NCBI RefSeq assembly: GCF_050013435.1 | Contig: NZ_JBEKFG010000010.1 | Coordinates: 8,316-72,315 of the forward strand | Origin: Candidatus Binatus sp. | GTDB lineage: Bacteria; Desulfobacterota; Binatia; Binatales; Binataceae | Length of the DNA: 64,000 nt | Direction: 5' to 3' | Shown: positions 1 to 64,000 of the stretch, piece by piece | Position numbering within the stretch: position 1 is the first letter of the stretch | How the letters are laid out: each line of letters opens with the position of its first letter | Program-made: the position numbers and the translations under genes | Notes under the pieces: model-generated | What the model was told of the DNA's origin: nothing | Database searches by the model: none | What the model saw: only the letters and a program-made list of their open reading frames with translations

Positions 1-1104
1 GCCGGCCAGCGGCGGCCGCGTTATCCTGCCCGGCGTCGCCTCGAGCTTGGCGGCCAGCCCGGTGGTCAGGTACTCGCCGAGTTCGGGATGCGGCATCCGA
101 AGCAGCATCGCGCGCGCGGCGGTCTGCGGATGCTTGAACATTTCTTCGACGGTGAGGATCGGCCCCGACGGGATGCCCTCGCGGTTGAACAATTGAATCC
201 AATGCTCGGCGGGATGCGCGGCGAGCGCGCGATTTATTTCCAGGGTCAACGCGTCGCGATTTTTGAGCCGCCGCCCGCTGCTGTTGAATCGCTCGTCGGC
301 GGCGAGTTCCGGGCGTCCAATCGCGGCGACGAGATGTTGCCACATCGTCTCGTTCCCGCATGCGATATTGAACGGCCGATCGGACGCCTGGAACGTGCCG
401 TACGGCGATATCAGCGGATGATGGTTGCCGGCGGGCGCGGGAGTCACCCCGGTTTCGAAATAAATTCCCGCCGACCAGGTCAGGATGCTGACGATGGATT
501 CGAGCAAGGAGGTCTCGACGCGCTGGCCGCGGCCGTCGCGATGGCGCGCCTGAAGCGCGAGCAGGATGCCTTGGGCGGAAAAAATTCCGCCGAGCAGATC
601 GCAGATGGCGATGCCGACGCGGGTCGGCCCGCTCTCGGCGGTCCCGGTCACGCTCATCAGTCCCGACATCCCCTGCGCTATCTGATCGAAGCCGGGGAAA
701 TCGCGCATCGGCCCGGTGGAACCGAAGCCCGAGATGGAGCAGGTGATGATGCGCGGATTGCGTGCCGCGAGCGTTTCGTAGTCCAGATCGAGCGCTTGCA
801 TGACGCCGGGCCGGAAGTTGTCCACGACCACGTCGGCGGCGTCGATCAGGCGCATCAGGATTTCGCGGCCCTCGGGTTTTTTGATGGCGACTCTTAAACT
901 TTTCTTGGAACGATTGGCGGAGAGAAAGAAGTAGTTGTCGGGACCCTTGCTGGCGCCCAGTTCGCCGCGGGGATTTTCGACCGGTTCGATCTTGAAAATC
1001 TCGGCGCCGTAATCGCCGAGGATTTGCGTGCAGAACGGACCGGCGAAATACCTGGTCAGATCGACAACTTTTATTCCCGCCAGCGGGGGTGGCTGTTCGG
1101 CCAT
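1..1104 (-). CDS. Family III CoA-transferase (CaiB/BaiF type), partial; C-terminus lies beyond the left window edge
   Basis: Absent from the ORF track because it is open at the window edge. Reverse-strand reading from the ATG at 1104..1102 gives MAEQPPPLAGIKVVDLTRYFAGPFCTQILGDYGAEIFKIEPV...ANRSKKSL...ADVVVDNFRPGV...GFDQIAQGMSGLMSVTG, the typical family III CoA-transferase pattern. The 88..897 plus-strand ORF is its antisense shadow. Confidence 0.85.
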   Translation of the reverse strand, partial: MAEQPPPLAGIKVVDLTRYFAGPFCTQILGDYGAEIFKIEPVENPRGELGASKGPDNYFFLSANRSKKSLRVAIKKPEGREILMRLIDAADVVVDNFRPGVMQALDLDYETLAARNPRIITCSISGFGSTGPMRDFPGFDQIAQGMSGLMSVTGTAESGPTRVGIAICDLLGGIFSAQGILLALQARHRDGRGQRVETSLLESIVSILTWSAGIYFETGVTPAPAGNHHPLISPYGTFQASDRPFNIACGNETMWQHLVAAIGRPELAADERFNSSGRRLKNRDALTLEINRALAAHPAEHWIQLFNREGIPSGPILTVEEMFKHPQTAARAMLLRMPHPELGEYLTTGLAAKLEATPGRITRPPLAG

Positions 1105-1190
1105 GGGGGTAAACTTACTCGAAACTTCCATGGCGGAGCTACGTCTAAGAGAGGCACTAGTGTGTGTTAGTTTTGGTATTTCGTATTTCG

Positions 1191-1218
1191 TTGGAAACCA
1201 ATGAACGATGGTTATAAT
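1191..1218 (+). promoter_or_regulatory. sigma70-like promoter candidate for the efflux operon
   Basis: TTGGAA (1191-1196), 16 nt spacer, TATAAT (1213-1218). It ends 15 nt before the ATG at 1234, so the leader would be very short. Confidence 0.4.
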
Positions 1219-1233
1219 GATTGAGCATCACCC

Positions 1234-2472
1234 ATGAAATTGTCCAGTATGAAAAATAGCGCGTGGATGCTCGCGATCGCCGCGATCATCGCAGTCGCAG
1301 GGGCCTGGTATTTCTTCGGCCGGAGTTCGTCCGGGATGCGGATCGTTACCGCCAAGGCCACCGAAGGGCCGATCGTGCGGTCGGTCACCGCGACCGGGAC
1401 GGTCAATCCGGTCATCGTGGTGCAACTCGGCACTTACGTGTCGGGACCGATCACCGCAATTTACAAAGACTACAACGCGGCGGTGAAAAAAGGGGAGCTA
1501 ATCGCGAAAATTGACCCGCGGCCCTACCAGGTCACGGTCGATATTGCGCACGCGACGCTGGCGAACTCGATAGCGCAACTGGGCAAGGATAGCGCCGACC
1601 TCGCGTACAAGAAAGTCACCTACGAGCGCAACCTGGAGCTGTTCAAGGACGAGTCGGTCTCGAAAGACACGCTGGATTCGTCGTACAGCGCGTGGCAGGA
1701 GGACATCGCACAGGTCAACCTCGATCACGCCAACATCCAGCAGCAAACGGCCAACGTGAAGGCGGCCGAGTTGAACCTGAATTACACCAATATCGTGTCG
1801 CCGGTTGACGGCACGGTGGTCTCGCGCAACGTGGACGTGGGGCAGACCGTGGCGGCGAGCTTTCAGACGCCGACGCTGTTTCTGATCGCGCAGGACCTGA
1901 CCAAGATGCAGGTGGACTCGAACGCCAGCGAGTCCGATATCGGCTACGTCAAGGAAGGGCAGAAGGCCACGTTTCGGGTGGATGCGTTTCCCGATCGCGA
2001 TTTCGAAGGCGTGGTTGCCCAAGTTCGGCAGGCGCCGATCACGGTTCAGAACGTGGTGACCTACGACGTGGTGGTAAGCGTGGAAAATCCCGAACTGCTG
2101 CTCAAGCCCGGGATGACGGCCAATGTGATCATCGTGACGGCGTCAAAAGCCAAGGTGGTGCGGGTTCCGATCGACGCGCTGCGCTTTGCGCCGCCGGGAG
2201 AGCCGCCGGCGAATTCCGCCGCGCTGGATGGAGCGCCAGGCCAGCAGACTCGAGTCTGGGTTTTCGAGAATGGCAAAGTCACACCGGTCACGATCACCAC
2301 CGGGCTCAGCGACGGAACCTGGGTCGAAGTCGCCCAGGGCGACGTGCAAGCGGGCGAACGCGTGGTGACGGACGAAGTGCGCAGTGCGGGATCGCATGGC
2401 GGGGGAGGGTCGCACAGCGGCGGCAGCGCCGGGACCGGTCCGGTGGGCGGAATGGTGCACATGCCCCACTAG
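1234..2472 (+). CDS. macA: Periplasmic adaptor / membrane fusion protein (HlyD/MacA family)
   Basis: N-terminal TM helix AWMLAIAAIIAVAGAWYFF, a coiled-coil hairpin region, and the barrel-sandwich motif NYTNIVSPVDGTVVSRNVDVGQTV. It lies 17 nt upstream of a MacB-type gene. The Gly/Ser/His-rich C-terminal tail is atypical. Confidence 0.75.
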   Translation: MKLSSMKNSAWMLAIAAIIAVAGAWYFFGRSSSGMRIVTAKATEGPIVRSVTATGTVNPVIVVQLGTYVSGPITAIYKDYNAAVKKGELIAKIDPRPYQVTVDIAHATLANSIAQLGKDSADLAYKKVTYERNLELFKDESVSKDTLDSSYSAWQEDIAQVNLDHANIQQQTANVKAAELNLNYTNIVSPVDGTVVSRNVDVGQTVAASFQTPTLFLIAQDLTKMQVDSNASESDIGYVKEGQKATFRVDAFPDRDFEGVVAQVRQAPITVQNVVTYDVVVSVENPELLLKPGMTANVIIVTASKAKVVRVPIDALRFAPPGEPPANSAALDGAPGQQTRVWVFENGKVTPVTITTGLSDGTWVEVAQGDVQAGERVVTDEVRSAGSHGGGGSHSGGSAGTGPVGGMVHMPH

Positions 2473-2489
2473 CCGCGGGCGGTCATCCG

Positions 2490-4631
<2,142 letters not shown>

Positions 4632-4700
4632 TTCAGGAGCGATGACGCTTCCGGGCATTGCCTGCCCGGGCAGGACGCCCCGGAGCGTGAGCGCTCGCGC

Positions 4701-4765
4701 ATCGACATTAGTGAGGTGGGCAGAGATTTCTCACCTGCGGCGCGATGGTAAAGGCTACTCCGTAA
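4701..4765 (+). pseudogene. Decayed 3' remnant of a fourth DUF1329-type gene copy
   Basis: atcgacat...gagatttc...gcgatggtaaaggctactccgtaagcgaatta aligns with the last ~65 nt plus stop of the intact copies (atcaacat...ggatttc...gcgatggtggcctcagctccgtaagcgaatta at 6211-6283). The same downstream intergenic cassette follows it. Confidence 0.5.
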
Positions 4766-4816
4766 GCGAATTAACCAGATAAATCAGGGGCTTAACGCCA
4801 ATCCAATATCTCGAAT

Positions 4817-4857
4817 GGGGCGATGCAGCAAAATAGCTGCGCCGCTCCGCGCTTTTT
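4817..4857 (+). terminator. Degenerate copy of the unit terminator hairpin
   Basis: ggggcgatgcagc-aaaat-agctgcgccgctcc followed by gcgcttttt. It has more mismatches than the copies at 6328 and 7831. Confidence 0.35.
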
Positions 4858-4917
4858 GTCGTCGACAAATCAGCCTGTAGAGTTAACGAACAATGGAATA
4901 AAATGAGAAAGATATAC

Positions 4918-4946
4918 TTGACTTCAGAAAATCCTGAGATTATGAA
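4918..4946 (+). promoter_or_regulatory. Promoter-like box of DUF1329 copy 1
   Basis: TTGACT (4918-4923), 17 nt spacer, TATGAA (4941-4946), then the RBS-like aggagac ~8 nt before the ATG at 4981. The same box is conserved upstream of copy 2. Confidence 0.4.
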
Positions 4947-4980
4947 TTAGAGCTCTAAAGACTGATAGGAGACTAGATTA

Positions 4981-6276
4981 ATGGTCAAACATGCTTTGAG
5001 GAAGATATTGCTGAGCATGGGGATGTTAATGCTGTTATGTCTTTTCGTGGCTTCAGCCAATGCGATAGTGAAGCCAGGCGACGTCATAACACCCGAAAAC
5101 GCAGCGCAGGTGAAAGACCTGGTTTCGCCCGGGGTGTATTACGAAGTGACTCATGGAATGCACATGGATATCGTCCCGACCCAGCAGATCGATTGGCCGC
5201 CGCCTTACCGGGAGGCGACAGAAAAGTATTCCTCGCAGGTGCGGCTCTCAAACGATCATCGCAGTCTGATCGGCTATGTCGCCGGCCAGCCGTTTCCGCT
5301 GATCGATCCGAACGACCCTTATGTGGCGACGAAAATCGCATGGAACAATGTGTGGCGGCCCATCACGACTGATGACTACGACCTGCGCTTCTTCGATTGC
5401 CAGAGCCAGTACGTCCGTCCGGGCCAGGACCAGAATATAGTTCTGGATCTGGAGATCGGCCATTACGCCGGATACAACCTCTTCGGACGAGTCGAGGTCG
5501 AGCCGATGCCGGTCGATCCGGATTTCAAGCAGTCGGGGCGCATGTGGTTGTTCGGTCTGTACCCTTTTCTTTCGCCGGAGGCCCAGCGCGGCCAAGGCCT
5601 GATCCGCTATCGCTACGAGGATCCGAACCGTGGCGACGACGCCTGGGATTGGCAGCCCGGCACCCGTCGTGTGCGGCGCCTGAACGAGGCGATAAACAGC
5701 AGCGCGACGGGAGCGCAGACCTTCGATCCCGACCACTTCGCGGGCTTCAACCCCAAGACCGAGCAGTACACCTACAAGTTCCTGGGTGAGAGGCAGATGC
5801 TCGCGAGCGCGCATGCGCAACATTCGCCCGAAGATACTTGCCCCTACGATGGCGGTGCGACCGCATGCCCCGAGGCTTGGGAAATGCGCCACCTGTACAT
5901 CGTCGAGGCGACACCGCGGCGCGATATCGGCGAGGCCGGCAGCGCGCTCGACAAGTACACCGACATCTATGTGGACACCGAATTAACATACGAGCCGTAC
6001 ATCGACACCTACGACCAGAAGGGCCATTTGTGGCGCTCGCACATCTACTGGCTGGCCTATCGTGACCGCCCGGTGCCGGATGCCCGCGTGGCGATCTATC
6101 CGTTCAAGCGGGAGTTCGTGGTGGGTTCGGCTTCGATCGACGTGCAGGGAAACTACTCGTCAATGTGTTACCTGCCCGGCCAGCACACGCCTGAGCGCGA
6201 ATGCTGGTACATCAACATGGGGGCCGTCGACAAGGATTTCATCTCGGTGAAAGCGATGGTGGCCTCAGCTCCGTAA
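4981..6276 (+). CDS. DUF1329-like secreted protein (LolA-like fold family), paralogue 1
   Basis: 431 aa. Signal peptide ...LLCLFVASANA. The N-terminal pattern KPGDVITPENAAQVKDLVSPGVYYEV matches what I recall for DUF1329 proteins. It is one of three near-identical tandem paralogues. Confidence 0.65.
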   Translation: MVKHALRKILLSMGMLMLLCLFVASANAIVKPGDVITPENAAQVKDLVSPGVYYEVTHGMHMDIVPTQQIDWPPPYREATEKYSSQVRLSNDHRSLIGYVAGQPFPLIDPNDPYVATKIAWNNVWRPITTDDYDLRFFDCQSQYVRPGQDQNIVLDLEIGHYAGYNLFGRVEVEPMPVDPDFKQSGRMWLFGLYPFLSPEAQRGQGLIRYRYEDPNRGDDAWDWQPGTRRVRRLNEAINSSATGAQTFDPDHFAGFNPKTEQYTYKFLGERQMLASAHAQHSPEDTCPYDGGATACPEAWEMRHLYIVEATPRRDIGEAGSALDKYTDIYVDTELTYEPYIDTYDQKGHLWRSHIYWLAYRDRPVPDARVAIYPFKREFVVGSASIDVQGNYSSMCYLPGQHTPERECWYINMGAVDKDFISVKAMVASAP

Positions 6277-6327
6277 GCGAATTACCCAGAAAATTCAGGG
6301 GCTTAACGCCCCTCCAATATCTCGAAT

Positions 6328-6368
6328 GGGGCGGTGCAGCAAAAAGCTGTGCCGCCCCACGCTTTTTA
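6328..6368 (+). terminator. Intrinsic terminator after DUF1329 copy 1
   Basis: ggggcggtgcagc (6328-6340), loop aaaaa, gctgtgccgcccc (6346-6358), then acgcttttta. A small hairpin aggggc-ttaac-gcccct precedes it. Confidence 0.65.
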
Positions 6369-6427
6369 CCGTCGATAGATCAACCGGTAGAGTTAAGGAA
6401 CAATTTGATAATACGAAGAGGAAATGC

Positions 6428-6456
6428 TTGACTTCAGAAAATCCTGCGACTATCAA
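6428..6456 (+). promoter_or_regulatory. Promoter-like box of DUF1329 copy 2
   Basis: TTGACT (6428-6433), 17 nt spacer, TATCAA (6451-6456), then the RBS-like aggagac before the ATG at 6491. Confidence 0.4.
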
Positions 6457-6490
6457 TTAGGATTCTAAAGATGGACAGGAGACTAAACTA

Positions 6491-7780
6491 ATGGCCAAGC
6501 ATGCTTTGGGGAAGAGATTGCTGGGCGTGGGGATGTTAATGCTGTTATGTCTTTTCGTGGCTTCAGCAAATGCAGCAGTGAAGCCAGGGGATAGCATAAC
6601 ACCCGAAAACGCGGCGCAGGTGAAAGATCTGGTTTCGCCCGGCGTGTATTACGCAGTAACTCACGGAATGCACATGGACATCGTCGCGCCGGAGCGGATC
6701 GACTGGCCGCCGCCTTACCGGGAGGCGACAGAAAAATATTCCACGCAGGTGCGGCTCACCAACGATCATCGCAGCCTGATCGGCTACGTCGCCGGCCAGC
6801 CGTTTCCGCTGATCGATCCGAACGACCCCTACGTGGCGACGAAGATCATCTGGAACAACGTGTGGCGACCCATCCAGACCGATGACTATGACCTGCGCTT
6901 CTTCGATTGCCAGAGCCAGTACGTTCGTCCGGGCCAGGACCAGAACATGATCGCCGATCTCGAGATCGGTCATTACGCCGGATATAACCTCTTCGGACGG
7001 ACCGAAGTCGAGCCGATGCCGGTCGATCCGGAGTTCAGGCAGTCGGGGCGCACCTGGTTGTTCGCTGAGTACCCGGTGCTTGCGCCGGAGAACATGCGCG
7101 GACAAGGAATAATCCGCTATCGCTACATGGAGCCGAGCCGCGGCGACGACAGCTGGGATTGGCAGCCCGGCACCCGTCGTGTGCGGCGCCTGAACGAGGC
7201 GATTCTCTCCAGCTCGACAAATGTGGTGACCTTCGATCCTGACCACTATTCAGGCTTCAACCCCAAGACCGAGCAGTACAACTACAAGTTTTTGGGCGAC
7301 AAGCAGATGCTCGCGACCGTGCATGCGCAGCATTCGCCCGAAAACACTTGCCCCTACGATGGCGGTGCGACCGCATGCCCGGAGGCTTGGGAGATGCGCC
7401 ACCTGTACATCATCCAGGCGGTACCCCGGCGCGATGTGCACGTGAATGCGCTCGAGAAGCTGGCCGACGTCTATGTGGATGCCGAACTGGATTTCCAGCC
7501 GTATATCGACACCTACGACCAGAGTGGTCACTTGTGGCGCGCGCACATCTTCTGGCTGGCCTATCGCGACCGCCCGGTGCCGGATGCCCGCGTGGCGATC
7601 TACCCGTTCAAGCGGGAGTTCGTAGTCGGTGCGGCTGCGATCGACGTGCAGGGTAACTACTCGTCAATGTGTTACCTGCCCGGCCAGCACTCGCCTGAAC
7701 ACGAATGCTGGTACATCAACATGGGGGCAGTCGACAAGGAATTCTGCTCGGTGAAATCGATGGTCGCTTCAGCACCTTAA
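6491..7780 (+). CDS. DUF1329-like secreted protein, paralogue 2
   Basis: 429 aa with the same signal peptide and architecture as 4981..6276. Identity by eye is roughly 85%. Confidence 0.65.
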   Translation: MAKHALGKRLLGVGMLMLLCLFVASANAAVKPGDSITPENAAQVKDLVSPGVYYAVTHGMHMDIVAPERIDWPPPYREATEKYSTQVRLTNDHRSLIGYVAGQPFPLIDPNDPYVATKIIWNNVWRPIQTDDYDLRFFDCQSQYVRPGQDQNMIADLEIGHYAGYNLFGRTEVEPMPVDPEFRQSGRTWLFAEYPVLAPENMRGQGIIRYRYMEPSRGDDSWDWQPGTRRVRRLNEAILSSSTNVVTFDPDHYSGFNPKTEQYNYKFLGDKQMLATVHAQHSPENTCPYDGGATACPEAWEMRHLYIIQAVPRRDVHVNALEKLADVYVDAELDFQPYIDTYDQSGHLWRAHIFWLAYRDRPVPDARVAIYPFKREFVVGAAAIDVQGNYSSMCYLPGQHSPEHECWYINMGAVDKEFCSVKSMVASAP

Positions 7781-7830
7781 GCGAGTCAATCCGATAAATC
7801 AGGGGCTTACGCCCCTCCAATAGCTCGAAC

Positions 7831-7870
7831 GGGGCGGTGCAGCGAAAAGCTGCGCCGCCCCGCGCTTTTC
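7831..7870 (+). terminator. Intrinsic terminator after DUF1329 copy 2
   Basis: ggggcggtgcagc (7831-7843), loop gaaaa, gctgcgccgcccc (7849-7861), then gcgcttttc. Confidence 0.6.
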
Positions 7871-8005
7871 TGCCGTCGGCAAATCAGACTAGATCAGTTT
7901 GTAGAATTAAGGAACAATCTGATAATATTCTGAGCCAGATACTTGATTTCAGAAAATTTCGCGACGCAGATTTAGAATTCTTAAGATGAAGGGGAGGTCA
8001 TACTA

Positions 8006-9301
8006 ATGGCCAGGCATGCTTTGGGGAAGATATTGCCGGGCGTGGGGACGTTAATGCTCTTATGTTTCATCGTGGCATCAGCAAATGCGGCAGTGAAGCC
8101 GGGTGACAGCATAACCCCCGAAAATTCAGCACAGGTCAAAGACCTGGTTTCGCCCGGGGTGTATTACGCAGTGACTCATGGAATGCACATGGACATTGTC
8201 GCACCGGAGCGGATCGAGTGGCCGCCGCCTTACCGGGAGGCGACAGAAAAATATTCGTCGCAGGTGCGGCTCACCAACGATCATCGCAGCCTGATCGGCT
8301 ACGTCGCCGGCCAGCCGTTTCCGCTGATCGATCCGAACGACCCTTATGTGGGGACGAAGGTCATCTGGAACAATGTGTGGCGACCCATCCAGAGCGATGA
8401 CTACGACCTGCGCTTCTTCGATTGCCAGAGCCAGTACGTTCGTCCGGGCCAGGACCAGAACATGATCGCCGACTTCGAGATCGGTCATTACGCCGGATAC
8501 AACCTCTTCGGACGGACCGAAGTGGAGCCGATCCCGGTCGATCCGGACTTCAAGCAATCGGGGCGCATGTGGTTGTTCGCTGAGTACCCGGTGCTTTCAC
8601 CGGAGAACATGCGCGGAAACGGAATAATCCGCTATCGCTACATGGAGCCGAAACGCGGCGACGACAGCTGGGATTGGCAGCCCGGCACCCGTCGGGTACG
8701 GCGCCTGAACGAGGCAATTCTGTCCAGCGCCACGAATGCGTCGACCTTCGATCCTGACCACTATTCAGGCTTCAACCCCAAGACCGAGCAGTACAACTAC
8801 AAGTTTTTGGGCGACAAGCAGATGCTCGCGAGCGTGCATGCGGTGCATTCGCCCGAAAACACTTGCGCCTACGACGGCGGTGCGACCGCATGCCCCGAGG
8901 ATTGGGAGATGCGCCACGTTTACATCGTCGAGGCAACACCGCGGCGCGATATCGGCCAGGCAGGCAACGCGCTCGACAAATTGTCCAACGTCTATGTGGA
9001 CGCCGAACTGGGGTTTCAGCCGTACATCGACACCTACGACCGGAGTGGTCGTTTGTGGCGCGCGCACATCTACTGGCTGGCCTATCGTGACCGCCCGGTG
9101 CCCGATGCGCGCGTTGCGATTTACCCGTTCAAGCGGGAGTTCGTAGTCGGCGCGGCTGCGATCGACGTGCAGGGTAACTACTCGACAATGTGCTACCTGC
9201 CCGGCCAGCACACGCCTGAGCACGAATGCTGGTACATCAACATGGGGGCGATCGACAAGGATTTCTGCTCGGTGAAAGCGATGGTAGCCTCAGCACCGTA
9301 A
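8006..9301 (+). CDS. DUF1329-like secreted protein, paralogue 3
   Basis: 431 aa with signal peptide ...LLCFIVASANA, colinear with the other two copies. Confidence 0.65.
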   Translation: MARHALGKILPGVGTLMLLCFIVASANAAVKPGDSITPENSAQVKDLVSPGVYYAVTHGMHMDIVAPERIEWPPPYREATEKYSSQVRLTNDHRSLIGYVAGQPFPLIDPNDPYVGTKVIWNNVWRPIQSDDYDLRFFDCQSQYVRPGQDQNMIADFEIGHYAGYNLFGRTEVEPIPVDPDFKQSGRMWLFAEYPVLSPENMRGNGIIRYRYMEPKRGDDSWDWQPGTRRVRRLNEAILSSATNASTFDPDHYSGFNPKTEQYNYKFLGDKQMLASVHAVHSPENTCAYDGGATACPEDWEMRHVYIVEATPRRDIGQAGNALDKLSNVYVDAELGFQPYIDTYDRSGRLWRAHIYWLAYRDRPVPDARVAIYPFKREFVVGAAAIDVQGNYSTMCYLPGQHTPEHECWYINMGAIDKDFCSVKAMVASAP

Positions 9302-9339
9302 GCCCAGGCCTTAAGCAGCCTGATTGATTGCTGAAACAG

Positions 9340-9388
9340 GCGCGGAGCGAAACGGCCAGTCGCCGTGGCGCTCCGCGCTTTGGTTTTT
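9340..9388 (+). terminator. Terminator between the convergent DUF1329 copy 3 and ychF-like gene
   Basis: gcgcggagcg (9340-9349) pairs perfectly with cgctccgcgc (9369-9378) around a 19-nt loop, followed by tttggttttt. Confidence 0.55.
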
Positions 9389-9593
9389 CCACAGCGCGCT
9401 AAACTGAATAGTTTACATATGCCGGATCGCGGAATATATTTCGCGTATCGCGCGATTGCAGGCTTCGCACCCGGAGCGCGATCGCAGAAAAGGTCCCGTG
9501 TCCCAAGCCGGCGCGGATGCGCCTCGCAGGTCCAACGAGTCGCTCTGCGCCGGCAACTTTCCCGCCGCATCAGCGCATCGCCGCGTATCCGAG

Positions 9594-10640
9594 TCAGACT
9601 TTGAAGCGGATGTGAATCATATCGCCGTCGCGCATCACGTAGTCGCGGCCCTCGAGTCTGAGCTTGCCGGCCTCTTTGACCTTCGCGTCGGACTTGTGGA
9701 TGGCAAAATCCTCGTAGCTGACAACTTCGGCCCGGATGAATCCGCGCGCGATGTCTGTGTGGATTACGCCGGCGGCATCGAGCGCCGACTCGCCGCGCCG
9801 CAGCGGCCATGCATGCGCCTCCGGCTCGCCGGCGGTGTAGAAAGTGATCAACCCGAGATGATTGTAGAGCGCGCCGATCAGCCGATCGCGCGCGGGCGCG
9901 TCGAGTCCCGCGTCTTTTAGCATCTCCCTTTGGCCGGCCTCGTCGAGTTCCCACAATTCCGACTCGAAGGCGGCCGCCAGCCTGAACACCTCGAGGCCGT
10001 GCGCGCGCACGGCGGCGCGCTCGGCGTCGGTGACATCGGCGGCGGCGCGTTCCATCTCGCAGTTGACGGTGACCAGCGCGGGCTTTCGCGAAAGAAACCC
10101 GAAGCTCGAAAATGCCTGGCTCTCCTGCGCCGTCAGCTCGAGCAGTCTCAGCGCCTTGCCGTCGCCGAGCCATGCGATCACTTTCTCGAGCGCCGCGCGT
10201 TCGAAGTCGCTGCCGCCCTTCTCCTTCTTCAGCCGCTCGAGGCGGCGTTCGGCTTGATCGAAGTCGGCGAACACCAGCTCGCCCTCGATACTTTCGAGCG
10301 TCGCGACCAGATCTTTTTCCATGCCGGCGAATTGCGGAATCACGATCAGCAGCGCGTCCATGTCGCGCACCAGCGGCAGCAGACTCGGATCGAGCGCAGC
10401 GCCTTCCTTCTGCTCTTTGGGATTTGGCGCGAAGTCGAGAATGGTGAGCTCGACCGGAATCTTTTTCTTCGAACCGTACGCCGATTCAAGAAAATCAAGC
10501 CGCGGATCCGCGAGCTTGATTTGTCCCGGGCGCGCACGATTGCGGCCCTCGGCCGTGCCCGCAATCGGCGCGAGTCCCGTCAGTGCGTGAAATACGGTTG
10601 ATTTCCCGGCGCCGCGTGCGCCGATGATCCCGGTCTTCAA
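9594..10640 (-). CDS. ychF: YchF/Obg-like ribosome-binding ATPase
   Basis: P-loop GARGAGKSTVFHALTG at the N-terminus (TTG start). The C-terminal domain ITFYTAGEPEAHAWPLRRGESALDAAGVIHTDIARGFIRAEVVSYEDF matches the YchF C-terminal pattern. Confidence 0.75.
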   Translation of the reverse strand: MKTGIIGARGAGKSTVFHALTGLAPIAGTAEGRNRARPGQIKLADPRLDFLESAYGSKKKIPVELTILDFAPNPKEQKEGAALDPSLLPLVRDMDALLIVIPQFAGMEKDLVATLESIEGELVFADFDQAERRLERLKKEKGGSDFERAALEKVIAWLGDGKALRLLELTAQESQAFSSFGFLSRKPALVTVNCEMERAAADVTDAERAAVRAHGLEVFRLAAAFESELWELDEAGQREMLKDAGLDAPARDRLIGALYNHLGLITFYTAGEPEAHAWPLRRGESALDAAGVIHTDIARGFIRAEVVSYEDFAIHKSDAKVKEAGKLRLEGRDYVMRDGDMIHIRFKV

Positions 10641-10783
10641 TTCATTCCACCTCGATCTTGGGGATTCTACACCACCGCAATTCGGGAGTAAGCCCTTCGC
10701 GGATCGGCGTTGACCAGAGTCTTTCTCACCAGCGCCGGCTTCGCTAATCTGCTATTCCCGTCTGCGGAGCAGCGCGATGGAGA

Positions 10784-10859
10784 GCCACCCTAGCTCAGTT
10801 GGTAGAGCAGCTGATTCGTAATCAGCAGGTCGCCGGTTCGAATCCGGCGGGTGGCTCCA
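10784..10859 (+). tRNA. tRNA-Thr (anticodon CGT), CCA encoded
   Basis: Cloverleaf by hand: acceptor gccaccc/gggtggc, D-arm tagctcagttggtagagc, anticodon stem gctga/tcagc with loop ttCGTaa, T-arm gccggttcgaatccggc, then 3' t-cca. Confidence 0.9.
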
Positions 10860-10883
10860 AACAAAGCGGCGCAGGAGGATCGG

Positions 10884-11696
10884 TTATCGCGCGGCGGGCG
10901 CCAGCATCGCCAGCGCGATTTTGTGCAGCTCGCGATCGCCGGCGGCGATGATCTGCCCGCCGTCATACGGCGGCCCGCCCGACCAGCTCGTCACAATTCC
11001 ACCTGCGGCCTCGATGATCGGGATGACCGGTTGGATATCGTAAGGCTGGAGGCTCGACTCGATCACCAGATCGATGAAGCCCGCGGCGAGCAGGCAGTAC
11101 GAATAGCAATCGCCGCCGTAGCGCCTCATCCGCGCCCTGGACGCGAGCTGGCGAAATGCGTCGCGTTCGCCCGGCCCGGAGAACATCGCCGGATCGGTTG
11201 CGCAGACGATCGCGTCTTCCAGCCGCCGGCATTGGCGCACCCGAAGCGGGCTGCTTGGGCCGCGACCCCTCAGCTCGGCGCCCAGCCGTGAACCGACGAA
11301 CGTCTCGCCCGTGTACGGCTGATGCATCACGCCGATCACCGGTCGCACGCCGTCGTTGAGTGCGATCAAAACGCCCCAATGCAGTTGCCCGATAATGAAG
11401 GCGCGCGTGCCGTCGATCGGATCGATGATCCAGGTCAGCCCATCGGCGCCGGCCGTGAAGCCGTGTTCCTCGCCGAGGATTCCGTGGCCGGGATGGACGC
11501 GGTGAATCTCGTCGCGGATCGCCCGCTCCGCCCCGCGATCGGCGAGCGTCACCGGATCGTAGCCGCCGGCGCCTGCCTTATTCTCGACCGCGAGGCGCAC
11601 GCGAAAATACGGCAGGATCGTGCGTCCCGCGAGGTCCGCCAGATGGCAGGCAAAGGCGGCGTACTCTTCGATCGCGCGATCATCCATCGTCGGCAT
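10884..11696 (-). CDS. Inositol monophosphatase family protein (possibly HisN-type histidinol-phosphatase)
   Basis: Motifs GILGEEHG and WIIDPIDGTRAFI, then a C-terminal ...GGDCYSYCLLAAG pattern typical of the IMPase/HisN family. Confidence 0.8.
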   Translation of the reverse strand: MPTMDDRAIEEYAAFACHLADLAGRTILPYFRVRLAVENKAGAGGYDPVTLADRGAERAIRDEIHRVHPGHGILGEEHGFTAGADGLTWIIDPIDGTRAFIIGQLHWGVLIALNDGVRPVIGVMHQPYTGETFVGSRLGAELRGRGPSSPLRVRQCRRLEDAIVCATDPAMFSGPGERDAFRQLASRARMRRYGGDCYSYCLLAAGFIDLVIESSLQPYDIQPVIPIIEAAGGIVTSWSGGPPYDGGQIIAAGDRELHKIALAMLAPAAR

Positions 11697-11724
11697 CGGC
11701 TGCTCTGCTCGGGAGCCGGCCCGG

Positions 11725-13152
11725 TTACGGGACTTCGGTGCTCGCGTCGAGCCACGCGAACATCAGTTCGCTCACCATCGATGGATCGAGCGAGGCCGCG
11801 CCGCCGCCGTACACCGCGCCGCTGCGCGCGGGCGTCGCGGGCGGATTCCTGGCGTACTCGACGCCGGCCGTGATGTCTCTGACGAAACGCGTCGCCACTC
11901 CGGGAAGTGTCTGCGGCAAGGTGACGCACAGGTGAAAGCCCGGGGGCCGCTGCAGCCCGTTAACGCGCCATCCACGTTCCACGATGAAATCGTTGACGTG
12001 GAAGATGTCCACCTTGTCCGACGTAATCCCGATGCAGTAGGTCGGCTTGCCGATAATCTTGAGCTCGGGAATTTTTGCGATCCCCGACTTGATCGTGTCC
12101 GCCGCCTTCATGATGCGGCGGGTCGCCTTCAGGTAGCCCTCCTCGCCGAGCGTGACCATCGCGGCCCATGTCGATGCGCTGATTCCCTCCGAGCGGCTGC
12201 CCGCCACCGTGGGCGACGCATACAGCCCGCCCTGCCAGTCGGTAATCGCGAAGTACATGCGCCGGCGCAACGCATGATTGCGATAGAGCACGACCGACGC
12301 GCCCTTCAGCCCGTAGCCCCATTTGTGCGTATCGCAGGACATCGAGGTGACGCCCGGCAGGCGGAAGTCGAACGCCGGAACATCGTACCCGAGCTTTGCG
12401 ATCCACGGCAGGATGAAACCGCCGAAGCAGCTATCGACATGCAGACCGACGCCGGCTTCAAGCGCAAGCGCGGACAACTTCTCGATCGGATCGATCAGCC
12501 CGTGCGGATAATTCGCCGCCGAACCCGCGATCGCGATGGTGTTGGGCCCGATCGCGCGCCGCATCGCGTCCACGTCGGCCAGGTAATCGGCTCCGACCGG
12601 CACGCGAATCAGCTTGATGCCGAAAAAGTGCGCGCCCTTGGAAAATGCCGGATGAATCGTCTCGGGCACCACCATCTCGGGCGCCGTAATTCCGCGCTCG
12701 GCTTTGGCTTTCTCCCGATACGCCAGCATCGGCAGGATGATGCTCTCGGTGCCGCCCGAAGTGATCGCTCCGCATACGTCGGCCTGCGGATCCTGCTCGC
12801 GCGCCAGCTCCGCGCCCAGCATCCGCGCGGTCATCGTGATTATCTCGCCTTCGAATTTGGTGCCGCTCGGGCACATGTCGCGCTGCAGCAGGTTGACGTG
12901 CGAGAACAGCGAGAACACGCGGTTGAGGTAAGCGTAATGCTCCATCCCGCCGTGGTAGTAGGTGCCCGAGATCTGGCCGGTCTGCCAGCGCGCGTTTTCC
13001 TCGCGCGCGATACTGCGCAACTCGCGCATGACCTCCTCGGGCTGGCGGCTCTTCTTGGGCAGCTCGCGGTAGATCTCGAAGGTTTCGCGATAGGGGAACA
13101 TATCTCCGAAAGGTCCGGAGGGCTCTTGCTGCTTCTTCGCTGCCTTGGGCAT
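11725..13152 (-). CDS. PLP-dependent group II decarboxylase-fold enzyme, sphingosine-1-phosphate-lyase-like
   Basis: 475 aa. ITSGGTESI and the PLP-lysine region SMSCDTHKWGYGLKGASVVLYRN resemble the SPL-type motif (S.D.HK.G..PKG.SV.LYR) as I recall it. Confidence 0.7.
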   Translation of the reverse strand: MPKAAKKQQEPSGPFGDMFPYRETFEIYRELPKKSRQPEEVMRELRSIAREENARWQTGQISGTYYHGGMEHYAYLNRVFSLFSHVNLLQRDMCPSGTKFEGEIITMTARMLGAELAREQDPQADVCGAITSGGTESIILPMLAYREKAKAERGITAPEMVVPETIHPAFSKGAHFFGIKLIRVPVGADYLADVDAMRRAIGPNTIAIAGSAANYPHGLIDPIEKLSALALEAGVGLHVDSCFGGFILPWIAKLGYDVPAFDFRLPGVTSMSCDTHKWGYGLKGASVVLYRNHALRRRMYFAITDWQGGLYASPTVAGSRSEGISASTWAAMVTLGEEGYLKATRRIMKAADTIKSGIAKIPELKIIGKPTYCIGITSDKVDIFHVNDFIVERGWRVNGLQRPPGFHLCVTLPQTLPGVATRFVRDITAGVEYARNPPATPARSGAVYGGGAASLDPSMVSELMFAWLDASTEVP

Positions 13153-13260
13153 AAGACGACTCCTTAAAGATCTCCGATGGGAACCAGTGAAAAGCGAAAC
13201 GGCCCGGCGGTCGCCGCTCTTATGATCGCCATCGATTTGAACACTAGTCCATCACCAGAT

Positions 13261-14850
13261 TCAATCCGATGCGCGGGCGGCCGGGTTGAGGCGCCGGTAG
13301 ATCGCGCGGTTGCGCTTATAGAACTCGAGGAACTCACGGAACTGGCGATCGTACAGGCGCCGGTTGATCTCGATCGGCCGATACTCGGCGGCAATCTTCA
13401 CCCGTGCGGAGATTTCCTCGACTGCGATCTCGCCGAGTGCGGCAAACGCCGCCATCGCGGCGCCCACCGCGTTGGCATTGCGCGGATTGGCGACCTGCCG
13501 CACCGTGCATCCGAGCACGTCGGCCTGGATCTGGCACCAGAGATCGGAGCTCGCGCCACCGCCGATGAAATTGAGATGCTCGAACGGCCTCCCGATGAAC
13601 TTCTCGACGTAGCCCTTGAGCCATCGCAGGTTGTACGCGACCCCTTCCATCACTGCGCGCACGTAATGGCCGCGGCTGGTGCGCGCGTTCTGATTGAAGA
13701 AGGCGCTTCGCGTCGACGCATCCTCGTGCGGCGCAAGCACGCCGTTGATCCACGGCGTGAAGATCAATCCGTCGCTCCCCGGCGCAACCGCCGCGGCGAG
13801 CCGGTTCATATCAGCGTAAACGTCGATGGGAGAATTCGCGCTGTCGGTGGGATACAGGATGTCTTTCAGGAACTCGAGACTGCGTCCCGCCGCGCCCTGT
13901 TCCGCACTGACCATGTAGCGGCCCGGCAGCGCAGCCGGCATCGCGCTAAGCATGTGGAGCGGGTCGGTCTTCTTCGCCGGCACGTGGCAGCTCAACCACG
14001 CCGTGGTGCCGATATAGAAATAGCCCTCATAGTTGTCCACCGCGCCCGCGCCCAGGGTCGCCGAATGGCCGTCGCACGAGCCCATCACCACGCGAGTGGA
14101 CGGCGCCAGTCCCAAATCCGCTGCGACTTCGGGCTTGATGGCGCCGAGCACGGCGTTAACCGGCCGCAAGTCCGGCAATTTGGCGCGATCGACGCCGGCC
14201 ATCGCAAGCAGCTCAGGCAAGTAGTCAATCCGGTTGGGGTTGCGATTATCGGTCAGCCAGTAAGTGAACATCGTCGCGTACGAAGCCGCGAATTGCCCGG
14301 TGAGCCGCAGGTTGAGGTAATCCATCGGCTCGAGAAACTTGAAGGTCCGCGCATATACCTCGGGGCGCTCATTCTTGAAGAACAGGATATGGCCGAGGCC
14401 ATCGACGCCCGATTGAACCGGCGCGCCGCCCGTGAAGCGCAGCCATTTGAGCAGCTTGAACAAGCCGTAGCCCTGCACTCGCGGCCATCCGCCGGCGACC
14501 GCGCGATTGTATTTCGCGCCGCGGGTGTCCATCCATGAGATCGCATTGCCGATTGCGGCGCCGTCCTTGTCAACCGCCACCGTGACGGCCCACAGCGTGG
14601 TGCATACGACGGCGATGATCTGCGCGGAAGGCACGCGCGAGGCCGCGATCGCCTCCTTCGCCGTGTCGCACACGGAGCGCCACCATTGATCGGGATCCTG
14701 CTCGACCGCGCCTCCCTCCATCATGATGGTGGACGTTTGGCGCAATGCCGACGCGACGACTTCGCCCGCGCTCGAGACGACGGCGGCCTTGGTGCTGCTG
14801 GAGCCCATGTCGATGGCGAGCACGTATTTCAGCGGATTGGACGAGGGCAT
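13261..14850 (-). CDS. FGGY-family carbohydrate kinase (xylulokinase/glycerol-kinase-like)
   Basis: N-terminal YVLAIDMGSSSTKAAVV (ATPase phosphate-1 motif) and C-terminal LNFIGGGASSDLWCQIQADVLG. Confidence 0.85.
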   Translation of the reverse strand: MPSSNPLKYVLAIDMGSSSTKAAVVSSAGEVVASALRQTSTIMMEGGAVEQDPDQWWRSVCDTAKEAIAASRVPSAQIIAVVCTTLWAVTVAVDKDGAAIGNAISWMDTRGAKYNRAVAGGWPRVQGYGLFKLLKWLRFTGGAPVQSGVDGLGHILFFKNERPEVYARTFKFLEPMDYLNLRLTGQFAASYATMFTYWLTDNRNPNRIDYLPELLAMAGVDRAKLPDLRPVNAVLGAIKPEVAADLGLAPSTRVVMGSCDGHSATLGAGAVDNYEGYFYIGTTAWLSCHVPAKKTDPLHMLSAMPAALPGRYMVSAEQGAAGRSLEFLKDILYPTDSANSPIDVYADMNRLAAAVAPGSDGLIFTPWINGVLAPHEDASTRSAFFNQNARTSRGHYVRAVMEGVAYNLRWLKGYVEKFIGRPFEHLNFIGGGASSDLWCQIQADVLGCTVRQVANPRNANAVGAAMAAFAALGEIAVEEISARVKIAAEYRPIEINRRLYDRQFREFLEFYKRNRAIYRRLNPAARASD

Positions 14851-15039
14851 CTGCGTGAGTTCCGCTCGCGCGGGTTTGATGCGTCGCGCGGGTTCCTCAG
14901 AATGACCGCATCACGGAAAATAATCCAGCAGTTTGGAACTCTTTGGGGAGAGCGCAACGGCAACGGGGGGCTCGCCGCTGCGCTTGCGTGGCGAAGGGGC
15001 GGCGTTGTAATCGAAGCGTCGAGGTCGGAGAATTCTCAG

Positions 15040-16332
15040 ATGGCCAAAGCTGATTCCATTGTCACATTGGGCGTCGATGCTGCTCGGGCGCGTCGTCCCG
15101 CGATCATCGATCGTTTCGCGCGCGGCGCGGTTCTGAGCCGTCTGGCGGGAATCAAAACCGGCCGCATCGTGATCGAAGATGGTGACGAGCGCATCCCATT
15201 CGGCCAAGGCATCGAGGACGCCGAGTTGCACGGCACCATCCACGTCAAGGACCGCCGCTTCTATTCCGACATCGCGCTCGCGGGCAGCATCGGCGCCGGC
15301 GAAGCGTACATGGCCGGGTCGTGGACGGCCGACGATCTGACCGCGCTCGCGCAAATCATGATCCGCAACCGCGCAGTGATGGAGGGCATGGATGGCGGCC
15401 TGGCGCGGCTGGCCAATCCCGTCCGCCGCTTCATCCACTACCTCAATCGCAACACCAAAACCGGCAGCCAGCGCAACATCGCGGCGCATTACGATCTCGG
15501 CAACGATTTTTTCGAGTTGATTCTGGATCGCACGCTGATGTACTCGTGCGCGATCTTCGAGAGCGCCGGCGCCACGCTGGAGGAGGCGGCGACGGCCAAG
15601 GTCGATCGCATCTGCCGCAAGCTCGATCTTCGCGCCCACGATCACCTCGTCGAGATCGGCACGGGATGGGGCGGGTTCGCGATTCACGCGGCCAAAAACT
15701 ACGGATGCCGCATCACGACCACCACGATCTCGCGCGCGCAGCACGACTACGCCGTCAAAAAAATCGCCGCCGAGGGCCTGGCGGATCGCATCACTGTGCT
15801 GCTCAAGGACTACCGCGACCTCAGCGGCCAGTTCGACAAGGCCGTCTCGATCGAGATGATCGAAGCGGTCGGGCACCAGTTCCTCGATTCGTATTTCCGC
15901 AAATGCGGCGAGCTGCTGAAGCCCGACGGCATGATGCTGCTGCAGGCGATTACGATCACCGACCGCGAGTATGCGGGCGCGCTCAAACGCGTCGATTTCA
16001 TCAGGAAGTACATTTTCCCGGGCAGCTTCATTCCGTCGGTCACGGCGCTGTGCGATTCGATCACGCGCTCGAGCGACTTGCGGCTGTTCCATCTCGAAGA
16101 TCTCACGCCCAATTACGCCGAGACCCTGAAGAACTGGCGAATCCGGATGTTCAACAACATCGAGCGCGTGCGCGCGCTCGGCTATCCGGAAGAATTCATC
16201 CGGATGTGGGAGTACTACCTCTGCTACTGCGAGGCGGGCTTTCGCGAGCGCTACATCGGCGACGTGCAGATGATCCTGACCAGGCCCGATTGCCGACGCG
16301 CCCCCATTCTGCCACCCCTGCCGCGGCTGTAA
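15040..16332 (+). CDS. cfa: Cyclopropane-fatty-acyl-phospholipid synthase
   Basis: HYDLGNDFFELILDRTLMYSCAIF, SAM motif LVEIGTGWGGFAIHAAK, C-terminal WRIRMFNN...WEYYLCYCEAGF. I chose the ATG at 15040 (gaggtcggag lies upstream). The track ORF's 5' extension from 14686 overlaps the divergent kinase gene. Confidence 0.9.
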   Translation: MAKADSIVTLGVDAARARRPAIIDRFARGAVLSRLAGIKTGRIVIEDGDERIPFGQGIEDAELHGTIHVKDRRFYSDIALAGSIGAGEAYMAGSWTADDLTALAQIMIRNRAVMEGMDGGLARLANPVRRFIHYLNRNTKTGSQRNIAAHYDLGNDFFELILDRTLMYSCAIFESAGATLEEAATAKVDRICRKLDLRAHDHLVEIGTGWGGFAIHAAKNYGCRITTTTISRAQHDYAVKKIAAEGLADRITVLLKDYRDLSGQFDKAVSIEMIEAVGHQFLDSYFRKCGELLKPDGMMLLQAITITDREYAGALKRVDFIRKYIFPGSFIPSVTALCDSITRSSDLRLFHLEDLTPNYAETLKNWRIRMFNNIERVRALGYPEEFIRMWEYYLCYCEAGFRERYIGDVQMILTRPDCRRAPILPPLPRL

Positions 16333-16375
16333 CCTGGCGCCTGTTCAATTTTCGCGAGCGCCGGGTGCTTCCCGC

Positions 16376-16410
16376 TTGACAACAGCGATAACCAGATGAT
16401 AACTACTATC
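16376..16410 (+). promoter_or_regulatory. Promoter / Fur-family operator candidate upstream of the Fur-like gene
   Basis: TTGACA (16376-16381) is followed by the AT-rich gataaccagatgataactactatc, made of GATAA-like hexamers with GATA...TATC symmetry. It sits immediately before the GTG/ATG at 16417/16420. Confidence 0.35.
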
Positions 16411-16416
16411 ACCTAG

Positions 16417-16923
16417 GTGATGGAACTACAGCTCGTAAATGAACGACGCCGCGGCCCTTACGCCGCCAAGCGCCTGTCCGAGTTCGCCGCGCGATGCCGC
16501 CGCGGCGGCCTGGCGGTCACTCCGCAGCGCCTGGCGATCATCAAGGCGCTGCTCGGCTCCGGCGAGCATCCGCGCGCCGACGCGATCTTTGCCGCGGTCC
16601 GAAGGCAGCATCCCTATATTTCGCTCGCCACCGTGCATCGCACGCTGGAAACGCTGTGCGACATCGGCGAGGCGCGCAAGGTCACGATGCTGCATGACAG
16701 CGCGCGCTACGACGGCAATATCACCCCTCATCATCATGTGGTATGCGTCAAATGCCGGCGCATCCGCGATATCGAGATCCCCCGCCTTGATCGCCTGCTC
16801 GCCGGGCAGTCGGAACTGGGCGAGTTCACGGTGCTCGGTTCGTCGCTGGAGATTCACGCGCTGTGCGAGGAATGCGGGGCCAAACGCGCCAGGGCGAATC
16901 GGACCGGGAAGCCGCGCCATTGA
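16417..16923 (+). CDS. Fur-family transcriptional regulator (PerR-like by context)
   Basis: Winged-helix N-terminus (RLAIIKALL...HPRADAIFAAV...ISLATVHRTLETL), HHHVVC.KC...CEECG metal sites, and a rubrerythrin gene immediately downstream. Confidence 0.8.
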   Translation: MMELQLVNERRRGPYAAKRLSEFAARCRRGGLAVTPQRLAIIKALLGSGEHPRADAIFAAVRRQHPYISLATVHRTLETLCDIGEARKVTMLHDSARYDGNITPHHHVVCVKCRRIRDIEIPRLDRLLAGQSELGEFTVLGSSLEIHALCEECGAKRARANRTGKPRH

Positions 16924-16977
16924 TTTTTTAAGTCAGCTCAATCAAACCAATTGGAGTCAGAACCAGGAGAAACAAAA

Positions 16978-17394
16978 ATGGCAAATCTCAAAGGAACCAA
17001 AACCCATCAGAACCTCAAGAATGCGTTCGCAGGCGAGAGCCAGGCTAATCGCCGCTATCTCTATTTCGCCAAGATCGCCGACGTCGAAGGCCAGCCGGAA
17101 ATCGCGGGCCTGTTTCGCGATACGGCCGAAGGCGAGACCGGACACGCCCACGGTCATCTCGACTATCTGAAATCAGTTGGCGATCCGGCGACCGACATGC
17201 CGATCGGCGATTCGATGCTGAATCTCAAGTCCGCAGTTCACGGCGAGACGCACGAGTACACCGACATGTACCCGGGAATGGCGAAGACGGCGCGCGAAGA
17301 GGGCTTCGCGGAAATTGCCGATTGGTTCGAAACTCTCGCCAAGGCTGAGAAATCCCACGCAGGGCGCTTCGCCAAGGCGCAGGGCACGCTCTAA
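16978..17394 (+). CDS. Rubrerythrin-family diiron protein (no rubredoxin domain)
   Basis: [31 protein letters not shown]...[11 protein letters not shown]...AVHGETHEY...EKSH, i.e. two E..H ferritin-like pairs. RBS aggaga lies 7 nt upstream of the ATG at 16978. Confidence 0.85.
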
Positions 17395-17415
17395 CAGGGT
17401 ATCGCGAACATCGCC

Positions 17416-17445
17416 AGCGGGCGGGCTTCTCACAGCCCGCCCGCT
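17416..17445 (+). terminator. Hairpin after the rubrerythrin gene (terminator/attenuator candidate, no T-tract)
   Basis: agcgggcgggct (17416-17427), loop tctcac, agcccgcccgct (17434-17445). Perfect 12-bp stem. Confidence 0.4.
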
Positions 17446-17532
17446 AGTTCAACGGCGGCGCGCGCCGGACTGCGGTACGCGCGCACGCCGCGCGCGCCCG
17501 CATCGAAAAGTCCGCAGCCAGGATTTTCCCCG

Positions 17533-18840
17533 ATGGCCAACCGAATCGAGGCCAGGCCGAGCGACGGCCTTTCCTACAATTCCACAGAAGCGAAGTACTG
17601 GGACCGCGCCGGACTCGACAAGGAAGTCGAGCGGGTGTTCGACATCTGTCACGGCTGCCGTCTGTGCTTCAATCTTTGCCCGTCGTTCCCGGCGCTGTTC
17701 GACGCGACCGATCGCAACGACGGCGACGTGAGAGGACTCACGGCGGCCGAGAAAGAGCGCGTTATCGCGCTCTGCTACGGATGCAAACTGTGCGAGATCA
17801 AATGCCCCTACACGCCGCGCGACGGTCATGAGTTCCAGCTCGATTTCCCGCGGCTCATCCTGCGCGCCAAGGCGGTGAGCGCAAAGGAAGACGGCGTCAA
17901 GCTGCGCGAGCGCCTGCTGGCGCATCCCGATCAGCTCGGCAAGGCAGGCGCGGCGGCGCCGACGCTGGCAAACTGGGGATGCCATCAAAAGTTCCAACGC
18001 GTGATGATGGAGAAGCTGCTCGGGATTCATCGCGGCAAGCTGCTTCCCGACTTCGCCGCCGAGACTTTCGACAAGTGGCTCAGGCGGACCGGGCTGCCTG
18101 CAATGCCGGCCGAGCCGACCGCGAAGGTCGCGATCTTTCCGACCTGTTTTGTCAATTACTACAACCCCGGGCCGGGCAAGGCCGCGGTCGAGGTCTTTGC
18201 GAAAAACGGATGCGCGGTGAAATGCCCGAAGCAGAACTGCTGCGGGATGCCCGCGCTGGACGGCGGCGACGTCGAGTTCGCGCGCAAGGAAGCGCGGGCG
18301 AATATCGCTTCGATGCTGCCGCTGGTGCGCGAGGGCTACAAAATCGCCGCGATCAATCCGACCTGCTCGCTGATGATGCGCGCGGAGTATCCGAGCCTGC
18401 TGCCCGGCGCCGAGGTCAAGGAGTTCGCGGCGGCGGTGGTCGATTCGCACGAACTGCTTTACGAGCTGCATCGCGCCGGCAAGTTCAACAAGGAATTTCT
18501 GTCCACGCCCGGCACTATCGCGTATCACGTCCCGTGCCATCTCAAGGCCCAGGGTATCGGGCTGCGCTCGCGCGACCTGATGCGCCAGATTCCGGGCGTG
18601 GAAGTAACGACCGTCGATGCATGCACGGCGCATGACGGGACGTGGGCGATGAAAAAAGAATTCTTCGCGCTCTCGATGAAGTGGGGCGAGAAGGCTTTCG
18701 CCGGGATGCGCGAAGCCGGAGCACGGGTGATGGCGACCGACTGTCCGCTGGCGGCGGTGCAAATCGAGCAGGCGACGGGAGTCCGTCCGCTTCATCCGCT
18801 CGAAGTGCTGGCGCGCGCGTACAAGCAGGAGCAGGGGTGA
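17533..18840 (+). CDS. (Fe-S)-binding oxidoreductase, HdrD/GlpC/GlcF-like with two CCG domains
   Basis: Two ferredoxin-type clusters (CHGCRLCFNLCP, CYGCKLCEIKCP) followed by Cys-rich CCG-type repeats (FPTCFVN...CPKQNCCGMP; VPCHLKAQ...DACTAHDG). Confidence 0.75.
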   Translation: MANRIEARPSDGLSYNSTEAKYWDRAGLDKEVERVFDICHGCRLCFNLCPSFPALFDATDRNDGDVRGLTAAEKERVIALCYGCKLCEIKCPYTPRDGHEFQLDFPRLILRAKAVSAKEDGVKLRERLLAHPDQLGKAGAAAPTLANWGCHQKFQRVMMEKLLGIHRGKLLPDFAAETFDKWLRRTGLPAMPAEPTAKVAIFPTCFVNYYNPGPGKAAVEVFAKNGCAVKCPKQNCCGMPALDGGDVEFARKEARANIASMLPLVREGYKIAAINPTCSLMMRAEYPSLLPGAEVKEFAAAVVDSHELLYELHRAGKFNKEFLSTPGTIAYHVPCHLKAQGIGLRSRDLMRQIPGVEVTTVDACTAHDGTWAMKKEFFALSMKWGEKAFAGMREAGARVMATDCPLAAVQIEQATGVRPLHPLEVLARAYKQEQG

Positions 18841-18908
18841 GCATCGGCTCAGCCCTGCCGGTTGGCGGGCGCGGCATGAAGGAAGAATCACCTGCGCGGT
18901 GGGCGGCA

Positions 18909-19205
18909 GGGGTGACCCCTGCACCCGGTGTTAAGAAGACGCGAAAATCTGCGCAACGCATCTTTTCGCGACTACGCGATGGGCAGAAGTGAGCCCTGCG
19001 CCGAGTGAAAAGGAGAAGATGCGGCCTGACGGCCTGTTAGGACTTTTTTTGAGTCATCCTGAGCGAAGCGAAGGAACCCGGATCCGGGATTCTTCGCTAC
19101 AGCAACTTTCGCTCTAGAATGACACGGACGGCCGCACCGCAGGGGTGACCGCTGCACGCAGTTTTGGGATAAGAAAAGTTGCGGGACTTCGTCCCGGTTA
19201 GAACT
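18909..19205. repeat. Composite intergenic repeat element, copy A
   Basis: It shares ordered sub-motifs with 35979-36230: ...ctgcacc..g..aagacg.ga.aatctgcgca.cgcatcttttcgcgactacgc.atgg..., a ...ctgttag.a motif, a T-run and the gtcatyctgagcgaagcgaagga palindrome (19053-19123). Confidence 0.7.
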
Positions 19206-19230
19206 TCATTTGCTGCAAGGAGAATGACGA

Positions 19231-19812
19231 TTGAAGACGATCACTTTTGACGAAATACTTCCGCTGGCCGATTACGAACGGGTGCGCGCGCGGCTGCGGC
19301 CCTTGTTTATTCATGAGAAGGAACGGCGCCGGCTCCACGTCGGGTCGCATCTCACGTTTATTTTCGAGAATGCGCAGACTGCGTGGTACCAGATCGAGGA
19401 GATGATCAAGGCCGAGAAAATGACGCATCGCGAAGCAATTCAGCACGAAATCGACACCTACAACGAGTTGCTTCCGGCCGCCGGCGAAATTGCCGCGACG
19501 CTGTTGATCGAGTACGCCGAACCGCGCGAACGCGACGCGGCATTGGCCCGGCTGGCCGGCCTGGAACGCCATCTGTGGCTGAAAGTGGGTCCGCAAAGGA
19601 TCGCGGCAAGATTCGACGATCGCCAGATGTCAGACGAAAGAATCAGCGCGGTGCAATTTGTCAGGTTCAGCATGGAGGGCGTGGACGCGGCCCGGTTTCT
19701 CGAACTCGCCGGCAAGGGCGAGGTAGCGGTAGAGGCGGACCATCCGAGCCTGGCGGCCCGCGGCGCGATCGGCGGACTGCTGGCGGCGTCGCTGGCGGAG
19801 GATCTGCGCTAG
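19231..19812 (+). CDS. DUF3501-family protein
   Basis: 193 aa with a TTG start. Its size and its position next to rubrerythrin plus an Hdr-like Fe-S protein match the neighbourhood I recall for DUF3501. The family call comes from memory, not from a search. Confidence 0.55.
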   Translation: MKTITFDEILPLADYERVRARLRPLFIHEKERRRLHVGSHLTFIFENAQTAWYQIEEMIKAEKMTHREAIQHEIDTYNELLPAAGEIAATLLIEYAEPRERDAALARLAGLERHLWLKVGPQRIAARFDDRQMSDERISAVQFVRFSMEGVDAARFLELAGKGEVAVEADHPSLAARGAIGGLLAASLAEDLR

Positions 19813-19825
19813 CGGGAGATTGAAT

Positions 19826-19910
19826 GTGAAACCCGCCTGGGTTTCACGCTTCCTTGGGCAGGGGCTGCAGCCCCTGCACCCGCAGTGAAAAGACACGAGA
19901 GTGCACAAAG
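19826..19910. repeat. Composite intergenic repeat element, partial copy B
   Basis: Hairpin gtgaaaccc-gcct-gggtttcac (19826-19847), then cttccttgggCAGGGGCTGCAGCCCCTGcacccgcagtgaaaagac. It parallels gcggaaccca-cca-tgggttccgc plus ctccttgggcagggctgagccctgcaccgcagtgagaagac at 35979-36045. Confidence 0.65.
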
Positions 19911-19948
19911 ACGAACGCCGAATCCGGAAATCCGGATTCGGCGTTCGT
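19911..19948. terminator. Bidirectional intrinsic terminator between convergent genes
   Basis: acgaacgccgaatccgga (19911-19928), loop aa, tccggattcggcgttcgt (19931-19948). Perfect 18-bp stem, followed by tgttt on the plus strand and preceded by aaag. Confidence 0.75.
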
Positions 19949-19978
19949 TGTTTAGTTCGTGTGGCTAGCTAGCGGTTG

Positions 19979-21661
19979 TTACTCACAGGCTCCGTCACCG
20001 TGCGCACCTTTCGCAGTGGACGTGCAGGTGCTGGTAGGTACCGGCGTGGGGGTGAACGCCGGCAGCGCAACGCCGGCCGGCAAGTTCATCTTGGCGTGCG
20101 GTCCTGAAATGATCAGGGTCGGGGGAATGTCGCCGCCGCTAGTAGGAAAATCAGTAAACATCAACAGCGAATTGTTGCCGTTGTTTACGACGTACATAGC
20201 GTCGTCGGCCGCGTTGATCGCAATGCCCTCCGGAGCTCTGAGATGCGTGTGTGGGCCTGAAATCGTGCCAAGCAGTTCGCCATCAAAAAAGAAGTTAGTG
20301 TAATCGTAATTCAGGAAAGGATCGAAGATTTGGATGCTGGCCGGGACGTCGGTGCAGGTTCCGGTTCCGCTGCCCGTGCAGCAAGAGTGCGGCGTAGCAG
20401 CGGCGGTGCACATCTGGTTGAGGTCCTTACCCTTTGCGCCACGGTCTGTCACGAACAAGTCGTCATCCGGGTCGACCGCATCAGCTACCGGATCAATCAG
20501 TGCGTCCTGTGTCGGACTGCCTACGCACGTGGCGCCGCACGAACCTATGAGAGAGGTCGGAAATTCATCGCCACCCAGGGGAGTAGCATACACGGTTACG
20601 TAGCGAGGGGCGCACTGGAGGGCCCAGGCGAGGGCGCCGGCGTTGTTCACGACGAACAGGTAGCCATATTGGTCAAACGTGAGGCTTTCCGGACCCGCCA
20701 AGAGAGTGAAGCATCCGCCGATCGTGGAGTTCTGGTCGTAGAGGCCTAAAGTGAGCGGGTTGACTGCGTTCACGACCCATCCGCCCGAGGGAAGCGAGGG
20801 GGCAACGTTGGCGATGCCGGAAGGCAGGGTCCATCTATTGTACATCGTAATCGTGCCCAAGGACGCGCCCGGCCCGACCGGCCCGGTCGAGCACCTTAGG
20901 GGCTCGGTTGTGATTGTGGAGGGCCCTTCCAGGCAGGCGGCCTGGTCGCACTCCCCAGCAGGGCAGTCAGGAGAACCAATTACCTCGGGAAACTGATTCG
21001 CAACCGCCAGCATATCGGTCCCGGGATTTTGCCCATCGTAGGGGCTTTCAAAGGCCGCGCCTCGGGGTAAGAAGACGCCGGTAGTGTTGGGGTAACCGTA
21101 CGCGAAAAGCGGTGAGCAAATTATGTTGTCCGGCAGTGAGTTGCCGTTGGCGCCCGGAGAGAAGAGCTCGACCAAGCCAGTGCCATATAACAACGGGCTC
21201 GTGGTGCCGGGGGCGGGCTGGCCAAACGGACCGCAGAGGGCGGAATCGAGATCGAGAAAATCGATCGGAAGCGTCACCGCGATCTCATTGTCGATCGAGC
21301 TCACTGCGTCTTGAGCCGCCCCGGTGCTGGCGCCCAAATTCGTGTTGGGGCCGTGGACAAATAATTTAGGCCCGGCACTGGCCCCCGCCCCCGCGAGGAA
21401 GGTCTCGAGGCTGCCGTCGAAGACGGCGCCATAACTCGACACGACGACGGTGTCTTCCAGACGCGGTTTGTCGACGCGGGTGAGTTTTTTTGATCCCGCG
21501 TAGCTGGAACCCGCTGTCCCCGCAACGAGCGCAGCGGTGACGAACACCGCGGCCACGAGCGAAAGCCGACGAGCGACCCCCATCAGCTCCAGCGCGCGCG
21601 CGCGCGCCAACGAGATCCCATCCCTGCCCTGAGTCATCGCCTGCATCCTTCCATGCGTCAT
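19979..21661 (-). CDS. Secreted Cys-rich hypothetical protein, beta-propeller/NHL-like repeats suspected
   Basis: 560 aa. N-terminal signal with ARRLSLVAAVFVTAALVAGTAGSSYA (possibly Tat-type RR). Recurrent strand-like motifs LFVVNNAG, LFVTDRGA and YVVNNGNNSLLMF, many Cys residues, and a Thr/Pro-rich C-terminal tail. No confident family assignment. Confidence 0.5.
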   Translation of the reverse strand: MTHGRMQAMTQGRDGISLARARALELMGVARRLSLVAAVFVTAALVAGTAGSSYAGSKKLTRVDKPRLEDTVVVSSYGAVFDGSLETFLAGAGASAGPKLFVHGPNTNLGASTGAAQDAVSSIDNEIAVTLPIDFLDLDSALCGPFGQPAPGTTSPLLYGTGLVELFSPGANGNSLPDNIICSPLFAYGYPNTTGVFLPRGAAFESPYDGQNPGTDMLAVANQFPEVIGSPDCPAGECDQAACLEGPSTITTEPLRCSTGPVGPGASLGTITMYNRWTLPSGIANVAPSLPSGGWVVNAVNPLTLGLYDQNSTIGGCFTLLAGPESLTFDQYGYLFVVNNAGALAWALQCAPRYVTVYATPLGGDEFPTSLIGSCGATCVGSPTQDALIDPVADAVDPDDDLFVTDRGAKGKDLNQMCTAAATPHSCCTGSGTGTCTDVPASIQIFDPFLNYDYTNFFFDGELLGTISGPHTHLRAPEGIAINAADDAMYVVNNGNNSLLMFTDFPTSGGDIPPTLIISGPHAKMNLPAGVALPAFTPTPVPTSTCTSTAKGAHGDGACE

Positions 21662-22102
21662 TGTTTCTAACCCCCGCCGAGTCGAATCGGTGTCCCGTCT
21701 GCTGACCCAATCAGCCTAGAAAACCCACGCAGCCGTCGGTTCGTTCCGATCCTCGCAAAGCCAACGCAAGCCCCGCCAAGGTCCGGAAAACGCCCCGGAC
21801 GCGCATTCGGTGGTCGTACCTACACTGATCGGATGAGAAATTCAAGTCCGGCGTAACCCTTTGTTCATGATCGCAGTTGACGGTCACCCGAGCGATCGAC
21901 TGTGCCAATTGCATCCAAATCGAGACGGAACTTTACTCAATTGCCCCGGAGGGCCGCAAGCGCCGCCCGGGATCCGGATAAGCGGGCATTTGAGCCGGGC
22001 CAGCTGAGGACGGCCAGAGCCGAACAACCGAATCGGGAAACGCAAATACGATGCGGCCCTTAACGGGCTGTTGCGAACATATTACCGGCGCGTGCATCCT
22101 CC

Positions 22103-22131
22103 TTGACAAGGTATGCGGGGGAATGATACCT
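22103..22131 (+). promoter_or_regulatory. Weak promoter candidate for the DUF1302-like gene
   Basis: TTGACA (22103-22108), 17 nt spacer, ATACCT. The -10 match is poor. Confidence 0.2.
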
Positions 22132-22243
22132 AAGCCGCGTTCGCAGATTATTGCGCGCGAACGGGGAATGAGTGTCTGACGCTTGCCTGGTGGACAATCG
22201 GGCGAGGAGTCGTAACCACGAGGGCTCCAGCTTGGGGGTGACT

Positions 22244-24169
22244 ATGCAGAACGGGAATCAGGGATTCGGCGGAACGCGGTGGCGGAGTCTGTTGGTGGCC
22301 GCCGTGGCAGCGATCGGGACACTGTGGGCGTCGTCCGCGATGGCGACGATCACGCAGGGCGATTTTTCAGTTTTTGGATTTTTCGAAACTCGCGATTCGG
22401 GTCAGTGGGGCGAAGGTAGCGCCTCTGAAGACTCGACGCCGACGAAGATCGTTCATGGCGTGCCCGGGACGTACGCGATCCCGGGGCAGTCGTTCGGGAT
22501 GACGGGCGGCAGTTTCGATTTCAATCATTGGGACCTGGCCGAACAGCGCAACCTTGCAGACGTACGGCCCGATTACCACATGATCAAGAACTACAAGCTG
22601 CTTGGCCGCCTCGACACGCTGTATATCAAGGATGCGGACTTCTTCGCGTACTACCGGCCGTGGTACGACTCGTACGGTTCGCTCAAGAACGGTGGCCGGC
22701 AGGAGCCGAACACGGATGTGGTGCCGTACAACACGGGAGGCGGAGGCCCTACGCTGCAGAACGAATACTTCAAGGATGATCTGCGCGAGTATTATGCGCA
22801 GTTGAACTTTACCGACAACTTCTCCGCACGAATCGGCAAGCAGCAGGTCATCTGGACGGAAGCCGACGCGCTGTCAGGCACCGAAGTCACCAACCCGGTT
22901 AATGCGACATGGCACGGAGTTTATGGCGCAGAGTCGCCCGAAGACACGCGCACAAACTTGCGGATGATCAAGCTGAACTACATCCTGCCGGACTTCTACA
23001 AGACGGCGAACAACGAGCTTGAAGGGTTTATCATCCCCGGCGACTTCGAGGGCGCCGGGATCAACGTCCAAACAGACCCGCGCAATCCGTGGGTTGCTCC
23101 GGCCGCACTGTTCGGTGGTTGCCCGGTTTCGACCTGCGGCTTTGGCGCGCCAGACACGCCGTTTCCGTTCAGCATCAACCAGAATGGGCAGCAGAACAAC
23201 GTCAGCGAACTGCCCAACGGCGCCGGATGGAACTTCGCAAAGTCGATGGTCGCCCTGCCCTTCGGCCCCATAATTAAAGGGAAGCAAACGTATTCCTTTT
23301 ACGACGTCGTCATAAAAAATATCAGCCACACCCCATCAAACTCGCTGCAAAACAGCGAATTCGGAGTGCGCTATTCGAGCCTGCTGCCGATTGGCAACGG
23401 ACTCCAGGCCAGCTTCATCTACTTGTACGAATTCCGCGATGCACGCGGTGTGGCTTGCTCGAACTGCAAAGCGAGCATCACGGGCGAACCGGGCGCGTTT
23501 GGGGTAGGCCCCGGCGAGTTCGTCGTTCCCGGGATTTACACCGTCAAGCCGCGTGCGGGGGTGCCCGTGGGCGGGACGTTTGTGGACGTTTCCGAGACCG
23601 ACTATCGGCGCAACAATTTCTTCGGCATGACGGGAACCTATTACGATAAAGACCTGACCGACATCGTGTACCGCTACGACATTCTGTACCAGCCGGACCA
23701 CGCGGTCGGCGTTGCGTCTGCCAAGGACGCTCAAGGCTCGGAATGGACCGAGTTCACACGCTGGGTCCTCGCGGGTGATCGTCCGACGTACATCCCCTGG
23801 ATATCGAAGCAGCACACGTTCCTGACGTTTCAGAACACGCTGACCTGGCAGCCGGATCTTCCCAACCATGCGACGACCATCGTAACCGACGCGGGCAAGA
23901 ACCGCCAAATCAGCGACATAGCGTTCATCGCGGCAACGAACTGGCTGATGAACGGCCAGTTGACGGCCCTCAACACAGTGGTGTGGGACGTCGACGACAA
24001 CGTCGGCGAGCTGGCGACGACCAACGTTTACCGGTATTCACGAAACATTCTGCTCGGGATGAATGCGGAGTGGTTCATCGGACGAAGCGGGCGCTACACG
24101 GATCCGTACCTGCTCAGCCGCGAGCAGCGTTTCAACGAACTCGAGTTCACCTTCACGTACGAAATCTAG
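22244..24169 (+). CDS. Outer-membrane beta-barrel protein, DUF1302-like
   Basis: I chose the ATG at 22244 (gggggtg lies upstream). Signal peptide ...AAIGTLWASSAMA. The motif LREYYAQLNFTDNFSARIGKQQVIWTEADALSG resembles the DUF1302 / alginate-export-type pattern (R.G.Q...WGE.D). The sequence is rich in alternating aromatic/Gly strands. Confidence 0.5.
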   Translation: MQNGNQGFGGTRWRSLLVAAVAAIGTLWASSAMATITQGDFSVFGFFETRDSGQWGEGSASEDSTPTKIVHGVPGTYAIPGQSFGMTGGSFDFNHWDLAEQRNLADVRPDYHMIKNYKLLGRLDTLYIKDADFFAYYRPWYDSYGSLKNGGRQEPNTDVVPYNTGGGGPTLQNEYFKDDLREYYAQLNFTDNFSARIGKQQVIWTEADALSGTEVTNPVNATWHGVYGAESPEDTRTNLRMIKLNYILPDFYKTANNELEGFIIPGDFEGAGINVQTDPRNPWVAPAALFGGCPVSTCGFGAPDTPFPFSINQNGQQNNVSELPNGAGWNFAKSMVALPFGPIIKGKQTYSFYDVVIKNISHTPSNSLQNSEFGVRYSSLLPIGNGLQASFIYLYEFRDARGVACSNCKASITGEPGAFGVGPGEFVVPGIYTVKPRAGVPVGGTFVDVSETDYRRNNFFGMTGTYYDKDLTDIVYRYDILYQPDHAVGVASAKDAQGSEWTEFTRWVLAGDRPTYIPWISKQHTFLTFQNTLTWQPDLPNHATTIVTDAGKNRQISDIAFIAATNWLMNGQLTALNTVVWDVDDNVGELATTNVYRYSRNILLGMNAEWFIGRSGRYTDPYLLSREQRFNELEFTFTYEI

Positions 24170-24189
24170 AAGTCGATTGGACTGATCGG

Positions 24190-24226
24190 GCGGCTGTAGC
24201 ATATGCTACAGCCGCTTTCTTTTTTC
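24190..24226 (+). terminator. Strong intrinsic terminator after the DUF1302-like gene
   Basis: gcggctgtagcat/atgctacagccgc is a perfect 26-nt palindrome (24190-24215), followed by tttctttttt. Confidence 0.8.
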
Positions 24227-24314
24227 CGGCACGATGACGACATTGGGGGGATCAAGCGGGGTGCGACCGCGTTTTTTTTCGCCTCGATCTTCCACGCCGG
24301 CCGCGCATATCGCG

Positions 24315-24830
24315 ATGGACGACAATCCACAGACAGACTGGTACCTGGTGCGCACCAAGATCGGCAAGGAGCGCTGGGTCCGCGATCAACTGGCCAACGC
24401 GGTGCCGGAGGTGTTCCTGCCGATGCTCAAGGCGAAGGCGCCGCGATGGGGACGGATGGCGACGTCGATAGCGCCGCTGTTTCCATGTTACGTGTTCGCC
24501 AGGTTCGACCTTCAGCGGCAGTACTTCGAGGTGAAATATATGGCCGGGGTGCGCGCGATCGTGTCGGCGGGAATCGATCCGCTGGCGGTGCCCGCGGCGA
24601 TAGTCGCGGAGATTCGACGCCGGGGCGTGGACGACGTGATCGAAATAGCCGACAAGCCATTCGGCACGGGCGAGCGGGTGGTCGTCGTTGACGGTCCGTT
24701 CCGGGGATTCGAGGCAATTTTCCAGCGTTATCTCTCCGGCGCGGAGCGAGTGGCGATTCTACTCAGCGCCGTGGAATCGGGCGGGCTGCGCGTAGTGCTG
24801 TCAGCCTCGGCGGTCGCCAAAGATAGCTGA
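24315..24830 (+). CDS. Specialised NusG-family transcription antiterminator paralogue (RfaH/LoaP/UpxY-like)
   Basis: NGN-like WYLVRTKIGKERWVRDQL...VFLPML...LFPCYVFARF and KOW-like GERVVVVDGPFRGFEAIFQ. It is not in a secE-nusG-rplK context and sits at the head of a 40 kb polysaccharide locus. I chose the ATG at 24315. Confidence 0.75.
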   Translation: MDDNPQTDWYLVRTKIGKERWVRDQLANAVPEVFLPMLKAKAPRWGRMATSIAPLFPCYVFARFDLQRQYFEVKYMAGVRAIVSAGIDPLAVPAAIVAEIRRRGVDDVIEIADKPFGTGERVVVVDGPFRGFEAIFQRYLSGAERVAILLSAVESGGLRVVLSASAVAKDS

Positions 24831-24833
24831 CAG

Positions 24834-25400
24834 ATGCGGTCGCCGCGTGCACTCAAAATTATTCGCGCAATGCTGGCGGGCACGGCGCTCGCGTGCGCGG
24901 GCTGTTCCGCCAGTTCGCCGGGATTGGCGATACCTAAAATGCTGGGGCTCGTGGGACCGCCCAACCTGACGTCGTTTCTGGATGTGCGATTCGGCGATTC
25001 GTTCTATCGCGTGCAGAACAGGTTCCCATCCGGTGTGATGGAGACCGCTCCCTACGGCGCCGACACCTACCGATTAAACAATATCGAGGTCGATTCAATC
25101 CGCTACGAGCAGGTGAAGTACGAGTTCACGACCTACTCGGGCATGCAGCTCGTGATGGCGCGGTTCACGCCTGATTCGAGCGGGAAGGTACTCCAGAAGC
25201 TGATCCAGGCCGTCGGTCCGCCCAGCGAGCAAAACAGCTCCAAGGGCAGCGCTCCCGCCGACACGCAGGCGTTCTGGCAGCTTCCGCACGGCGAACGGGT
25301 CGTATTTGATGGTCCGAAGCGATTCGTCGCAATGTTGGGGCCGGGCGGTGGCCCACTCAAGCAAGACGCGATAGAAAACGAAGCACTCGACAGTCCGTAG
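24834..25400 (+). CDS. Hypothetical lipoprotein
   Basis: Lipobox-like AGTALACAGC|S within the first 25 aa. It starts 3 nt after the NusG-like gene. No recognisable domain. Confidence 0.5.
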   Translation: MRSPRALKIIRAMLAGTALACAGCSASSPGLAIPKMLGLVGPPNLTSFLDVRFGDSFYRVQNRFPSGVMETAPYGADTYRLNNIEVDSIRYEQVKYEFTTYSGMQLVMARFTPDSSGKVLQKLIQAVGPPSEQNSSKGSAPADTQAFWQLPHGERVVFDGPKRFVAMLGPGGGPLKQDAIENEALDSP

Positions 25401-25477
25401 GCGCAGATTGTCCGCAAAGGCAGGGCCTTCGCGTACGCATCAAACACGCGTCATCGTGCTTATGAGGATGAAGCTGC

Positions 25478-25507
25478 TTGACGTTCGTTTCATTAGCGTG
25501 TTATAAC
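25478..25507 (+). promoter_or_regulatory. sigma70-like promoter of the export/biosynthesis operon, giving a ~300 nt leader
   Basis: TTGACG (25478-25483), 17 nt spacer, TTATAA/TATAAC (25501-25507), located in a locally AT-rich intergenic region. The Wza-like ATG is at 25808. Confidence 0.5.
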
Positions 25508-25807
25508 GTGCCTTCGGAGTACTCGGCAATATTAAACTAACCAGATTCGACTACTGCGGAGTCACGCGGAGGTCGCCGGGTGTGGTTAAGAATCTGGACG
25601 GGGGGCAGTCCAGTTTTGGCAAATGATGCCCAAGCCTGATAACGCGGGATGGCGGACGCATGCCCAAACGACACACAGATCAAAGCAGAGCCTGCTCGGC
25701 CATAACGAGTTTTGGCCCTTTCATTAGTCGGAAACTTAGCTATCATGACGGGGCTCAGACTCTGGCTGGCACCCGAGGTGGTCGCGTCAACCCTGGGGGG
25801 TCATACG

Positions 25808-28800
25808 ATGCGTAGTACTAATAAACAACGAGTTCTAACAACGCTGCGAAGTCTGACCTTTCTGCTCGCGCTGGGTTTCCTATGCCCCTCCGTCGCAAGC
25901 GCACAAATGGGTAATTCCGGCGGCGGAGGGCTCGTCGGCACAGCGCTCGGGGGCGCCGGCGGCTTGGCCGGCTCCGGCAGCGCGGCAGGCGCGCAGAATG
26001 ACGGCACCGACAGCGACTCCTCGCAGGGGGCATCGAGCAACGCGATGAATCGCGGATGCGTCGCGCCGGGTGACCCAAACGCGGTCAACTCCGGCCTGCC
26101 GTCGTGCGCAAATTCAGATGACAACAGTGATTCCGATCAGGCTGCCCAAGCCGGCCCGTCTACTCTTTCCGGCGGTTCGTCTCTTTCCGGGGGTCCGTCG
26201 GCGATCGGTGGTGGGCAGGGCTTCGGCAGCACGATCAATAAACAATCGATGGCTGCGGTCATCCAGCAGCTTGGAATTTCGTCCGACGAGCTCGGCAGCC
26301 TGAAAAGTGAAATGTCGTCGGGCGGTCTCAGCTCTGACGACATGCAGGAGCTATGTCTGCATTTCGCGGCGAAGCAGCTTGGCGCCGGTGACGTTGCCGG
26401 TATCGCAAAGTCGCTCGGCCTGGCGTTCACCGACCAGCAGATGTCGCAGCTGAAAAGTTGCACCGGGCTTGCGGGGCCAGGCGGATCGGACGAGGGGCCG
26501 TCCGGGGTGCAGATGGGATCGTCGTCGGGGGGAAGTTCGAATCAGCCGGTGTCATCGGTTGAATCGCAATTCCGCTCGCTCGATTCCGCCGCCGCGCTGG
26601 CCGCGCCGAGCACGCGCAATCTGCAGCAATTCGGCTACTCGCTGTTTGCCTCGCGCGTTTCGACCTTCGCTCCGCTGGGCAACGTTCCGGTCAGCGACGA
26701 CTACGTGATCGGTCCCGACGATCAGCTCAAGATGCTGATGTGGGGACGAATCAACAACACGATTAATCTGACCGTCAGCCGCGACGGCGCGGTGAGTATT
26801 CCCGAGATTGGTCCGCTGCAAGTGGCGGGCTTGACCTTCGCGCAGGCCAAGAAGCTCATCGAGGATCGCGCCGGACAAATCACCGGCGTCAAAGTCGACG
26901 TCACGATGGGCAAGCTCAAGACCATCCAGGTGTTCGTGGTCGGCGAAGTCGCGCAGCCCGGCGCCTACACGGTGAGCGCGTTGTCGCACGTATCGAACGC
27001 GCTCGGCGCGGCCGGAGGAATCACCAAAATAGGCAGCCTGCGCAAGGTCGAACTTCGGCGCGGCAATCAGCTCGTCCGCACCATCGATCTTTATAGTTTG
27101 CTGCTCGCCGGCAACGAGCAGGGCGACGAGCAGCTGCAGCCCGGCGACGTGATCTTTGTGCCGGTCATCGGGCCGGTGGTTGGAATGGTCGGCGACGTGA
27201 AGCGTCCCGCCATCTACGAGCTCGGGAGCTCGGGCGAGGCGCTCAGCTCGGTTATCAAGCTCGGCGGCGGGATCAGCGCGTTCGGCTACTCGCAGCGCGT
27301 GCAGGTCGAACGGGTCGCCGAACATCAGAAGCGAATCGCGCTCGACGTTGATTTGAACGACATCCGCTCGCAGCACTTCGACATCCGCGACGGCGATCTG
27401 ATCAAGATTTACCCGGTGCTGCCTGCGCAGCAGGACGTGGTGATTGTACGCGGCAGCGTCAATCGGCCGGGCAAGTTCGAATGGCATCAGGGAATGCGGG
27501 TCGCCGATCTGGTGGGACTCGCCGAAGGCGTCGCGCCGCATACTTTTTTCAAGTACGCGCTGATTCGCCGCAAAGAGGGCAAGGCCAAGACCGTGCGGCT
27601 GGTGCCGGTCGATCTCGGCGAAGCGCTGTCGGCCAATATCGGCGAGCCGCAGAACCTCATGCTCAACCAGGAAGACGAGTTGACCGTGTTCAGCGAATCG
27701 CAAATGAAGTATCTGCCGACCGTGCAGGTCTTCGGCGAGGTGCGCAATCCCGGCTACTACGTGATGAGCGAGGGCATGCACGTGAGCGACCTGCTTTACC
27801 TGGCGGGCGGCCTCAAGGACGACGCCTATCAGCAAGCGGCCGAACTCGCGCGCACCCAGGTGGTCAACGGCAGCCGCACCAGCCACACCTTCATGGATAT
27901 CGATCTGCGCTCGGCCATGTCCGGCACGGACGAGCATAATCCGGTGCTCGAAGCGAACGATCAGCTGTTCGTGCGGCGCGCGTCGGACTGGCATCTGCCA
28001 TGGGTAGTGATGGTTCGCGGAATGGTCGCGCGGCCCGGGCCGTACACGATTCATGATGGCGAAAGAATCGCGTCGGTACTCGAGCGCTCGGGCGGACTGC
28101 TGCCGGACGCCTATCTGCCCGCCACCGTGCTGATTCGACAGTCGATCAGACAGCTTCAGCAACAGCGCCTTGACGAGGCGCGCGCACGATTGCAGCAGTC
28201 GATCGTACGGATTCAGATGAATCCGGGTACGATTAGCCAGATAAGCCAGGCTACCGGCAACATGGCAGCAGCGCAGAATCCCGCCACCAGTCCGACCACG
28301 CTCAACGCGCTCGAGCAGGTGCTGACGGAAACCGAAGGCCAGCAAGCCCAGGGCCGCCTCGTCGTCCATATGCATCCGCTCAACGAGCTGGCCAATTCGC
28401 CGGATAACGTGGTGTTGGTCGATCAGGACCAGCTGACGATTCCGCGCCGTCCGGCGGCGGTGAATGTGCTCGGCCAGGTGTACAGTCCCAACGCGATCGT
28501 ATATCGGCCGGGGCAGACCACGCGCGAATATCTCAATCAGGCGGGCGGCCCCAACGAAGGCGCCGACCCCGACCACATCATGGTTATCAAGGCCGACGGC
28601 TCGGTGATGACCGAAGATGGAATCAAAGCGAGCAAGCAATCCACGATGTTCCCGCTGTTGCCGGTGATATCGGGCGGCCTGATGACGGCGCGGCTCGACC
28701 CCGGCGATACGGTGTACGTTCCTGAGAAACTGATCTACGAGAACAAGATGGCGGAGACAGCGACGGTTACTCAGATCATTGCAAATACCGTGTCGTCGCT

Positions 28801-28834
28801 GGCCGTGATAGGAATATTGGCCGCGAGTCTGTAG
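25808..28834 (+). CDS. Giant Wza/KpsD-like polysaccharide export protein (Poly_export + multiple SLBB domains) with a low-complexity N-terminal extension
   Basis: I chose the ATG at 25808 (gggggg lies upstream). Signal peptide ...FLCPSVASA. A Poly_export-like region (FGYSLFAS...YVIGPDDQLKMLMWG) is followed by repeated SLBB-like units (V.V.G.V..PG.Y......V.D.L..AGG). The C-terminal hydrophobic helix is TVSSLAVIGILAASL. Confidence 0.8.
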   Translation: MRSTNKQRVLTTLRSLTFLLALGFLCPSVASAQMGNSGGGGLVGTALGGAGGLAGSGSAAGAQNDGTDSDSSQGASSNAMNRGCVAPGDPNAVNSGLPSCANSDDNSDSDQAAQAGPSTLSGGSSLSGGPSAIGGGQGFGSTINKQSMAAVIQQLGISSDELGSLKSEMSSGGLSSDDMQELCLHFAAKQLGAGDVAGIAKSLGLAFTDQQMSQLKSCTGLAGPGGSDEGPSGVQMGSSSGGSSNQPVSSVESQFRSLDSAAALAAPSTRNLQQFGYSLFASRVSTFAPLGNVPVSDDYVIGPDDQLKMLMWGRINNTINLTVSRDGAVSIPEIGPLQVAGLTFAQAKKLIEDRAGQITGVKVDVTMGKLKTIQVFVVGEVAQPGAYTVSALSHVSNALGAAGGITKIGSLRKVELRRGNQLVRTIDLYSLLLAGNEQGDEQLQPGDVIFVPVIGPVVGMVGDVKRPAIYELGSSGEALSSVIKLGGGISAFGYSQRVQVERVAEHQKRIALDVDLNDIRSQHFDIRDGDLIKIYPVLPAQQDVVIVRGSVNRPGKFEWHQGMRVADLVGLAEGVAPHTFFKYALIRRKEGKAKTVRLVPVDLGEALSANIGEPQNLMLNQEDELTVFSESQMKYLPTVQVFGEVRNPGYYVMSEGMHVSDLLYLAGGLKDDAYQQAAELARTQVVNGSRTSHTFMDIDLRSAMSGTDEHNPVLEANDQLFVRRASDWHLPWVVMVRGMVARPGPYTIHDGERIASVLERSGGLLPDAYLPATVLIRQSIRQLQQQRLDEARARLQQSIVRIQMNPGTISQISQATGNMAAAQNPATSPTTLNALEQVLTETEGQQAQGRLVVHMHPLNELANSPDNVVLVDQDQLTIPRRPAAVNVLGQVYSPNAIVYRPGQTTREYLNQAGGPNEGADPDHIMVIKADGSVMTEDGIKASKQSTMFPLLPVISGGLMTARLDPGDTVYVPEKLIYENKMAETATVTQIIANTVSSLAVIGILAASL

Positions 28835-28854
28835 GAGTCTGCCAGATACAACCG

Positions 28855-29592
28855 GTGGGGGTTCGGAAAACAATCGTCGCGGCCGCGCTGTCGCTCGCAA
28901 TAATGGGCGCGACTGCGGCACAGGCGCAGCCGGGCCCGGCGGACGGGCGCTCGCGCGCGGACAATGATCGTTTGTTCCACGCCGCGGCCGAGCTCTACAG
29001 CCTCGATCCCGCGCTGCTGGCCGCGATTGCGAGCGTCGAGTCGGGCGGCAATTCAAATGCGGTCTCGCCCAAAGGCGCCCAGGGCCTGATGCAGCTGATG
29101 CCGGCGACGGCGAATCGCTTTGGGGTGCTTGACCCGTTCGATCCGGTCAGCAACACGCTCGGCGCCGTGCGGTTTATCAGTTATCTGCGCCAGTATCGCA
29201 ACGACGGCGGCGCGGGGGCGACTTTGAGCCTGCCCGAGATGCTCGCGGCCTACAACGCGGGCGAGGGCGCAGTCGACAAGTACGGCGGAATCCCGCCCTA
29301 TCCGGAGACCCAGCACTATGTGCGCAAGGTGCTGGTCGCGTATCTGTTCGGCGACAGCCGAAGCCCGCTCGCCGCACGCTTGGGCGCAGGCACGGCACCA
29401 GCAATCGATCCGGCGCCGCGACACATTGGTCCCAGGCGGGCAGTCGGCCATGCGCAGCCGGTCCTGATGCACCAGAAAAATCCGCCGGCAGATTTGATCG
29501 ACCGGCTCACCGAGATCCAGCACCTGCGACAACTCGAGCTGGACCGTCAACAGACCGCCAGCCGCATCGGTGAACCTGATGGCCCTCGTTAG
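28855..29592 (+). CDS. Lytic transglycosylase (SLT domain)
   Basis: Signal peptide, catalytic AIASVESGGNSNAVSPKGAQGLMQLMPATANRFG, and AYNAGEGAVDKYGGIPPYPETQHYV. Confidence 0.85.
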   Translation: MGVRKTIVAAALSLAIMGATAAQAQPGPADGRSRADNDRLFHAAAELYSLDPALLAAIASVESGGNSNAVSPKGAQGLMQLMPATANRFGVLDPFDPVSNTLGAVRFISYLRQYRNDGGAGATLSLPEMLAAYNAGEGAVDKYGGIPPYPETQHYVRKVLVAYLFGDSRSPLAARLGAGTAPAIDPAPRHIGPRRAVGHAQPVLMHQKNPPADLIDRLTEIQHLRQLELDRQQTASRIGEPDGPR

Positions 29593-31255
29593 CACCGCAC
29601 GATCCGCGCACCGCACAAACTTCGCGCTCATGCTGGCGGCGCTCGCGATCGCGTGGTTCGCCCGCCCGGCATTCGCTTCGACATACGCGGCTTACGTTCC
29701 GCTCGACAGCTCGATCTACGACGAGCTCGATACGTTGAACGATCTCGGATTCGCGGACAGCTACATTTCGGAAATCCAGCCCATCACGCGCGTCGAGGCC
29801 GCGCGCATCGCGGTCGAAGCCGAGTCCAAGCTGTCCGAAATGCAGGATCAGAGCGAACTCGCACGCAGTTGCATCAACGCACTGCGGCTCCAGTTGCCCG
29901 ACGAAGTGCAATGGATCGAGCAGGACCACGAAGACAACCTGCCCACGATGTTCCATCCGGTCGAGCGCGTCGAGGGCCAGTACGTTATGTCGCAGGGCAA
30001 GCGCGATCAGATCGAGACCGGCAAGAGTGGACTCGACTACCAGGAAGGAACCCCGCTGCTGCCGAACAACGACAACCTCCCAACCAGCCAGGGGAGCAAT
30101 GAAGTACTGCGGTGGTCGGGATGGACCGGGATTGGCGGCTTCATCACCGGCTACGGCGAAGGCGCGCTGGCGGGTCCGCTGAGCGACAGTCCGAGCCAGG
30201 CAAGCCGGGCGCAACTGTTGACGGGTGCGGTCGTGGTGAGTCTCGGCAACACGGCTATCTCCTTCGGGCAGGAGGAGATGTCATGGGGGGTCGGGCACTA
30301 CAACCAACTTTCGCAGTCCAATAACGCTGCTCCGTTCCCGGCCTTGCGCATCCAGAATATTCATCCGGGCCATCTGCCCGGCATTCTGCGTTACCTGGGG
30401 CTGTATCGGTATCAGGCGTTCCTGGGTCAGCTCAACGCGGATCGAACGTTCGCGCGGCCGTGGCTCTCCGGCCAGGTGATTACCTTCAAAACACTGCCGT
30501 ACCTGGAATGGGGCCTCGATCACGTGATCATGTTCGGGGGCAGCGGCAACGACAATTACAGTCCGCTGCAATTCGTCGGTGACCTGACCGGTCTTTCGAC
30601 GGGAAATTCAGCGGGTGCCAACACCAACACGCGCTTCGGTGTCTTCGCCAAGGTGCGCATCCCGCAGTTGCGCAATACGCAGATTTATGGCGAGGAACTG
30701 GCCGAAGACTTTTTCCTGCCGTTCGGCAAGAGCATCGACTTCAAGCTCCCGTTCAAGGGACCGTCGTACGTTGCCGGAATCTATGTTCCGCAGGTCACGC
30801 TCGACGGGCGCACCACGGCGCGATTCGAATACACACTGACCGACAAAGAGTATTCGGTCCACAACGACTCGCTGTACTGGTCTTACCAGAACGCCCTGAT
30901 GGGCAGTTCGCTGGGGCCGGGCGCGTGGCAGGTCGATTTCGAGATCGATCGATGGCTCAATTTCCAGTCGCGCATCGGCGTGGACGCTTTCTATACTCGT
31001 CGTGCGGCCGACATCGCGGCGGCGACCTTCGATCCGCTTGGACGTAATACCGAGACTGGTTACGGCGTCGCTTTTGACTTGCTCCACCTGCCACTGGAAA
31101 TCAACCCGCTGGCGAATTCGCTCGGCGAGATGAAGGCGCGGGCGGGAATCGAATACGTGAGCGATATCAACTATTCCAACGAGAGCTCTATCCGCGCCCT
31201 TTTCCAGCTCAGTTTCGCGTTAACGCCCTCCTGGGGCGGCCTGGTCTGGCGCTAA
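29570..31255 (+). CDS. Wzi-like capsule-assembly outer-membrane protein
   Basis: Signal peptide ...AWFARPAFA. The N-terminal helical motif PLDSSIYDELDTLNDLGFADSYISEIQPITRVEAARI resembles the Wzi N-terminus, and a long beta-rich region follows. The start could instead be the ATG at 29579. Confidence 0.55.
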   Translation: MNLMALVSTARSAHRTNFALMLAALAIAWFARPAFASTYAAYVPLDSSIYDELDTLNDLGFADSYISEIQPITRVEAARIAVEAESKLSEMQDQSELARSCINALRLQLPDEVQWIEQDHEDNLPTMFHPVERVEGQYVMSQGKRDQIETGKSGLDYQEGTPLLPNNDNLPTSQGSNEVLRWSGWTGIGGFITGYGEGALAGPLSDSPSQASRAQLLTGAVVVSLGNTAISFGQEEMSWGVGHYNQLSQSNNAAPFPALRIQNIHPGHLPGILRYLGLYRYQAFLGQLNADRTFARPWLSGQVITFKTLPYLEWGLDHVIMFGGSGNDNYSPLQFVGDLTGLSTGNSAGANTNTRFGVFAKVRIPQLRNTQIYGEELAEDFFLPFGKSIDFKLPFKGPSYVAGIYVPQVTLDGRTTARFEYTLTDKEYSVHNDSLYWSYQNALMGSSLGPGAWQVDFEIDRWLNFQSRIGVDAFYTRRAADIAAATFDPLGRNTETGYGVAFDLLHLPLEINPLANSLGEMKARAGIEYVSDINYSNESSIRALFQLSFALTPSWGGLVWR

Positions 31256-31282
31256 ACAGAAACGTCAGTCTCCGGCAAATTT

Positions 31283-32338
31283 ATGGATCCTTCGGGAATC
31301 AACAGGCATTCGACTTCGTCCGCGGGCGCATCCGCTTCCGCTGCCGGCGCGCCCCGTGATCTCACCGAGGCGCAATATGCGATGCTGGAGCTGCTCCATT
31401 ACGGCGGCCTGCTGCGTGCGCGATGGATCCTGATTGTAACCCTGACCATCGGCATCGGTCTGGGCTACGGCTTGTACATAAAATACATGACCGTGAAGTG
31501 GTATCGCGCGCAGGCCATCGTCACTCCGGTGCAGCCCGAAGAGGGTCTCTCAATGGGGACAGGAACCACCGGTGACATGGTTGATGGATTGGGAGGGGGA
31601 ATCGCCTCGCTGCTCGGCGGCGGCGCCTCCGACACGATAATGCTGGCCGAGCGCTATACGGCGATCATGAACAGCTATGCGTTCACGACCGACCTGGTCA
31701 ATAAGTATCATCTCGAGCACACCATCATCGGCGTCCAAAGCAAGAGTGCTCCGACCGTGACGAAGTGGTCGATCCATATGAAGATTGCGGATCGATTCAG
31801 CACCGAATACGACTTCAAGAGCGGCAACCTGACCCTGTACTTCCTGGATCCGTCGCCTGCCGAAGCGCAGCGCGTGCTCGGATTTTACCTCGACAGCCTG
31901 CGCGACAAGCTGCGCAACGAGGAAGTGCAAGCGGGAGCCAGCGCGGCCGCTTCGCTGGAGGAGGAGGTCCGCAAAACTTCCGACGCGCTTTTGCAGACTC
32001 AACTCTACGAGCTGATGGCGCGGCAGATTCAGCGCGAGAAACTCGCGCAGGTGCAATCCGACTTCGCGTTCAAGGTCATCGAACCTCCGGTCGTGCCCGA
32101 CAATTATTACTCGCCCCAGGCGCGCCAGAAGGCGACGCTGGCCGCCTCGATCACCTTCGCGCTCATCTGCACATGGATTCTCGGGTCGGATTTCATCCGC
32201 CGCGCCAAAGCGCAGCTCGAAGGCCTGAATCAAGTGACCGACGAGCCCGCATCGACGCTTGACGACCCGTCGCCTCGCCCCGACGATAGCGAGACATTGC
32301 ATCCCCGCTTTGTCCGCAATCTTCGCCCCAAGGTTTGA
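31283..32338 (+). CDS. Polysaccharide co-polymerase / chain-length determinant (Wzz-like, no kinase domain)
   Basis: TM helix WILIVTLTIGIGLGYGLYI followed by WYRAQAIVTPV, a coiled-coil-rich periplasmic region, and a second TM (ATLAASITFALICTWILG) near the C-terminus. Confidence 0.6.
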   Translation: MDPSGINRHSTSSAGASASAAGAPRDLTEAQYAMLELLHYGGLLRARWILIVTLTIGIGLGYGLYIKYMTVKWYRAQAIVTPVQPEEGLSMGTGTTGDMVDGLGGGIASLLGGGASDTIMLAERYTAIMNSYAFTTDLVNKYHLEHTIIGVQSKSAPTVTKWSIHMKIADRFSTEYDFKSGNLTLYFLDPSPAEAQRVLGFYLDSLRDKLRNEEVQAGASAAASLEEEVRKTSDALLQTQLYELMARQIQREKLAQVQSDFAFKVIEPPVVPDNYYSPQARQKATLAASITFALICTWILGSDFIRRAKAQLEGLNQVTDEPASTLDDPSPRPDDSETLHPRFVRNLRPKV

Positions 32339-32460
32339 CGCCGCATCGCGGCTCACGATCGGTTCGCGGCCCCGCGGGATTTCCTCCTACTTTAGTTGAC
32401 AACTTCAGGCGGACGCATCCAACTCGCAATGCCGCCAGCTATGCACTCGGCACGCATTCG

Positions 32461-33552
32461 ATGATTCTGGGCGTTTTCACAGGTCTCACCGAGCACGGCG
32501 GTATCCAGCGTTATGGACGCCACGCCGCCGCGGTTATCGCGACGTTGGCGCGCAGCCGCGGCGAGGATTATCGGTTCATGGGCCTGAACGACTCCGTGGG
32601 CCAGCATGAAATCGAGGCCGCCGGCGCCAGCTTTCCCGTCACCGGATTTGCGCGCAACAAGCTCGCGATGACTCGCGCCGTGATGGCGCGCGCGCGCGGG
32701 GTTTGGCTCGCTTATTTCAATCATCCGAATCTGGCGCCGCTGGGACTGGTGATACGCGCGCTCAATCCGGCGGCGCGCTACATCGTCAGCACCCATGGCA
32801 CGGAGGTCTGGGAGCCGCTGCCGCGCGTGCGCGCCCTTGGGCTTAGATGCGCGGATCGGGTCACAGCGACGGCAGAGTTCAACGCGGCCAAGGTGGTGGC
32901 GCTCCAGCGTGTCGGGCGGGAAAGGATCGCGATCGTCCCGTGCGCCCTCGACCCGGAATTCGCGCCTCCGAAAGGCGTCGCGTCACCGCGGCCGCATCCG
33001 GGCGAGCCGCCCATTGTGCTGACCGTGTCGCGCCTGATGAGCGCCGAGCACGGCGAATACAAGGGCATCGACACGGTGATCGAGGCGCTCCCCGAGGTCC
33101 TGGCGGCGTTTCCCGGCGTTCGCTACGTGGTAGTCGGCGACGGCGATGATCGTCCCCGTCTCGAGCAGCTCGCGCACCGCTGCGGAGTGGATCAGCACGT
33201 GACATTCGCCGGCTCGGTGGACGCCGCCGCGCTGCGCGCATTCTACGCGGCGTGCGAAATTTTCGTGATGCCAAGCAGGACGGAAGGCTTCGGCATCGTC
33301 TTCCTGGAAGCGATGGCGCTCGGAATCCCGGTGGTCGGCGGCAATCATGGTGGAACGCCCGAAGTCTGGGCGGACGGAACGGCGGGTTTCCTGGTTGACC
33401 ACGGCGACGCCCACGCGCTGGCCGGCCGCTTGAGGCTTTTGCTGGGCGATGCCGATCTGCGGGCGCGGATGGGCGCCGCGGGACGCGCGCTGGTCGCGAC
33501 CAACTTCAGCTTCGATCGCTTCCGGCAGAACTTCGGGGCGCTGCTGGTCTGA
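32461..33552 (+). CDS. GT4-family glycosyltransferase (GT-B)
   Basis: MILGVFTGLTEHGGIQRY... and the C-terminal E-x7-E region VMPSRTEGFGIVFLEAMALGIPVVGGNHGGTPE. I chose the ATG at 32461. Confidence 0.85.
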   Translation: MILGVFTGLTEHGGIQRYGRHAAAVIATLARSRGEDYRFMGLNDSVGQHEIEAAGASFPVTGFARNKLAMTRAVMARARGVWLAYFNHPNLAPLGLVIRALNPAARYIVSTHGTEVWEPLPRVRALGLRCADRVTATAEFNAAKVVALQRVGRERIAIVPCALDPEFAPPKGVASPRPHPGEPPIVLTVSRLMSAEHGEYKGIDTVIEALPEVLAAFPGVRYVVVGDGDDRPRLEQLAHRCGVDQHVTFAGSVDAAALRAFYAACEIFVMPSRTEGFGIVFLEAMALGIPVVGGNHGGTPEVWADGTAGFLVDHGDAHALAGRLRLLLGDADLRARMGAAGRALVATNFSFDRFRQNFGALLV

Positions 33553-34781
33553 TGCCGCGCGGCCGGCGGCATCCCGCGATGAAAGCGCCGTACCGCGTTG
33601 CGTGCCTGGTCAGCCATCCGATCCAGTACCAGGCGCCGCTGTTCCGCTATCTGGCGGCGCGTCCGGGCATTGAACTGACGGTTTTTTTCCTGAGCGATTT
33701 CTCGATCCGCGCCTATCGCGATTCGGGCTTTGGCGTGAGCGTGAAATGGGATGTGCCGCTGCTCGACGGCTACCGCCACGATTTTCTGCCGCATCTGGGT
33801 TCGGGAAGCGGACTTTCCTTCTGGCGGCCGTGGACGTTCGGGATGCGCACGCGGCTTCGACGCGGGCGATTCGACGCGTTGTGGGTCCACGGCTACGCGC
33901 ATCGCGGATGTATCGCGGGAATCGCGGCGGCGAAGTCCCTGGGCATCCCGGTAATGCTGCGCGGCGAGTCCAATCTGCTCAGCGAGACCGATGACGCGCT
34001 GAAGCTGCGCCTCAAGCGTATCGCGATGCCGGCGCTGCTGCGGACGATTGACGCGTGGCTGGCGATCGGGCGCCTCAATCGCGAATACTATCTTCATTAC
34101 GGCGTCGAAGCCGGCCGAATTTTTTCGATGCCTTACGCGGTGGACAACGAATTTTTTCGCGCCGCGGCGGATCAAGCGCGGCCGCGCCGCGAACGGCTGC
34201 GCGCCGAGCTTGGATTGCATCCGGGGCGCGCGGTGATTCTGTTCGCTTCGAAGATGCAGCCGCACAAGCGCGCCGGCGACCTGCTCGAGGCATACGCGCG
34301 AATGTCGCCCGACGGAGCCGCCGAGCCCGCGGCCTGCCTGGTCTTCGCCGGCGACGGCGAGGAGCGAGCCAAGCTCGAACGCCGCGCGCGCGCGCTGAAG
34401 TGGAACTCGATCCGCTTCATCGGCTTCAGGAACCAATCCGAACTTCCCGCCTTGTACGATCTATCCGACGTATTCGTGCTGCCCTCCGAGCACGAGCCGT
34501 GGGGGCTGGTGATCAACGAAGTAATGAACGCGGGCACGCCGGTCGTCGTGAGCGATCGCGTCGGCGCGGGGCCGGATTTGGTCGAGGACGGCGTCAATGG
34601 ATTCGTGTATCCGGCGCGCGACGTCGCGGCGCTCGCAAATCGGCTGCATCGGATGATCGACAACCCCGAGGATCGCGCCGCGATGGGCGCGCGCGCTCTC
34701 GAAAAAGTTGCGCATCTTGGCTTCGACGCGGACCGAGACGGCTTGCTGTCCGCGCTCGATTCGATTGTCGGGAAGGGGTGA
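33552..34781 (+). CDS. GT4-family glycosyltransferase (GT-B)
   Basis: VLPSEHEPWGLVINEVMNAGTPVVVSDRVGAGPDLVEDGVNGFV. The start overlaps the previous stop by one base (ctGATGc: TGA 33550-33552, ATG 33552-33554). Confidence 0.85.
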   Translation: MPRGRRHPAMKAPYRVACLVSHPIQYQAPLFRYLAARPGIELTVFFLSDFSIRAYRDSGFGVSVKWDVPLLDGYRHDFLPHLGSGSGLSFWRPWTFGMRTRLRRGRFDALWVHGYAHRGCIAGIAAAKSLGIPVMLRGESNLLSETDDALKLRLKRIAMPALLRTIDAWLAIGRLNREYYLHYGVEAGRIFSMPYAVDNEFFRAAADQARPRRERLRAELGLHPGRAVILFASKMQPHKRAGDLLEAYARMSPDGAAEPAACLVFAGDGEERAKLERRARALKWNSIRFIGFRNQSELPALYDLSDVFVLPSEHEPWGLVINEVMNAGTPVVVSDRVGAGPDLVEDGVNGFVYPARDVAALANRLHRMIDNPEDRAAMGARALEKVAHLGFDADRDGLLSALDSIVGKG

Positions 34782-34870
34782 CCCCTTCACCCAGTGTTAA
34801 GGCCGCGCTCCGTTGTCGCGCGCGGCCCCTGCCAACGGCTAAATGCTGCGCTGCCGTCGCCACGAGCAGG
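34778..34870. repeat. Composite intergenic repeat element, partial copy C
   Basis: ggggtgaccccttcacccagtgttaagg parallels aggggtgacccctgcacccggtgttaaga at 18909-18937, and ...gagccctgcc... motifs lie further on. Confidence 0.5.
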
Positions 34871-34955
34871 TCTGAGCCCTGCCAGGACCGGGTAAGGGGA
34901 GCAGTGGTGGGATTGTCGGAGCGATGAAGGACGCTGTTAGAGTTTCCCGGATGCC

Positions 34956-35960
34956 ATGATTCGCGGCCGGACCAAATGCCCGCTCGATCCGTTCCTGGTC
35001 GCGAATCTGGTCTGCCCGCGCGATCACATCGACCTCGACGCGGCCGGCGACGTGCTCGCTTGCGCCCAGCAGCATCGCTATCGCGTGGTTGGCGATATCC
35101 CGGTGATGTTGCTGGACGACGTGCCGCAGACGCTCGGCGTCGCATCCGATTCGCTGCGCGCCGTCAGCGACGATGCTGAACCGCCAACCGCATCAGCTGC
35201 GCCGCCGCCGGCTATCGGGGTTGACCCTTACGTGCAGAGCGCGATCGCCGCGACGGGAGGATATTTGTACGCGGGGCTAATCGGATCGCTCACCGAGTAT
35301 CCAATCCCCGAGATGCGCCTGCCGCGCGCCACCGGACCCGGCCAGTACCTCCTGGATATCGGATCGAACTGGGGCCGCTGGTGTATCGCGGCGTCGCGAC
35401 TCGGTTACGAACCGGTTGGAATTGATCCCGGTCTCGCGTCGCTTCAGGCAGCTTCACGAGTCGCCAGGCAACTCGGCGCAAAGGTGCGCTTCGTCGTAGG
35501 CGACGCGCGCTATCTGCCGTTTCACGATTCAGTTTTCAGCGTCGCGTTTTCGTACAGCGTATTGCAGCACTTCGCAAAGCCGGACGCCGTGCGCGCATTC
35601 GGCGAGGCCGGCCGCGTGCTGATGCCGGGCGGGCGCGCGTTGATCCAGATGGCGAATGTTTACGGCTTGCGCTGCCTCTACCATCAGGCGCGACGCCGCT
35701 TTCGCGAACCCGCCGGGTTCCAGGTTCGCTATTGGACACCGCGCGAACTGCGCCTGGCCGCATCGCGGGCGATCGGGCCGGCTACGATTTCAGTCGATGG
35801 CTACTTCAGCCTCAATCCGCAGCATTCCGACCTGCGCATCCTGCCTGCGCGATATCGCCTGATCGTGCGTGCGTCCGATGCGTTGCGCGCCGCCAGCGAG
35901 CGTGTGCCGGCGATGCTCCAGTTTGCCGACAGTATCTACCTGAGCGCTTTGAGGCCGTGA
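34956..35960 (+). CDS. Class I SAM-dependent methyltransferase with a Trm112-like N-terminal module
   Basis: N-terminus LVCPRDHIDLD...GDIPVML, then LLDIGSNWGRWCIAASRLGYEPVGIDP...VFSVAFSYSVLQH...LMPGGRALIQ. Confidence 0.8.
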   Translation: MIRGRTKCPLDPFLVANLVCPRDHIDLDAAGDVLACAQQHRYRVVGDIPVMLLDDVPQTLGVASDSLRAVSDDAEPPTASAAPPPAIGVDPYVQSAIAATGGYLYAGLIGSLTEYPIPEMRLPRATGPGQYLLDIGSNWGRWCIAASRLGYEPVGIDPGLASLQAASRVARQLGAKVRFVVGDARYLPFHDSVFSVAFSYSVLQHFAKPDAVRAFGEAGRVLMPGGRALIQMANVYGLRCLYHQARRRFREPAGFQVRYWTPRELRLAASRAIGPATISVDGYFSLNPQHSDLRILPARYRLIVRASDALRAASERVPAMLQFADSIYLSALRP

Positions 35961-35978
35961 AAGGAGAAATTAATTAAA

Positions 35979-36230
35979 TGCGGAACCCACCATGGGTTCC
36001 GCACCTCCTTGGGCAGGGCTGAGCCCTGCACCGCAGTGAGAAGACGTGAGAATCTGCGCAGCGCATCTTTTCGCGACTACGCAATGGAAGAACGGCAGGC
36101 GTGCGGGCTTCGCCCTGTTAGAAGAGGTTAAGGGGAAGCTTGGTTGCTCTTTTTTTGTGTCATTCTAGAGCGAAGCGAAGAATCCCGGATCCGGGTTCCT
36201 TCGCTACGCTCAGGATGACGGAAAAGAGAA
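35979..36230. repeat. Composite intergenic repeat element, copy D (includes the palindrome at 36159-36219)
   Basis: Hairpin gcggaaccca-cca-tgggttccgc (35979-36001), the shared motifs listed for copy A, then gtcattctagagcgaagcgaagaatcccgg/ccgggttccttcgctacgctcaggatgac. Confidence 0.7.
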
Positions 36231-36325
36231 ATGGGAGAGGAATTTGGAATTTGGACCCGCACCCGACGCTCGACGACTCGCGTCGGCCTCGCCCTGTCAG
36301 GGCGGTGCCACGGGCACGCGGCAAA

Positions 36326-36613
36326 GGAAAAGATCCGGGATTCTTCGCTGCGCAGACTCCGCTCTGAATGACAGAAAAGGAAGGAACCGGGATTCTTCGC
36401 TTCGCAGACTCCGCTCTAGAATGACAGAAAAGGAAGGATCCGGAATTCTTCGCTACGCAGACTCCGCTCTGAATGACAGAAAAGGAAAGATCCGGGATTC
36501 TTCGCTTCGCAGACTCCGCTCTGAATGACAGAAAAGGAAGGAACCGGGATTCTTCCCCTTCGGCAGCGCTCAGGGCTTCGGCTCAATCACAGCGACTTTC
36601 GCTCTAGAATGAC
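36326..36613. repeat. Tandem array of a 52-53 bp unit (about 4 full, 1 partial and 1 expanded copy)
   Basis: gaatgac recurs at 36366, 36419, 36471, 36523 and 36607. The unit is gaatgacagaaaaggaagga.ccgggattcttcgct.cgcagactccgctct. Each unit is the right half of the gtcat...gaatgac palindrome. Confidence 0.85.
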
Positions 36614-36643
36614 ACGGGCTGCCGTTCGCTTTTTTCCGTTATC

Positions 36644-37999
36644 GTGAGCGCAATGAAAACTTTGCACCTTCCGTTCTGCTTCTACCCTGATCCGGTTGGT
36701 GGCACCGAGATATACGTCGAATCGCTGGCTACGTGCCTGCGTAAGCTGAACGTTGAGGCGGAAATCGCGGTTCCGGCGCCTGATCAGCGTTCATATCGAT
36801 ACAATGACCTGACGGTGCATCGATTCGCGACCGGTACTCCGAGCTTGGCCGATTTATATGGCCTTGGGGATCCGGTTGCGGCACAGTCGTTTGCAAAGGT
36901 CCTTGAGTCTTGCGCACCCGATGTCGTACACCTGCATTCCTGGACCGCCGGGGTGTCAATCCGGGTATTGCGCATCGCCAAAGCCGCGGGTATCCCGGTC
37001 GTGTTCACCTATCATACGCCCACTGTCAGTTGCGTCCGCGGAACCCTGTTGCGCTGGGGAATCGAGCAATGCGATGGCGACCTGGAGTCATCGCCATGCG
37101 CCGCTTGCATGCTTCACGGCAAAGGACTTAGCCGCCCACTCAGCATTGCATTAGCCAGTCTGCCGGTCGCGATAGGCGAACGGATCGGCAAGCTCGGGCT
37201 GGAAGGAAGACTGATGACGGCGGTGCGCGCGTCGGAACTTATACATCTGCGCAAAGACGCGCTAACGGGTCTGTTCGACGAAGCTGACGCATTAGTCGCG
37301 GTGTGCAACTGGGTTTACGATTTGATGCTGCGAAATGGCGTGGACAAGTCGAAGCTGACAATCTCGCATCATGCATTGCGCAACTCGCCGCAACTGAACT
37401 ATCCAGGCGAACCGCGAAGGGCTGGTGACGATATCCGCATTGCCTTCCTGGGCAGGCTGGCGCGCGAGAAGGGTATCGATATTCTGCTCGCGGCGATGCG
37501 GCGAATCAGCAGCCCCCGGCTCAAGCTCGATATATTCGGCATCGCAAATGACAGCGAAGCGCAGTCCGTCAAGCAAACAGTGGTGGACGCAGCCGATCAG
37601 CGCATCCGGCTGCTCCCGCCCTTTGCCAACGTGAATGCGATATCCGAACTTCGCGGATACGATTGTCTCGCCGTCCCCTCGCAATGGTTGGAGACCGGTC
37701 CGCTGGTAGTGCTGGAGGCATTCGCCGCGGGTATTCCGGTCATTGGTTCCAACCTGGGTGGAATCGCGGAACTTGTGGAGCACGAGAAAAACGGGTTGCT
37801 GGTCGAGCCTGCTTCAATCGAGGCCTGGGTCGCGGCGTTGAATCGATTGCTAACGGAACCCGGGCTGCTGCCCCGGCTTCGACTTGGGATCCCGAAGAGT
37901 CGAACGATGGAGCAAGTCGCCGGCGAGATGTTAACCGTGTACCGCAAGCTCGCGCCCACGGTTGCGCCGTTGGCCAGCCTGGAGAATCGCCCGCAATGA
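36644..37999 (+). CDS. GT4-family glycosyltransferase (GT-B)
   Basis: MKTLHLPFCFYPDPVGGTEIYVESL..., C-terminal AVPSQWLETGPLVVLEAFAAGIPVIGSNLGGIAELVEHEKNGLL. GTG at 36644, or ATG at 36653. It ends ...ENRPQ with an ATGA overlap into the next gene. Confidence 0.85.
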   Translation: MSAMKTLHLPFCFYPDPVGGTEIYVESLATCLRKLNVEAEIAVPAPDQRSYRYNDLTVHRFATGTPSLADLYGLGDPVAAQSFAKVLESCAPDVVHLHSWTAGVSIRVLRIAKAAGIPVVFTYHTPTVSCVRGTLLRWGIEQCDGDLESSPCAACMLHGKGLSRPLSIALASLPVAIGERIGKLGLEGRLMTAVRASELIHLRKDALTGLFDEADALVAVCNWVYDLMLRNGVDKSKLTISHHALRNSPQLNYPGEPRRAGDDIRIAFLGRLAREKGIDILLAAMRRISSPRLKLDIFGIANDSEAQSVKQTVVDAADQRIRLLPPFANVNAISELRGYDCLAVPSQWLETGPLVVLEAFAAGIPVIGSNLGGIAELVEHEKNGLLVEPASIEAWVAALNRLLTEPGLLPRLRLGIPKSRTMEQVAGEMLTVYRKLAPTVAPLASLENRPQ

Positions 38000-39027
38000 A
38001 AGTGTCGGTCGTGATTCCCACCTATAACGACGAAGGCACGATTGCGGCCACGGTGGAGAGCGCGCTGGCGCAGCGGTTCGACGGAGCGTTCGAGGTGATC
38101 GTCGTCAATGACGGATCGACCGACGGCACGCGCGGGATACTGGCAAAATTCGGCGATCGGATCCGGGTGATCGATCAAAAGAACTCGGGCGTGTCGGCGG
38201 CGCGCAACGCCGGTATCAGAGCGGCGTCGGGCGAATATATCGCGCTGCTGGACGGCGACGATGCCTTTACCGAGGACAAGCTTCAGAAGACGGTGCCGGT
38301 GCTCGATGAAAATCCGGCGTGCGTGGCGGTGGCTTCGAACGTGATCGGGGTGGACGGCGCGGGCAGGGTCGTTTCGTACCCGGTTACGCCGGAATTCCGG
38401 CATTCACCGACGCTCGACGAGATGCTCGATCGGCTGTGGGCGTACCTGCCCAGCGCGTGCGTCATCCGGCGCGAGACGCTGGTGGCGATCGGCGGCTTTT
38501 CGGAAGAATTCAAACCGGAACATTACGCCTGCGAGGACACTTTCATTATGCTGCTGGTGCGCGAGCGCGGTGAAATTCGGTACGTGCCCGAGACGCTGGT
38601 CCGGTACCGTTACCGGGAATTTCGCGAACATCTCGCCAACCGGCTGCGCAGCCGGCGCCTCGAGATCGATTCAGCGCAGGCATTTCGCGAGTTCGAGCGC
38701 CGCTACGAGGCAAACCTCATCCTTGCGCGATTGACGCTGGAGCATTTCGGCGCTCGCGGCCGTAAACTTGCAGCCTTGGCGATCGATAGCGTCGCACGCG
38801 AACTGATCGGAGTCGGGTTGATGGCGATGTACGAGGGCGATCGCACGCTTGCCCGGCGATGCTACCGCGCGTCGATTCGCTATAATCCGCGGATGCTGAA
38901 GACCTATTTCCGGCTGGGGTGGGCGATGCTGCCCGCCAAAGTTGCGGAAATGCTGTCGCCGATGCTTCCGCATGGGTTGCGGCGCAGCCTGTCAGGCCCG
39001 CCGGTTTTCGAGGAACGCCCGCAATGA
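37996..39027 (+). CDS. GT2-family glycosyltransferase, cassette a, with conserved C-terminal tail module
   Basis: MKVSVVIPTYNDEGTI..., DGSTDGT, DxD LDGDD, tail ...GLMAMYEGDRTLARRCYRASIRYNPRMLKTYFRLGWAML...LRRSLSGPPVFEERPQ. ATGA overlaps at both ends. Confidence 0.9.
   Translation: MKVSVVIPTYNDEGTIAATVESALAQRFDGAFEVIVVNDGSTDGTRGILAKFGDRIRVIDQKNSGVSAARNAGIRAASGEYIALLDGDDAFTEDKLQKTVPVLDENPACVAVASNVIGVDGAGRVVSYPVTPEFRHSPTLDEMLDRLWAYLPSACVIRRETLVAIGGFSEEFKPEHYACEDTFIMLLVRERGEIRYVPETLVRYRYREFREHLANRLRSRRLEIDSAQAFREFERRYEANLILARLTLEHFGARGRKLAALAIDSVARELIGVGLMAMYEGDRTLARRCYRASIRYNPRMLKTYFRLGWAMLPAKVAEMLSPMLPHGLRRSLSGPPVFEERPQ
38959..39027 (+). repeat. Junction element J1
   Basis: ccgatgcttccgcatgggttgcggcgcagcctgtcaggcccgccggttttcgaggaacgcccgcaATGA. 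Confidence 0.85.
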
Positions 39028-40055
39028 AAGTGTCGGTCGTGATTCCCACCTATAACGACGAAGGCACGATTGCGGCCACGGTGCATAGCGCGCTGGCGCA
39101 GAAGTTCGAGGGCGGGTTCGAGGTGATCGTCGTCAACGACGGCTCGACCGACGGCACGCGCGGGATACTGGCAAAATTCGGCGATCGGATCCGGATGATC
39201 GATCAAGAGAACCTGGGGGTGTCGGCGGCGCGCAACGCCGGTATCAGAGCGGCGTCGGGCGAATACATCGCGCCCTTGGACGGCGACGATACGTGGACGG
39301 AGGACAAGCTTCAGAAGACGGTGCCGGTGCTCGACAAAAATCCGGCGTGCGTGGCGGTGTATTCGAACGTGATCGTGCTGGACGGCGCGGGCAGCGAACT
39401 TTGGTGCTGTGTTCCACCCGAATTCCAGCATTCGCCGACGCTCGACGAGATGCTCGATCGGGTGTGGGTGTATCTGCCCAGCGCGACCGTCATCCGGCGG
39501 GATACGCTGCTGGCGATCGGCGGATACTCGGAGGAATTCGCGGCGGGACATTACGGCTTCGAGGACACTTTCATTATGCTGCTGGTGCGCGAGCGCGGCG
39601 GAATCATGTTCCTGCCTGAGACGCTGGCGCGGCGCCCGTTCAGGGAATTCGCCACAAAGTACGCCAACCGGCTGCGCAGCCGGCGCTTCGAGATCGATTC
39701 GGCGGAAGCATTCAGCGAGTTCGAGCGCCGATTCGAGGGGAGCACTGTCTTTGCACGACTGGTGCGCGAGCACTTCGGCGCTCGCGGCCGCAAAATTGCA
39801 AAGTCGGCGGTCCATGGCGCCGCGAGCGAGTTGGTCGGAGTCGGGTTGATGGCGATGCACGACGGCAATCGCGGGTTCGCGGGGCGATGCTACCGCGCAT
39901 CGATTCGCTACAGACCGCTGATGTTGAAGACCTATTGCCGGCTGGGATGGGCCATGCTTCCCGGCAAAGTTGCGCAGCGCCTCTCCCCGATGCTTTCGCC
40001 GGGGCTGCGGCGCAGCCTGACAGGTCCTCCGGTTTTGGAAGAACGTCCGCAATGA
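39024..40055 (+). CDS. GT2-family glycosyltransferase, cassette b
   Basis: Same head (MKVSVVIPTYNDEGTIAATV) and tail (...RRSLTGPPVLEERPQ) as cassette a. Identity by eye is ~75-80%. Confidence 0.9.
   Translation: MKVSVVIPTYNDEGTIAATVHSALAQKFEGGFEVIVVNDGSTDGTRGILAKFGDRIRMIDQENLGVSAARNAGIRAASGEYIAPLDGDDTWTEDKLQKTVPVLDKNPACVAVYSNVIVLDGAGSELWCCVPPEFQHSPTLDEMLDRVWVYLPSATVIRRDTLLAIGGYSEEFAAGHYGFEDTFIMLLVRERGGIMFLPETLARRPFREFATKYANRLRSRRFEIDSAEAFSEFERRFEGSTVFARLVREHFGARGRKIAKSAVHGAASELVGVGLMAMHDGNRGFAGRCYRASIRYRPLMLKTYCRLGWAMLPGKVAQRLSPMLSPGLRRSLTGPPVLEERPQ
39987..40055 (+). repeat. Junction element J2
   Basis: ccgatgctttcgccggggctgcggcgcagcctgacaggtcctccggttttggaagaacgtccgcaATGA. Confidence 0.85.
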
Positions 40056-41071
40056 AAGTGTCGGTCGTAATTCCCACCTATAACAACGAAGGCACAATTG
40101 CGGCCGCAGTGGAGAGCGCGCTGGCGCAGAAGTTCGAGGGCGGGTTCGAGGTGATCGTCGTCAACGACGGATCGACCGACGGCACCGCCGAGGTCCTGCG
40201 CGGCTTCGGCGATCGCATCAAGGTGGTCGCGCAGCCCAATCGCGGGTGCGCAGCCGCAAGAAACGCCGCGGTGCGAAACTCAGCAGGAAAATACCTGGCG
40301 TTCCTCGATGCCGACGACGAATGGCTGCCGGAAAAGCTCGCGAAGACCGTATCGACGCTCGAGGGCGACTCAAATTGCGGGCTGGCCTATTCGGACGCCG
40401 CGCTGGTGGATTCGCGCGGCGTGCCCAGGAATCATTCGTATATTGCCGCGGGGTATTCCCGCGAGCCTTCATTGGACGACCTGCTGCGTGAGTGGTGGTG
40501 GATCCTGCCGAGCACAGCAGTGATGCGCCACTCGATCTACGATCGCTGTGGCGGTTTTGCCGAAGAATTCGGGCCGCGCGACTACGGCGGCTCCGACGTC
40601 CTGATGTGGATACGGGCGCGAGACCGCGCGCCCTTCCACTTCATTCGCGAGCAGCTCGTCCGCTATCAGCTAGCCGATCCCGTGGCCCATCTCGCGAAGC
40701 GGATTCCAAACTTCCCTGGAGGACCGAACGACGGCGGACCAGACATCCGCGCTCGGTCGCTGGTCCATGGAGAGGAGATTCTTATTCGCCTGGTCCGCCG
40801 CGAGTATGGCCGCAGAGCGCGAGGCCTCATTAGCAATCACCGCACAAAACAGGCCGAGATGCTGACCGTCGCGGGGATGCTGGCGATCAATCAGGGCAAC
40901 GCGCGCTTTGCGCGCGACTGCTACCTCGAAGCGCTGAAGCGGCGACCGCTCCAGTTGAAGCTGCCGTTTCGACTGGCGTGGACCTTGGTCCCGTCCTCGC
41001 TCGCCCGTCCGATCGCAGCGGTGCTGCCGCGGAGGATTGCGCGCGCTCTGTGCGGTCCTCCAGCGATTTGA
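40052..41071 (+). CDS. GT2-family glycosyltransferase, cassette c (divergent paralogue)
   Basis: It has the same 5' head (MKVSVVIPTYNNEGTIAAAVESALAQKFEGGFEVIVVNDGSTDGT). The rest is much more diverged, and the tail is recognisable but decayed (...RLAWTLVPSSLARPIAAVLPRRIARALCGPPAI). Confidence 0.85.
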   Translation: MKVSVVIPTYNNEGTIAAAVESALAQKFEGGFEVIVVNDGSTDGTAEVLRGFGDRIKVVAQPNRGCAAARNAAVRNSAGKYLAFLDADDEWLPEKLAKTVSTLEGDSNCGLAYSDAALVDSRGVPRNHSYIAAGYSREPSLDDLLREWWWILPSTAVMRHSIYDRCGGFAEEFGPRDYGGSDVLMWIRARDRAPFHFIREQLVRYQLADPVAHLAKRIPNFPGGPNDGGPDIRARSLVHGEEILIRLVRREYGRRARGLISNHRTKQAEMLTVAGMLAINQGNARFARDCYLEALKRRPLQLKLPFRLAWTLVPSSLARPIAAVLPRRIARALCGPPAI

Positions 41072-41135
41072 GCGCGGTGTTATCCGCCACCGCCAGGTTG
41101 GTGGCACTTAGCAGCCTACTTGTGGATCAAACACG

Positions 41136-42401
41136 TTGAATCATTCAAACCGTTCAAACCCTGGTGGCTACCAAGCGGCAAATATGAGCAGGCAAATGGC
41201 TGGAGGCACGCTTGGGCCGGACGTTCCTAAACCCTTGCCTAAAGCCTTGCCTAAAATCGTGCAGAAGGCTGCGGAATACAATCTAACGGAACACTGCAAC
41301 CTGAGATGCGCAGGTTGCAGTCATAGCTCGGAGCTTTTGCCGAAGAAATTTGCCGAGGTGAAGGAATTTCAACGCGACTTAGCCGTGCTTTCGCAGGTGC
41401 TGCATCTTAATGAGTTGAGACTCTTAGGGGGCGAGCCCTTGTTGCACCCCGATTTGCTGGAGTATCTGCGATGTGCGCGCGCGAGCGGGCTTGCAGAAGA
41501 GATAACCTTGAGCACCAACGGCCTGCTCCTGCATCGCTGCGATCCGGCGACATTTGAGCTGATTGATCGGTTGCGGGTCAGCCTTTACCCCGGTGTCAGG
41601 CTCCGAGTTGAAGAGCGTGAGCTCGAATCCTTATCGAGAAGATATAACTTTAAGCTGGAGCTTAAAAGAGTTGACAGCTTCAGAGTTACCACGCTCAACA
41701 GCCGCCATCGGGATGCCAGCTTGGTGCGGCGAATCTTCAGGCAGTGCGCCTTGGCGCATGACTGGAGCTGCCACACAGTTCATCAAGGTTACTACTTCAA
41801 ATGTTCGCCGGCTCCTTTTCTGCAAGGCCGAATGGCGCTCAGAGGTGAGTCGGTCCTGAACCGCGATTTAGACGGGGTGAGGATTCATGACAACCCGCGA
41901 CTCAGAGAAGAGTTGGAAGCCTACTTGCGCGACGAGGAACCGCTCGAGGCGTGTTACTATTGTCTCGGCTCGTCCGGACGCAGGTTTCCTCATCGACAGT
42001 TGAATAGCAAAAAATTGCGCGAAGAGATTGACCGGAGCGGGAAACTGCGCGACCCACCGGCAGACCCGCAGCGGCACGTCAGAGGATACCATGCGTGGGC
42101 GCGGCTGATGCACGAGCGATTCGGCGCTCGCGCCCGCAGCCTTGCGGACTATGCAATCGATTCGATAGCGCACGAGCAAGTGGCCATGGGAATGATGGCG
42201 ATGCATGAAGGCGATCGCAGGTTCGCGCGGCGATGTTACCTGAGCTCGCTCCGCAACCGGCCGTTGAAGCTGAAGACCTACGTTAGGCTGGCGTGGGCGA
42301 CTGTGCCGGCGAGCGTCACGCAAATGCTGTCACCGATGCTCGCGCCGGGGCTGCGGCGCAGCCTGTCAGGTCCGCCGTTTTTGGAAGAACGTCCGCAATG
42401 A
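41136..42401 (+). CDS. Radical SAM enzyme carrying the GT2-cassette C-terminal tail module (chimeric architecture)
   Basis: CX3CX2C motif HCNLRCAGC (nt 41295-41318), GGEPLLHP, a later Cys pair CYYC. The last ~105 aa, FGARARSLADYAIDS...GMMAMHEGDRRFARRCYLSSLRNRPLKLKTYVRLAWATVP...LRRSLSGPPFLEERPQ, are homologous to the GT2 tails. TTG start at 41136; an ATG alternative lies ~50 nt downstream. Confidence 0.75.
   Translation: MNHSNRSNPGGYQAANMSRQMAGGTLGPDVPKPLPKALPKIVQKAAEYNLTEHCNLRCAGCSHSSELLPKKFAEVKEFQRDLAVLSQVLHLNELRLLGGEPLLHPDLLEYLRCARASGLAEEITLSTNGLLLHRCDPATFELIDRLRVSLYPGVRLRVEERELESLSRRYNFKLELKRVDSFRVTTLNSRHRDASLVRRIFRQCALAHDWSCHTVHQGYYFKCSPAPFLQGRMALRGESVLNRDLDGVRIHDNPRLREELEAYLRDEEPLEACYYCLGSSGRRFPHRQLNSKKLREEIDRSGKLRDPPADPQRHVRGYHAWARLMHERFGARARSLADYAIDSIAHEQVAMGMMAMHEGDRRFARRCYLSSLRNRPLKLKTYVRLAWATVPASVTQMLSPMLAPGLRRSLSGPPFLEERPQ
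42333..42401 (+). repeat. Junction element J4
   Basis: ccgatgctcgcgccggggctgcggcgcagcctgtcaggtccgccgtttttggaagaacgtccgcaATGA. Confidence 0.85.
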
Positions 42402-43435
42402 AAGTGTCGGTCGTGATTCCCACCTATAACAACGAAGGCACAATTGCGGCCACGGTGGAGAGCGCGCTGGCGCAGCGGTTCGAGGCCAAGTTCGAGGTGA
42501 TCGTCGTCAACGATGGATCGACCGACAGCACGCGCGGGATACTGGCAAAATTCGGCGATCGGATCCGCGTGATCGATCAAAAGAACTCGGGCGTGTCGGC
42601 GGCGCGCAACGCCGGCATCAGAGCGGCGTCGGGCGAATATATCGCGCTGCTGGACGGCGACGATACGTGGAATGAAGACAAGCTTCAGAAGACGGCGCCG
42701 GTGCTCGATGAAAATCCGGCGTGCGCGGCGGTATTCTCGGATGTGATGCAGGTGGACGGCGCGGGCAAGGAATATGGAACCTGGGTTTCACCCGAATTCC
42801 AGCATTCGCCGACGCTCGACGAGATGCTTGAGTGGCCGTGGCCGAACCTGCCCAGCGCGACCGTCATACGGCGGGAGACGATCATGGCGATCGGCGGTTT
42901 CTCGGAGGAATTCGGCCGTCGCGGATACGGCGGCGAAGACACGTTCGCGGCCCTGCTGGTGCGGGAGCGGGGCGAAATTCACTTCGTGCCGGATAAACTG
43001 GTGCGCTACCGGCTTTCGGACTTTAACGGGAATTTGGCCAAGCGGATCCGCTCGCGCGACAGCAACCAAAGCGGGATCGATCAGTTCGAAGAGCCGGAGC
43101 GGCTGAGCGACGGGCTTTTGATTTTTGCACGACTGGTGCGCGAGCATTTCGGCGCTCGCGGCCGCAAACTTGCAGAATGGGCGATCGATAAGCTCGCGAA
43201 CGAGCTGATCGCAGTCGGGATGACGGCGATGCACGAGGGCGATCGCACGCTTGCGCGGCGATGCTATCGCGCGTCGCTTCGCTACAGACCGCTGATGTTG
43301 AAGACTTATTTCCGGCTCGGGTGGGCCATGCTTCCCGCCAAAGTTGCGGGAATGCTGTCCCCGATGCTTCCGCCGCGGCTGCGGCGCAGCCTGTCAGGTC
43401 CGCCGTTCCATGGCTTGCCGGATCGCCCGCAATGA
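42398..43435 (+). CDS. GT2-family glycosyltransferase, cassette d
   Basis: Head MKVSVVIPTYNNEGTIAATVESALAQRF, LDGDD, tail ...LRRSLSGPPFHGLPDRPQ. Confidence 0.9.
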   Translation: MKVSVVIPTYNNEGTIAATVESALAQRFEAKFEVIVVNDGSTDSTRGILAKFGDRIRVIDQKNSGVSAARNAGIRAASGEYIALLDGDDTWNEDKLQKTAPVLDENPACAAVFSDVMQVDGAGKEYGTWVSPEFQHSPTLDEMLEWPWPNLPSATVIRRETIMAIGGFSEEFGRRGYGGEDTFAALLVRERGEIHFVPDKLVRYRLSDFNGNLAKRIRSRDSNQSGIDQFEEPERLSDGLLIFARLVREHFGARGRKLAEWAIDKLANELIAVGMTAMHEGDRTLARRCYRASLRYRPLMLKTYFRLGWAMLPAKVAGMLSPMLPPRLRRSLSGPPFHGLPDRPQ

Positions 43436-43466
43436 ATCGGAAATCATGAACATCCTGGAACGAGCC
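43361..43466 (+). repeat. Junction element J5 (long form)
   Basis: ccgatgcttccgccgcggctgcggcgcagcctgtcaggtccgccgttccatggcttgccggatcgcccgcaATGAatcggaaatcATGAacatcctggaacgagcc. Confidence 0.85.
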
Positions 43467-43549
43467 AGCGCTGCGCCTGAGATCAGAAACGGCGCATGGC
43501 TAACTCGACGCAGATGGGTCGATAAGTCGATATCAAGAGGAACGCGCTG

Positions 43550-44422
43550 ATGCCGCTTGCAGGGCGCATGCTTCGAGCAGTGCGATTGCACCGACCGGCG
43601 CTCTGGTGTTACTGGAGGTGCCGCCATGCAGGCGAGTATCTGCAGAGCCTGGGCGTAGCACGCGGGCTGATCGCTATGTTTGTACTGCGCACCCGTCCGG
43701 GAGCGTCCGGTCGCACGCTGGGACTACTGATTCCGGGTTCTCGAAGACCATTTTTCCTGCGAGGCGGAACCGCCGATGTCAGGGTGTTCCGGCAGATTTT
43801 TATGGAACGGCAATACGATGTGGAGGTCTCGCCCGAGCCGCGCCTCATAATCGATGCAGGCGCCCATATTGGGTGCGCGAGCGTGTTCTTTGCTTGCAGG
43901 TACCCGCAGGCCACCATCCTGGCAATAGAACCAGAGGCGGCCAACTTCGAGATGCTGCGCAGGAATGCCGCCCCTTACCGCAACATCGTGCCGATCCGCG
44001 CGGCCATATGGGGACGGCCTGACGTTCTTGCAATCGCAAATCCAAGCGATGAATCGTGGCGATTTCAGACTCGGCAAGCAACGGCAGCCGAGGTCGATAC
44101 CGTGGTCGGGATCACGATTGAGGAGCTGCTAAGATGGACGGGCGCACCCTTGATCGACATACTCAAGATCGACATCGAAGGGGCTGAAAAACAGCTGTTC
44201 TCCGCCCCGTGTGATCGTTGGCTCGGCCGGGTATGTGCGATGTTCGTCGAACTGCACGACCGTTTTGAGCCTGATTGCGGGGAGGCCCTTCGGCGGGCCA
44301 CGGCGCCCTACGGTTTCGTCGAATCGCAGCGGGGCGAAGACGTTATCCTGCGGCGCGACTGTACGATGGAGATCAACCGCCATCTCGAAGGGAGAGGCAA
44401 TGTTTGGGACGCCCCCATTTGA
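43550..44422 (+). CDS. FkbM-family methyltransferase
   Basis: IIDAGAHIGCASVFFACRYPQATILAIEPEAANFEMLRRN and IDILKIDIEGAEKQLF. Confidence 0.8.
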   Translation: MPLAGRMLRAVRLHRPALWCYWRCRHAGEYLQSLGVARGLIAMFVLRTRPGASGRTLGLLIPGSRRPFFLRGGTADVRVFRQIFMERQYDVEVSPEPRLIIDAGAHIGCASVFFACRYPQATILAIEPEAANFEMLRRNAAPYRNIVPIRAAIWGRPDVLAIANPSDESWRFQTRQATAAEVDTVVGITIEELLRWTGAPLIDILKIDIEGAEKQLFSAPCDRWLGRVCAMFVELHDRFEPDCGEALRRATAPYGFVESQRGEDVILRRDCTMEINRHLEGRGNVWDAPI

Positions 44423-44610
44423 TCCTCACCGACCATCGCCTCGCATACTACTATCGCCAGAACCTCATGATGTTTGCCTCCGACGAAGGCGCGGTAGCGC
44501 ATCCGCCTTGGCGGCGTACTCCGGGGCGCTTGAAACCCTCGGCCTCGAATGGGGCCACGCCCCGGTCCACGAGCTGGCTCTAAGTGACCGCGCGATTCTT
44601 TTGCGCGCGC

Positions 44611-44710
44611 CCGATGCTTTCGCCGCGGCTGCGGCGCAGCCTGTCAGGTTCACCGTTTTTGGAAGAACGTCCGCAATGAATCGGCAATCATGAACATCCT
44701 GGAACGAGCC
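44611..44710 (+). repeat. Junction element J6 (long form, lies outside any credible CDS)
   Basis: ccgatgctttcgccgcggctgcggcgcagcctgtcaggttcaccgtttttggaagaacgtccgcaATGAatcggcaatcATGAacatcctggaacgagcc. It begins ~190 nt after the FkbM stop at 44422. Confidence 0.85.
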
Positions 44711-44731
44711 CGTCTTCTACCCGGTTAACTC

Positions 44732-46387
44732 ATGACCAACGCCGTCGCCGCGTCTCACACGCCGGGTCTTCCCGGACGCGCCAATACCCAAAGCCGCGAG
44801 CCGCGTGGCGAGCTGATTCGATGGTTTTCGAAACCGGCGACTGCGCTTGCGCTCATCGTCGTGTCCGGCGCGGCGCTGCGAATCCTAAAAATCACCGACT
44901 ACAGCCTCTGGGGTGACGAGGGCTTCAGCGCCGCTATCGTGATGCAGCCGTGGCGCCCATTTTGGCTGTCGATACTTTACGAGCCATGGACCGCGTTTTA
45001 CTTCGTGCTCTTGAAACCCTGGACGCTCTGTTTTGGGACCGGCGAGGTGGCGCTGCGCTCGTTGTCGGTAGTGTTGGGCCTCGTGGCTATCGTGGCGATC
45101 TATTATCTCGGTGAGCGGCTCTTCAGCCGCCGGGCAGGATTGATCGCGGCCGCGATGACCGCCGTCAGCCCGGTGCAAATCTGGTATTCCCAGGAGGTGC
45201 GCGGCTATTCGCTCTATGTACTTCTGAGCGCCCTGTGCTGGCTCGCGTTTCTGGCGGCTCTTCACAATTCCCGGCCGCGAAATCTGAGCATATGGTCCGT
45301 GCTGATGGTGCTCATGGGTTATTGCCATTTTATTGGATTGGGCATTATCCCCGCGCAATGGGTCTGCATCGCGATTCGGCGTCCCGATTTATCCTCCGTC
45401 AAGCGCCTCGCTCTGGCGACCGCGGCCGCCGCAGTCGCTTTGGCGCTAATTCCGATTTTCATGGTGACGCTGAACTCCGGACAGGCAGGCTGGATTGCTC
45501 CGCTTTCATGGGCGGAGATCGCCGATGTTTTCGTGACAGTCTCAGGTGGGCTTCACGGCAATGCCGGTGCGATTTTCTGCCTGACTTATGTCCTGCTTCT
45601 GATCTGGGCCTTTCTCGGGTCATTTCAAAAGGGCAACGATCGGTCAGGATGGGAGAGTTGCGCATTTGCGTCAGCCGGATTTCTGGTTCCGATCATGGCA
45701 ACGATTGCGGGCGGGTTTTTCGTGCCGATGCTGATGGGGCGGTATCTCCTGCTTTGCTTTCCGCCTTTCGTAGTACTCGCCGCGCAAGGCCTTTTGACTG
45801 TTCGCCCGCGGAAGGCAGCGCTCATCGTGGTCGCCGCACTTGTCGCCTTGACCGCGTGGGAACTGCGCGACTCCTACAATTTAGAATCACGGGATGACTG
45901 GCGCAGCACGGCTCAATACGTGATGAGGCACGGCCAACCCGGCGACGCTGCGATTTTCGTCACTCCGGAGTGCCGCTACGCGTTCCAATATTACGCCGCA
46001 CGAGAACCAAACACTGCTGCCTTCCCCGTTATACTGGGCGAGAACCGCGACCTCGTGGACGGGATTCGAATCGTGACGAATCGGTTCCCGTCCTATACCA
46101 GCGGCGTGCTGGGGAAGGTCGGTTCACTCCCGAAGAGTTACCGTCGCATTTGGCTCATGAAGCCGGGCAGTATTGATCTCGATCCGCGCGACCCGAACAA
46201 ACGGGAATCCGTGCAGTTGGCTGCCGCGCTGGCGCACGAATACCGGACCCATCCTCCAGTCATCTTCAACGGAGTATCGGTGTGGCTCTACGACACGCCC
46301 GATGCTTCCGCCGCTGCTGCGGCGCAGCCTGTCAGGTCCGCCGTTCCACGGCTTGCCGCAGCGCCCACAATGAATCGGAAATCATGA
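44732..46387 (+). CDS. Polytopic membrane glycosyltransferase, GT-C fold (GT39/ArnT/PMT_2-like)
   Basis: About 12 predicted TM segments, a first-loop acidic motif YSLWGDEGFSA, and ...GEVALRSLSVVLGLVAIVAIYYLGERLFSRRAGLIAAAMTAVSPVQIWYSQEVRGYSLY. The C-terminus reads through junction J7 in a different frame (DASAAAAAQPVRSAVPRLAAAPTMNRKS). Confidence 0.7.
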   Translation: MTNAVAASHTPGLPGRANTQSREPRGELIRWFSKPATALALIVVSGAALRILKITDYSLWGDEGFSAAIVMQPWRPFWLSILYEPWTAFYFVLLKPWTLCFGTGEVALRSLSVVLGLVAIVAIYYLGERLFSRRAGLIAAAMTAVSPVQIWYSQEVRGYSLYVLLSALCWLAFLAALHNSRPRNLSIWSVLMVLMGYCHFIGLGIIPAQWVCIAIRRPDLSSVKRLALATAAAAVALALIPIFMVTLNSGQAGWIAPLSWAEIADVFVTVSGGLHGNAGAIFCLTYVLLLIWAFLGSFQKGNDRSGWESCAFASAGFLVPIMATIAGGFFVPMLMGRYLLLCFPPFVVLAAQGLLTVRPRKAALIVVAALVALTAWELRDSYNLESRDDWRSTAQYVMRHGQPGDAAIFVTPECRYAFQYYAAREPNTAAFPVILGENRDLVDGIRIVTNRFPSYTSGVLGKVGSLPKSYRRIWLMKPGSIDLDPRDPNKRESVQLAAALAHEYRTHPPVIFNGVSVWLYDTPDASAAAAAQPVRSAVPRLAAAPTMNRKS

Positions 46388-46404
46388 ACATCCTGGAACG
46401 AGCC
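46299..46404 (+). repeat. Junction element J7 (long form)
   Basis: ccgatgcttccgccgctgctgcggcgcagcctgtcaggtccgccgttccacggcttgccgcagcgcccacaATGAatcggaaatcATGAacatcctggaacgagcc. Confidence 0.85.
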
Positions 46405-47205
46405 GGCGCTGCAATCCGTCACGCACCGGGGTTGGAACATGCCGACTGGCTGTGGGACCGGATCCGGCCTGCGTACGATCGGATGCTGGCGACAATTGCG
46501 CGTGGTCACGGCCTGGAACGGGTGATCAATGGCACTGACACGATCCGCCTGAGCCCGCAGTCGCGTGGGTTCGTTGCGCAAGAGTATGAACCGGCGGTCT
46601 GGGGCCGCGTGATGCACGAAGTCAGGACGGGCGACCAGGTGGTGGAAGTCGGCGCAAGTTTTGGACTCTACGCGCTGGCGTTCGCGGGACGAGTCGGGGA
46701 GGCGGGCCATGTCACGGCGTTCGAACCCGATCCTCAGAGTGCCTCGGCTCTGGAAGCCAACGTCAGAGTCAACGGCTGGCAAGACAGAATAACCGTGATC
46801 AGAGCCGCGGTCGGCCAGCGCAGCGGACAAGTCCGCTTTGCCGCGGCGCGGGGAATGGAATCGCGAATCGAGACGCGTTCGGATTCGGGCGACGGCGTGA
46901 TTACGGTGCCGCTTGTCACGCTCGACGGGCAGCTGGCCGGCGGGAGAATCGATGTCATGAAAATCGACGTCGAGGGCTTCGAGCAGCAGGTTATCCAGGG
47001 TGCGCGAACGATCCTGACTGAACAGCATCGGCGTCCCCGGGCGATCCTGCTGGAAGTGCATCCTTTCGCGTGGGCGGAGACGGGCACGACCAGCGCGAGC
47101 TTTCTCGGCCTGCTGGATGAATTGGGCTTCAAAGTCGAGGATATGGGGGGCGCCGCGGTTTCGAGCATCAGCGAATACGGGCACGTGATCGCGCTTCGGA
47201 AATGA
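46384..47205 (+). CDS. FkbM-family methyltransferase
   Basis: The start MNILERAG lies within J7. VVEVGASFGLYALAFAGRVGEAGHVTAFEPDPQSASALEANV and IDVMKIDVEGFEQQVIQGA. Confidence 0.8.
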   Translation: MNILERAGAAIRHAPGLEHADWLWDRIRPAYDRMLATIARGHGLERVINGTDTIRLSPQSRGFVAQEYEPAVWGRVMHEVRTGDQVVEVGASFGLYALAFAGRVGEAGHVTAFEPDPQSASALEANVRVNGWQDRITVIRAAVGQRSGQVRFAAARGMESRIETRSDSGDGVITVPLVTLDGQLAGGRIDVMKIDVEGFEQQVIQGARTILTEQHRRPRAILLEVHPFAWAETGTTSASFLGLLDELGFKVEDMGGAAVSSISEYGHVIALRK

Positions 47206-48434
47206 AACCCCGATTGCTTATCACGATATACGCGAATCCGGATTATTATCCGCCGACAGTGTATGCAGTTCGGATACTAAGTAGCTATTTCACGATACAC
47301 ATTCTTTGCCGGAACATGGCCGAGCCGATTGAAGAATGGCCCGCCGATGTGACTATCGAGCGATTCGGCGCGTACGCGTCGCCGCGCGAAAAAGAAGCGG
47401 CGAGCGCGGGTGCAAAGCTGATCGAATATGCGAAATTCATCGCGCGGACGCGCGCGCTGGTCAAGCAGATGCAGCCGGCGATTGTCTATTCGTACGACCC
47501 GCACGCGTTGGTCGCAAGCATTGTCGGGCGGATGGGCGGGAGAGCGACGCCGCTGATATTTCAGCTCCACGAGTTGCCGGAGACGGCGAGTCTCTCGTGG
47601 ACCTCGATGCAAACGTGGGTCGTAAAGGCGGCGTTAACCGGCACCAAGTCGGCAGATGCAGCAGTGTTTCCGGAAAAGTATCGCGCCCGCCACTGGCTAA
47701 CGGCTGCGGGAGACTCGCGCGCGCCGATAATCGTGCCGAATTGTCCCGGTCGGAGTTACTATCCCGGGCCGGCAGATTGGAACGAGACGATCGCGATGAG
47801 ATATCGCGCGCGGGAAGTGGTTTACGTCGGCTACGCGAGCGCCGCCAACGGCCATCTGGAGGGACTGCGTGCGCTAGCGATGACGGACGGCAGCATTCGG
47901 ATGCGGGTGATCGGCGGCTATCTTGCCGAATTCGAGGCGAGCTTCAACGCGCTCGGACGCGAGCTTGGCGTCACGGATCGAGTGCGGCTGGACGGATGGC
48001 TGGCGCTTGATGAGTTGCGAGCGCGGGCTTCCCGCGCGTCGGTGGGACTCGCGCTCCACAAACCGGCGACGAAGAATCTGGAATACCTGGGATCGGCGAG
48101 CAACAAGCTGTTCGAATACGCGGCGATGGGATTGCCGGTGGTAGTGCCGGATCGCGAGAGCTACCGAGGCTTCCTGGGCGATGCGGAGTGGGTGACGTAT
48201 GCCGACATCGAAGATCCGGGATCGATCGCGCGCGCGATCACGTCGATCTTCGCGGACCGCGAGCGATACGCCACGATGAGCCGCGCGGCGCGGCGCGCAT
48301 TCGAGGAACAATATAACTACGAGCGGGTCTTTGCCCCGGTGCTCGATCGCATTTTCGAATTGAGCGGTATGGCGAACCCCAGCCAGGTTCCGGCATGCGA
48401 TCTTACGCAGCCGCAGGCAACGCCGGCGTCATGA
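47202..48434 (+). CDS. GT-B glycosyltransferase (GT4-like)
   Basis: C-terminal nucleotide-sugar-binding region SASNKLFEYAAMGLPVVVPDRESYRGFLG. ATGA overlap with the upstream gene. Confidence 0.7.
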   Translation: MKPRLLITIYANPDYYPPTVYAVRILSSYFTIHILCRNMAEPIEEWPADVTIERFGAYASPREKEAASAGAKLIEYAKFIARTRALVKQMQPAIVYSYDPHALVASIVGRMGGRATPLIFQLHELPETASLSWTSMQTWVVKAALTGTKSADAAVFPEKYRARHWLTAAGDSRAPIIVPNCPGRSYYPGPADWNETIAMRYRAREVVYVGYASAANGHLEGLRALAMTDGSIRMRVIGGYLAEFEASFNALGRELGVTDRVRLDGWLALDELRARASRASVGLALHKPATKNLEYLGSASNKLFEYAAMGLPVVVPDRESYRGFLGDAEWVTYADIEDPGSIARAITSIFADRERYATMSRAARRAFEEQYNYERVFAPVLDRIFELSGMANPSQVPACDLTQPQATPAS

Positions 48435-49588
48435 AGGTCTGTGTTGCGAGCGCCGGCCCGTTTCACGTTTTCGATCTGGCGCGCCAGATGGAACGCCTCG
48501 GCCATCTGGCCCGCTTCTACACCGCCTATCCGCGCTTCAAGGTGGATGGACTGCCGGCTGCGAAAGTAAGCAGCTTCCCCTGGATCATGGGACCGGCCGC
48601 GCTCGCGGGACGTCTTGGAATGCCGGGACTGCGCGAGCGCCTGAATTTTCCGATGATCGAAACGTTCGACCGCTGGATGGCGAAACGGCTCGCGCCGTGC
48701 GACGTGTTCCATTGCCTATCCAGCTTCGGCTTGCAGAGCCATCGAGCGGCGCGCTCAAGGCACGGCGCGCTTACGGTGTGCGATCGGGGCTCATCGCATA
48801 TCACATTCCAAAATGAGATTTTGCGCGATGAATACGAGCACTACGGCATCCCGTATCGCGGGATCGACGCGCGCATCGTCGAACGCGAGCTTGCCGAGTA
48901 CGAATTCTGCGACCTGATCAGCGTGCCGTCGAGCTTCTCGATCCGATCGTTCGTCGAGAAGGGCGTGGCGCGCGACAAGCTGCGGCTCAATCCCCTGGGC
49001 GTCGATCTCTCGATGTTCCATCCGATGCCCAAGCGCGACGCAGTCTTCCGCGTGCTGTTTGTCGGTTCGATTTCGATTCGCAAGGGAATCGCTTACCTGC
49101 TCGAGGCGGTCAAGCGCGCGGGGATTGGGGCGCTCGACCTGGTGCTGATTGGGCAGGTCGATAAGGACGCGGCGCGCATCGTCGCCAAGTGCGATGTGCC
49201 GCTGCGCCAGCTGGGCGTGCTCCCCCGCACTGAGCTCGCCGCGCATTATTCGCAGGCCTCGGTGCTGGTCCTGCCGTCAGTCGAAGACGGCTTCGGGTTG
49301 GTCATGGCGCAGGCGATGGCATGCGGCGTCCCGGTGATCGCGACGACCAACACCGGCGCCGAGGATCTGTTCACCGACGGTGTCGAAGGGTTCATCGTTC
49401 CGATTCGCGACGGAGCCGCGATTGCCGACAAGATCGTCTTTCTGCGCGAGCATCCGGAGATGCGCGACGCGATGGGCGCCGCCGCTCTTGCCCGGGTGCG
49501 CGCGCTGGGCGGATGGAACAGCTACGGCGAGCAGATGGCGGCGATGTATCAGGCCGCACTCGCCGCATGCGCAGCCGCGGGGCGTTGA
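48431..49588 (+). CDS. GT4-family glycosyltransferase (GT-B)
   Basis: MKVCVASAGPFHVFDLARQ..., FVGSISIRKGIAYLLEA, LPSVEDGFGLVMAQAMACGVPVIATTNTGAEDLFTDGVEGFIV. ATGA overlap at 48431. Confidence 0.85.
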   Translation: MKVCVASAGPFHVFDLARQMERLGHLARFYTAYPRFKVDGLPAAKVSSFPWIMGPAALAGRLGMPGLRERLNFPMIETFDRWMAKRLAPCDVFHCLSSFGLQSHRAARSRHGALTVCDRGSSHITFQNEILRDEYEHYGIPYRGIDARIVERELAEYEFCDLISVPSSFSIRSFVEKGVARDKLRLNPLGVDLSMFHPMPKRDAVFRVLFVGSISIRKGIAYLLEAVKRAGIGALDLVLIGQVDKDAARIVAKCDVPLRQLGVLPRTELAAHYSQASVLVLPSVEDGFGLVMAQAMACGVPVIATTNTGAEDLFTDGVEGFIVPIRDGAAIADKIVFLREHPEMRDAMGAAALARVRALGGWNSYGEQMAAMYQAALAACAAAGR

Positions 49589-49616
49589 AATAGTAAAATG
49601 GCAACTGGTGGACCGC

Positions 49617-50552
49617 ATGATGCGTGAACAAATGATCGCGCGCGCCAAAGCGCTGATTCGGCCGGTCGCGCGGCATCGGTTTCTGCTCGAGCGCGTGAAA
49701 TTCCTGGGCGAGACTATACTCAGTGCTGAGCAGGGCAATGACCGATTGTCCGCGATGATCCATCACGGCGGCGCGGCGGGCAAAATTGGCGCGACCGAGA
49801 TCAAGGTGTCACGAGTTTACCTGCGCCGGCGGGACAAGGGCGGCATCTGTCCCAATTTCGGGCACTATGCATGGTGGGCGCACGTCACCGCGGGCATCTA
49901 TCCGCCCGATCCGCCGACGCTGTCGCGCTTTTGCCGCGAGTACCTGGAAACGCTCGGAGGTCTCGACCTGCTTGCCGTATGGTTCAACTTCGGCGAGGCG
50001 GCCGCGCGCCGGCACTATGCGCCCGGCGCAACGCTGTGCGAGCTTTCCGCGCTTGAACCGTATTACCATGAACGGCCGTGGAGCGCGCAGTTGGCAGGTA
50101 AGCGGGTCGTCGTCGTAAGCCCGTTCGAGGATTCGATCCGGGCTCAATATCAGCGGCGGGAAAAGATTTGGGCGGCCAAGCCCGAGGTGCTGCCCGCGTT
50201 TGATCTGCGCATCGTGCGCTGCCCGCAGCCTGCGGGAATTATCGAACAGCCGGAATATCCCGACTGGTTCACCGGCCTGGAAGCGCTGAAGGAGCAGCTT
50301 GGCGCGCGTCCGTTCGACGTCGCGATTATAGGTGCGGGGGCATGGTCGATACCGCTGGCGATCCATGCGAAGTCGTTGGGCGCCTTCGGGATTCATATGG
50401 GCGGAGCGACGCAGCTGCTATTCGGGATTATGGGCGGGCGATGGGTATCCAATGCGCAAATCGGCGCGTTCGTGAACGACGCGTGGACGCGTCCATCCGA
50501 AGATGAGCGGCCGCGAAATTACCGCCTTCATGAAAACGGCTCGTACTGGTGA
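49617..50552 (+). CDS. Hypothetical protein, possibly a GT-D-type (DUF1792-like) glycosyltransferase
   Basis: KRVVVVSPFEDSIRAQYQRR...FDVAIIGAGAWSIPLAIHAKSLGAFGIHMGGATQLLFGIMGGRW resembles, from memory only, a Rossmann-like pattern seen in capsule-locus proteins of that type. The start is uncertain (GTG 49608 or ATG 49617). Confidence 0.35.
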   Translation: MMREQMIARAKALIRPVARHRFLLERVKFLGETILSAEQGNDRLSAMIHHGGAAGKIGATEIKVSRVYLRRRDKGGICPNFGHYAWWAHVTAGIYPPDPPTLSRFCREYLETLGGLDLLAVWFNFGEAAARRHYAPGATLCELSALEPYYHERPWSAQLAGKRVVVVSPFEDSIRAQYQRREKIWAAKPEVLPAFDLRIVRCPQPAGIIEQPEYPDWFTGLEALKEQLGARPFDVAIIGAGAWSIPLAIHAKSLGAFGIHMGGATQLLFGIMGGRWVSNAQIGAFVNDAWTRPSEDERPRNYRLHENGSYW

Positions 50553-50598
50553 ATTGAAGATTGCGTTGATCGGCTCTGTTTGAGAGCGCGGAGACTGC

Positions 50599-51696
50599 GT
50601 GCGAATCCTTTACGTTGAGACAAGCGACTTTCTGCCTGCGAGCGCGCACTTCCTTGAGGCGCTCGAGGCGATGGCGGAGCGCGGCGAATGCGAGTTCACG
50701 TTTTTCGATGAAGCCAGGTATCGCCGCGCGCAACGCTCGATCGCGGGGCGAATCGTGCGGCGCATCGTCGGGCACCCGGCCGGTTATCGCGCGCTCAACG
50801 CCGCGCTCGTCGCCGAGGCGCAGCGCGTGCACCCCGATCTCGTGCTGATCGGCAAGGGCGCCTACTTCGCTCCCGCCACACTTGCCGCGGTCCGCGCGGC
50901 GACGGGAGCATCGATGGTCAACTGGGCCACCGACGATCCTTTCAACCCGGCGAGCAGCACCCGCGACCTGGTTGAATCGATCGCGCTCTACGATCTCTAC
51001 GTATGCACCAAGCGCGCGATAATGGACGACGTCCGGCGCGCGGGATGCGCCAACGTCGCCTACGTGCGGTTCGGATACAAACCGCAGGTGCATTTCCCCG
51101 AGGCGCCCGCCAACGATGACGAGGCGCGGCGCTTCGAATCCGACGTGACATTTATCGGCGGCGGGGACGATGACCGTGCTCCATACTTCGAGACGATCGT
51201 CCGCGCAATCCCGGAGCTGCGCATGCATCTGTACGGCGGCTACTGGAATCGCTATCCGAAGCTACGCCCATATTGGCGGGGAAACGCAACCGGACGCGAT
51301 TTCCGTTTGGCGGTCGGCGGCGCGAAGATAGCGGTGAACCTGGTGAGGCGCGCGAATCGGGACGATCACGTAATGCGCACTTTTGAAATTCCGGCGTGCG
51401 GCGGCTTCATGCTCACGGAGAGAAGCGCCACCCACGACGAATTATTTTCCGAAGACAAGGAAGCGGTTTTTTTCAACTCGCCTGATGAATTCGTCGCGAA
51501 GGTCCGCAGCTATCTTGGGCGCGATGAAGATAGAGTCAGGATTGCCGCCGCGGGGCATCGCAAAATCACGCAGGGGCGGCATACCTATGGCGATCGGCTG
51601 GCGGAGATTATCGAGGCGGTGCGATCGGTGAAAGGATCGCAGAGGCCGGGGACGGTTGGCGGCGCGCAAACCAATGGGATCGAATCGCATGGCTGA
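50599..51696 (+). CDS. CgeB-family glycosyltransferase-like protein (DUF3880 / Glyco_trans_1_2)
   Basis: C-terminal AKIAVNLVRRANRDDHVMRTFEIPACGGFMLTERSATHDELFSEDKEAVFFNSPDEFVAKVRSYLGRDEDRVRIAAAGHRKITQGRHTYGDRL matches the CgeB-family pattern. GTG start. Confidence 0.7.
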   Translation: MRILYVETSDFLPASAHFLEALEAMAERGECEFTFFDEARYRRAQRSIAGRIVRRIVGHPAGYRALNAALVAEAQRVHPDLVLIGKGAYFAPATLAAVRAATGASMVNWATDDPFNPASSTRDLVESIALYDLYVCTKRAIMDDVRRAGCANVAYVRFGYKPQVHFPEAPANDDEARRFESDVTFIGGGDDDRAPYFETIVRAIPELRMHLYGGYWNRYPKLRPYWRGNATGRDFRLAVGGAKIAVNLVRRANRDDHVMRTFEIPACGGFMLTERSATHDELFSEDKEAVFFNSPDEFVAKVRSYLGRDEDRVRIAAAGHRKITQGRHTYGDRLAEIIEAVRSVKGSQRPGTVGGAQTNGIESHG

Positions 51697-53194
51697 ACGG
51701 TTCGAATCCGCGGCGCCGCATCCGCTCCACGACGAGTGGTATGCGCGAATCACCACGCCGAAGCCGGGGTCCGCCAGTCCGGGCAAGGCGCTGAAGCTGC
51801 TCGCGGCGTTCGCAATCGCGTTGATCGCTCTGAACCTCTACGCGCCCGGTGCGCCGACAATCCTGGAGCGAGTATTCGCGTCCGCGATACTGGCATCGCT
51901 CGCGCTTCCGGTCTGGCTATGGATGTCAGGCGCGGATCGAACGATCCCGTTCATGCCGTTCCTGACGCTAAACTTCACCTATTACTATGCGCTGCCGGTT
52001 TTCCTGTTGAGACACTATGTCATAGGACTGTTCAAGCCGCCGGTTGCCGCGCATTTCATCACGCTGGCGCTTGGATACTCACTACTGGGTCTCTACTGTA
52101 TGTTCGCCGGATACTATGGACCGGCGAAATGGCTATTCGCACCGATACTACCGCGATTCAGCTTGCAATGGCGCGACGAGCGAGTAGTGAGGATGGTCGC
52201 GCTGATGCTGGGAGTCGGGGGATTGTTCTTGTCCTCCTCACATGGGCTGCCCGGGAGCCTGGCCCAGATCGGCGTATTCGCGGCTGACTTATCGATGGTT
52301 GGAATCTGCATGCTGGTCGCGCTTCAGTTGGCGGGAAGACTGGATCGGATCACATCGGCGTTCGTCTGGGGGTTTCTGCTTCCGGTCAGAATCGCAATCG
52401 GCTTGGGCGGCGGCTCGGCGGCTAGCGGTCTGATAGTCGGCATCACCGTCGCAATGATGTTCGCTTCCGTGCGCCGATCGATCCCGTGGAAGACGCTGCT
52501 GCTGGGCACTGTTGTGGCGGTGTTCATCATCCGACCGGCGGAGGTGCCGTATCGCGCGGCGACGTGGGGCGGAAGACAAGCGGACGCGGGTCCGATCGAG
52601 AAAGCCCTCCTGTACGGAGATATTGTTTACCGCATCACGATCGGCGGGGCGGTGGATCCGCAAACTCTGATCGAATTCGGAAGCCTGCGCCTGGCGCAAT
52701 TCACAACGTTCGGCGAAGTAATCGCGGACACGCCCGCATTCGTGCCTTTTTGGCGGGGCGAGTCCTACTATCCGATCCTGTTCAAACCGATTCCGCGTTT
52801 CATCATGCCGGACAAGCCCGAAGAGATGAGCGGACAAACCTTTGGCCATCGTTACGGCTTGATCTCCGCAAGGAACACCACCACTTCGCTCAATCTTCCG
52901 CAGCTAGTCGAGCTATATGCGAATTTCGGACTAATCGGAGTGATCGCGGGGATGTTCATATTCGGGTTGATCTACCGGCTGCTGATCGAGATGTACGTTC
53001 ATCCCGGAATGGGGCTCGGCGCCCTGGTTGGCGGCGTTTACGTTTTGTCGAAGTTGGTAGATGTCGGCTCCGCCGCCTCGATCGTTTTCGGCGCGATCCC
53101 ATGGAGCATTATCTTCATCGCGCTGATTGGCTTGCTGATTGACGCCGCAGAGCTTGACGCGATGACACTCGATGCCACGGTTACAGGCAAGTAG
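51689..53194 (+). CDS. Polytopic membrane protein, candidate O-antigen/EPS polymerase (Wzy-like)
   Basis: At least 10 hydrophobic segments with a larger loop in the C-terminal half (RAATWGGRQADAGPIEKALLYGD...). No sequence-specific motif was recognised, so the assignment rests on topology and context. Confidence 0.4.
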   Translation: MAERFESAAPHPLHDEWYARITTPKPGSASPGKALKLLAAFAIALIALNLYAPGAPTILERVFASAILASLALPVWLWMSGADRTIPFMPFLTLNFTYYYALPVFLLRHYVIGLFKPPVAAHFITLALGYSLLGLYCMFAGYYGPAKWLFAPILPRFSLQWRDERVVRMVALMLGVGGLFLSSSHGLPGSLAQIGVFAADLSMVGICMLVALQLAGRLDRITSAFVWGFLLPVRIAIGLGGGSAASGLIVGITVAMMFASVRRSIPWKTLLLGTVVAVFIIRPAEVPYRAATWGGRQADAGPIEKALLYGDIVYRITIGGAVDPQTLIEFGSLRLAQFTTFGEVIADTPAFVPFWRGESYYPILFKPIPRFIMPDKPEEMSGQTFGHRYGLISARNTTTSLNLPQLVELYANFGLIGVIAGMFIFGLIYRLLIEMYVHPGMGLGALVGGVYVLSKLVDVGSAASIVFGAIPWSIIFIALIGLLIDAAELDAMTLDATVTGK

Positions 53195-54623
53195 TCCGCC
53201 GGTCAGTCACACGATATTGGATTCTGTCTTCCATCGACAAAGCGCCTTATTTAGAGGCGTATTCGCGGTCTGTGTTTTCAGTGCGCTGGCGTTGATCTGG
53301 GCTCATCGCTTTCTGCCGATCTCGGATTATCCCGATTGGATTTACGAAGGTCCCATAGTGACAGCGCTTCTTCACGGCAACGCTCCAGCCTCCTACACAT
53401 TCAAGCACTATCCAGTTCCTTACGCCGGGATAGTAGCGTTGCTCGGACTCCTTGACTTTGCTTTTCCCCCTGAAGTCTCAGGAAAGGTCGCTTTGAGCCT
53501 TTGCGTCATACTGTTAGCTCTCTCCTCGACCTATTTGCTGAAATCGCTGAGGCACGACGCCGACAGTCCCCTTTTGCTGATTCCATTGTTGTTCTTATTT
53601 AACACCTTCTTCTTCATGGGAGAGCTGGCCTATGTTCTCGGCCTGTCACTCTTCTTTTTCTATTGCGGATATTTATTTCGTCGAATCCACCGGTCGGAGC
53701 CGATCAATTGGTGGTTTATCGGCGGCGCATCAATCGCGTTATTTTTCTGTCACTTCATGCCTTATGCGACTGCTATCCTGGTTACTTTGACATTGTGTCT
53801 TACCGAGTCACGGATCGGGCTTTTGCGCCCTTTCGCCATTTCCTTCGCGCCATCAATGGGATTGACAATCTGGTACGCAATTGAGCGTTGGTTTCTGAAG
53901 GCGAGCGGGCCTGTCTGGGAGTTTTGGACGGTTCATCAAATCGCAGGCCGCTTGCTTGCGGCCTTCTGTCTCTTCCCGGAGTTTCTTCCGTGGGTTGGAA
54001 TTCACGCGCCCGGGATGAAGGCGTTCGCATTACTCAATCTGGTCGTGGCGATCCTTCTGATCTTCGTGGTACCACTTTGTGTGGTATTTTGGGCTAAGGG
54101 CCGCGCCGGGAACCGCGGAGTACTCGCATGCGCGCTCGCTTGCGCATTCGCTGTTATTGCTACCGGGTATGAGTTTTCGGGGATGCTCAGTCCGGGCGAA
54201 AGGTTTATCTACCCTGCCGTCTGGATAGGATTGTGCTGGCTGATTGGCGCATGGATACCCCGTGAGGGTTCTCTGGCGAGCCGGGGGCTAACAGTTGTCT
54301 TGATCGGCTTACTGGTTTGCCAAATACTCTTTCTCCAGATTAATGTTGGCGCGGCATCGAATGGACTCGCGGCGCTTTACTCAAAACTGCGGTCGGCGAA
54401 CTCCCGCACAGAGTTCTGCGCGATCTATGAGACCTATGTCCAGCAGAGCTGGGAGAAACCGCATCGTACGGGCGTCGACCTCCTGCTCACAAATCAACCT
54501 AGCGCACCGCGGCTGCCATACTACCTTTACCTCGAGGAAAAGGTAGAAGCACCGATCTTTCAGATTGGAATTCTTAGCTATAAGGGTCCCGGAGACAATG
54601 AAGACCTTTGCAAGTCTCAGTGA
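53172..54623 (+). CDS. Polytopic membrane protein of unknown function (Wzy- or GT-C-like)
   Basis: 483 aa, about 11 hydrophobic segments, visibly lower GC and different codon usage than its neighbours. The start is uncertain (ATG 53172 overlaps the upstream gene by 23 nt; a TTG lies at 53217). Confidence 0.45.
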   Translation: MPRLQASSPPVSHTILDSVFHRQSALFRGVFAVCVFSALALIWAHRFLPISDYPDWIYEGPIVTALLHGNAPASYTFKHYPVPYAGIVALLGLLDFAFPPEVSGKVALSLCVILLALSSTYLLKSLRHDADSPLLLIPLLFLFNTFFFMGELAYVLGLSLFFFYCGYLFRRIHRSEPINWWFIGGASIALFFCHFMPYATAILVTLTLCLTESRIGLLRPFAISFAPSMGLTIWYAIERWFLKASGPVWEFWTVHQIAGRLLAAFCLFPEFLPWVGIHAPGMKAFALLNLVVAILLIFVVPLCVVFWAKGRAGNRGVLACALACAFAVIATGYEFSGMLSPGERFIYPAVWIGLCWLIGAWIPREGSLASRGLTVVLIGLLVCQILFLQINVGAASNGLAALYSKLRSANSRTEFCAIYETYVQQSWEKPHRTGVDLLLTNQPSAPRLPYYLYLEEKVEAPIFQIGILSYKGPGDNEDLCKSQ

Positions 54624-54738
54624 CGCATGCGCGGGTGAGCACTGGGGCGCGTCGGCTTCGAAAAGGAACCGTCATGCCTGATCCAGTCACAATTCAACGC
54701 GAATATTACCGGCGCACCGCGTCGCGATATGAGGACGA

Positions 54739-55392
54739 ATGAAGCCACGCCACGCCGCTGAGGTCGCCCCGATAGACGAAAATATGCAGCCGACCCAGCT
54801 CAGTCATCACACGATCATCTGGCCGGTGGTGGAGAAGTGGCTGCCACCTGCGCCCGCCCGGGTTCTCGATGCCGGCTGCGGCGGGGGACAACTTAGCTAT
54901 CGGTTGGCTAAGCTGGGCTACCGTGTTACCGGCATCGACTTACCGGGTCCATCACTGGAAAAGGCACGCGCGCTGCTCGCTTCCTCGGATCATCGCTGGG
55001 ACATTATCTCCGGTTCGGTCGAAGAATTCAGCGGCGCAAACCAGGCCTTCGATGCGGTGGTCTCAATCGAGGTCATCGAGCATCTATATCGGCCCGTGAC
55101 CTTCTTGAAGAACATGGCGCGCGCATTGCACCCTGGCGGCGTCGTAATCCTGAGTACGCCCTATCACGGCTGGCTCAAGAACGTTGCGATTTCCGCGCTG
55201 GGTTTGTGGGATTGGCACCACCAGCCCCTCGATGAAGGCAACCACATCAAGTTCTGGTCCAAGCGGACGCTGAACGGCGCTCTGGTAGCGGCAGGGCTTG
55301 AAGCGGTTGAATGGCGAGGTGTCGGACGGATCCCCTTTTTGTGGAAATCAATAATGGTGAAGGCACTCAAACCAACTGAGTATTCCTCATAA
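54739..55392 (+). CDS. Class I SAM-dependent methyltransferase (possibly frameshifted at its 5' end)
   Basis: VLDAGCGGGQLSYRLAKLGYRVTGIDL, FDAVVSIEVIEHL, LHPGGVVILSTP. A 22-codon ORF (54674-54742, MPDPVTIQREYYRRTASRYEDE) in another frame looks like the missing methyltransferase N-terminus. Confidence 0.75.
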   Translation: MKPRHAAEVAPIDENMQPTQLSHHTIIWPVVEKWLPPAPARVLDAGCGGGQLSYRLAKLGYRVTGIDLPGPSLEKARALLASSDHRWDIISGSVEEFSGANQAFDAVVSIEVIEHLYRPVTFLKNMARALHPGGVVILSTPYHGWLKNVAISALGLWDWHHQPLDEGNHIKFWSKRTLNGALVAAGLEAVEWRGVGRIPFLWKSIMVKALKPTEYSS

Positions 55393-55433
55393 GAGGGGAA
55401 CCGGGTGGCGACTAGCCGCCCAGGATCGTAAGA

Positions 55434-56693
55434 GTGATTTTTTCAGACGAAGACGCCGGCGCGGTGCGCGTCCTGCACGTAAGTCCGTGCTTCGCACCGG
55501 CGTGGGTTTATGGCGGGCTGGTCGAGTCGGCGTATCAGTTCGCCCGGCATCTGGCGCGCGCGGGAGCGGCGGTTCGGGTGCTGACTACGGACGCGAACGG
55601 TCCGGGAAAGAAGCTGGACTCGGCGCAGAAGGCACTATGCGCGCGCGGCCAAGGATTCGAAGTTCGCTACTGCGGGCGAATCGCGCGTCAATCGGTATCG
55701 CTCGAACTTCTCGGCGCGCTCGCCGATCAGGTGCGCTGGGCCGACGTGGTTCATCTGCACGCGGCGTACTCGTTTCCGACGATTCCAACCTTACTCGCGG
55801 CGCGAATGCTGGAACGGCCGGTGGTGTGGACGCCGCATGGCGCGCTGCAGCGCTGGAGCGGGTCGCGGCGAGTGCGGTTCAAGTCGCTGTGGGAGAAGGT
55901 GTGCAAGCTGGTTGCGCCGCGCGGGTTGGTGCTTCACCTGACCTCGGAGAGCGAGGTCGAAGAAACTCGCGCACGCTTTCCGCGCGCCAGCATCGAACTA
56001 ATTCCGAACGGAGTCGAGATTCCGCAATCACTTCATCGCGAGCCACGCGGCGCCGAGCTGCGGCTCGGATTTGTCGGCCGCCTCGATCCCAAGAAGGGAA
56101 TTGAGAATCTGCTCGCCGCCTGCCGCATGCTCAAAGAGCGCAACGGGCCGGTTTTTTCGCTCGCGATCGCGGGTTCGGGCTCGAGCGACTACGAGGCGAA
56201 ACTTCGCCGCGAGATCGATCACCTCGATCTGTCCAACGAGGTCGCGCTGCTTGGCGAACTGCGCGGCGAGGAAAAACAGCGGATGTTCGAGCGGACCGAC
56301 GTCGTCGTGGCGCCGTCGTTCACCGAGAATTTCGGGATAGTGGTAGCCGAAGCGCTTGCTCACGGCGCCGCCGTGATTGCGAGCACCGGTACTCCGTGGA
56401 AAGAAGTCGAGCGGACCGGCTGCGGGCTGTGGGTCGGCAACGATCCCGCCAGCCTGGCGGACGCAATCAGCAAAATAAGCTCGATGCCCGTCGCCGAGAT
56501 GGGCGAGCGCGGGCGGGGTTGGATGGCGGCAAGCTTTTCGTGGGACAAATGCGCGCTGGAAATGCTGGCGCTCTACAAGGACCTGCTGGCGCAGCACGGC
56601 GATCGGGATGCTCGCCGCCGCGCATCAGCGGCAAGCCGATGCAGCTCTGCGCGTGGTTGGGCGGACGGAACGCCGCCGCCACCGGGACGATGA
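55434..56693 (+). CDS. GT4-family glycosyltransferase (GT-B)
   Basis: VRVLHVSPCFAPAWVYGGLVES..., GRLDPKKGIENLLAA, VAPSFTENFGIVVAEALAHGAAVIASTGTPWKE. Start is GTG 55434 or GTG 55464. Confidence 0.85.
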   Translation: MIFSDEDAGAVRVLHVSPCFAPAWVYGGLVESAYQFARHLARAGAAVRVLTTDANGPGKKLDSAQKALCARGQGFEVRYCGRIARQSVSLELLGALADQVRWADVVHLHAAYSFPTIPTLLAARMLERPVVWTPHGALQRWSGSRRVRFKSLWEKVCKLVAPRGLVLHLTSESEVEETRARFPRASIELIPNGVEIPQSLHREPRGAELRLGFVGRLDPKKGIENLLAACRMLKERNGPVFSLAIAGSGSSDYEAKLRREIDHLDLSNEVALLGELRGEEKQRMFERTDVVVAPSFTENFGIVVAEALAHGAAVIASTGTPWKEVERTGCGLWVGNDPASLADAISKISSMPVAEMGERGRGWMAASFSWDKCALEMLALYKDLLAQHGDRDARRRASAASRCSSARGWADGTPPPPGR

Positions 56694-58213
56694 CAACGTT
56701 CGCGCGGCGCGAGTGGTTATTCATTGCACTGGTGGCTGCGTTCGGCGCGATCTTTATGCTCGAGTATCCGGCCTCGTTCGCAATTGCCGACGAGTGCGAG
56801 ATCCTCTCGCTCGCCTACAGCATCGCGCACGGCACGGTTTATCCCGACCGTGCCGGACTGCTCACCTGGAACCCGTCGATGGAGCTCGCGGCCGGCGGCC
56901 ACCGCATCGTCAAGTACTCGCCGTTTCACGCGATGCTACTGGCGCCAGCGGTTGCGAGCGACTGGCGGCTCGGGTTCCTGGTGAGTGCGGCGTTTTTCAT
57001 CGTGGGCGCGTTTGCGGTGCGCGCGATGCTGCGGGAGGCGGGACTCGCGACCGACTGGTGCATCCTGTATTTCATCCTGCCCGGGATGCTCTATTACTCG
57101 GCGACGCTGATGGCCGCCGTTCCGAGCGCGGCGATGGGCGCAGTAGGGGCGGCTCTGCTGTGGCGCGAATGCCCGCGCCGCATCTGGGGAGCGCTCGCGC
57201 TTGGCGCCGCGGTTCTGCTGCATGAGTGGATGGCGGTATTTGCGATCGCGTCGGCGGGAGCGTGGTGGCTGTCGCGGCCGCGCGCCGGGCGCTGGTCCGA
57301 CGCGGTGGCGCTCGCGGCGGGCGCCGCGCCGGCGATCATTGCGCTCGGGGCGTACAACTATGCCACCACGGCGTCGGCACTGCGGGGAGGCTACGCGATC
57401 AACGGCGAGGCCTTCTGGTTTACCGGCGAGCACTTCGCGTCATTTTTCCCGTTCTACGTCGCATCGATCGTGATTTTCCCGGTGGCAGGACTTGCGGCGC
57501 TTTCGCCGCGGTGGTCGCGAGGTTGGCAAACCCCCGCCGCGGTAGCTGCCGTAGTGATAGCAGCGTCGCTCTACGGTTATCGCGACGGCCTTACCAGCGG
57601 ACTCGCGCCGGCGGCGGCGATGCTCGCGGGCGCGGTACCCGGGCAGCGCTTTATCCTGCCGGCATCGGTAATCGCGTGCATACCGGCGGCGCGCTGGCTC
57701 GATCAGCGGCTCGGGCAACGGGGATTCGCCTGGACCACCGCGAGCCGAAGCGCAGCGCTCGCCGCCTTCGTGGCGTGCTTCGGGGTGATAGCCGCGCTCC
57801 ACGAGGACTTCCTGCGCGCCAATGCGGCGGTACAGACGGCGATCGCGCGCGCGGTTCCAGCCGGAGGACAAATCATGGGCGCCGACGAGGTGCTCAAGGA
57901 ACTCGCGCCCGTGTACCGAAACGTCCGACTGCGCCAAGTGGCTCCCGACGATCCAAATGTCGCGGCCGCCACCGACTCATACCTGATTTGGATGGGCGCG
58001 CCCGGCGCCGAGCCGCCGCCGGATTGGACGCGCGGCAGGAGGACCGAACTGGTCCGTGCGCGGTCGTGGGCATGGAATCGCGATCTCTGGATCGCGTGGC
58101 CGCGCGACGCGCACGCAAACGCAGCGGCTTATCTCATCGGTTTGCGCACGGCGACGTGCGCGCAGCAATTTGCCGATATAATGAAAGGTTCAGTTCGCGG
58201 TCATCAATGTTAA
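56690..58213 (+). CDS. Polytopic membrane protein, GT-C-like
   Basis: ATGA overlap with the upstream GT4. About 11 hydrophobic segments, a first-loop acidic motif FAIADECEIL, and a soluble C-terminal ~90 aa. Confidence 0.45.
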   Translation: MTTFARREWLFIALVAAFGAIFMLEYPASFAIADECEILSLAYSIAHGTVYPDRAGLLTWNPSMELAAGGHRIVKYSPFHAMLLAPAVASDWRLGFLVSAAFFIVGAFAVRAMLREAGLATDWCILYFILPGMLYYSATLMAAVPSAAMGAVGAALLWRECPRRIWGALALGAAVLLHEWMAVFAIASAGAWWLSRPRAGRWSDAVALAAGAAPAIIALGAYNYATTASALRGGYAINGEAFWFTGEHFASFFPFYVASIVIFPVAGLAALSPRWSRGWQTPAAVAAVVIAASLYGYRDGLTSGLAPAAAMLAGAVPGQRFILPASVIACIPAARWLDQRLGQRGFAWTTASRSAALAAFVACFGVIAALHEDFLRANAAVQTAIARAVPAGGQIMGADEVLKELAPVYRNVRLRQVAPDDPNVAAATDSYLIWMGAPGAEPPPDWTRGRRTELVRARSWAWNRDLWIAWPRDAHANAAAYLIGLRTATCAQQFADIMKGSVRGHQC

Positions 58214-59958
58214 TTGTAGGAATCAACGCATATCACGGCGACGCGAGCGCCGCCGCAATCGTCGACGGCAGGCTGATCGCAGCCGCGGAAGAAGAGCGCT
58301 TCAACCGCATCAAGCACGCGGCAGGATTTCCGGTCGAGGCTTTGAAGTATGTGGTGTCTGCGGCAGGCGCGTCGCCGCGCGACATCGACGTCATTGCCGT
58401 CGCGCGCGATCCGTGGGCGCGAATCATGCGCAAGGCGTGGTATGCGCTTAAGATGCCGTCGGCCGCGCGCGACCGGTTGAGCGCGCAATCGCGCTTTGCG
58501 TCGATCGGCGCGGAAGCGGCGCGCGCGCTGGGGGTCGGCGAGAGTTCGATCCCGGTGCGCCGCGTCGAGCATCATCGCGCGCATCTGGCGAGTTCGTTCC
58601 TGGTCTCGCCGTTCGACCAGGCAGCGCTGTTTTCGATCGACGGGTTGGGCGACTTCGCCAGCGCGATGTGGGGCGTCGGGCGCGGCGGTGCGATTTCGCC
58701 GATGGGCGTGGTGACATTTCCGCATTCGCTCGGAATCTTCTACACCGCGCTGACGCAGTACCTGGGGTTTCCGAAATACGGCGACGAATACAAGGTGATG
58801 GGGCTGGCGTCGTACGGGGCGCCGGAGATGCTCGAGGAGTTCCGCAAGATCGTGATCGCGCCGGACGGCGGGCGCATGGATTTCATGCTCGCGCCGGAAT
58901 ATTTCACCCATCAGAGGTCGGGCGGGGAGATGACGTGGCGCGCAGGCGAGCCCACGATAGGCAGGCTGTACTCGGACTTCCTGGTGACCCGGCTGGGCCC
59001 GGTGCGCGATCCGGCCGAGCCGGTGAACAAACGCCATATCGCGATCGCGGCGTCGATGCAGCGGCGGCTCGAGGAAGTGATACTCGATCGGCTGCGCAAC
59101 CTGCAGCGCGCGACCGGACTGAAAAAGCTCTGCCTTGCGGGCGGCGTCGCCTACAACTGCGTCGTCAACGGCAAGATCCTGGAGCAGACGGGCTTCGAGG
59201 ACATCTATATACAGTCGGCGGCGGGCGACGCGGGGCTGGCGATAGGCGCGGCTTTCGATCGATGGCATTCGAGCGCATCGCGGCCGCGCGAGTTTGTGAT
59301 GGAGCACGCCAATTGGGGTCCCGAATTCCGCGCCGATGAGATCGCGGTATTACTCAGTTCGCGCGAATCTGAAATAGCCACTCAGGGCTGCGTGATTAGC
59401 AAGATCGAAGATGAAGACGAACTCTGCCGCGTGACTGCGGCGACGATCGCGGATGGGCAGGTCGTGGGATGGTTCCAGGGGCGGATGGAGTGGGGTCCGC
59501 GGGCGCTGGGCAATCGCAGTATCGTGGCCGATCCGCGCCGGGCCGGGATGCGCGACATCCTGAATTCGAAAATCAAGCGCCGCGAAATGTTCCGGCCCTT
59601 TGCGCCGTCGATTCTGGAGGAAGCCGCCGCTGACTACTTCACGCAGTCGTATCCGTCACCGTTCATGCTGATGGCATACCCGGTGCGGCCCGAGAAGCGC
59701 GCGGTAATTCCGGCCACGACGCACGTTGATGGAACGGGAAGGCTACAGACAGTCAATGCGCGGCAGAACCCGCTATACCACAAGCTGATCCGCGAGTTCG
59801 GCCGTCAGACGGGAGTACCAGTGCTGCTCAACACCTCCTTTAACGAAAACGAGCCGGTGGTTTGCCGTCCTGAAGAGGCGCTCGATTGCTTTCTCAGAAC
59901 GAAAATGGACCTGCTGGTAATGGGACCTTTCACCATTCGCCGTGGCGACGGGAATTAG
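58207..59958 (+). CDS. Carbamoyltransferase (NodU/CmcH family)
   Basis: MLIVGINAYHGDASAAAIVDGRLIAAAEEERFNRIKH..., EHHRAHLASSF, GDEYKVMGLASYG, C-terminal domain WFQGRMEWGPRALGNRSI...RPFAPS...VLLNTSFNENEPVV. Confidence 0.9.
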   Translation: MLIVGINAYHGDASAAAIVDGRLIAAAEEERFNRIKHAAGFPVEALKYVVSAAGASPRDIDVIAVARDPWARIMRKAWYALKMPSAARDRLSAQSRFASIGAEAARALGVGESSIPVRRVEHHRAHLASSFLVSPFDQAALFSIDGLGDFASAMWGVGRGGAISPMGVVTFPHSLGIFYTALTQYLGFPKYGDEYKVMGLASYGAPEMLEEFRKIVIAPDGGRMDFMLAPEYFTHQRSGGEMTWRAGEPTIGRLYSDFLVTRLGPVRDPAEPVNKRHIAIAASMQRRLEEVILDRLRNLQRATGLKKLCLAGGVAYNCVVNGKILEQTGFEDIYIQSAAGDAGLAIGAAFDRWHSSASRPREFVMEHANWGPEFRADEIAVLLSSRESEIATQGCVISKIEDEDELCRVTAATIADGQVVGWFQGRMEWGPRALGNRSIVADPRRAGMRDILNSKIKRREMFRPFAPSILEEAAADYFTQSYPSPFMLMAYPVRPEKRAVIPATTHVDGTGRLQTVNARQNPLYHKLIREFGRQTGVPVLLNTSFNENEPVVCRPEEALDCFLRTKMDLLVMGPFTIRRGDGN

Positions 59959-60052
59959 CTATCGTCGCGGGCCGAAAGATGCGTATCATCATACCTATAA
60001 CGTCAAGTCACGAAGCTGGGTTAGTCTTGCACACCAAGCATAGGAGTTGTTC

Positions 60053-61087
60053 ATGAAGAGGGTCCTGGTCACTGGAGCCGGTGGTTTCATCGGCCACCAT
60101 CTGGTGAGTTATCTCAAGAGAAGGGGCGACTGGGTACGCGGCGCGGATCTGAAACGCCCCGAATATGAGCCGAGCGCGGCCGACGACTTTGCGCTGTTAG
60201 ACCTGCGCCGGTGGGAAAACTGCCTGAAGGCGACCGATGGAATCGACGAGGTGTACGCGCTCGCCGCCGACATGGGAGGAATGGGTTTCATCTCGGCGCA
60301 TCACGCCGAGATTCTCCGCAACAATTCGTTGATTAACATTCACACGATTGACGCGGCGCGCGAGAATGGCGCGAAGCGCTACCTGTACACCTCGTCCGCC
60401 TGCGTTTACCCGGAGTACAGGCAGACCGACGCGAATGTCACGCCGCTCAAAGAAGAAGACGCCTACCCGGCGCAGCCGCAGGACGCCTATGGTTGGGAGA
60501 AGCTCATAACCGAGCACCTCTGCACTCACTACCGGGAAGATTACGGGCTCGAGACGCGCATCGTGCGCTTCCATAACATCTTTGGCCCGCTGGGCACCTG
60601 GGATGGCGGTCGCGAGAAGGCGCCTGCCGCGTTGTGCCGCAAGGTGTCGCTCGCCAAGCTTAACGGGCAATCCGAGATCGAGATCTGGGGCGACGGCGAG
60701 CAGACGCGCTCGTTCTGTTACATCGACGATTGCGTGGAAGGCATCTACCGGTTGATGCGCTCGGATTATCGGGAGCCGCTCAATCTTGGCCAGGATCGAC
60801 TCGTGACTATTAACCAACTCGCCGATATTGTCGCTGCGGCGGCGGGGATCAGCATAACCAAAAAGCACGTAGCAGGCCCGCAAGGCGTGCGCGGCCGCAA
60901 TTCTGACAACACACGGCTGCGCGCAGTCCTTCACTGGGAGCCTGAGATAAGCCTGGAAGAAGGTTTCAGGCGCACCTATCTCTGGATCGATCATCAGGTG
61001 CGCGCGGCCAATCATCGGGTCGCGTCCAGGTCATCCGGTCCACTGGAGAATCCATCGAGCGCCGTGCGCCGCGGCTCCGCATCGTAA
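60053..61087 (+). CDS. gme: GDP-mannose 3,5-epimerase-like SDR
   Basis: VLVTGAGGFIGHHL; LAADMGGMGFI; SSACVYPEYRQ...PQDAYGWEKL...FHNIFGPLGTWDGGREKAPAALCRK...WGDGEQTRSF...GPQGVRGRNSDN. This is colinear with the plant/bacterial GME sequence as I remember it. Confidence 0.75.
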   Translation: MKRVLVTGAGGFIGHHLVSYLKRRGDWVRGADLKRPEYEPSAADDFALLDLRRWENCLKATDGIDEVYALAADMGGMGFISAHHAEILRNNSLINIHTIDAARENGAKRYLYTSSACVYPEYRQTDANVTPLKEEDAYPAQPQDAYGWEKLITEHLCTHYREDYGLETRIVRFHNIFGPLGTWDGGREKAPAALCRKVSLAKLNGQSEIEIWGDGEQTRSFCYIDDCVEGIYRLMRSDYREPLNLGQDRLVTINQLADIVAAAAGISITKKHVAGPQGVRGRNSDNTRLRAVLHWEPEISLEEGFRRTYLWIDHQVRAANHRVASRSSGPLENPSSAVRRGSAS

Positions 61088-61091
61088 TCCT

Positions 61092-62384
61092 ATGGCAGGC
61101 GCGAAAAAGCAAAGTGCTTTTTCGCCGGCGCCGCCAGAACCGGCGCGCGATTTCTGGCGCCGTTCAATTCCGGTTAGTCAAACGCGAGTACTATTCTTAA
61201 ACCGTTCGTTCTGGCCTGACCGCGAAGCTACCGGTCAATTCCTGACCGAACTTTGCGACGACCTTTCGCGGGATCACGAAGTTACAATCGTGGCGGGGCC
61301 GTCGCGTGAGAGGGGTTCCGCGGGCTTTCATTTGTGGTCGCACGAACAACGCGGCAGGGTTTCGATCGTGCGCACCTGGGGGACGGGATTTTCAAAGTCG
61401 AACCTGCTCGGCCGATTAGTCAATCTGGGTACCTACTACCTATTGGCGGCAGTAGTGGCATTGCGGCTGCCGCGCCCCGATGTAATAGTCGCCGAGACCG
61501 ACCCTCCGCTGCTCGGCGCGCTGGCGGCGGTGCTGAAACGGCGCTGGGGATGCAGGCTGATTTACAACGTGCGGGATCTTTATCCCGATATCGCGGAAGC
61601 TACCGGCGGAGTGCGCAACCCGTTGCTGCTCGGGTTGCTGCGCCGCGCCAACGACTACGCCTACAAACGGTCCGACCTGATCGTGACGCTCGGCCATGAT
61701 ATGGCGGCTCGAATCGTCAACAAGGGCGTTCCGGCGGACAAGGTGGTGGTGGTTCCGGATTGGGTCGATTGCGGACGCATCCGTCCGCTCGAGAGCAATC
61801 CGTTCCGGCGCAACTTCGGGAAAAAGTTTGTCGTGATGTATTCGGGCAACATCGGACTTTCGCAGCAACTCGAGGCCGTGCTCGAGGCCGCCGACCGGCT
61901 GCGCGATGACGAGCGCATTCTGTTCGCAATGATCGGCGAAGGCGCGCGCAAAAAGTGGCTCGAGGAACGGGCGCGCTCGATGGGATTGCCCAACGTGATT
62001 TTCCTGCCCTATCAGCCGCTGGAGAATCTCGCCGAGTCGCTGACTGCCGCCGATCTCCATCTCATTCCGCTCGCGCCGGGTGCGGCGGGATGCCTGGTGC
62101 CGAGCAAGATTTACGGTATCCTGGCGGCAGGCCGGCCGTTCATCGCAATGATGGAGGCGAGTGCCGAGGTTGCGCAAATCGCGCGCGAAAACGCGGTCGG
62201 TTTTGTCGTGCGGCCGGGCGACATCGATGGTCTCGTCGGCGCGATCCGCGAGGCGGTCGATGCGCCGGAACGCCTCAAGCAGATGGGTGTGCGGGCGCGA
62301 CGCCTGGCAGAGCTGCGGTTCGATCGGATCAAAGTTACCGGCAGGTTCGGCTCGGTGCTGGCCGGCGTCGCGATGAATAACTAA
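61092..62384 (+). CDS. GT4-family glycosyltransferase, WcaI-like
   Basis: VLFLNRSFWPDREATGQFLTELCDDLSRDHEVTIVAG, YSGNIGLSQQLEAVLEAA, LIPLAPGAAGCLVPSKIYGILAAGRPFIA. Confidence 0.8.
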   Translation: MAGAKKQSAFSPAPPEPARDFWRRSIPVSQTRVLFLNRSFWPDREATGQFLTELCDDLSRDHEVTIVAGPSRERGSAGFHLWSHEQRGRVSIVRTWGTGFSKSNLLGRLVNLGTYYLLAAVVALRLPRPDVIVAETDPPLLGALAAVLKRRWGCRLIYNVRDLYPDIAEATGGVRNPLLLGLLRRANDYAYKRSDLIVTLGHDMAARIVNKGVPADKVVVVPDWVDCGRIRPLESNPFRRNFGKKFVVMYSGNIGLSQQLEAVLEAADRLRDDERILFAMIGEGARKKWLEERARSMGLPNVIFLPYQPLENLAESLTAADLHLIPLAPGAAGCLVPSKIYGILAAGRPFIAMMEASAEVAQIARENAVGFVVRPGDIDGLVGAIREAVDAPERLKQMGVRARRLAELRFDRIKVTGRFGSVLAGVAMNN

Positions 62385-62395
62385 CGGGATAAAAG

Positions 62396-62758
62396 ATGAA
62401 TCGAGCACGAAAACCGGTCCGGATTGTGCCCAAGGGATGGGGCCGCGAGGTATGGATTGCAAACGGCGACCTCTACTGCGGGAAAATTCTCGAAATTCGC
62501 AAGGGCAAGAAGTGCTCGCTGCATTACCACAAGCTCAAGACCGAATCGTTCTACCTGCGCAGCGGCAGGTTGCTGGTGCGAATCAAGGAGTCGCCGGAAA
62601 GCGCCACGATCGAGGAGTTCGAATTGAGCGCGGGCGAATGCATGGACGTGCCGATCGGATTGGTTCATCAGATGGAAGCGCTCGAGGACGCCGAGCTGTT
62701 TGAATTTTCCACCCAGCACTTTGACAGCGATTCGCATCGGCTGGTGCGCGGCGACTGA
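62396..62758 (+). CDS. Cupin-domain protein (type II phosphomannose-isomerase C-terminal-like)
   Basis: PKGWGREVWIANGDLYCGKILEIRKGKKCSLHYHKLKTESFYLRSGRLLV...GLVHQMEALEDAELFEFSTQH. Confidence 0.7.
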   Translation: MNRARKPVRIVPKGWGREVWIANGDLYCGKILEIRKGKKCSLHYHKLKTESFYLRSGRLLVRIKESPESATIEEFELSAGECMDVPIGLVHQMEALEDAELFEFSTQHFDSDSHRLVRGD

Positions 62759-62795
62759 ATCCGGGAGCGGCGCAAATCGATTGAAGTGCCTGCAC

Positions 62796-62829
62796 AGGCG
62801 CGGCGAAATACGCCGCGCCTTTTTTATTT
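62796..62829 (+). terminator. Intrinsic terminator between the cupin gene and gmd
   Basis: aggcgcggcg (62796-62805), loop aaata, cgccgcgcct (62811-62820), then tttttattt. Confidence 0.75.
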
Positions 62830-62844
62830 CCGGCCACAGGCTGT

Positions 62845-62873
62845 TTTTTGCGCTCTGGCGGAAGTGGTATATT
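62845..62873 (+). promoter_or_regulatory. Extended -10 promoter candidate for gmd
   Basis: TGgTATATT (62865-62873). The -35 region is poor (tttttg). Confidence 0.35.
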
Positions 62874-62901
62874 ATGCGGCGCCGCGCGGTGCGGCGTTCA
62901 G

Positions 62902-63918
62902 ATGGCAAAAGTAGCATTGATTACCGGAGTGACCGGACAAGACGGTTCCTACCTGGCCGAGTTTCTTCTGAAAAAGGGCTGCGAAGTGCATGGGATGGTG
63001 CGGCGCACTTCGAGTTTCGCCACCGGGCGAATCGATCATTTGCGCAAGGGCTTCGGACCCAATTCCGAAGGTTTGCAGCTGCACTACGGCGACCTCGGCG
63101 ATGGCACCGGGCTTAGGCGGATCATCGAGCAGGTGCGTCCCGACGAGGTTTACAATCTCGCCGCGCAGTCGCACGTGCGCATCTCATTCGATCAACCCGA
63201 ATACACGGCCGATGTCGTAGGCCTGGGGGCGCTGCGGCTGCTCGAGGCGCTGCGCGATCACAACAAGCGCCGTGGGCGGGCTGCGCGGCTGTACCAGGCG
63301 GGATCGTCGGAGATGTTCGGCAAGGTGAGGGAAACTCCGCAGCGCGAGACCACGCCGTTTCATCCGCGCAGTCCTTACGCGTGCGCCAAAGTCTATGCGC
63401 ACTGGCAGACGATCAATTATCGCGAAGCGTACGGGCTGTTCGCCTGCAACGGAATCCTGTTCAACCACGAGTCACCGAGGCGCGGCGAAAATTTCGTCAC
63501 GCGCAAAATCACGCGCAGCGCGACGCGAATCAAGCTCGGCCTCCAGGAGAAGCTCGCACTGGGAAACCTGGACGCGCACCGCGACTGGGGATTCGCCGGC
63601 GACTACGTCGAGGCTATGTGGCTGATGCTGCAGCAGGAGCAGCCCGATGACTACGTAATCGCCACGGGCGAGACCCATTCGGTGCAGGAGTTTCTCGAAG
63701 TCGTGTTCGATCGCCTGAAATTGAAATGGCAGGATCACGTCGAGATCGATCAGCGATTCTTCCGTCCCGCGGAAGTCGATGCGCTGATCGGTGACGCCTC
63801 GAAGGCGAAGCGCCAACTCGGTTGGGAGCCCAAGGTGAAGTTCGAACAGCTCGCCGAATTGATGGTCGAAGCGGATCTCGAGCTTGCCGAACGCGAACTG
63901 CGCGGCAACCCGCACTAG
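62902..63918 (+). CDS. gmd: GDP-mannose 4,6-dehydratase
   Basis: [39 protein letters not shown]...[10 protein letters not shown]...[47 protein letters not shown]. Confidence 0.95.
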
Positions 63919-63941
63919 CAAATCCTGTTACGCACGTAACC

Positions 63942-63974
63942 TGACCGACTGACCGCGTAGCGGTCAGTCGGTCA
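63942..63974 (+). terminator. Hairpin after gmd (terminator candidate, weak T-tract)
   Basis: tgaccgactgaccgc (63942-63956), loop gta, gcggtcagtcggtca (63960-63974). Perfect 15-bp stem. Confidence 0.5.
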
Positions 63975-64000
63975 AATCGCTTCATATGAATTGCCCTGCT

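Follow-up and report, generated by a model that had tools for sequence, protein, structure and literature searches.

Organization of the array

The analysed window, a stretch of 64,000 nucleotides from a peat-soil Candidatus Binatus bacterium, contains a large exopolysaccharide locus of the Wza/Wzi type, and within it we find an array formed by paralogous GT2 glycosyltransferase genes in tandem (Table 1; domains assigned by Pfam scans of 50 ORFs of the window). The four GT2 paralogues have 41-76% amino-acid identity to GT2a and three of them lie in a 1028-nt register, while the variable array as a whole is bounded by a GT4 gene on the left and by GT10 on the right, both flanks being conserved.

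Table 1. Genes and repeat copies of the array (positions in the window)
Feature	Position	Strand	Remarks
GT4 glycosyltransferase	36644..37999	+	Pfam Glycos_transf_1 / Glyco_trans_4; left flank, found in all relatives
Minimal junction (..ENRPQ*)	37981-37999	+	Last ~19 nt of GT4; Shine-Dalgarno sequence, spacer and ATGA of the first GT2 gene
GT2a, 343 aa	37996..39027	+	PF00535; GT-A catalytic domain, helical C-terminal module, conserved tail
J1	38959-39027	+	3' end of GT2a
GT2b	39024..40055	+	Tandem paralogue at the 1028-nt register; 3' end is J2
J2	39987-40055	+	3' end of GT2b; breakpoint in L007, joined there to the region downstream of J6
GT2c	40052..41071	+	Diverged paralogue, 41% amino-acid identity to GT2a
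Decayed tail (..LPRRIARALCGPPAI*)	~41008-41071	+	Diverged end of GT2c; without ATGA overlap
Radical-SAM enzyme	41136..42401	+	PF04055; in-frame fusion to a GT2-type C-terminal module (about 42099-42401)
J4	42333-42401	+	3' end of the radical-SAM fusion gene
GT2d, 345 aa	42398..43435	+	FHGLPDRPQ-type tail; missing from L007, L008 and L032
J5	43361..43474	+	GT2d tail, mini-ORF and FkbM head remnant (MNILERASAA..); left direct repeat of the MT7 cassette
Mini-ORF MNRKS	43432-43449	+	Inside J5
MT7, FkbM-family methyltransferase cassette	43550..44422	+	PF05050; only in the window strain and L027
J6	44610..44710	+	Non-coding tail relic, mini-ORF, 21-nt FkbM-head remnant
PMT_2-family membrane glycosyltransferase cassette	44732..46387	+	PF13231; last 33 codons come from the J7 relic, +1 frame
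J7	46298..46412	+	Tail relic out of frame with PMT_2, mini-ORF, true FkbM9 start (46384)
FkbM9 methyltransferase	46384..47205	+	PF05050
GT10, GT4-like glycosyltransferase	47202..48434	+	Right flank, conserved

An initial annotation of this DNA had listed copies of a recurring element at the boundaries of successive genes, and all of them, including the minimal form, are present at the positions given. A repeat search returned six copies of 69-115 nt, each at a gene boundary in the interval from 38.9 to 46.4 kb, which form a family of 71-nt copies (starting at 38958, 39986, 42332, 43360, 44610 and 46298) with 65-100% identity to the reference copy, and the 45-nt core given in that annotation occurs at five sites with at most three mismatches, compared to none in 100 shuffles. 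All copies are direct, on the plus strand and at gene 3' ends; a search of the minus strand with the core gave no copies, and the rest of the 64-kb window held no further one. Some copies are more extensive, with 115 nt common to J5 and J7 at 95% identity and a further 46 nt past the stop codon common to J5, J6 and J7. At the minimal form about 19 nt match the other junctions, and the identity runs on into the GT2 head. The heads themselves are 83-100% identical over +0..+119, including that of the otherwise diverged GT2c, in agreement with the shared head of about 100 nt described earlier. The ATGA overlap attributed to every copy is found at most of them; the decayed copy lacks it, and in J5, J6 and J7 the ATGA opens merely a five-codon mini-ORF (MNRKS*) that overlaps a second ATGA.

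The repeat is a coding C-terminus joined to the next gene start

What had been described as a distinct junction element is the coding C-terminus of a large GT2 family together with the translation-initiation region of the following gene. The repeat corresponds to the C-terminal ~23 codons (..SPMLxPxLRRSLSGPPxxEERPQ*) in a Candidatus Binatus GT2 glycosyltransferase family, and the final codons of this tail carry the Shine-Dalgarno sequence and ATGA overlap of the next gene. The ..RRSLSGPP.. C-terminus is kept in 115 of the 120 best homologues (57-86% identity), and more than 100 full-length homologues have the same tail. Members of the family consist of an N-terminal PF00535 domain, a helical C-terminal module of ~120 aa and the ..RRSLSGPP.. 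tail. In an AlphaFold2 model of GT2a (pLDDT 90), which in Foldseek matched GT-A enzymes, residues 314-333 are helical and only the last ~8 residues are disordered; moreover, G334, P335 and P336 are invariant in the sequence alignment.

Four of the six copies are such in-frame tails, belonging to three GT2 genes and to the radical-SAM/GT2-module fusion. For these the earlier description of genes separated by an element fails, the repeat being the in-frame 3' end of the upstream gene. The two remaining copies are relics: J6 is intergenic and non-coding, its tail frame having a stop codon 16 codons upstream, and the PMT_2 gene runs through J7 in the +1 frame. The left boundary of J6 coincides exactly with that of J7, although the sequences to the left of each are unrelated. 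Relic length varies by cassette (about 70, 190 and 300 nt), and because of these differences the element is without defined ends.

At the nucleotide level, the synonymous sites of the tail are not more conserved across the family than those of the gene body (excess codon homozygosity 0.15-0.20 in the tail vs 0.08-0.32 in the body), and there is no additional family-wide constraint that would mark a separate element. The GGCTGC-GGC-GCAGCC hairpin reported to be embedded in the repeat is incidental: its fold z-scores in five copies range from -0.7 to +0.4 and are not significant, all six pairs are intact in 8 of 28 distinct family variants, and none of the variants has a compensatory change. Rfam gave no match at E <= 1 across 34000-50000. 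A REP or MITE-like intergenic repeat was also considered and rejected, with four of the six copies being in-frame tails, no significant structure and no copy elsewhere in the window.

Cassette content differs between lineages and breaks within the repeat

The proposal that the repeats serve as recombination sites is borne out in part by the genomes of relatives, where they coincide with the breakpoints that distinguish one genome from another. Comparing relatives through a cassette map of 22 loci, we observe cassette sets that differ, with breakpoints within the element, among at least five lineages closely related to one another (about 90-96% identity); several of the relatives are short-read MAGs, in which repeats may produce mis-joins, a risk lessened by multiple independent contigs and by contigs with names suggesting long-read assembly (e.g. 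L008). Cassette number and order thus differ among the closest relatives as had been predicted, and order among them is not fixed. J6 is the recombination partner of J2 in L007, of J4 in L008 and of J5 in L031; J6 is joined to J7 in L027, and the FkbM head is joined to J4 in L032 and to J2 in L009. The crossover points vary in position inside the element. The gene that precedes the PMT_2 cassette differs among L007, L008 and L031, while L027, L032 and L033 lack the cassette; L007 has an additional methyltransferase cassette flanked by a 190-nt duplicated tail, and a relic in L031 has decayed through a 45-nt deletion. In more distant relatives FkbM9 is placed directly after the last GT2 tail.

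Variants were found only between lineages. Within each of the two best-sampled ones, represented by more than 20 independent contigs each, the order is fixed: the arrangement of the window recurs unchanged in all 22 contigs, which come from several samples (among them three full-length loci, 99.99-100% identical), and all 24 contigs of the L007 type likewise agree with one another.

Gene conversion between copies

The copies also show gene conversion. Within the 69-nt element we count 5-6 differences between paralogues in one genome vs 7-8 between orthologues, and in the 240 nt upstream 77-87 between paralogues vs 25-27 between orthologues. For some pairs of paralogues divergence is much lower in the element than in the flanks, synonymous sites included, contrary to the equal synonymous divergence that the initial annotation had said would reduce it to a conserved protein tail. 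Restricting the comparison to codons for the same amino acid, the tails of GT2b and the radical-SAM gene use the identical codon in 85% of cases vs 58% upstream, and for the GT2c head, whose first ~120 nt are homogenised with the other GT2 heads, the figures are 90-97% vs 53-58%. J2 and J4 share an island of identity from -60 to +120 (90-97% vs 43-80% around it). Moreover, the J7 relic is of the J5 type in the window and of the LEERPQ type in the orthologous relics of L007 and L008, a switch that indicates gene conversion. The other genomes had no marked island of identity at their junctions, and a few recent events in this clade, as opposed to a general property, may account for the conversion signal.

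Probable passive turnover at shared gene ends and its alternatives

Based on the sequences compared here, the array is probably the product of passive, homology-driven cassette turnover, through homologous recombination at shared gene ends, and not an integron-like system. The final, structurally disordered codons of the GT2 tail also supply the following gene with its Shine-Dalgarno sequence and with the ATGA stop/start overlap, so that tandem duplication copies tail and next head as one block. In the mechanism we propose, these tail/head blocks of 70-180 nt, the sole stretches of high identity between otherwise diverged neighbours, would act passively as homology arms for recombination of the RecA type. 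The likely events are unequal crossing-over, deletions between direct repeats, the insertion of foreign segments that have the same blocks at their ends, and gene conversion over short patches; we infer the dependence on RecA, the direction of each event (insertion vs deletion) and any effect on the glycan. Heterologous enzymes, namely the radical-SAM enzyme, two or three methyltransferases and the PMT_2 membrane transferase, would have been captured in this way. Each of them now lies between a complete tail and, at its other end, either a relic of the tail or an in-frame fusion, and the resulting lineages differ in the enzymes they combine and presumably in how their polysaccharide is decorated. 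One point against this explanation is the identical left boundary of J6 and J7, which would not be expected from random illegitimate joins.

The tail is conserved and structured as protein, its family-wide synonymous diversity equals that of the gene body and cassette order is constant within each lineage, all of which would suit an element that is merely a conserved protein tail, with the differences between genomes being unrelated indels or assembly errors. We consider this quite unlikely, since protein function does not explain relics that are non-coding or out of frame (J6, J7 and the relic of L007), and since each of six independent breakpoints lies within the 70-115 nt element, gene-conversion signatures exist and the variants recur across many independent contigs. 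The initial annotation saw in the array a built-in generator of structural variants. On such a reading second-order selection would maintain the blocks for frequent RecA-dependent swapping of enzymes, with many polysaccharide variants per population, and the combinatorial presence and absence of cassettes in closely related lineages, the single direct orientation of all copies and the blocks carried by heterologous cassettes are what one would expect of it. However, nothing in the uniform arrangements of the two best-sampled lineages indicates a high frequency, variants separate only lineages at about 90-96% identity, relics decay (as in L031), and protein constraint combined with translational coupling fully accounts for the blocks, which makes such a selected generator improbable. 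It is hardly credible that a site-specific recombinase, with its gene in another part of the genome, acts on the element in the manner of integron attC sites or shufflons: the layout of same-orientation cassettes each followed by a repeat is superficially integron-like and the left end of J6 and J7 is identical, but we detected no integrase or transposase among the 50 Pfam-scanned ORFs of the window or among the genes tabulated for the loci of relatives, no attC-type imperfect palindrome, inverted repeat or folded strand in the element copies and no inverted copies, and both relic lengths and crossover points vary.

Comparison with described systems

Homologous turnover of this kind has precedents, and the array is not a new class of genetic element, although the initial annotation knew of no described counterpart. 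The closest are the Staphylococcus and Streptococcus immunity gene arrays esaG and tipC, in which tandem paralogues that are not identical have short high-similarity blocks at their gene ends and recombine via these conserved 5'/3' blocks (Garrett et al. 2022, PMC9484751). Our array shares with them the tandem paralogues, the end blocks, a copy number and content that differ among close relatives with breakpoints in the blocks, and gene conversion. It differs in that the paralogues are glycosyltransferases of a polysaccharide locus, that the block runs across a stop/start overlap, from one gene's tail into the head of the gene that follows, and that unrelated enzymes (radical SAM, methyltransferases, PMT_2) were captured between blocks, leaving relics or fusions. 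In Rhs and CdiA 'orphan' toxin cassettes, similarly, variable modules have pieces of a conserved coding region beside them as a source of homology, modules are joined again to a full-length gene by recombination, and the array accumulates relic fragments. In those systems, though, the conserved piece is located 5' of each orphan toxin and a module consists of a toxin/immunity pair (Koskiniemi et al. 2014, PMC3967940); in our array it is a 3' tail, a module is a whole enzyme, and toxins play no role. Minimal mobile elements (2007; described in PMC3787668) resemble our array in a gene content that varies between conserved flanks in close relatives and in exchange by homologous recombination without dedicated mobility genes; their homology is provided by whole conserved flanking genes, with one site per element, whereas here a 70-180 nt block is repeated inside the array and several cassettes can vary independently. 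As for integrons, the resemblance noted at the outset stands insofar as the cassettes are co-oriented, promoterless and single-gene, each with a recurring sequence of ~60-140 nt behind it; co-orientation, with every copy on the plus strand at a gene 3' end, is not diagnostic alone, and on structure and integrase the analogy fails, as the scanned window shows no IntI, attI or attC fold, the repeat is coding and the cassette boundaries are not fixed.

The array offers a view at nucleotide resolution of how an uncultivated soil lineage (Binatia) diversifies its exopolysaccharide decoration genes without mobile-element machinery, the crossover point being a conserved protein C-terminus that overlaps the start of the next gene, with unrelated enzymes captured between such points. 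It is a tidy natural example for studies of glycan-locus evolution and of phage or predator pressure.

A C-terminal module shared by two enzyme classes

The array also draws attention to the previously unnamed C-terminal module that is common to the GT2 enzymes and the radical-SAM enzyme. It may be a common docking or membrane-association domain. One could speculate further that the block is a portable, protein-encoded homology arm, so that any enzyme gene acquiring it could enter or leave the array by RecA only, that peat Binatus populations hold a recombinase-free, integron-like pool of cassettes for decorating polysaccharide, and that the TPR-like module docks inserted enzymes onto the same assembly complex, such that modularity of DNA and protein would coincide and be selected; we think this unlikely. 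Positions 17-64 of the module are TPR-like, and its fusion to the radical-SAM enzyme is kept in L008, L031 and L032; L022 has the fusion as well, at ~60% identity.

The junction element within the polysaccharide locus

A large locus for exopolysaccharide or capsule makes up the window, whose plus strand forms a compact operon of ten genes from 36.6 to 48.4 kb; the locus also holds many GT4 enzymes, a carbamoyltransferase, a GDP-mannose dehydratase and, upstream, a NusG paralogue. Several metagenome assemblies from peat and soil contain the same 21.6 kb at 99.99-100% identity, and the nearest named genomes are Candidatus Binatus and 'Deltaproteobacteria bacterium palsa' MAGs. The repeated element that the initial annotation had placed at successive gene boundaries was recovered by a repeat search, as six 71-nt copies at 38958, 39986, 42332, 43360, 44610 and 46298 (J1, J2 and J4 to J7), together with 300-nt families over the GT2 heads and C-terminal regions. 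A 45-nt core gave five matches at <=3 mismatches and zero in shuffles, with no copy on the minus strand of the window. Two further copies are likewise real, a minimal one where the GT4 gene stops and a decayed one at the stop of GT2c.

Features of the locus (window positions)
Feature	Position	Strand
DUF1329 (LolA-like) paralogues, three in tandem	4981-9301	
NusG-family paralogue	24234-24830	
Wza-like exporter	25712-28834	
Wzi	29570-31255	
52-bp tandem repeat	36323-36555	
GT4	36644-37999	+
GT2a	37996-39027	+
GT2b	39024-40055	+
GT2c	40052-41071	+
Radical-SAM protein	41136-42401	+
GT2d	42398-43435	+
Mini-ORF in J5	43432-43449	
MT7, FkbM-type methyltransferase	43550-44422	+
Putative 97-aa ORF	44400-44693	
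J6 relic	44610-44710	
Mini-ORF in J6	44676-44693	
PMT_2 membrane glycosyltransferase	44732-46387	+
J7 relic	46298-46412	
PMT_2 3' end, overprinted	46298-46387	
Mini-ORF in J7	46370-46387	
FkbM9, second FkbM methyltransferase	46384-47205	+
GT4-like enzyme (GT10)	47202-48434	+

The element as a protein C-terminus

We found the element to be, for the most part, a protein tail, the last ~23 codons of the GT2 family. For GT2a, over 100 full-length homologues (57-86% identity) were found, and 115 of the best 120 terminate in ..LSPMLxPxLRRSLSGPP, then 7-9 further residues and the stop, with G334, P335 and P336 invariant in the family alignment. In an AlphaFold2 model of GT2a (pLDDT 90) a GT-A domain is followed by a helical C-terminal module to which the LKTYFRLGWAMLP helix belongs; within the tail, residues 314-333 fold as two short helices and disorder is confined to the final ~8 residues. 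The module is TPR-like in part. A Foldseek search of the PDB matched the GT-A domain alone and returned no analogue of the module. The disordered end, ..EERPQ plus stop, is encoded by GAGGAACGCCCGCAATGA, which comprises an AGGA Shine-Dalgarno, a spacer of 9 nt and the ATGA that overlaps the following gene, and it is because these codons carry such signals that the unrelated GT4 gene also ends in ..ENRPQ plus stop. Moreover, the radical-SAM protein bears the same ~100-aa module in frame, a fusion that the related loci L008, L031 and L032 conserve, as does L022 (9700-11412) at ~60% identity. Two enzyme classes thus have the module in common as a true protein domain, and its retention down to ~60% identity suggests a possible shared role in docking or localisation.

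Further traces were seen outside the window. P0081, a GT2 homologue in another genome, starts MNLLERAGVA-MKVSVV.., an FkbM-head remnant in frame before the GT2 head. On an Alphaproteobacteria MAG chromosome (L026, 10001-10237) a 225-nt Binatus-type fragment of the C-terminal module (..MLSPRLRRSLSGPPKER plus stop) lies within a polysaccharide locus with no intact ORF, perhaps left behind by a horizontal transfer.

Relic copies and a probable ancestral junction

Copies J5, J6 and J7 run beyond the tail stop into a five-codon mini-ORF (MNRKS plus stop) and then 7-10 codons from the FkbM9 start (MNILERA..), and a real FkbM9 gene comes after J7 alone. In the more distant relatives L029 and L033 the mini-ORF is absent and the last GT2 tail directly overlaps the FkbM start; the ancestral state was therefore probably GT2-tail/FkbM, with MT7 and PMT_2 as insertions flanked by duplicated junctions. 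J6 is intergenic, with a tail-frame stop codon 16 codons upstream, and J7 is read in the +1 frame by PMT_2, providing its last 33 codons.

Several smaller features accompany these relics. The mini-ORF ATGAATCGGAAATCATGA links the tail stop to the MNILERA start via two successive ATGA overlaps. J6 and J7 share their exact first nucleotide (..CG/CCCGATGCTT) despite unrelated left flanks. The PMT_2 3' end is an overprinted C-terminal extension from a GT2-tail relic, and the orthologous J7 relic in L031 has a 45-nt in-frame deletion there. Some assemblies call as a gene a putative 97-aa ORF that spans the MT7 stop; it reads J6 in the +1 frame, as PMT_2 reads J7. FkbM9 is internally deleted in L032 (13365-13760) and L009 (about 11313-11400), its MNILERA head being retained and fused to the C-terminal end.

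Cassette order among relatives

We compared arrangements through a tblastn map of 22 loci and nucleotide alignments. As the initial annotation had predicted, cassette order varies among relatives rather than being fixed, and in every three-way alignment the left-to-right switch of partner is located inside the element. In L007 an extra class-I methyltransferase sits behind GT2a, flanked by a 190-nt duplicated tail. The L007 arrangement occurs in 24 contigs and that of the window in 22, so the variants are real and each is fixed within its own lineage. We observed no structural variants within a strain: six loci with an identical PMT_2 protein were 99.99-100% identical to, and collinear with, the window. 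A metagenome DNA scan for the post-tail junction pattern returned only two loci, both informative and too few for a population survey.

Cassette arrangements in the window and related loci (rSAM, radical-SAM gene; PMT2, PMT_2; MTx, extra methyltransferase)
Locus	Identity to window	Arrangement
Window		GT4-GT2a-GT2b-GT2c-rSAM-GT2d-MT7-PMT2-FkbM9-GT10
L031	~95% nt	window order without MT7; J5 joined to J6
L027	93%	rSAM-GT2d-MT7 to FkbM9, without PMT2; J6 joined to J7
L008	~92%	..rSAM to PMT2; J4 joined to J6
L032	~91%	..rSAM to internally deleted FkbM9
L007	95-96%	GT4-GT2a-MTx-GT2b-PMT2-FkbM9; J2 joined to J6
More distant genomes	lower	1-4 tailed GT2 genes ahead of FkbM9 or GT10

Concerted evolution of the copies

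The copies bear signs of gene conversion. Over the 69-nt element 5 sites separate the GT2b and radical-SAM tails in the window, 6 separate them in L008, and orthologues differ at 7-8; immediately upstream, over 240 nt, the counts of differing sites are 77-87 for paralogues and 25-27 for orthologues. For some pairs of paralogues the element is thus much less diverged than the flanking sequence, contrary to the equal divergence that the initial annotation had expected of a merely conserved tail. Among same-amino-acid codons, those of the two tails are identical in 85% of cases versus 58% upstream, and those of the GT2c head in 90-97% versus 53-58% further in. J2 and J4 share a 180-nt island (-60 to +120) of 90-97% identity in surroundings of 43-80%, and lineage-specific variants are common to several copies per genome (TTTTGGAAGAACGT in the window, GTCCTGGAGGAACG in L008 and L032). 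More distant genomes show no marked junction identity islands.

In the window J7 belongs to the J5 (FHGLPQRPQ) type, and its orthologous relics in L007 and L008 belong to the LEERPQ type; J6 has the GGTTCACCG/LEERPQ 3' half seen in L007's J7, and J7 has the J5-type 3' half. Entry of a PMT_2 segment into an L027-like array, with crossovers within the element, would give this pattern.

Passive turnover versus a dedicated system

Selection on the tail at the nucleotide level might be read from its fixed-looking codons, the first Ser being AGC in 37/37 copies, with TCA and GGT also frequent. Across 23 GT2 genes, however, the codon-homozygosity excess is 0.15-0.20 in the tail and 0.08-0.32 in the body, and since the same excess runs along the whole gene we attribute it to relatedness rather than special constraint and reject such selection. 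An RNA motif or riboswitch is likewise rejected, as an Rfam search of the array region gave no match and five element copies folded no better than shuffles. The embedded GGCTGC-GGC-GCAGCC hairpin, proposed earlier as a feature of the core, does not stand as a functional one, being intact in only 8/28 variants with neither compensatory change nor covariation. An integron or site-specific system is rejected, with neither integrase nor transposase among 50 ORFs scanned in the window, nothing resembling attC in structure, and relics of varying length.

The array is best described as passive homology-driven cassette turnover and concerted evolution among tandem paralogues. The element is neither autonomous nor dedicated, against the earlier suggestion of a built-in generator of variants: relics measure about 70, 190 or 300 nt depending on the cassette, they decay, and no recombinase or structured site was found. 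Constraint on the protein and translational coupling account for the element's existence. We found nothing relevant in the literature on Binatia glycosyltransferase arrays; close analogues are the esaG/tipC arrays (PMC9484751), Rhs orphan recombination (PMC3967940) and minimal mobile elements (PMC3787668), but unlike in these the homology block here spans the stop/start overlap and has let unrelated enzymes be captured.

Neighbouring features

The NusG-family paralogue sits immediately 5' of the Wza-like exporter gene and could act on the long polysaccharide operon as an antiterminator of the RfaH/LoaP type. The tandem DUF1329 paralogues lie beside a MacB-type ABC transporter and an HlyD-family protein. 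The 52-bp tandem repeat (4.4 copies, 92% match) occupies the intergenic gap right 5' of GT4, with a degenerate copy near 36187. This gap varies among relatives, L031 having 155 nt instead of window 36191-36600, and L007 lacks window 34800-36638, including a methyltransferase (34956-35960).

Follow-up and report, generated by a model that had tools for sequence, protein, structure and literature searches.

A radical SAM gene with a GT2-type C-terminal tail in a Candidatus Binatus exopolysaccharide locus: a probable chimeric tailoring enzyme

Gene content of the locus and extent of the radical SAM gene

The window, which is the whole 64-kb stretch of DNA analysed, carries a Wza/Wzi exopolysaccharide locus with an array of GT2 genes, among which a radical SAM gene ends in a GT2-type tail. 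The features, all on the forward strand, are as follows (J, junction element; L numbers denote the loci compared).

37996–39027, +: GT2 paralogue #1, with tail and J (38958–39028)
39024–40055, +: GT2 paralogue #2, with tail and J (39986–40056)
40052–41071, +: GT2 paralogue #3, with a diverged tail and without J
41072–41183, +: low-GC leader from the end of GT2#3 to the first codon of the radical SAM gene, GC falling from 0.68 to 0.51 at about 41.1 kb
41184–42401, +: radical SAM gene with GT2-type tail, 405 amino acids from the ATG at 41184; maximal ORF from the TTG at 41136
41295–41318, +: CX3CX2C motif (C38/C42/C45) for radical SAM [4Fe-4S] cluster binding, invariant in alignment A3
41427–41450, +: GGEPLLHP, the SAM-binding GGE motif (motif search, alignment A3)
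41745–41963, +: twitch-type auxiliary-cluster region, in which C188, C207, C257 and C260 align with four SpeY cysteines
42027–42062, +: fusion joint or linker, residues ~282–293, of low model confidence (pLDDT 49–59)
42063–42398, +: GT2-derived C-terminal tail, basic and helical, with one TPR-like unit (repeat family D2)
42332–42402, +: J, comprising the last 22 tail codons and the ATGA overlap with GT2#4 (direct repeat D3)
42398–43435, +: GT2 paralogue #4, with tail and variant J' (43360–43430)
42403–44680, +: segment of GT2#4, FkbM methyltransferase and orphan J, bounded by direct J copies and absent from L001
44610–44680, +: orphan J, intergenic after the FkbM methyltransferase gene; last 22 tail codons with an in-frame stop before them
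46298–46368, +: J' copy within the PMT_2 gene (44732–46387), read in the +1 frame

The ORF at 41136–42401 on the forward strand was present in the window, and the ATG at 41184 is its likely start because homologues begin with MSKQ at the equivalent codon; the equivalent ATG was the start in homologues P0001-3 and P0005 and in the L090 orthologue. The radical SAM core described in the sequence-only reading could be confirmed, as all the motifs it quoted were found: CX3CX2C (residues C-N-L-R-C-A-G-C, exactly at 41295–41318), GGEPLLHP, and CYYC at 41952–41963. The Pfam scan placed PF04055 Radical_SAM at residues 48–147 of the TTG ORF with 40.5 bits against a cut-off of 29.5, and PF04055 and Fer4_12 were the only Pfam domains in the protein. 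The GT-A domain PF00535 was not found in it by the same scan; since there was no GT2 match, the protein is not a member of the GT2 subfamily and has one domain in common with it. Among curated NCBIfam families none was found for the core, whose matches covered no more than parts of the N-terminal region and scored well under the cut-offs. The core is predicted to cleave SAM to 5'-deoxyadenosine.

Relationship of the core to SpeY and HygY

An HMM search of the N-terminal part, suggested in the sequence-only reading as a means of placing the subfamily, matched PF04055. The closest solved relative was SpeY (PDB 7WZV, also 7WZX and 7X0B), a twitch radical SAM sugar dehydrogenase of the spectinomycin pathway, whose homologue HygY is the epimerase of the hygromycin B pathway. 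Residues 29–274 of the core aligned with residues 35–278 of the SpeY chain (E 8.7e-49), and the match reached E 2.4e-63 with the family profile, at an identity of ~32–37%. Structure prediction of the full protein gave a core of pLDDT >90, a linker of 49–59 and a moderately confident tail; a Foldseek search with this model ranked SpeY first, with a TM score of 0.78 normalised to the target. The likeness to SpeY and HygY consisted of homology over the whole core, an identical CX3CX2C motif and four shared auxiliary-cluster cysteines; C188, C207, C257 and C260 were invariant or at least 90% conserved (alignments A3/A4) and are predicted to bind an auxiliary [4Fe-4S] cluster. In contrast to SpeY and HygY, which belong to aminoglycoside clusters, the present gene lies in an exopolysaccharide locus, and the solved SpeY chain, like most family members, lacks its ~110-residue GT2-derived C-terminal domain.

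Alignment with SpeY placed C196 (41769–41771, WSCHTV) opposite a serine (WNSHTV) at chain position 203, which would be residue 183 if 20 residues of the deposited chain were a tag. This cysteine was at least 90% conserved across about 95 family members, and its site may be the HygY Cys183/SpeY Ser183 position. In the SpeY and HygY papers in JACS, a cysteine there reportedly donates hydrogen and so turns HygY into an epimerase. A radical sugar epimerase is predicted because C196 replaces the SpeY serine and such a cysteine marks HygY.

The sequence-only reading had proposed an unusual sugar modification, with C-methylation, epimerisation and deoxygenation as examples. Radical sugar modification is plausible for a protein whose closest solved relative is SpeY, and epimerisation is favoured; C-methylation is less likely, as the Pfam scan showed neither a cobalamin-binding nor a methyltransferase domain in the protein. 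This also weighs against the broader alternative that the core chemistry is not epimerisation, and is instead a SpeY-like dehydrogenation to a keto-sugar, a dehydration, a decarboxylation or a C-methylation. Such chemistry is possible, if rather improbable: the only solved relative is a dehydrogenase, the weaker structural neighbours of the core were BlsE (a decarboxylase) and BtrN (a dehydrogenase), and identity to SpeY is low enough to be consistent with it, whereas the cysteine at the SpeY-serine position is kept family-wide.

Members of the core family are mostly 280–316 amino acids long and without a tail. The family gave 863 database matches at E ≤ 1e-5, many of them adjoining glycosyltransferases, and a GT2 gene lay within 8 kb in 35 of the 84 family loci. 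Sulfotransferases also lie next to relatives; no sulfotransferase like these was found in the window.

Tail, junction element and base composition

BLASTP analysis revealed that protein homology to GT2 begins at residue ~283–294 of the ATG protein (nt ~42030–42063). The high-GC tail described in the sequence-only reading was thereby recovered, with its boundary slightly upstream of the position of about 42090 given there. The last ~110 residues shared homology with all four GT2 paralogue tails, with 63% identity to the GT2#4 tail (E 3e-43); a tail HMM matched 42102–42398 at E 2.7e-51, and 42099–42398 belongs to a 300-nt direct-repeat family together with the GT2 gene 3' ends. The tail has a net charge of +10 and a hydrophobicity below transmembrane level. 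It gave weak TPR matches, and profile positions ~19–52 matched multi-TPR proteins. The GT2#1 tail could be modelled confidently (pLDDT 89–98), whereas the radical SAM tail model was only moderately confident and its linker poorly ordered. A Foldseek search with the GT2#1 model matched GT-A cores only and returned no structural precedent for the tail.

A tail profile search over 1.84 billion representative proteins demonstrated that single-domain tail matches were nearly all GT2 proteins of ~315–355 amino acids with the tail at residues ~245–340; a tail-only search of a word-indexed protein database returned six short fragments only. From these matches, the tail is assigned to a GT2 subfamily as its own basic, TPR-like domain at the C-terminus, which agrees with the earlier view of one tail placed on two unrelated folds. 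The radical SAM protein resembles this subfamily in the ~100-residue tail homology and in the same basic, TPR-like character, but has a radical SAM barrel where the GT2 enzymes have a GT-A catalytic domain. Methyltransf_24 proteins carry the tail as well, in a short form, and radical SAM proteins with the tail were confined to one Binatia-like clade. In a separate phylogeny of the tail, also suggested in the sequence-only reading, all radical SAM tails nested inside the local GT2 tail subclade of an unsupported neighbour-joining (NJ) tree; core and tail NJ trees were both unsupported, and one fusion and several look alike in them.

The same architecture of core and tail, with the same GC step, was present in L087, L001, L090, L046 (Candidatus Binatus) and L003 at 73–98% core identity. 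The fusion occurred in six independent contigs, and in all six the ~110-residue tail was whole and in frame. Two of the tail-bearing orthologues lay outside a GT2 tandem array, and the L003 and L046 loci had no GT2 gene downstream. Close relatives without the tail had 81–84% core identity, so the enzyme would be expected to work without it. The tail dN/dS was 0.29–0.50 between orthologues, compared to 0.24–0.39 for GT2 tails and 0.14–0.37 for the core (except 0.65 against L001). Judged by these ratios, the tail is under purifying selection; at depth the radical SAM tail gave 0.43–0.49, above the GT2 genes, and constraint on it therefore appears weaker on the radical SAM gene. In L002 (sample ERZ25039509) an additional G within a run of G, at the equivalent of window position ~42039, put the tail out of frame; either the tail is truly lost there or the assembly is at fault.

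The junction element at 42332–42402 (71 nt) was 92% identical to the copy at 39986–40056 and ended in the ATGA overlap, as the sequence-only reading had stated. Its 28-nt core occurred six times against none expected by chance, and the 3' end of the radical SAM tail was 91–100% identical to the local GT2#1 and GT2#2 copies. The GT2 5' ends were 85–100% identical, compared to 33–86% mid-gene. When L001 and L002 were compared with the window, the indels started and ended in J; the radical SAM unit was present in L090 and not in L092, loci which were otherwise colinear. J is therefore called a recombination site by sequence comparison, because indels start and end in it and because orphan and out-of-frame copies exist.

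The gene exchange in the array is explained by ordinary homologous recombination. O-antigen, capsule and exopolysaccharide loci evolve as mosaics by homologous recombination at conserved sequences, and the present array resembles them in that strain gene-content indels end in a repeated conserved sequence; it differs in that the repeat is internal to the locus, recurs at almost all gene boundaries and is itself coding. Since the repeat codes for a shared protein domain, a gene that arrives by recombination can pick up a protein module. An integron gene cassette was considered, given the array of single-gene units each with a similar short end element, and was rejected: integrons have an attC-type imperfect inverted repeat and a nearby integrase, whereas J is a coding direct repeat and the ORFs scanned, which were part of those in the window, contained no integrase domain. 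A structural role in DNA or RNA was likewise rejected for a 15-nt palindrome in the junction (GGCTGCGGCGCAGCC). The palindrome is a by-product of the codons, because the L046 and L003 copies retain the peptide RLRR(S/G)L and break the palindrome.

These data bear on the choice, left undecided in the sequence-only reading, between a recombination scar and a transferable module. The scar reading holds that the core dropped into a GT2 cassette and that the radical SAM tail is functionless, kept only for the ATGA overlap and ribosome-binding region of the next gene and refreshed by gene conversion; it seems unlikely. The terminal ~70 nt do persist as an orphan and as an out-of-frame copy in PMT_2, the tail 3' end matches the local GT2 copies closely, tail-less relatives and the L002 frameshift exist, and the tail dN/dS lies above that of the core. 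However, the tail is in frame in all six contigs, L003 and L046 with no downstream GT2 gene included, and its dN/dS of 0.3–0.5 is not near 1. Further, the middle of the tail was not homogenised with the local GT2 genes and carries a signature common to radical SAM tails, with 80% identity to those of L046 and L003 compared to 48–62% to the GT2 tails of the window, and the genuine scars of the locus were cut down to 22 codons. The tail looks like a functional module whose 3' end is also a recombination substrate; the module is favoured for the ~100-residue tail, and the term scar fits only the ~70-nt remnants at 44610–44680 and 46298–46368.

A sliding GC profile confirmed that the radical SAM stretch lies below its surroundings and that a compositional break exists near 42.09 kb, as a step up at 42039–42128. 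The core (41184–42098) had 55.3% GC and a GC3 of 63%, compared to 64% and 75% in the tail and 62–64% and 75–79% in the GT2 genes. The low-GC island at 41.08–42.04 kb (55% vs 62–64%) consisted of core and leader; the leader was conserved in L001 and L090 and travels with the radical SAM core. With the 64-kb stretch taken in 915-nt windows, the core ranked among the lowest 4.6% without being the lowest, and GT4, MT1 and PMT_2 also had a GC3 of 66–69%. No promoter-like or terminator-like sites were found in a scan of 40800–42600.

The low-GC island and the recombinogenic array had suggested a recent horizontal capture of a foreign radical SAM gene into one GT2 cassette at this site. So did the L046 radical SAM start, (G)TGAAAGTTTCT, which overlaps the stop codon before it and encodes VKVS, resembling the GT2 start ATGAAAGTGTCG. 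Such a capture is very unlikely and largely refuted by the orthologues, since fusion and GC step recur in L087, L001, L046 and L003, some orthologues lie outside arrays, the core is 2–7 points lower in GC than its locus at the other places checked, including tail-less and unrelated loci, and synonymous divergence between tail-bearing orthologues reaches 0.6–1.0. Homologues with core and tail outside GT2 arrays were thus found, all in one clade and with the compositional break present. A truncated GT2 5' fragment upstream of the L090 radical SAM gene, first taken as a fossil of capture, proved by DNA alignment to be an internal deletion of ~860 nt in the GT2#3 orthologue between CCGCsGAGG microhomologies.

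Proposed explanation and meaning

On balance, the gene is probably a functional chimeric exopolysaccharide tailoring enzyme that combines a SpeY/HygY-type epimerase and a GT2 tail. The core (residues ~25–280) would be a SpeY/HygY-type twitch radical SAM enzyme, in which the CX3CX2C cluster would cleave SAM to give a 5'-deoxyadenosyl radical that abstracts hydrogen from the carbinol carbon of a sugar, and an auxiliary [4Fe-4S] cluster would be held by C188, C207, C257 and C260. Since C196 occupies the serine position of the dehydrogenase SpeY, the radical on the substrate would most likely be quenched by hydrogen transfer from C196 on the opposite face. The net result may be an epimerised sugar residue already in a glycoside, either in the lipid-linked repeat unit or in the polymer. 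The tail (residues ~283/294–405) may have been gained by gene fusion in an ancestor of the Binatia-like clade and kept by selection, joined to the core by a flexible linker, and most likely would take the epimerase to the membrane or protein partner used by the GT2 enzymes. The last ~70 nt of the tail and the first ~300 nt of the next GT2 gene form a block kept similar among cassette boundaries, and strain comparison revealed that this block provides the homology for gene gain and loss.

To our knowledge, SpeY/HygY-type sugar epimerases and dehydrogenases have been characterised solely in aminoglycoside antibiotic pathways, and the locus is a concrete candidate, open to test, for radical epimerisation during the synthesis of exopolysaccharide. 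In the strain comparisons, coding sequence repeated where genes meet is seen directly to drive the acquisition and loss of tailoring genes, here in a polysaccharide locus from the poorly studied Binatia lineage. The GT C-terminal domain acts as a transferable module on three unrelated folds, namely GT-A, radical SAM and class I methyltransferase, and its presence on three such catalytic folds points to a common partner or location. A more speculative and doubtful extension is that the tail is a portable docking domain uniting GT2 enzymes, the radical SAM epimerase and, elsewhere, methyltransferases in a membrane-associated polysaccharide complex, with enzymes recombined into the array receiving the tail automatically. 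If true, a plug-and-play mechanism built into the array would give rise to new polysaccharide structures, among them products of radical epimerisation acting on the lipid-linked unit or on the polymer.

Radical SAM gene and its polysaccharide locus

The radical SAM protein is chimeric, joining a SpeY-family radical SAM core to a GT2-family tail, and its gene sits within a long co-directional polysaccharide locus. Upstream lie a Wza-like exporter (Poly_export + SLBB), an SLT transglycosylase, Wzi, two GT4 genes and a methyltransferase, while a second FkbM methyltransferase, GT4-like genes, a carbamoyltransferase and an NAD epimerase are found further downstream. The nearer features, including the four GT2 glycosyltransferase paralogues that share the tail (GT2#1 to GT2#4), are as follows.

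36644-37999, GT4 gene, upstream of the radical SAM gene
37996-39027, GT2#1, upstream
39024-40055, GT2#2, upstream
40052-41071, GT2#3, upstream
41136-42401, forward strand, maximal radical SAM ORF
41295-41318, forward strand, CX3CX2C motif (C-N-L-R-C-A-G-C) in the radical SAM ORF
41427-41450, forward strand, GGEPLLHP in the radical SAM ORF
41952-41963, forward strand, CYYC in the radical SAM ORF
42398-43435, GT2#4, downstream
43550-44422, first FkbM methyltransferase, downstream
44611-44676, tail remnant, intergenic
44732-46387, PMT_2 membrane glycosyltransferase, downstream
46296-46370, tail remnant, which the PMT_2 gene reads in another frame

The three motifs quoted in the sequence-only reading were all present in the ORF, CX3CX2C at exactly the nucleotides it had given, and the ORF matched Pfam Radical_SAM with 40.5 bits (gathering score 29.5). 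The gene start could be placed at ATG 41184, because close homologues begin with MSKQ at the equivalent codon and the surrounding DNA is conserved. The predicted gene was taken as 41184-42401 (405 aa), and residues were numbered from this ATG. A 24-nt in-frame duplication (PKPLPKAL) at 41226-41249, in the N-terminal region, was missing in the related contigs L001 and L002; the closest relative (P0001 on L087) has an equal-length segment there. Between the methyltransferase (34956-35960) and the GT4 gene (36644), a 52-53-nt unit (AAAGGAA.GATCCGGGATTCTTCGCT.CGCAGACTCCGCTCTGAATGACAG) is repeated in tandem about five times at 36323-36574; this gap is much shorter in L001 and L002.

Identity and predicted chemistry of the core

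The whole-protein query returned 863 database matches at E <= 1e-5, most of which were 280-316 aa long and covered just the first ~65% of the query. No curated NCBIfam model was found for the core family. The single clear Protein Data Bank relative of the core was 7WZV/7WZX/7X0B, "Twitch Radical SAM Dehydrogenase SpeY", matched with E 8.7e-49 by single sequence (residues 29-274) and 2.4e-63 by family profile; SpeY was also the top structural match of the AlphaFold model, in which core pLDDT was above 90. C188, C207, C257 and C260 each align opposite a SpeY cysteine, whereas C196 (WSCHTV) stands opposite a serine (WNSHTV), residue 203 in the deposited chain, that would correspond to Ser183 if the chain carries a 20-residue tag. 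All five cysteines were invariant or at least 90% conserved in the family alignments.

According to two papers from the Liu laboratory, HygY reportedly epimerises sugar C2' with Cys183 as hydrogen donor and its C183A variant is said to turn into a dehydrogenase; SpeY, with Ser183, is reportedly a dehydrogenase whose S183C variant epimerises. The C196 position is probably this HygY Cys183/SpeY Ser183 site. From the conserved cysteine there, the window enzyme is predicted to be an epimerase and, by analogy with HygY and SpeY, would act on a glycosidically bound sugar.

A GT2 gene occurred within 8 kb in 35 of the 84 genomic loci with core-family members. Outside the window, the same core was fused to a class I methyltransferase (P0020), a polysaccharide deacetylase (P0099) or PF10698 (P0029/P0050/P0070); judged from such sequences, the core evidently fuses readily with other domains in glycan settings. 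A sulfotransferase gene adjoins close radical SAM relatives with or without the tail (L003 1202-2056; L005 8402-9253; L006 1317-2168; L046 6644-7495), and epimerisation could be coupled to sulfation in these loci; no such sulfotransferase was found in the window.

Origin of the tail and position of the joint

Repeat analysis revealed a 1028-bp periodicity of the GT2 genes and a 300-nt repeat family linking 42099-42398 with their 3' ends. Residues 294-405 shared 63% identity with the GT2#4 tail (E 3e-43), and homology to the GT2 of L046, a Candidatus Binatus MAG, extended back to about residue 283. Because GT2 protein homology begins at residues ~283-294, the fusion joint lies at nt ~42030-42063; the shared tail proposed earlier was thus confirmed, with the switch somewhat upstream of the suggested nt 42090.

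A six-frame tail-HMM scan of the window detected five complete tails, those of the four GT2 proteins and of the radical SAM protein, and two remnants, each comprising just the last 22-23 profile positions. A profile built from twelve tails gave 290 matches at E <= 1e-3 among 1.84 billion representative proteins, and these were of two kinds. Single-stretch matches consisted nearly entirely of GT2 proteins ~315-355 aa long whose tail occupies residues ~245-340, any shorter proteins being fragments; multi-stretch matches were long TPR proteins matching profile positions ~19-52, in agreement with weak Pfam TPR matches of the tail. The tail is therefore native to one GT2 subfamily, in which it forms the C-terminal domain, and contains one TPR-like helix pair. 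A short form of the tail also follows a Methyltransf_24 domain in two representatives (P0231, P0261), so the tail occurs on three unrelated catalytic folds. On the radical SAM proteins two tail lengths with different joints occur, the long form starting near ARLMHERFGAR and the short near ELEAAG. Tail-only called ORFs of 72-99 aa (P0123, P0124, P0126; none from the window) could represent either GT2 genes with a frameshift or tail genes that stand alone.

With 18-19 Lys+Arg and a net charge of +9 to +10 in 110 residues, the tail is strongly basic, and no transmembrane-level hydrophobic segment was found in it. In the model, the radical SAM tail forms one long helix and then four short helices (whole-protein mean pLDDT 84, pTM 0.70; tail 53-88, linker 49-59). 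Its lower confidence compared to that of GT2#1 (mean pLDDT 91, pTM 0.89; tail 89-98) may stem partly from the radical SAM alignment having fewer rows with a tail. Among solved structures, no GT2 match to the tail was found.

Recombination at the junction element and inheritance of the fusion

Repeat analysis also revealed a 71-nt junction element, J, in six copies; its 28-nt core occurred six times and not at all in shuffles. In 40-nt bins, the middle of the radical SAM tail was 80% identical to the L046 and L003 radical SAM tails and just 48-62% identical to the window GT2 tails, while its last ~55 nt were 91-100% identical to the GT2#1 and GT2#2 copies and only 38-79% to the L046 radical SAM tail. 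A like mosaic extends across gene boundaries in the GT2 paralogues (first 360 nt 85-100% identical, mid-gene 33-86%). From these profiles, each gene's end and the beginning of its successor form a block kept similar between boundaries. The J variant mostly matches the following gene, EERPQ preceding three GT2 starts and HGLPxRPQ the MNRKS/MNILERA start; the exception is an orphan J (44610-44680), which is of EERPQ type yet precedes a MNILERA-type start. Three copies of ATGAATCGG.AATCATGAACATCCTGGAACGAGCC (mini-ORF MNRKS and start MNILERA) were located at 43421-43466, 44665-44710 and 46359-46404, and just the third runs into a full FkbM methyltransferase, the others being truncated N-terminal remnants.

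L001 (91-92% identical) was colinear with window 36638-42402 and resumed at 44611, sharing a 70-nt overlap of J; 42403-44680 (GT2#4, first FkbM gene, orphan J) is therefore an indel between direct J copies. L002 passes directly from 42402 to 46299, here too from one J to another, and lacks GT2#4, the FkbM gene and PMT_2. L087 (95%) has the same arrangement as the window. The arrays of L090 and L092 were 92-95% identical and differed in the presence of the radical SAM unit, with boundaries in cassette-shared sequence. The J block thus marks natural indel breakpoints and leaves scars. The PMT_2 gene ends by reading J in the +1 frame (46298-46387, ...DASAAAAAQPVRSAVPRLAAAPTMNRKS*), so its C-terminus is encoded by such a scar. 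In L090, a GT2#3 orthologue at 618-760, upstream of the radical SAM gene, is a pseudogene with an ~860-nt internal deletion between CCGCsGAGG microhomologies.

The sequence-only reading had proposed an apparently captured foreign gene and pointed to the lower GC of the core. The break is real: GC was 55.3% (GC3 63%) in the core (41184-42098), 64% (75%) in the tail (42099-42398) and 62-64% (75-79%) in the GT2 genes, with GC3 of 66-69% in other genes of the locus. GC drops at ~41.1 kb, so the 112-nt leader belongs to the low-GC stretch, and rises at ~42.04 kb. The core ranks in the lowest 4.6% of equal-length windows of the 64-kb sequence, short of the extreme. The same step was seen in every tail-bearing orthologue examined (L087, L001, L046, L003), and the core lay 2-7 points under local GC in the other loci checked, tail-less and unrelated ones included. 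The break is thus old, it gives by itself no date for capture in this genome, and a foreign capture, read as a recent event, is not supported.

The fusion has been passed down within a Binatia-like clade. The tail is present in just 13 of the 120 best homologues, each of which has an overall identity of 58% or more. In an unsupported core-only NJ tree they form one clade (core identity at least 69%) that also contains tail-less members at 81-84% core identity and has tail-less sister lineages; such trees may fit one fusion or several. Among 185,579 species scanned with one genome each, the sole tail-bearing match kept was L046. The gene occupies the same GT4-GT2x3-radical SAM array in L087, L001 and L002, a different array in L090, a position behind a single GT2 and a sulfotransferase in L046, and an 8-kb contig without any GT2 gene in L003. 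The L046 start GTGAAAGTTTCT (VKVS; 8591-8605) resembles the GT2 start ATGAAAGTGTCG (MKVS) and overlaps the preceding GT2 stop, so that lineage has cassette-like sequence at both gene ends. The L002 tail is frameshifted by a single additional G within a G run immediately before it, which may be real tail loss or an assembly error.

Between the window and close orthologues, dN/dS of the radical SAM tail was 0.29-0.50, and it was 0.43-0.49 at synonymous divergence 0.6-0.8, compared to 0.24-0.39 between orthologous GT2 tails and 0.14-0.37 for the core in all comparisons but one (0.65 against L001). Purifying selection acts on the tail but constrains it less than the core. As it is basic, TPR-like, under selection, borne by three enzyme classes and attached by a flexible linker, we infer a localisation or docking module. 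Of the two options raised earlier, scar or transferable module, the latter suits the tail and the former the 70-nt remnants.

Both the enzyme family and the mechanism of recombination belong to known kinds. The novelty lies in the combination of a radical SAM core with a GT2 tail domain, in evidence for the portability of a GT2 C-terminal domain from one enzyme class to another, and in the placing of a SpeY/HygY-type enzyme in exopolysaccharide synthesis.

Follow-up and report, generated by a model that had tools for sequence, protein, structure and literature searches.

In integrons, single genes form one-orientation arrays in which a repeated element of ~60–140 nt (attC) lies between neighbours. 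Tandem paralogues are subject to concerted evolution and non-allelic homologous recombination. Among capsule loci, the group 3 kps gene clusters of E. coli diversify in a modular, recombination-driven manner (PMC10433991). The minimal mobile elements of Neisseria, in the account of Saunders & Snyder (2002) as cited in PMC1797815, are alternative cassettes at the same position between conserved sequences. As portrayed there, these elements contain no mobility genes and presumably move by homologous recombination in their flanks, which are conserved housekeeping genes, with exchange by natural transformation.

The locus described here lies in a window of 64,000 nt, meaning the whole stretch of DNA analysed, and forms the variable region of a capsule/EPS locus of Wza/Wzi type in a Binatia-like bacterium from peat. 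A short element repeated at its gene junctions very probably represents recombination scars that serve as homology tracts in this hypervariable region. The element is the place where a GT2 glycosyltransferase gene, amplified in tandem, naturally meets the methyltransferase gene FkbM2 that follows it, and not an independent functional DNA module. The locus shares with capsule and O-antigen clusters a serotype-type variable region rich in glycosyltransferases, new forms that come from recombination between sequences shared inside that region, and a sharp change of identity at the breakpoints. In contrast to the E. coli kps clusters, the shared sequence is a boundary stub of 70–115 nt, present up to six times per cluster, rather than a whole gene, and the variation occurs in uncultured Binatia-like soil and peat populations known from sequence. 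As in the Neisseria elements, a syntenic site with conserved sequence on both sides holds different cassettes in different genomes, here in nine architectures; the flanks here, however, are short duplicated stubs inside an operon, and intragenomic deletion and conversion are also evident. The 1028-nt GT2 array resembles other tandem paralogues in having genome-specific variants in common and a copy number that varies between relatives, whereas its conversion tracts reach orphan stubs outside any GT2 gene, one of them in another frame. The likeness to integrons lies in a one-orientation single-gene array with a repeated element, but here the repeat is the end of a protein-coding gene with, judging from few events, no fixed crossover point. 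This is an ordinary though tidy case of capsule-cluster diversification, and it brings to light no new element class or mechanism. Its value is as a nucleotide-resolved example of how a surface-polysaccharide locus of an uncultured Binatia-like lineage gains gene-content diversity without mobile-element genes: crossovers fall in the short end stubs of a duplicated gene, and nine architectures emerge from only a few metagenomes.

The junction element is 70–115 nt long and occurs in six copies between 38958 and 46412, where none is expected by chance. An earlier note on this DNA, made from the sequence alone, had claimed a repeated element at the junctions, and such an element is real. The note listed seven copies, J1 to J7; full copies number six, since ‘J1’, at the GT4/GT2a boundary (37996), shares only about the last 15 nt and the GT2 start. 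The core, GCTGCGGCGCAGCCTGTCAGG, matches the window six times at no more than one mismatch (38976, 40004, 42350, 43378, 44628 and 46316, all on the + strand), against 0.03 matches in shuffled sequence. A span of 7.5 kb in one operon holds all six copies, five of which overlap coding sequence. The element consists of two parts. (i) The tail, ~70–76 nt, encodes the GT2 C-terminal motif LPxRLRRSLSGPP and a stop codon. (ii) The downstream part, ~30 nt, contains stop/start overlaps and the first seven FkbM2 codons (MNILERA); its sequence, AATGAATCGGAAATCATGAACATCCTGGAACGAGCC, has three matches (43431, 44675 and 46369), with none expected. J2–J5 are the 3' ends of whole-gene paralogues, and their homology reaches far upstream. 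Similarity of the element starts and stops sharply between unrelated flanks, as the comparison proposed in the note confirms: the tails of J6 and J7 are 73–94% identical to other copies and the 30 nt past the tail 97–100%, whereas the 200-nt flanks of J6 and J7 agree with those of other copies at 50–55%, the level of random window pairs (52.6%). J5 and J7 are 95% identical over 115 nt.

Table 1. Genes, junction copies and remnants of the locus, in window coordinates.
Feature	Positions	Strand	Description
GT2-a	37996..39027	+	First of four tandem GT2 paralogues, 1028-nt unit; PF00535, alignment
J2	38958-39028	+	Last ~70 nt of GT2-a; alignment
GT2-b	39024..40055	+	3' end is J3 (39986-40056); alignment
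GT2-c	40052..41071	+	Divergent paralogue; tail motif in protein only (ending in LPRRIARALCGPPAI and stop); no DNA-level element
Radical SAM gene	41196..42401	+	3' end is J4 (42332-42402); PF04055, N-terminal part only
GT2-d	42398..43435	+	B-type tail, 6 nt longer (..PPFHGLPDRPQ, stop), native to GT2-d orthologues
J5	43360..43474	+	GT2-d tail, two ATGA, mini-ORF, FkbM2-type start MNILERA
Stub ORF, 34 codons	43446..43550	+	Opens with FkbM2 start (MNILERAS..); stop overlaps FkbM1 ATG
FkbM1 methyltransferase	43550..44422	+	Cargo gene; in window and L031; absent from L011, L012, L038, L039
Remnant between FkbM1 and J6	44423..44609	+	Non-coding; 97-aa ORF called across it
J6	44610..44710	+	Orphan copy; A-type tail 44610-44680, then downstream part with both ATGA (ATG 44676, 44690)
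Upstream ORF, 12 codons	44690..44728	+	MNILERARLLPG, stop; truncated FkbM2 start; ends 3 nt before GT-C ATG
GT-C (PMT_2) glycosyltransferase	44732..46387	+	Cargo gene; last 28 codons are J7 in +1 frame
J7	46298..46412	+	B-type tail, frame-0 stop 46371-46373; second ATGA
FkbM2 methyltransferase	46384..47205	+	First ~21–35 nt travel with the element

The GT2-a TGA overlaps the GT2-b ATG. In J5 the first ATGA (ATG at 43432, stop at 43433–43435) is followed by a 5-codon mini-ORF and then by the second ATGA (ATG at 43446), and at the second ATGA of J7 the GT-C stop (46385–46387) overlaps the FkbM2 ATG (46384). The tail frame stops at the first ATGA and the +1 frame at the second, while the third frame runs into the next gene. 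Both motifs are kept in J5, J7 and, as the note had observed, J6, but they vary in relatives: L030 has ACGA, L038 a single ATGA, and L011 has ATTGA in two junctions, before and after GT-C.

The two rightmost copies differ from the rest in coding status. The GT2 genes and the radical SAM gene, itself a chimera with homology to the GT2 C-terminal domain over its last ~100 codons, read J7-type DNA one frame over, as PML..RRSLSGPP..RPQ and a stop. J7 (46298–46404) is read by the GT-C ORF as DASAAAAAQPVRSAVPRLAAAPTMNRKS and a stop. A distant GT-C homologue (L013) ends 18 codons past the shared ..LYDTP and has no RRSL motif. J6 begins 187 nt past the FkbM1 stop (44422); the sole ORF over it, 97 aa long (44400–44693), has no Pfam match and is interrupted in the relative L031 by an in-frame TAG. 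The 187-nt remnant before J6 matches the FkbM2 C-terminus best (29% over 65 aa, E = 5.4), but not significantly. The claims that GT-C reads J7 in another frame and that J6 lies in non-coding DNA thus both stand. Programmed frameshifting, which would give GT-C the RRSLSGPP tail, was set aside, as frame 0 of the L012 J7 is degraded (LCRSLSGSP) and the L013 GT-C lacks the tail.

The GT2 tail recurs as a protein motif across the family. A word-indexed search of proteins, queried with the C-terminal domain, yielded just 10 matches, each a short fragment or an orphan C-terminal ORF, so that an exhaustive search of representatives was needed to see the family; this gave 76 clusters, mostly of ~340-aa GT2 proteins, with many alignments running through the tail. 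LPxR[LI]xRxLxGPP is kept in GT2 homologues at 30–40% identity, the window's GT2-c included (alignment), and all 18 gene-attached copies keep [LI]RRSL[STA]GPP. On the evidence of these alignments, the tail is a genuine family-wide protein feature. The motif is broken in two older scars, the window's J6 (GSP) and the L012 J7 (LCRSLSGSP), through P-to-S and R-to-C changes, and is still intact in younger scar copies. Constraint on the original frame is relaxed in the scars. The note had held that selection on a protein domain does not explain the conservation. This is correct for J6 and J7, whose likeness is one of DNA, whatever the frame, but it is overstated for the GT2-frame tails.

Nine related architectures, seen in MAGs and metagenome contigs that derive from Binatia-like bacteria of peat and soil, occupy the interval between the conserved GT4a and FkbM2/GT4b and differ by whole genes; taken alone, they do not reveal the order of events, or insertion versus deletion for each change. 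In the closest relatives, most gene-content differences break inside the element. L011 lacks window positions 42403–44610 (GT2-d and FkbM1), and the 70-nt overlap is the element. L012 lacks GT2-c through FkbM1, its GT2-b being joined straight to a J6-type copy and GT-C. L031 lacks GT-C, its remnant and element being joined straight to FkbM2. At each of these junctions the three genomes have a single hybrid element. In L011 the radical SAM gene, and in L012 GT2-b, truly ends in the J6 counterpart. Of two contigs that look like error-prone long-read assemblies with fragmented ORFs, L039 is without GT-C, and the more distant L038 has four tandem GT2 copies followed directly by FkbM2 (CGCAATGAACATCCTGGAG), again without GT-C. 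The L038 GT2/FkbM2 boundary is of ancestral type.

FkbM1, GT-C and the L012 methyltransferase are each bracketed by a left stub, the FkbM2 start, and a right stub, the GT2 tail; the radical SAM gene has the right stub. Lengths of the GT2 3' stubs are ~300 nt (radical SAM), 177 nt (L012 methyltransferase) and 71–77 nt (GT-C), and the FkbM2 5' stubs end after GAGCC, GAGCCAGCGCTGC or GAGCCAGCGTTGCA, depending on the cargo gene. Microhomology is seen at the left edge of J7, where the distant L013 GT-C natively ends in TACGACACGCCCGCCGCTTCCGAGCG and the window has TACGACACGCCCGATGCTTCCGCCGC. J6 (in the window and L031) and J7 have exactly the same left edge, CG followed by CCCGATGCTT. This identity is attributed to the copying of one original junction, and a preferred breakpoint may be the alternative. 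In a scan of 185,579 species genomes (the GTDB species set), the element pattern occurs only in two related MAGs, at this locus; in a metagenome scan, 18 of 24 matches were chance matches without similarity to the window. A dispersed REP/MITE-like repeat was rejected on the grounds of this confinement to one locus in 2 of the 185,579 genomes and of the lack of inverted repeats.

Copies within a genome resemble one another more than they resemble same-position copies in other genomes. J7 of the window is 93% identical to the window's J5 and 97% to the L031 hybrid copy (J67), against ~72% to the same-position J7 of L012. In L011, copies J3, J46 and J7 share the L011-specific variants GGTCCTGGAG, and J46 and J7 also share GGATTGAATC. 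The least conserved segment at orthologous loci is the J7 tail, at 73–79% identity between genomes, compared with 94–97% for GT-C and 90–97% for FkbM2. This combination of genome-specific variants and low J7-tail identity points to gene conversion and homologous recombination and not to purifying selection on the DNA, in a comparison of static assemblies of an uncultured organism in which no recombination intermediates are observed. Of the candidates raised in the earlier note, recent gene conversion is thereby supported and selection on the nucleotide sequence is not, at least for the tail. The downstream part behaves differently: it is 96–100% conserved between genomes, above neighbouring coding DNA, so that some nucleotide selection does act on this part of the element, most plausibly for translation initiation. 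The segment 44681–44731, which holds the 12-codon upstream ORF, is 96–98% conserved in L011 and L012. The window's J6 is a mosaic of an L031-like left part and an L012-J7-like right part (GGTTCACCG), and its J7 is the reciprocal mosaic. They place one crossover in the core GCGGCGCAGCCTGTCAGG, and such a crossover would be expected to yield just these products; the stub ends vary by cargo gene (few events).

The following sequence of steps would account for the scars. (i) The cargo, comprising GT-C, FkbM1, the L012 class-I methyltransferase and the radical SAM domain, would have been inserted at or near the GT2/FkbM2 boundary or into spare GT2 copies. (ii) Every insertion would have left a GT2 3'-end stub on its right side, and those of FkbM1, GT-C and the L012 methyltransferase probably also an FkbM2 5'-end stub on the left. 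(iii) The stubs, as direct repeats of 70–115 nt with 85–95% identity, would be substrates for general RecA-type recombination and gene conversion. (iv) Recombination between stubs would delete, insert and reshuffle whole genes, and overwrite one copy with another. The J7 scar would thus have prolonged the GT-C ORF by 28 out-of-frame codons, to a TGA that overlaps the FkbM2 start, and the J6 scar would be the former 3' end of whatever gene preceded GT-C. Comparison of the related genomes shows loss, gain and reshuffling of genes, and overwriting of copies, via the stubs, by enzymes presumed to be those of general recombination. In J6 and J7, signs of constraint are confined to the downstream part, whose stop/start overlaps may couple translation of FkbM2 and GT-C to that of upstream genes.

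A more ambitious explanation would make the junction a selected, recombinase-independent cassette adaptor, which combines a homology handle with ready stop/start overlaps for translational coupling. The same left and right stubs at three cargo genes, together with the right stub of the radical SAM gene, are in keeping with it, as are the conservation of the downstream part above its flanks and the ending of the tail and +1 frames at successive ATGA motifs, with the third frame entering the next gene. GT-C, moreover, has no obvious Shine–Dalgarno sequence and is preceded by the conserved 12-codon upstream ORF, which ends 3 nt before it. The tail at scar positions nevertheless changes more quickly than the DNA on either side of it, the relatives named above do not conserve the ATGA relay, stub lengths that vary by cargo gene fit accidents better than a defined module, and the element is limited to one locus in a narrow lineage. 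An adaptor of this kind is therefore unlikely. The fuller form, in which the GT2-tail/FkbM2-start junction is a selected ‘plug-and-play’ operon adaptor, is a decidedly unlikely extension. Under it, a gene landing between two copies would acquire a homology handle for RecA-mediated gain, loss and interstrain exchange, together with a chain of overlapping stop/start codons and mini-ORFs that ties its translation to the capsule operon; if true, such a cassette system would be the functional counterpart, for glycan-modifying genes, of integron cassettes, but without a recombinase.

The recombination-scar reading also fares better than a cis-acting RNA, whether a processing site, a stabiliser or a translation regulator, kept by purifying selection. 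RNA structure was among the candidates of the earlier note, and the position of the element at gene boundaries of a long operon would suit it. A small 6-bp hairpin, GGCUGC-GGC-GCAGCC, is found in almost all copies, but it coincides with the invariant codons for GLRRS. Fold z-scores, computed for the six copies on the + strand and for J6 and J7 on the – strand, range from –1.66 to +0.85 and are not significant, and the folds differ between copies. RNAalifold on 19 copies gave no compensatory pairs and a covariation term of –0.1. In the whole window at the gathering threshold, Rfam matches only a tRNA at 10784, outside the element, and no promoters or terminators were found at the junctions. With orthologous J7 tails only 73–79% identical, this candidate is very improbable and the note's suggestion of an RNA structure is not supported.

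Even more doubtful is a site-specific recombination site of attC type, served by a recombinase encoded elsewhere in the genome. The cassette-like, one-orientation array with a ~100-nt repeat invites the comparison, and strains do differ by whole genes at the element. A Pfam scan of the 29 large ORFs of the 64-kb window, several of which match no family, nonetheless found no recombinase or integrase; the element contains no attC-type imperfect palindrome, and its single-strand fold z-scores lack significance on both strands. The few crossovers that can be placed seem to differ in position within the element, the homology of J2–J5 spans whole genes, and the sequence codes for the end of a conserved family of proteins. 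The recombination site proposed in the earlier note thus survives as a substrate for general homologous recombination, with breakpoints inside the element, and not as a dedicated site.

It is scarcely credible that GT-C truly terminates in the RRSLSGPP frame, with J6 as part of a gene, whether the present sequence reflects an error of sequencing or assembly, the outcome that the note had named as overturning it, or a genuine frameshift mutation: the J5, J6 and J7 regions are identical in eight independent metagenome assemblies from different samples, the two related MAGs L011 and L012 keep the +1 reading of J7, the L013 GT-C is without the RRSL motif and the J6-spanning ORF is stopped in L031.

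Annotators should be wary of these reading frames: both the C-terminal extension that adds 28 residues to GT-C and the 97-aa ORF over J6 are by-products of recombination and not real protein features.

The element lies in a polysaccharide export and assembly cluster of the Wza/Wzi type, recognized by Pfam scans. Downstream of the export genes, according to the scans, glycosyltransferases, methyltransferases, a carbamoyltransferase and a GDP-mannose dehydratase form a long series on one strand. Gene order is GT4a, GT2-a, GT2-b, GT2-c .. radical SAM, GT2-d, a stub ORF with FkbM1 and a 187-nt remnant, GT-C, FkbM2, GT4b and GT4c. The tandem GT2 paralogues have a unit length of 1028 nt and are 72–92% identical. 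Six element copies of 70–115 nt are present. J2–J5 lie at the ends of GT2-a, GT2-b, the radical SAM gene and GT2-d; J6 is an orphan upstream of GT-C, and J7 marks the GT-C/FkbM2 boundary. A 21-nt core, GCTGCGGCGCAGCCTGTCAGG, has six matches at no more than one mismatch (shuffles give 0.03), and a 36-nt downstream part, AATGAATCGGAAATCATGAACATCCTGGAACGAGCC, has three against 0 expected. The copy J1 listed in the earlier note is withdrawn, as the GT4a/GT2-a boundary has only about the last 15 nt in common with the others.

Positions of features in the window and in comparison loci
Feature	Locus	Position	Strand
DUF1329/LolA-like units	window	4740-9301	
Palindromic motif, four occurrences	window	within 18905-19168 and 34771-34801	
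36-nt motif	window	19099-19134; 36589-36624	
Poly_export/SLBB (Pfam)	window	25712-28834	
Wzi (Pfam)	window	29570-31255	
Tandem ~52-nt repeats	window	36323-36574	
Element copies, all six	window	inside 38958-46412	+
Radical SAM gene	window	41196-42401	
Stretch lacking from L011	window	42403-44610	
J6	window	44610-44710	
uORF before GT-C	window	44690-44728	
GT-C gene	window	44732-46387	
GT2-c internal deletion	L023	618-920	
FkbM2 internal deletion	L030	4217-4360	reverse
Methyltransferase cargo gene	L012	7816-8921	
GT2/FkbM2 boundary	L038	13397-13460	

The element is a composite of a tail part and a downstream part. The tail consists of GT2 codons and a stop. The downstream part is the GT2 start (ATGAAAGTG..) in J2–J4 and ATGAATCGGAAATCATGAACATCCTGGAACGAGCC in J5–J7, where it contains a mini-ORF of 5 codons as well as FkbM2 codons 1–7 (MNILERA). 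In an alignment of all junctions, homology among J2–J5 runs on upstream across the entire GT2 gene; in the radical SAM copy it spans the last ~100 codons, the GT2 C-terminal domain. In J6 and J7 it starts abruptly at CCCGATGCTT. The proposed comparison of element and flanks, run pairwise, confines their similarity to the element. Tails of J6 and J7 are 73–94% identical to other copies, the 200-nt flanks 50–55% (random window pairs, 52.6%), and the 30 nt after the tail 97–100% among J5, J6 and J7. The two ATGA motifs, both kept in J6 according to the earlier note, lack conservation among relatives. The GT2/FkbM2 boundary of the most distant locus, L038, has one ATGA overlap (CGCAATGAACATCCTGGAG); relative to it, the double ATGA of the window lineage has 14 inserted nt (TCGGAAATCATGAA), which duplicate ATGAA and give rise to an MNRKS mini-ORF.

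Translation confirms the reading frames first described. In the radical SAM gene and in GT2-a, GT2-b and GT2-d, the element translates as ..PML..[LI]RRSL[ST]GPP..RPQ-stop, and GT-C reads J7 one frame over, as DASAAAAAQPVRSAVPRLAAAPTMNRKS-stop. J6 begins 187 nt past the FkbM1 stop; the 97-aa ORF that gene callers place over it has no Pfam match and in a relative is interrupted by an in-frame TAG. This reading withstands the objection of a frameshift error: eight metagenome assemblies, independent but of one strain, agree exactly in the J5, J6 and J7 regions, and the +1 reading of J7 is kept in two related MAGs.

When the last 116 residues of GT2-d served as query in an exhaustive search, 76 representative clusters were returned, mostly ~340-aa proteins matched at the C-terminus, with many alignments extending through the tail. 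LPxR[LI]xRxLxG-PP, just ahead of the C-terminus, is common to aligned homologues at 30–40% identity and to the divergent GT2-c, the DNA of which is no longer element-like. Among 24 copies in nine loci, [LI]RRSL[STA]GPP is kept in 18/18 that end a gene in GT2 frame and lost in two scar copies, window J6 and L012 J7. Read in the GT2 frame, the tail is a genuine feature of the protein. Because the motif is conserved in homologues and broken in scars, the assertion that a protein domain does not explain the conservation holds for J6 and J7 only; for gene-attached copies, where the tail is a GT2 family motif, it does not. The radical SAM gene is a chimera of an N-terminal PF04055 domain (residues 28–127) and ~100 final residues with homology to the C-terminal helical domain of GT2, including the tail motif. 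The fusion seems lineage-specific, because almost all of the 76 matches are ~340-aa GT2 proteins.

Of 185,579 species genomes scanned for the pattern, only two, both MAGs, contained the element; they were enlarged as loci L011 and L012. A metagenome scan supplied L020, L023, L030, L031 and L036, and two protein look-ups L038 and L039. L013 bears the label Candidatus Binataceae; for the closer MAGs the label is 'Deltaproteobacteria'. In L038, GT4a and four GT2 copies, of which the first is fragmented, lead straight into FkbM2, and GT-C is absent; L039 has GT2, element and FkbM2. L031 has GT2-a, GT2-d, FkbM1 with remnant, element and FkbM2, also without GT-C. L011 is like the window minus one stretch, its radical SAM gene ending in the copy that precedes GT-C. 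L012 has GT2-a, a class-I methyltransferase with a 177-nt GT2 3' remnant, GT2-b, GT-C and FkbM2. L030 has three GT2 copies, a degenerate element and an internally deleted FkbM2; L023 and L036 have GT2-d and then a GT2-c-like gene. Alternative BLAST alignments overlap by 70–71 nt, and the overlap is exactly the element. Relatives differ from one another by whole genes, and most of the breakpoints between the closest ones fall in the element. Since the overlaps take this form in the L011 and L012 comparisons, the J6 counterpart there is a functional gene 3' end; the J6-type copy is orphaned only in the window lineage. The FkbM2 deletion in L030 is in frame and fuses the first 8 codons to the last ~39 (MNILERAG/TTSASFLGLLDEMGF..ALRK-stop); the first junction ATGA of L030 is mutated to ACGA, so that the GT2 ORF runs on to the second. 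GT2-c of L023 has an internal deletion: its 47-codon 5' stub now abuts its final ~45 nt, upstream of the radical SAM gene. The junction element plays no part in this rearrangement. The L012 methyltransferase, absent from the window, takes its last codons (..AAMLPRVDSL-stop) out of frame from the 177-nt GT2-a remnant; it is a second cargo ORF whose end lies within a GT2 stub but in a frame foreign to it.

Among the window, L011 and L012, GT-C is 94–97% identical, FkbM2 90–97%, the J7 tail 73–79%, the J6 tail 82–83% and the downstream parts 96–100%. Conservation does not follow position; instead, the copies evolve in concert. The B-type tail (..PPFHGLPDRPQ-stop), 6 nt longer than the A-type, occurs natively at the end of the GT2-d orthologues of four loci. 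Window J7 also has this tail and is 93% identical to window J5, 97% to the L031 copy and about 72% to L012 J7; the J7 tails of L011 and L012 are A-type. L011-specific variants are common to its three A-type copies, two of which have GGATTGAATC, with the first ATG destroyed. Window J6 is a mosaic of an L031-like left part and the GGTTCACCG variant, elsewhere found in L012 J7, and window J7 is the reciprocal mosaic. Such mosaics would be expected had an element-bounded GT-C segment recombined into an L031-like remnant/element/FkbM2 junction with crossover in the core, perhaps through a circular intermediate or between-genome exchange.

The copies are probably homology tracts, J6 and J7 among them recombination scars. 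GT2 3' stubs to the right of inserted cargo measure ~300 nt (radical SAM domain), 177 nt (L012 methyltransferase) and 71–77 nt (GT-C), and FkbM2 5' stubs left of FkbM1, GT-C and the methyltransferase have differing end points. The differing ends indicate that the scars probably arose in separate illegitimate events rather than at a defined site. A distant GT-C homologue in L013 has the native end ..LLYDTPAASERSAMGTPRVSH-stop; its DNA, TACGACACGCCCGCCGCTTCCG, matches the window J7 junction TACGACACGCCCGATGCTTCCG, a microhomology where the element begins. That the element is instead a selected, recombinase-free cassette adaptor is unlikely. Pfam found no recombinase domain among 29 large window ORFs. 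The locus fails the defining features tested for an integron attC site, a REP/MITE repeat and a structured RNA. The RNA fold suggested earlier did not materialize: z-scores run from -1.66 to +0.85, folds differ between copies, and in a consensus fold built from 19 copies no pair is compensatory and the sole consistent hairpin coincides with the invariant GLRRS codons. Rfam gave only a tRNA elsewhere in the window and nothing at the element, and no promoter-like or terminator-like sites were found at the junctions. A role in translation is possible for the well-conserved downstream part. A 12-codon uORF, MNILERARLLPG-stop, representing a truncated FkbM2 start, terminates 3 nt short of the GT-C ATG, and the segment that contains it is 96–98% conserved in L011 and L012. 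At FkbM2, the ATG and the stop of the preceding gene overlap. No Shine-Dalgarno sequence is evident ahead of GT-C, so GT-C may be translated by reinitiation or coupling.

Capsule and O-antigen clusters evolve modularly by recombination, with shared sequences inside the variable region acting as hot spots (PMC10433991), and the element behaves in this way. In Neisseria minimal mobile elements, alternative cassettes sit between conserved flanks without mobility genes (PMC1797815), and the locus fits this arrangement as well. Concerted evolution of tandem paralogues is superimposed here on cluster recombination. The locus adds a new, well-resolved case, from an uncultured lineage, of a process already known.

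Other repeats occur in the window. Four to five tandem ~52-nt repeats containing GCTCTGAATGACAG lie upstream of GT4a, and a related 36-nt motif (..CGCTCTAGAATGACAC..) recurs at two sites. A ~31-nt palindromic intergenic motif, GGCAGGGGTGACCCCTGCACCCGGTGTTAAG, also present at corresponding positions of L011 and L012, may be a REP-like element or terminator. Downstream of a HlyD/MacB-type ABC exporter, three tandem ~1.5-kb units, 81–88% identical, each code for a 429–431-aa DUF1329/LolA-like protein and have conserved 50–90-nt intergenic segments.
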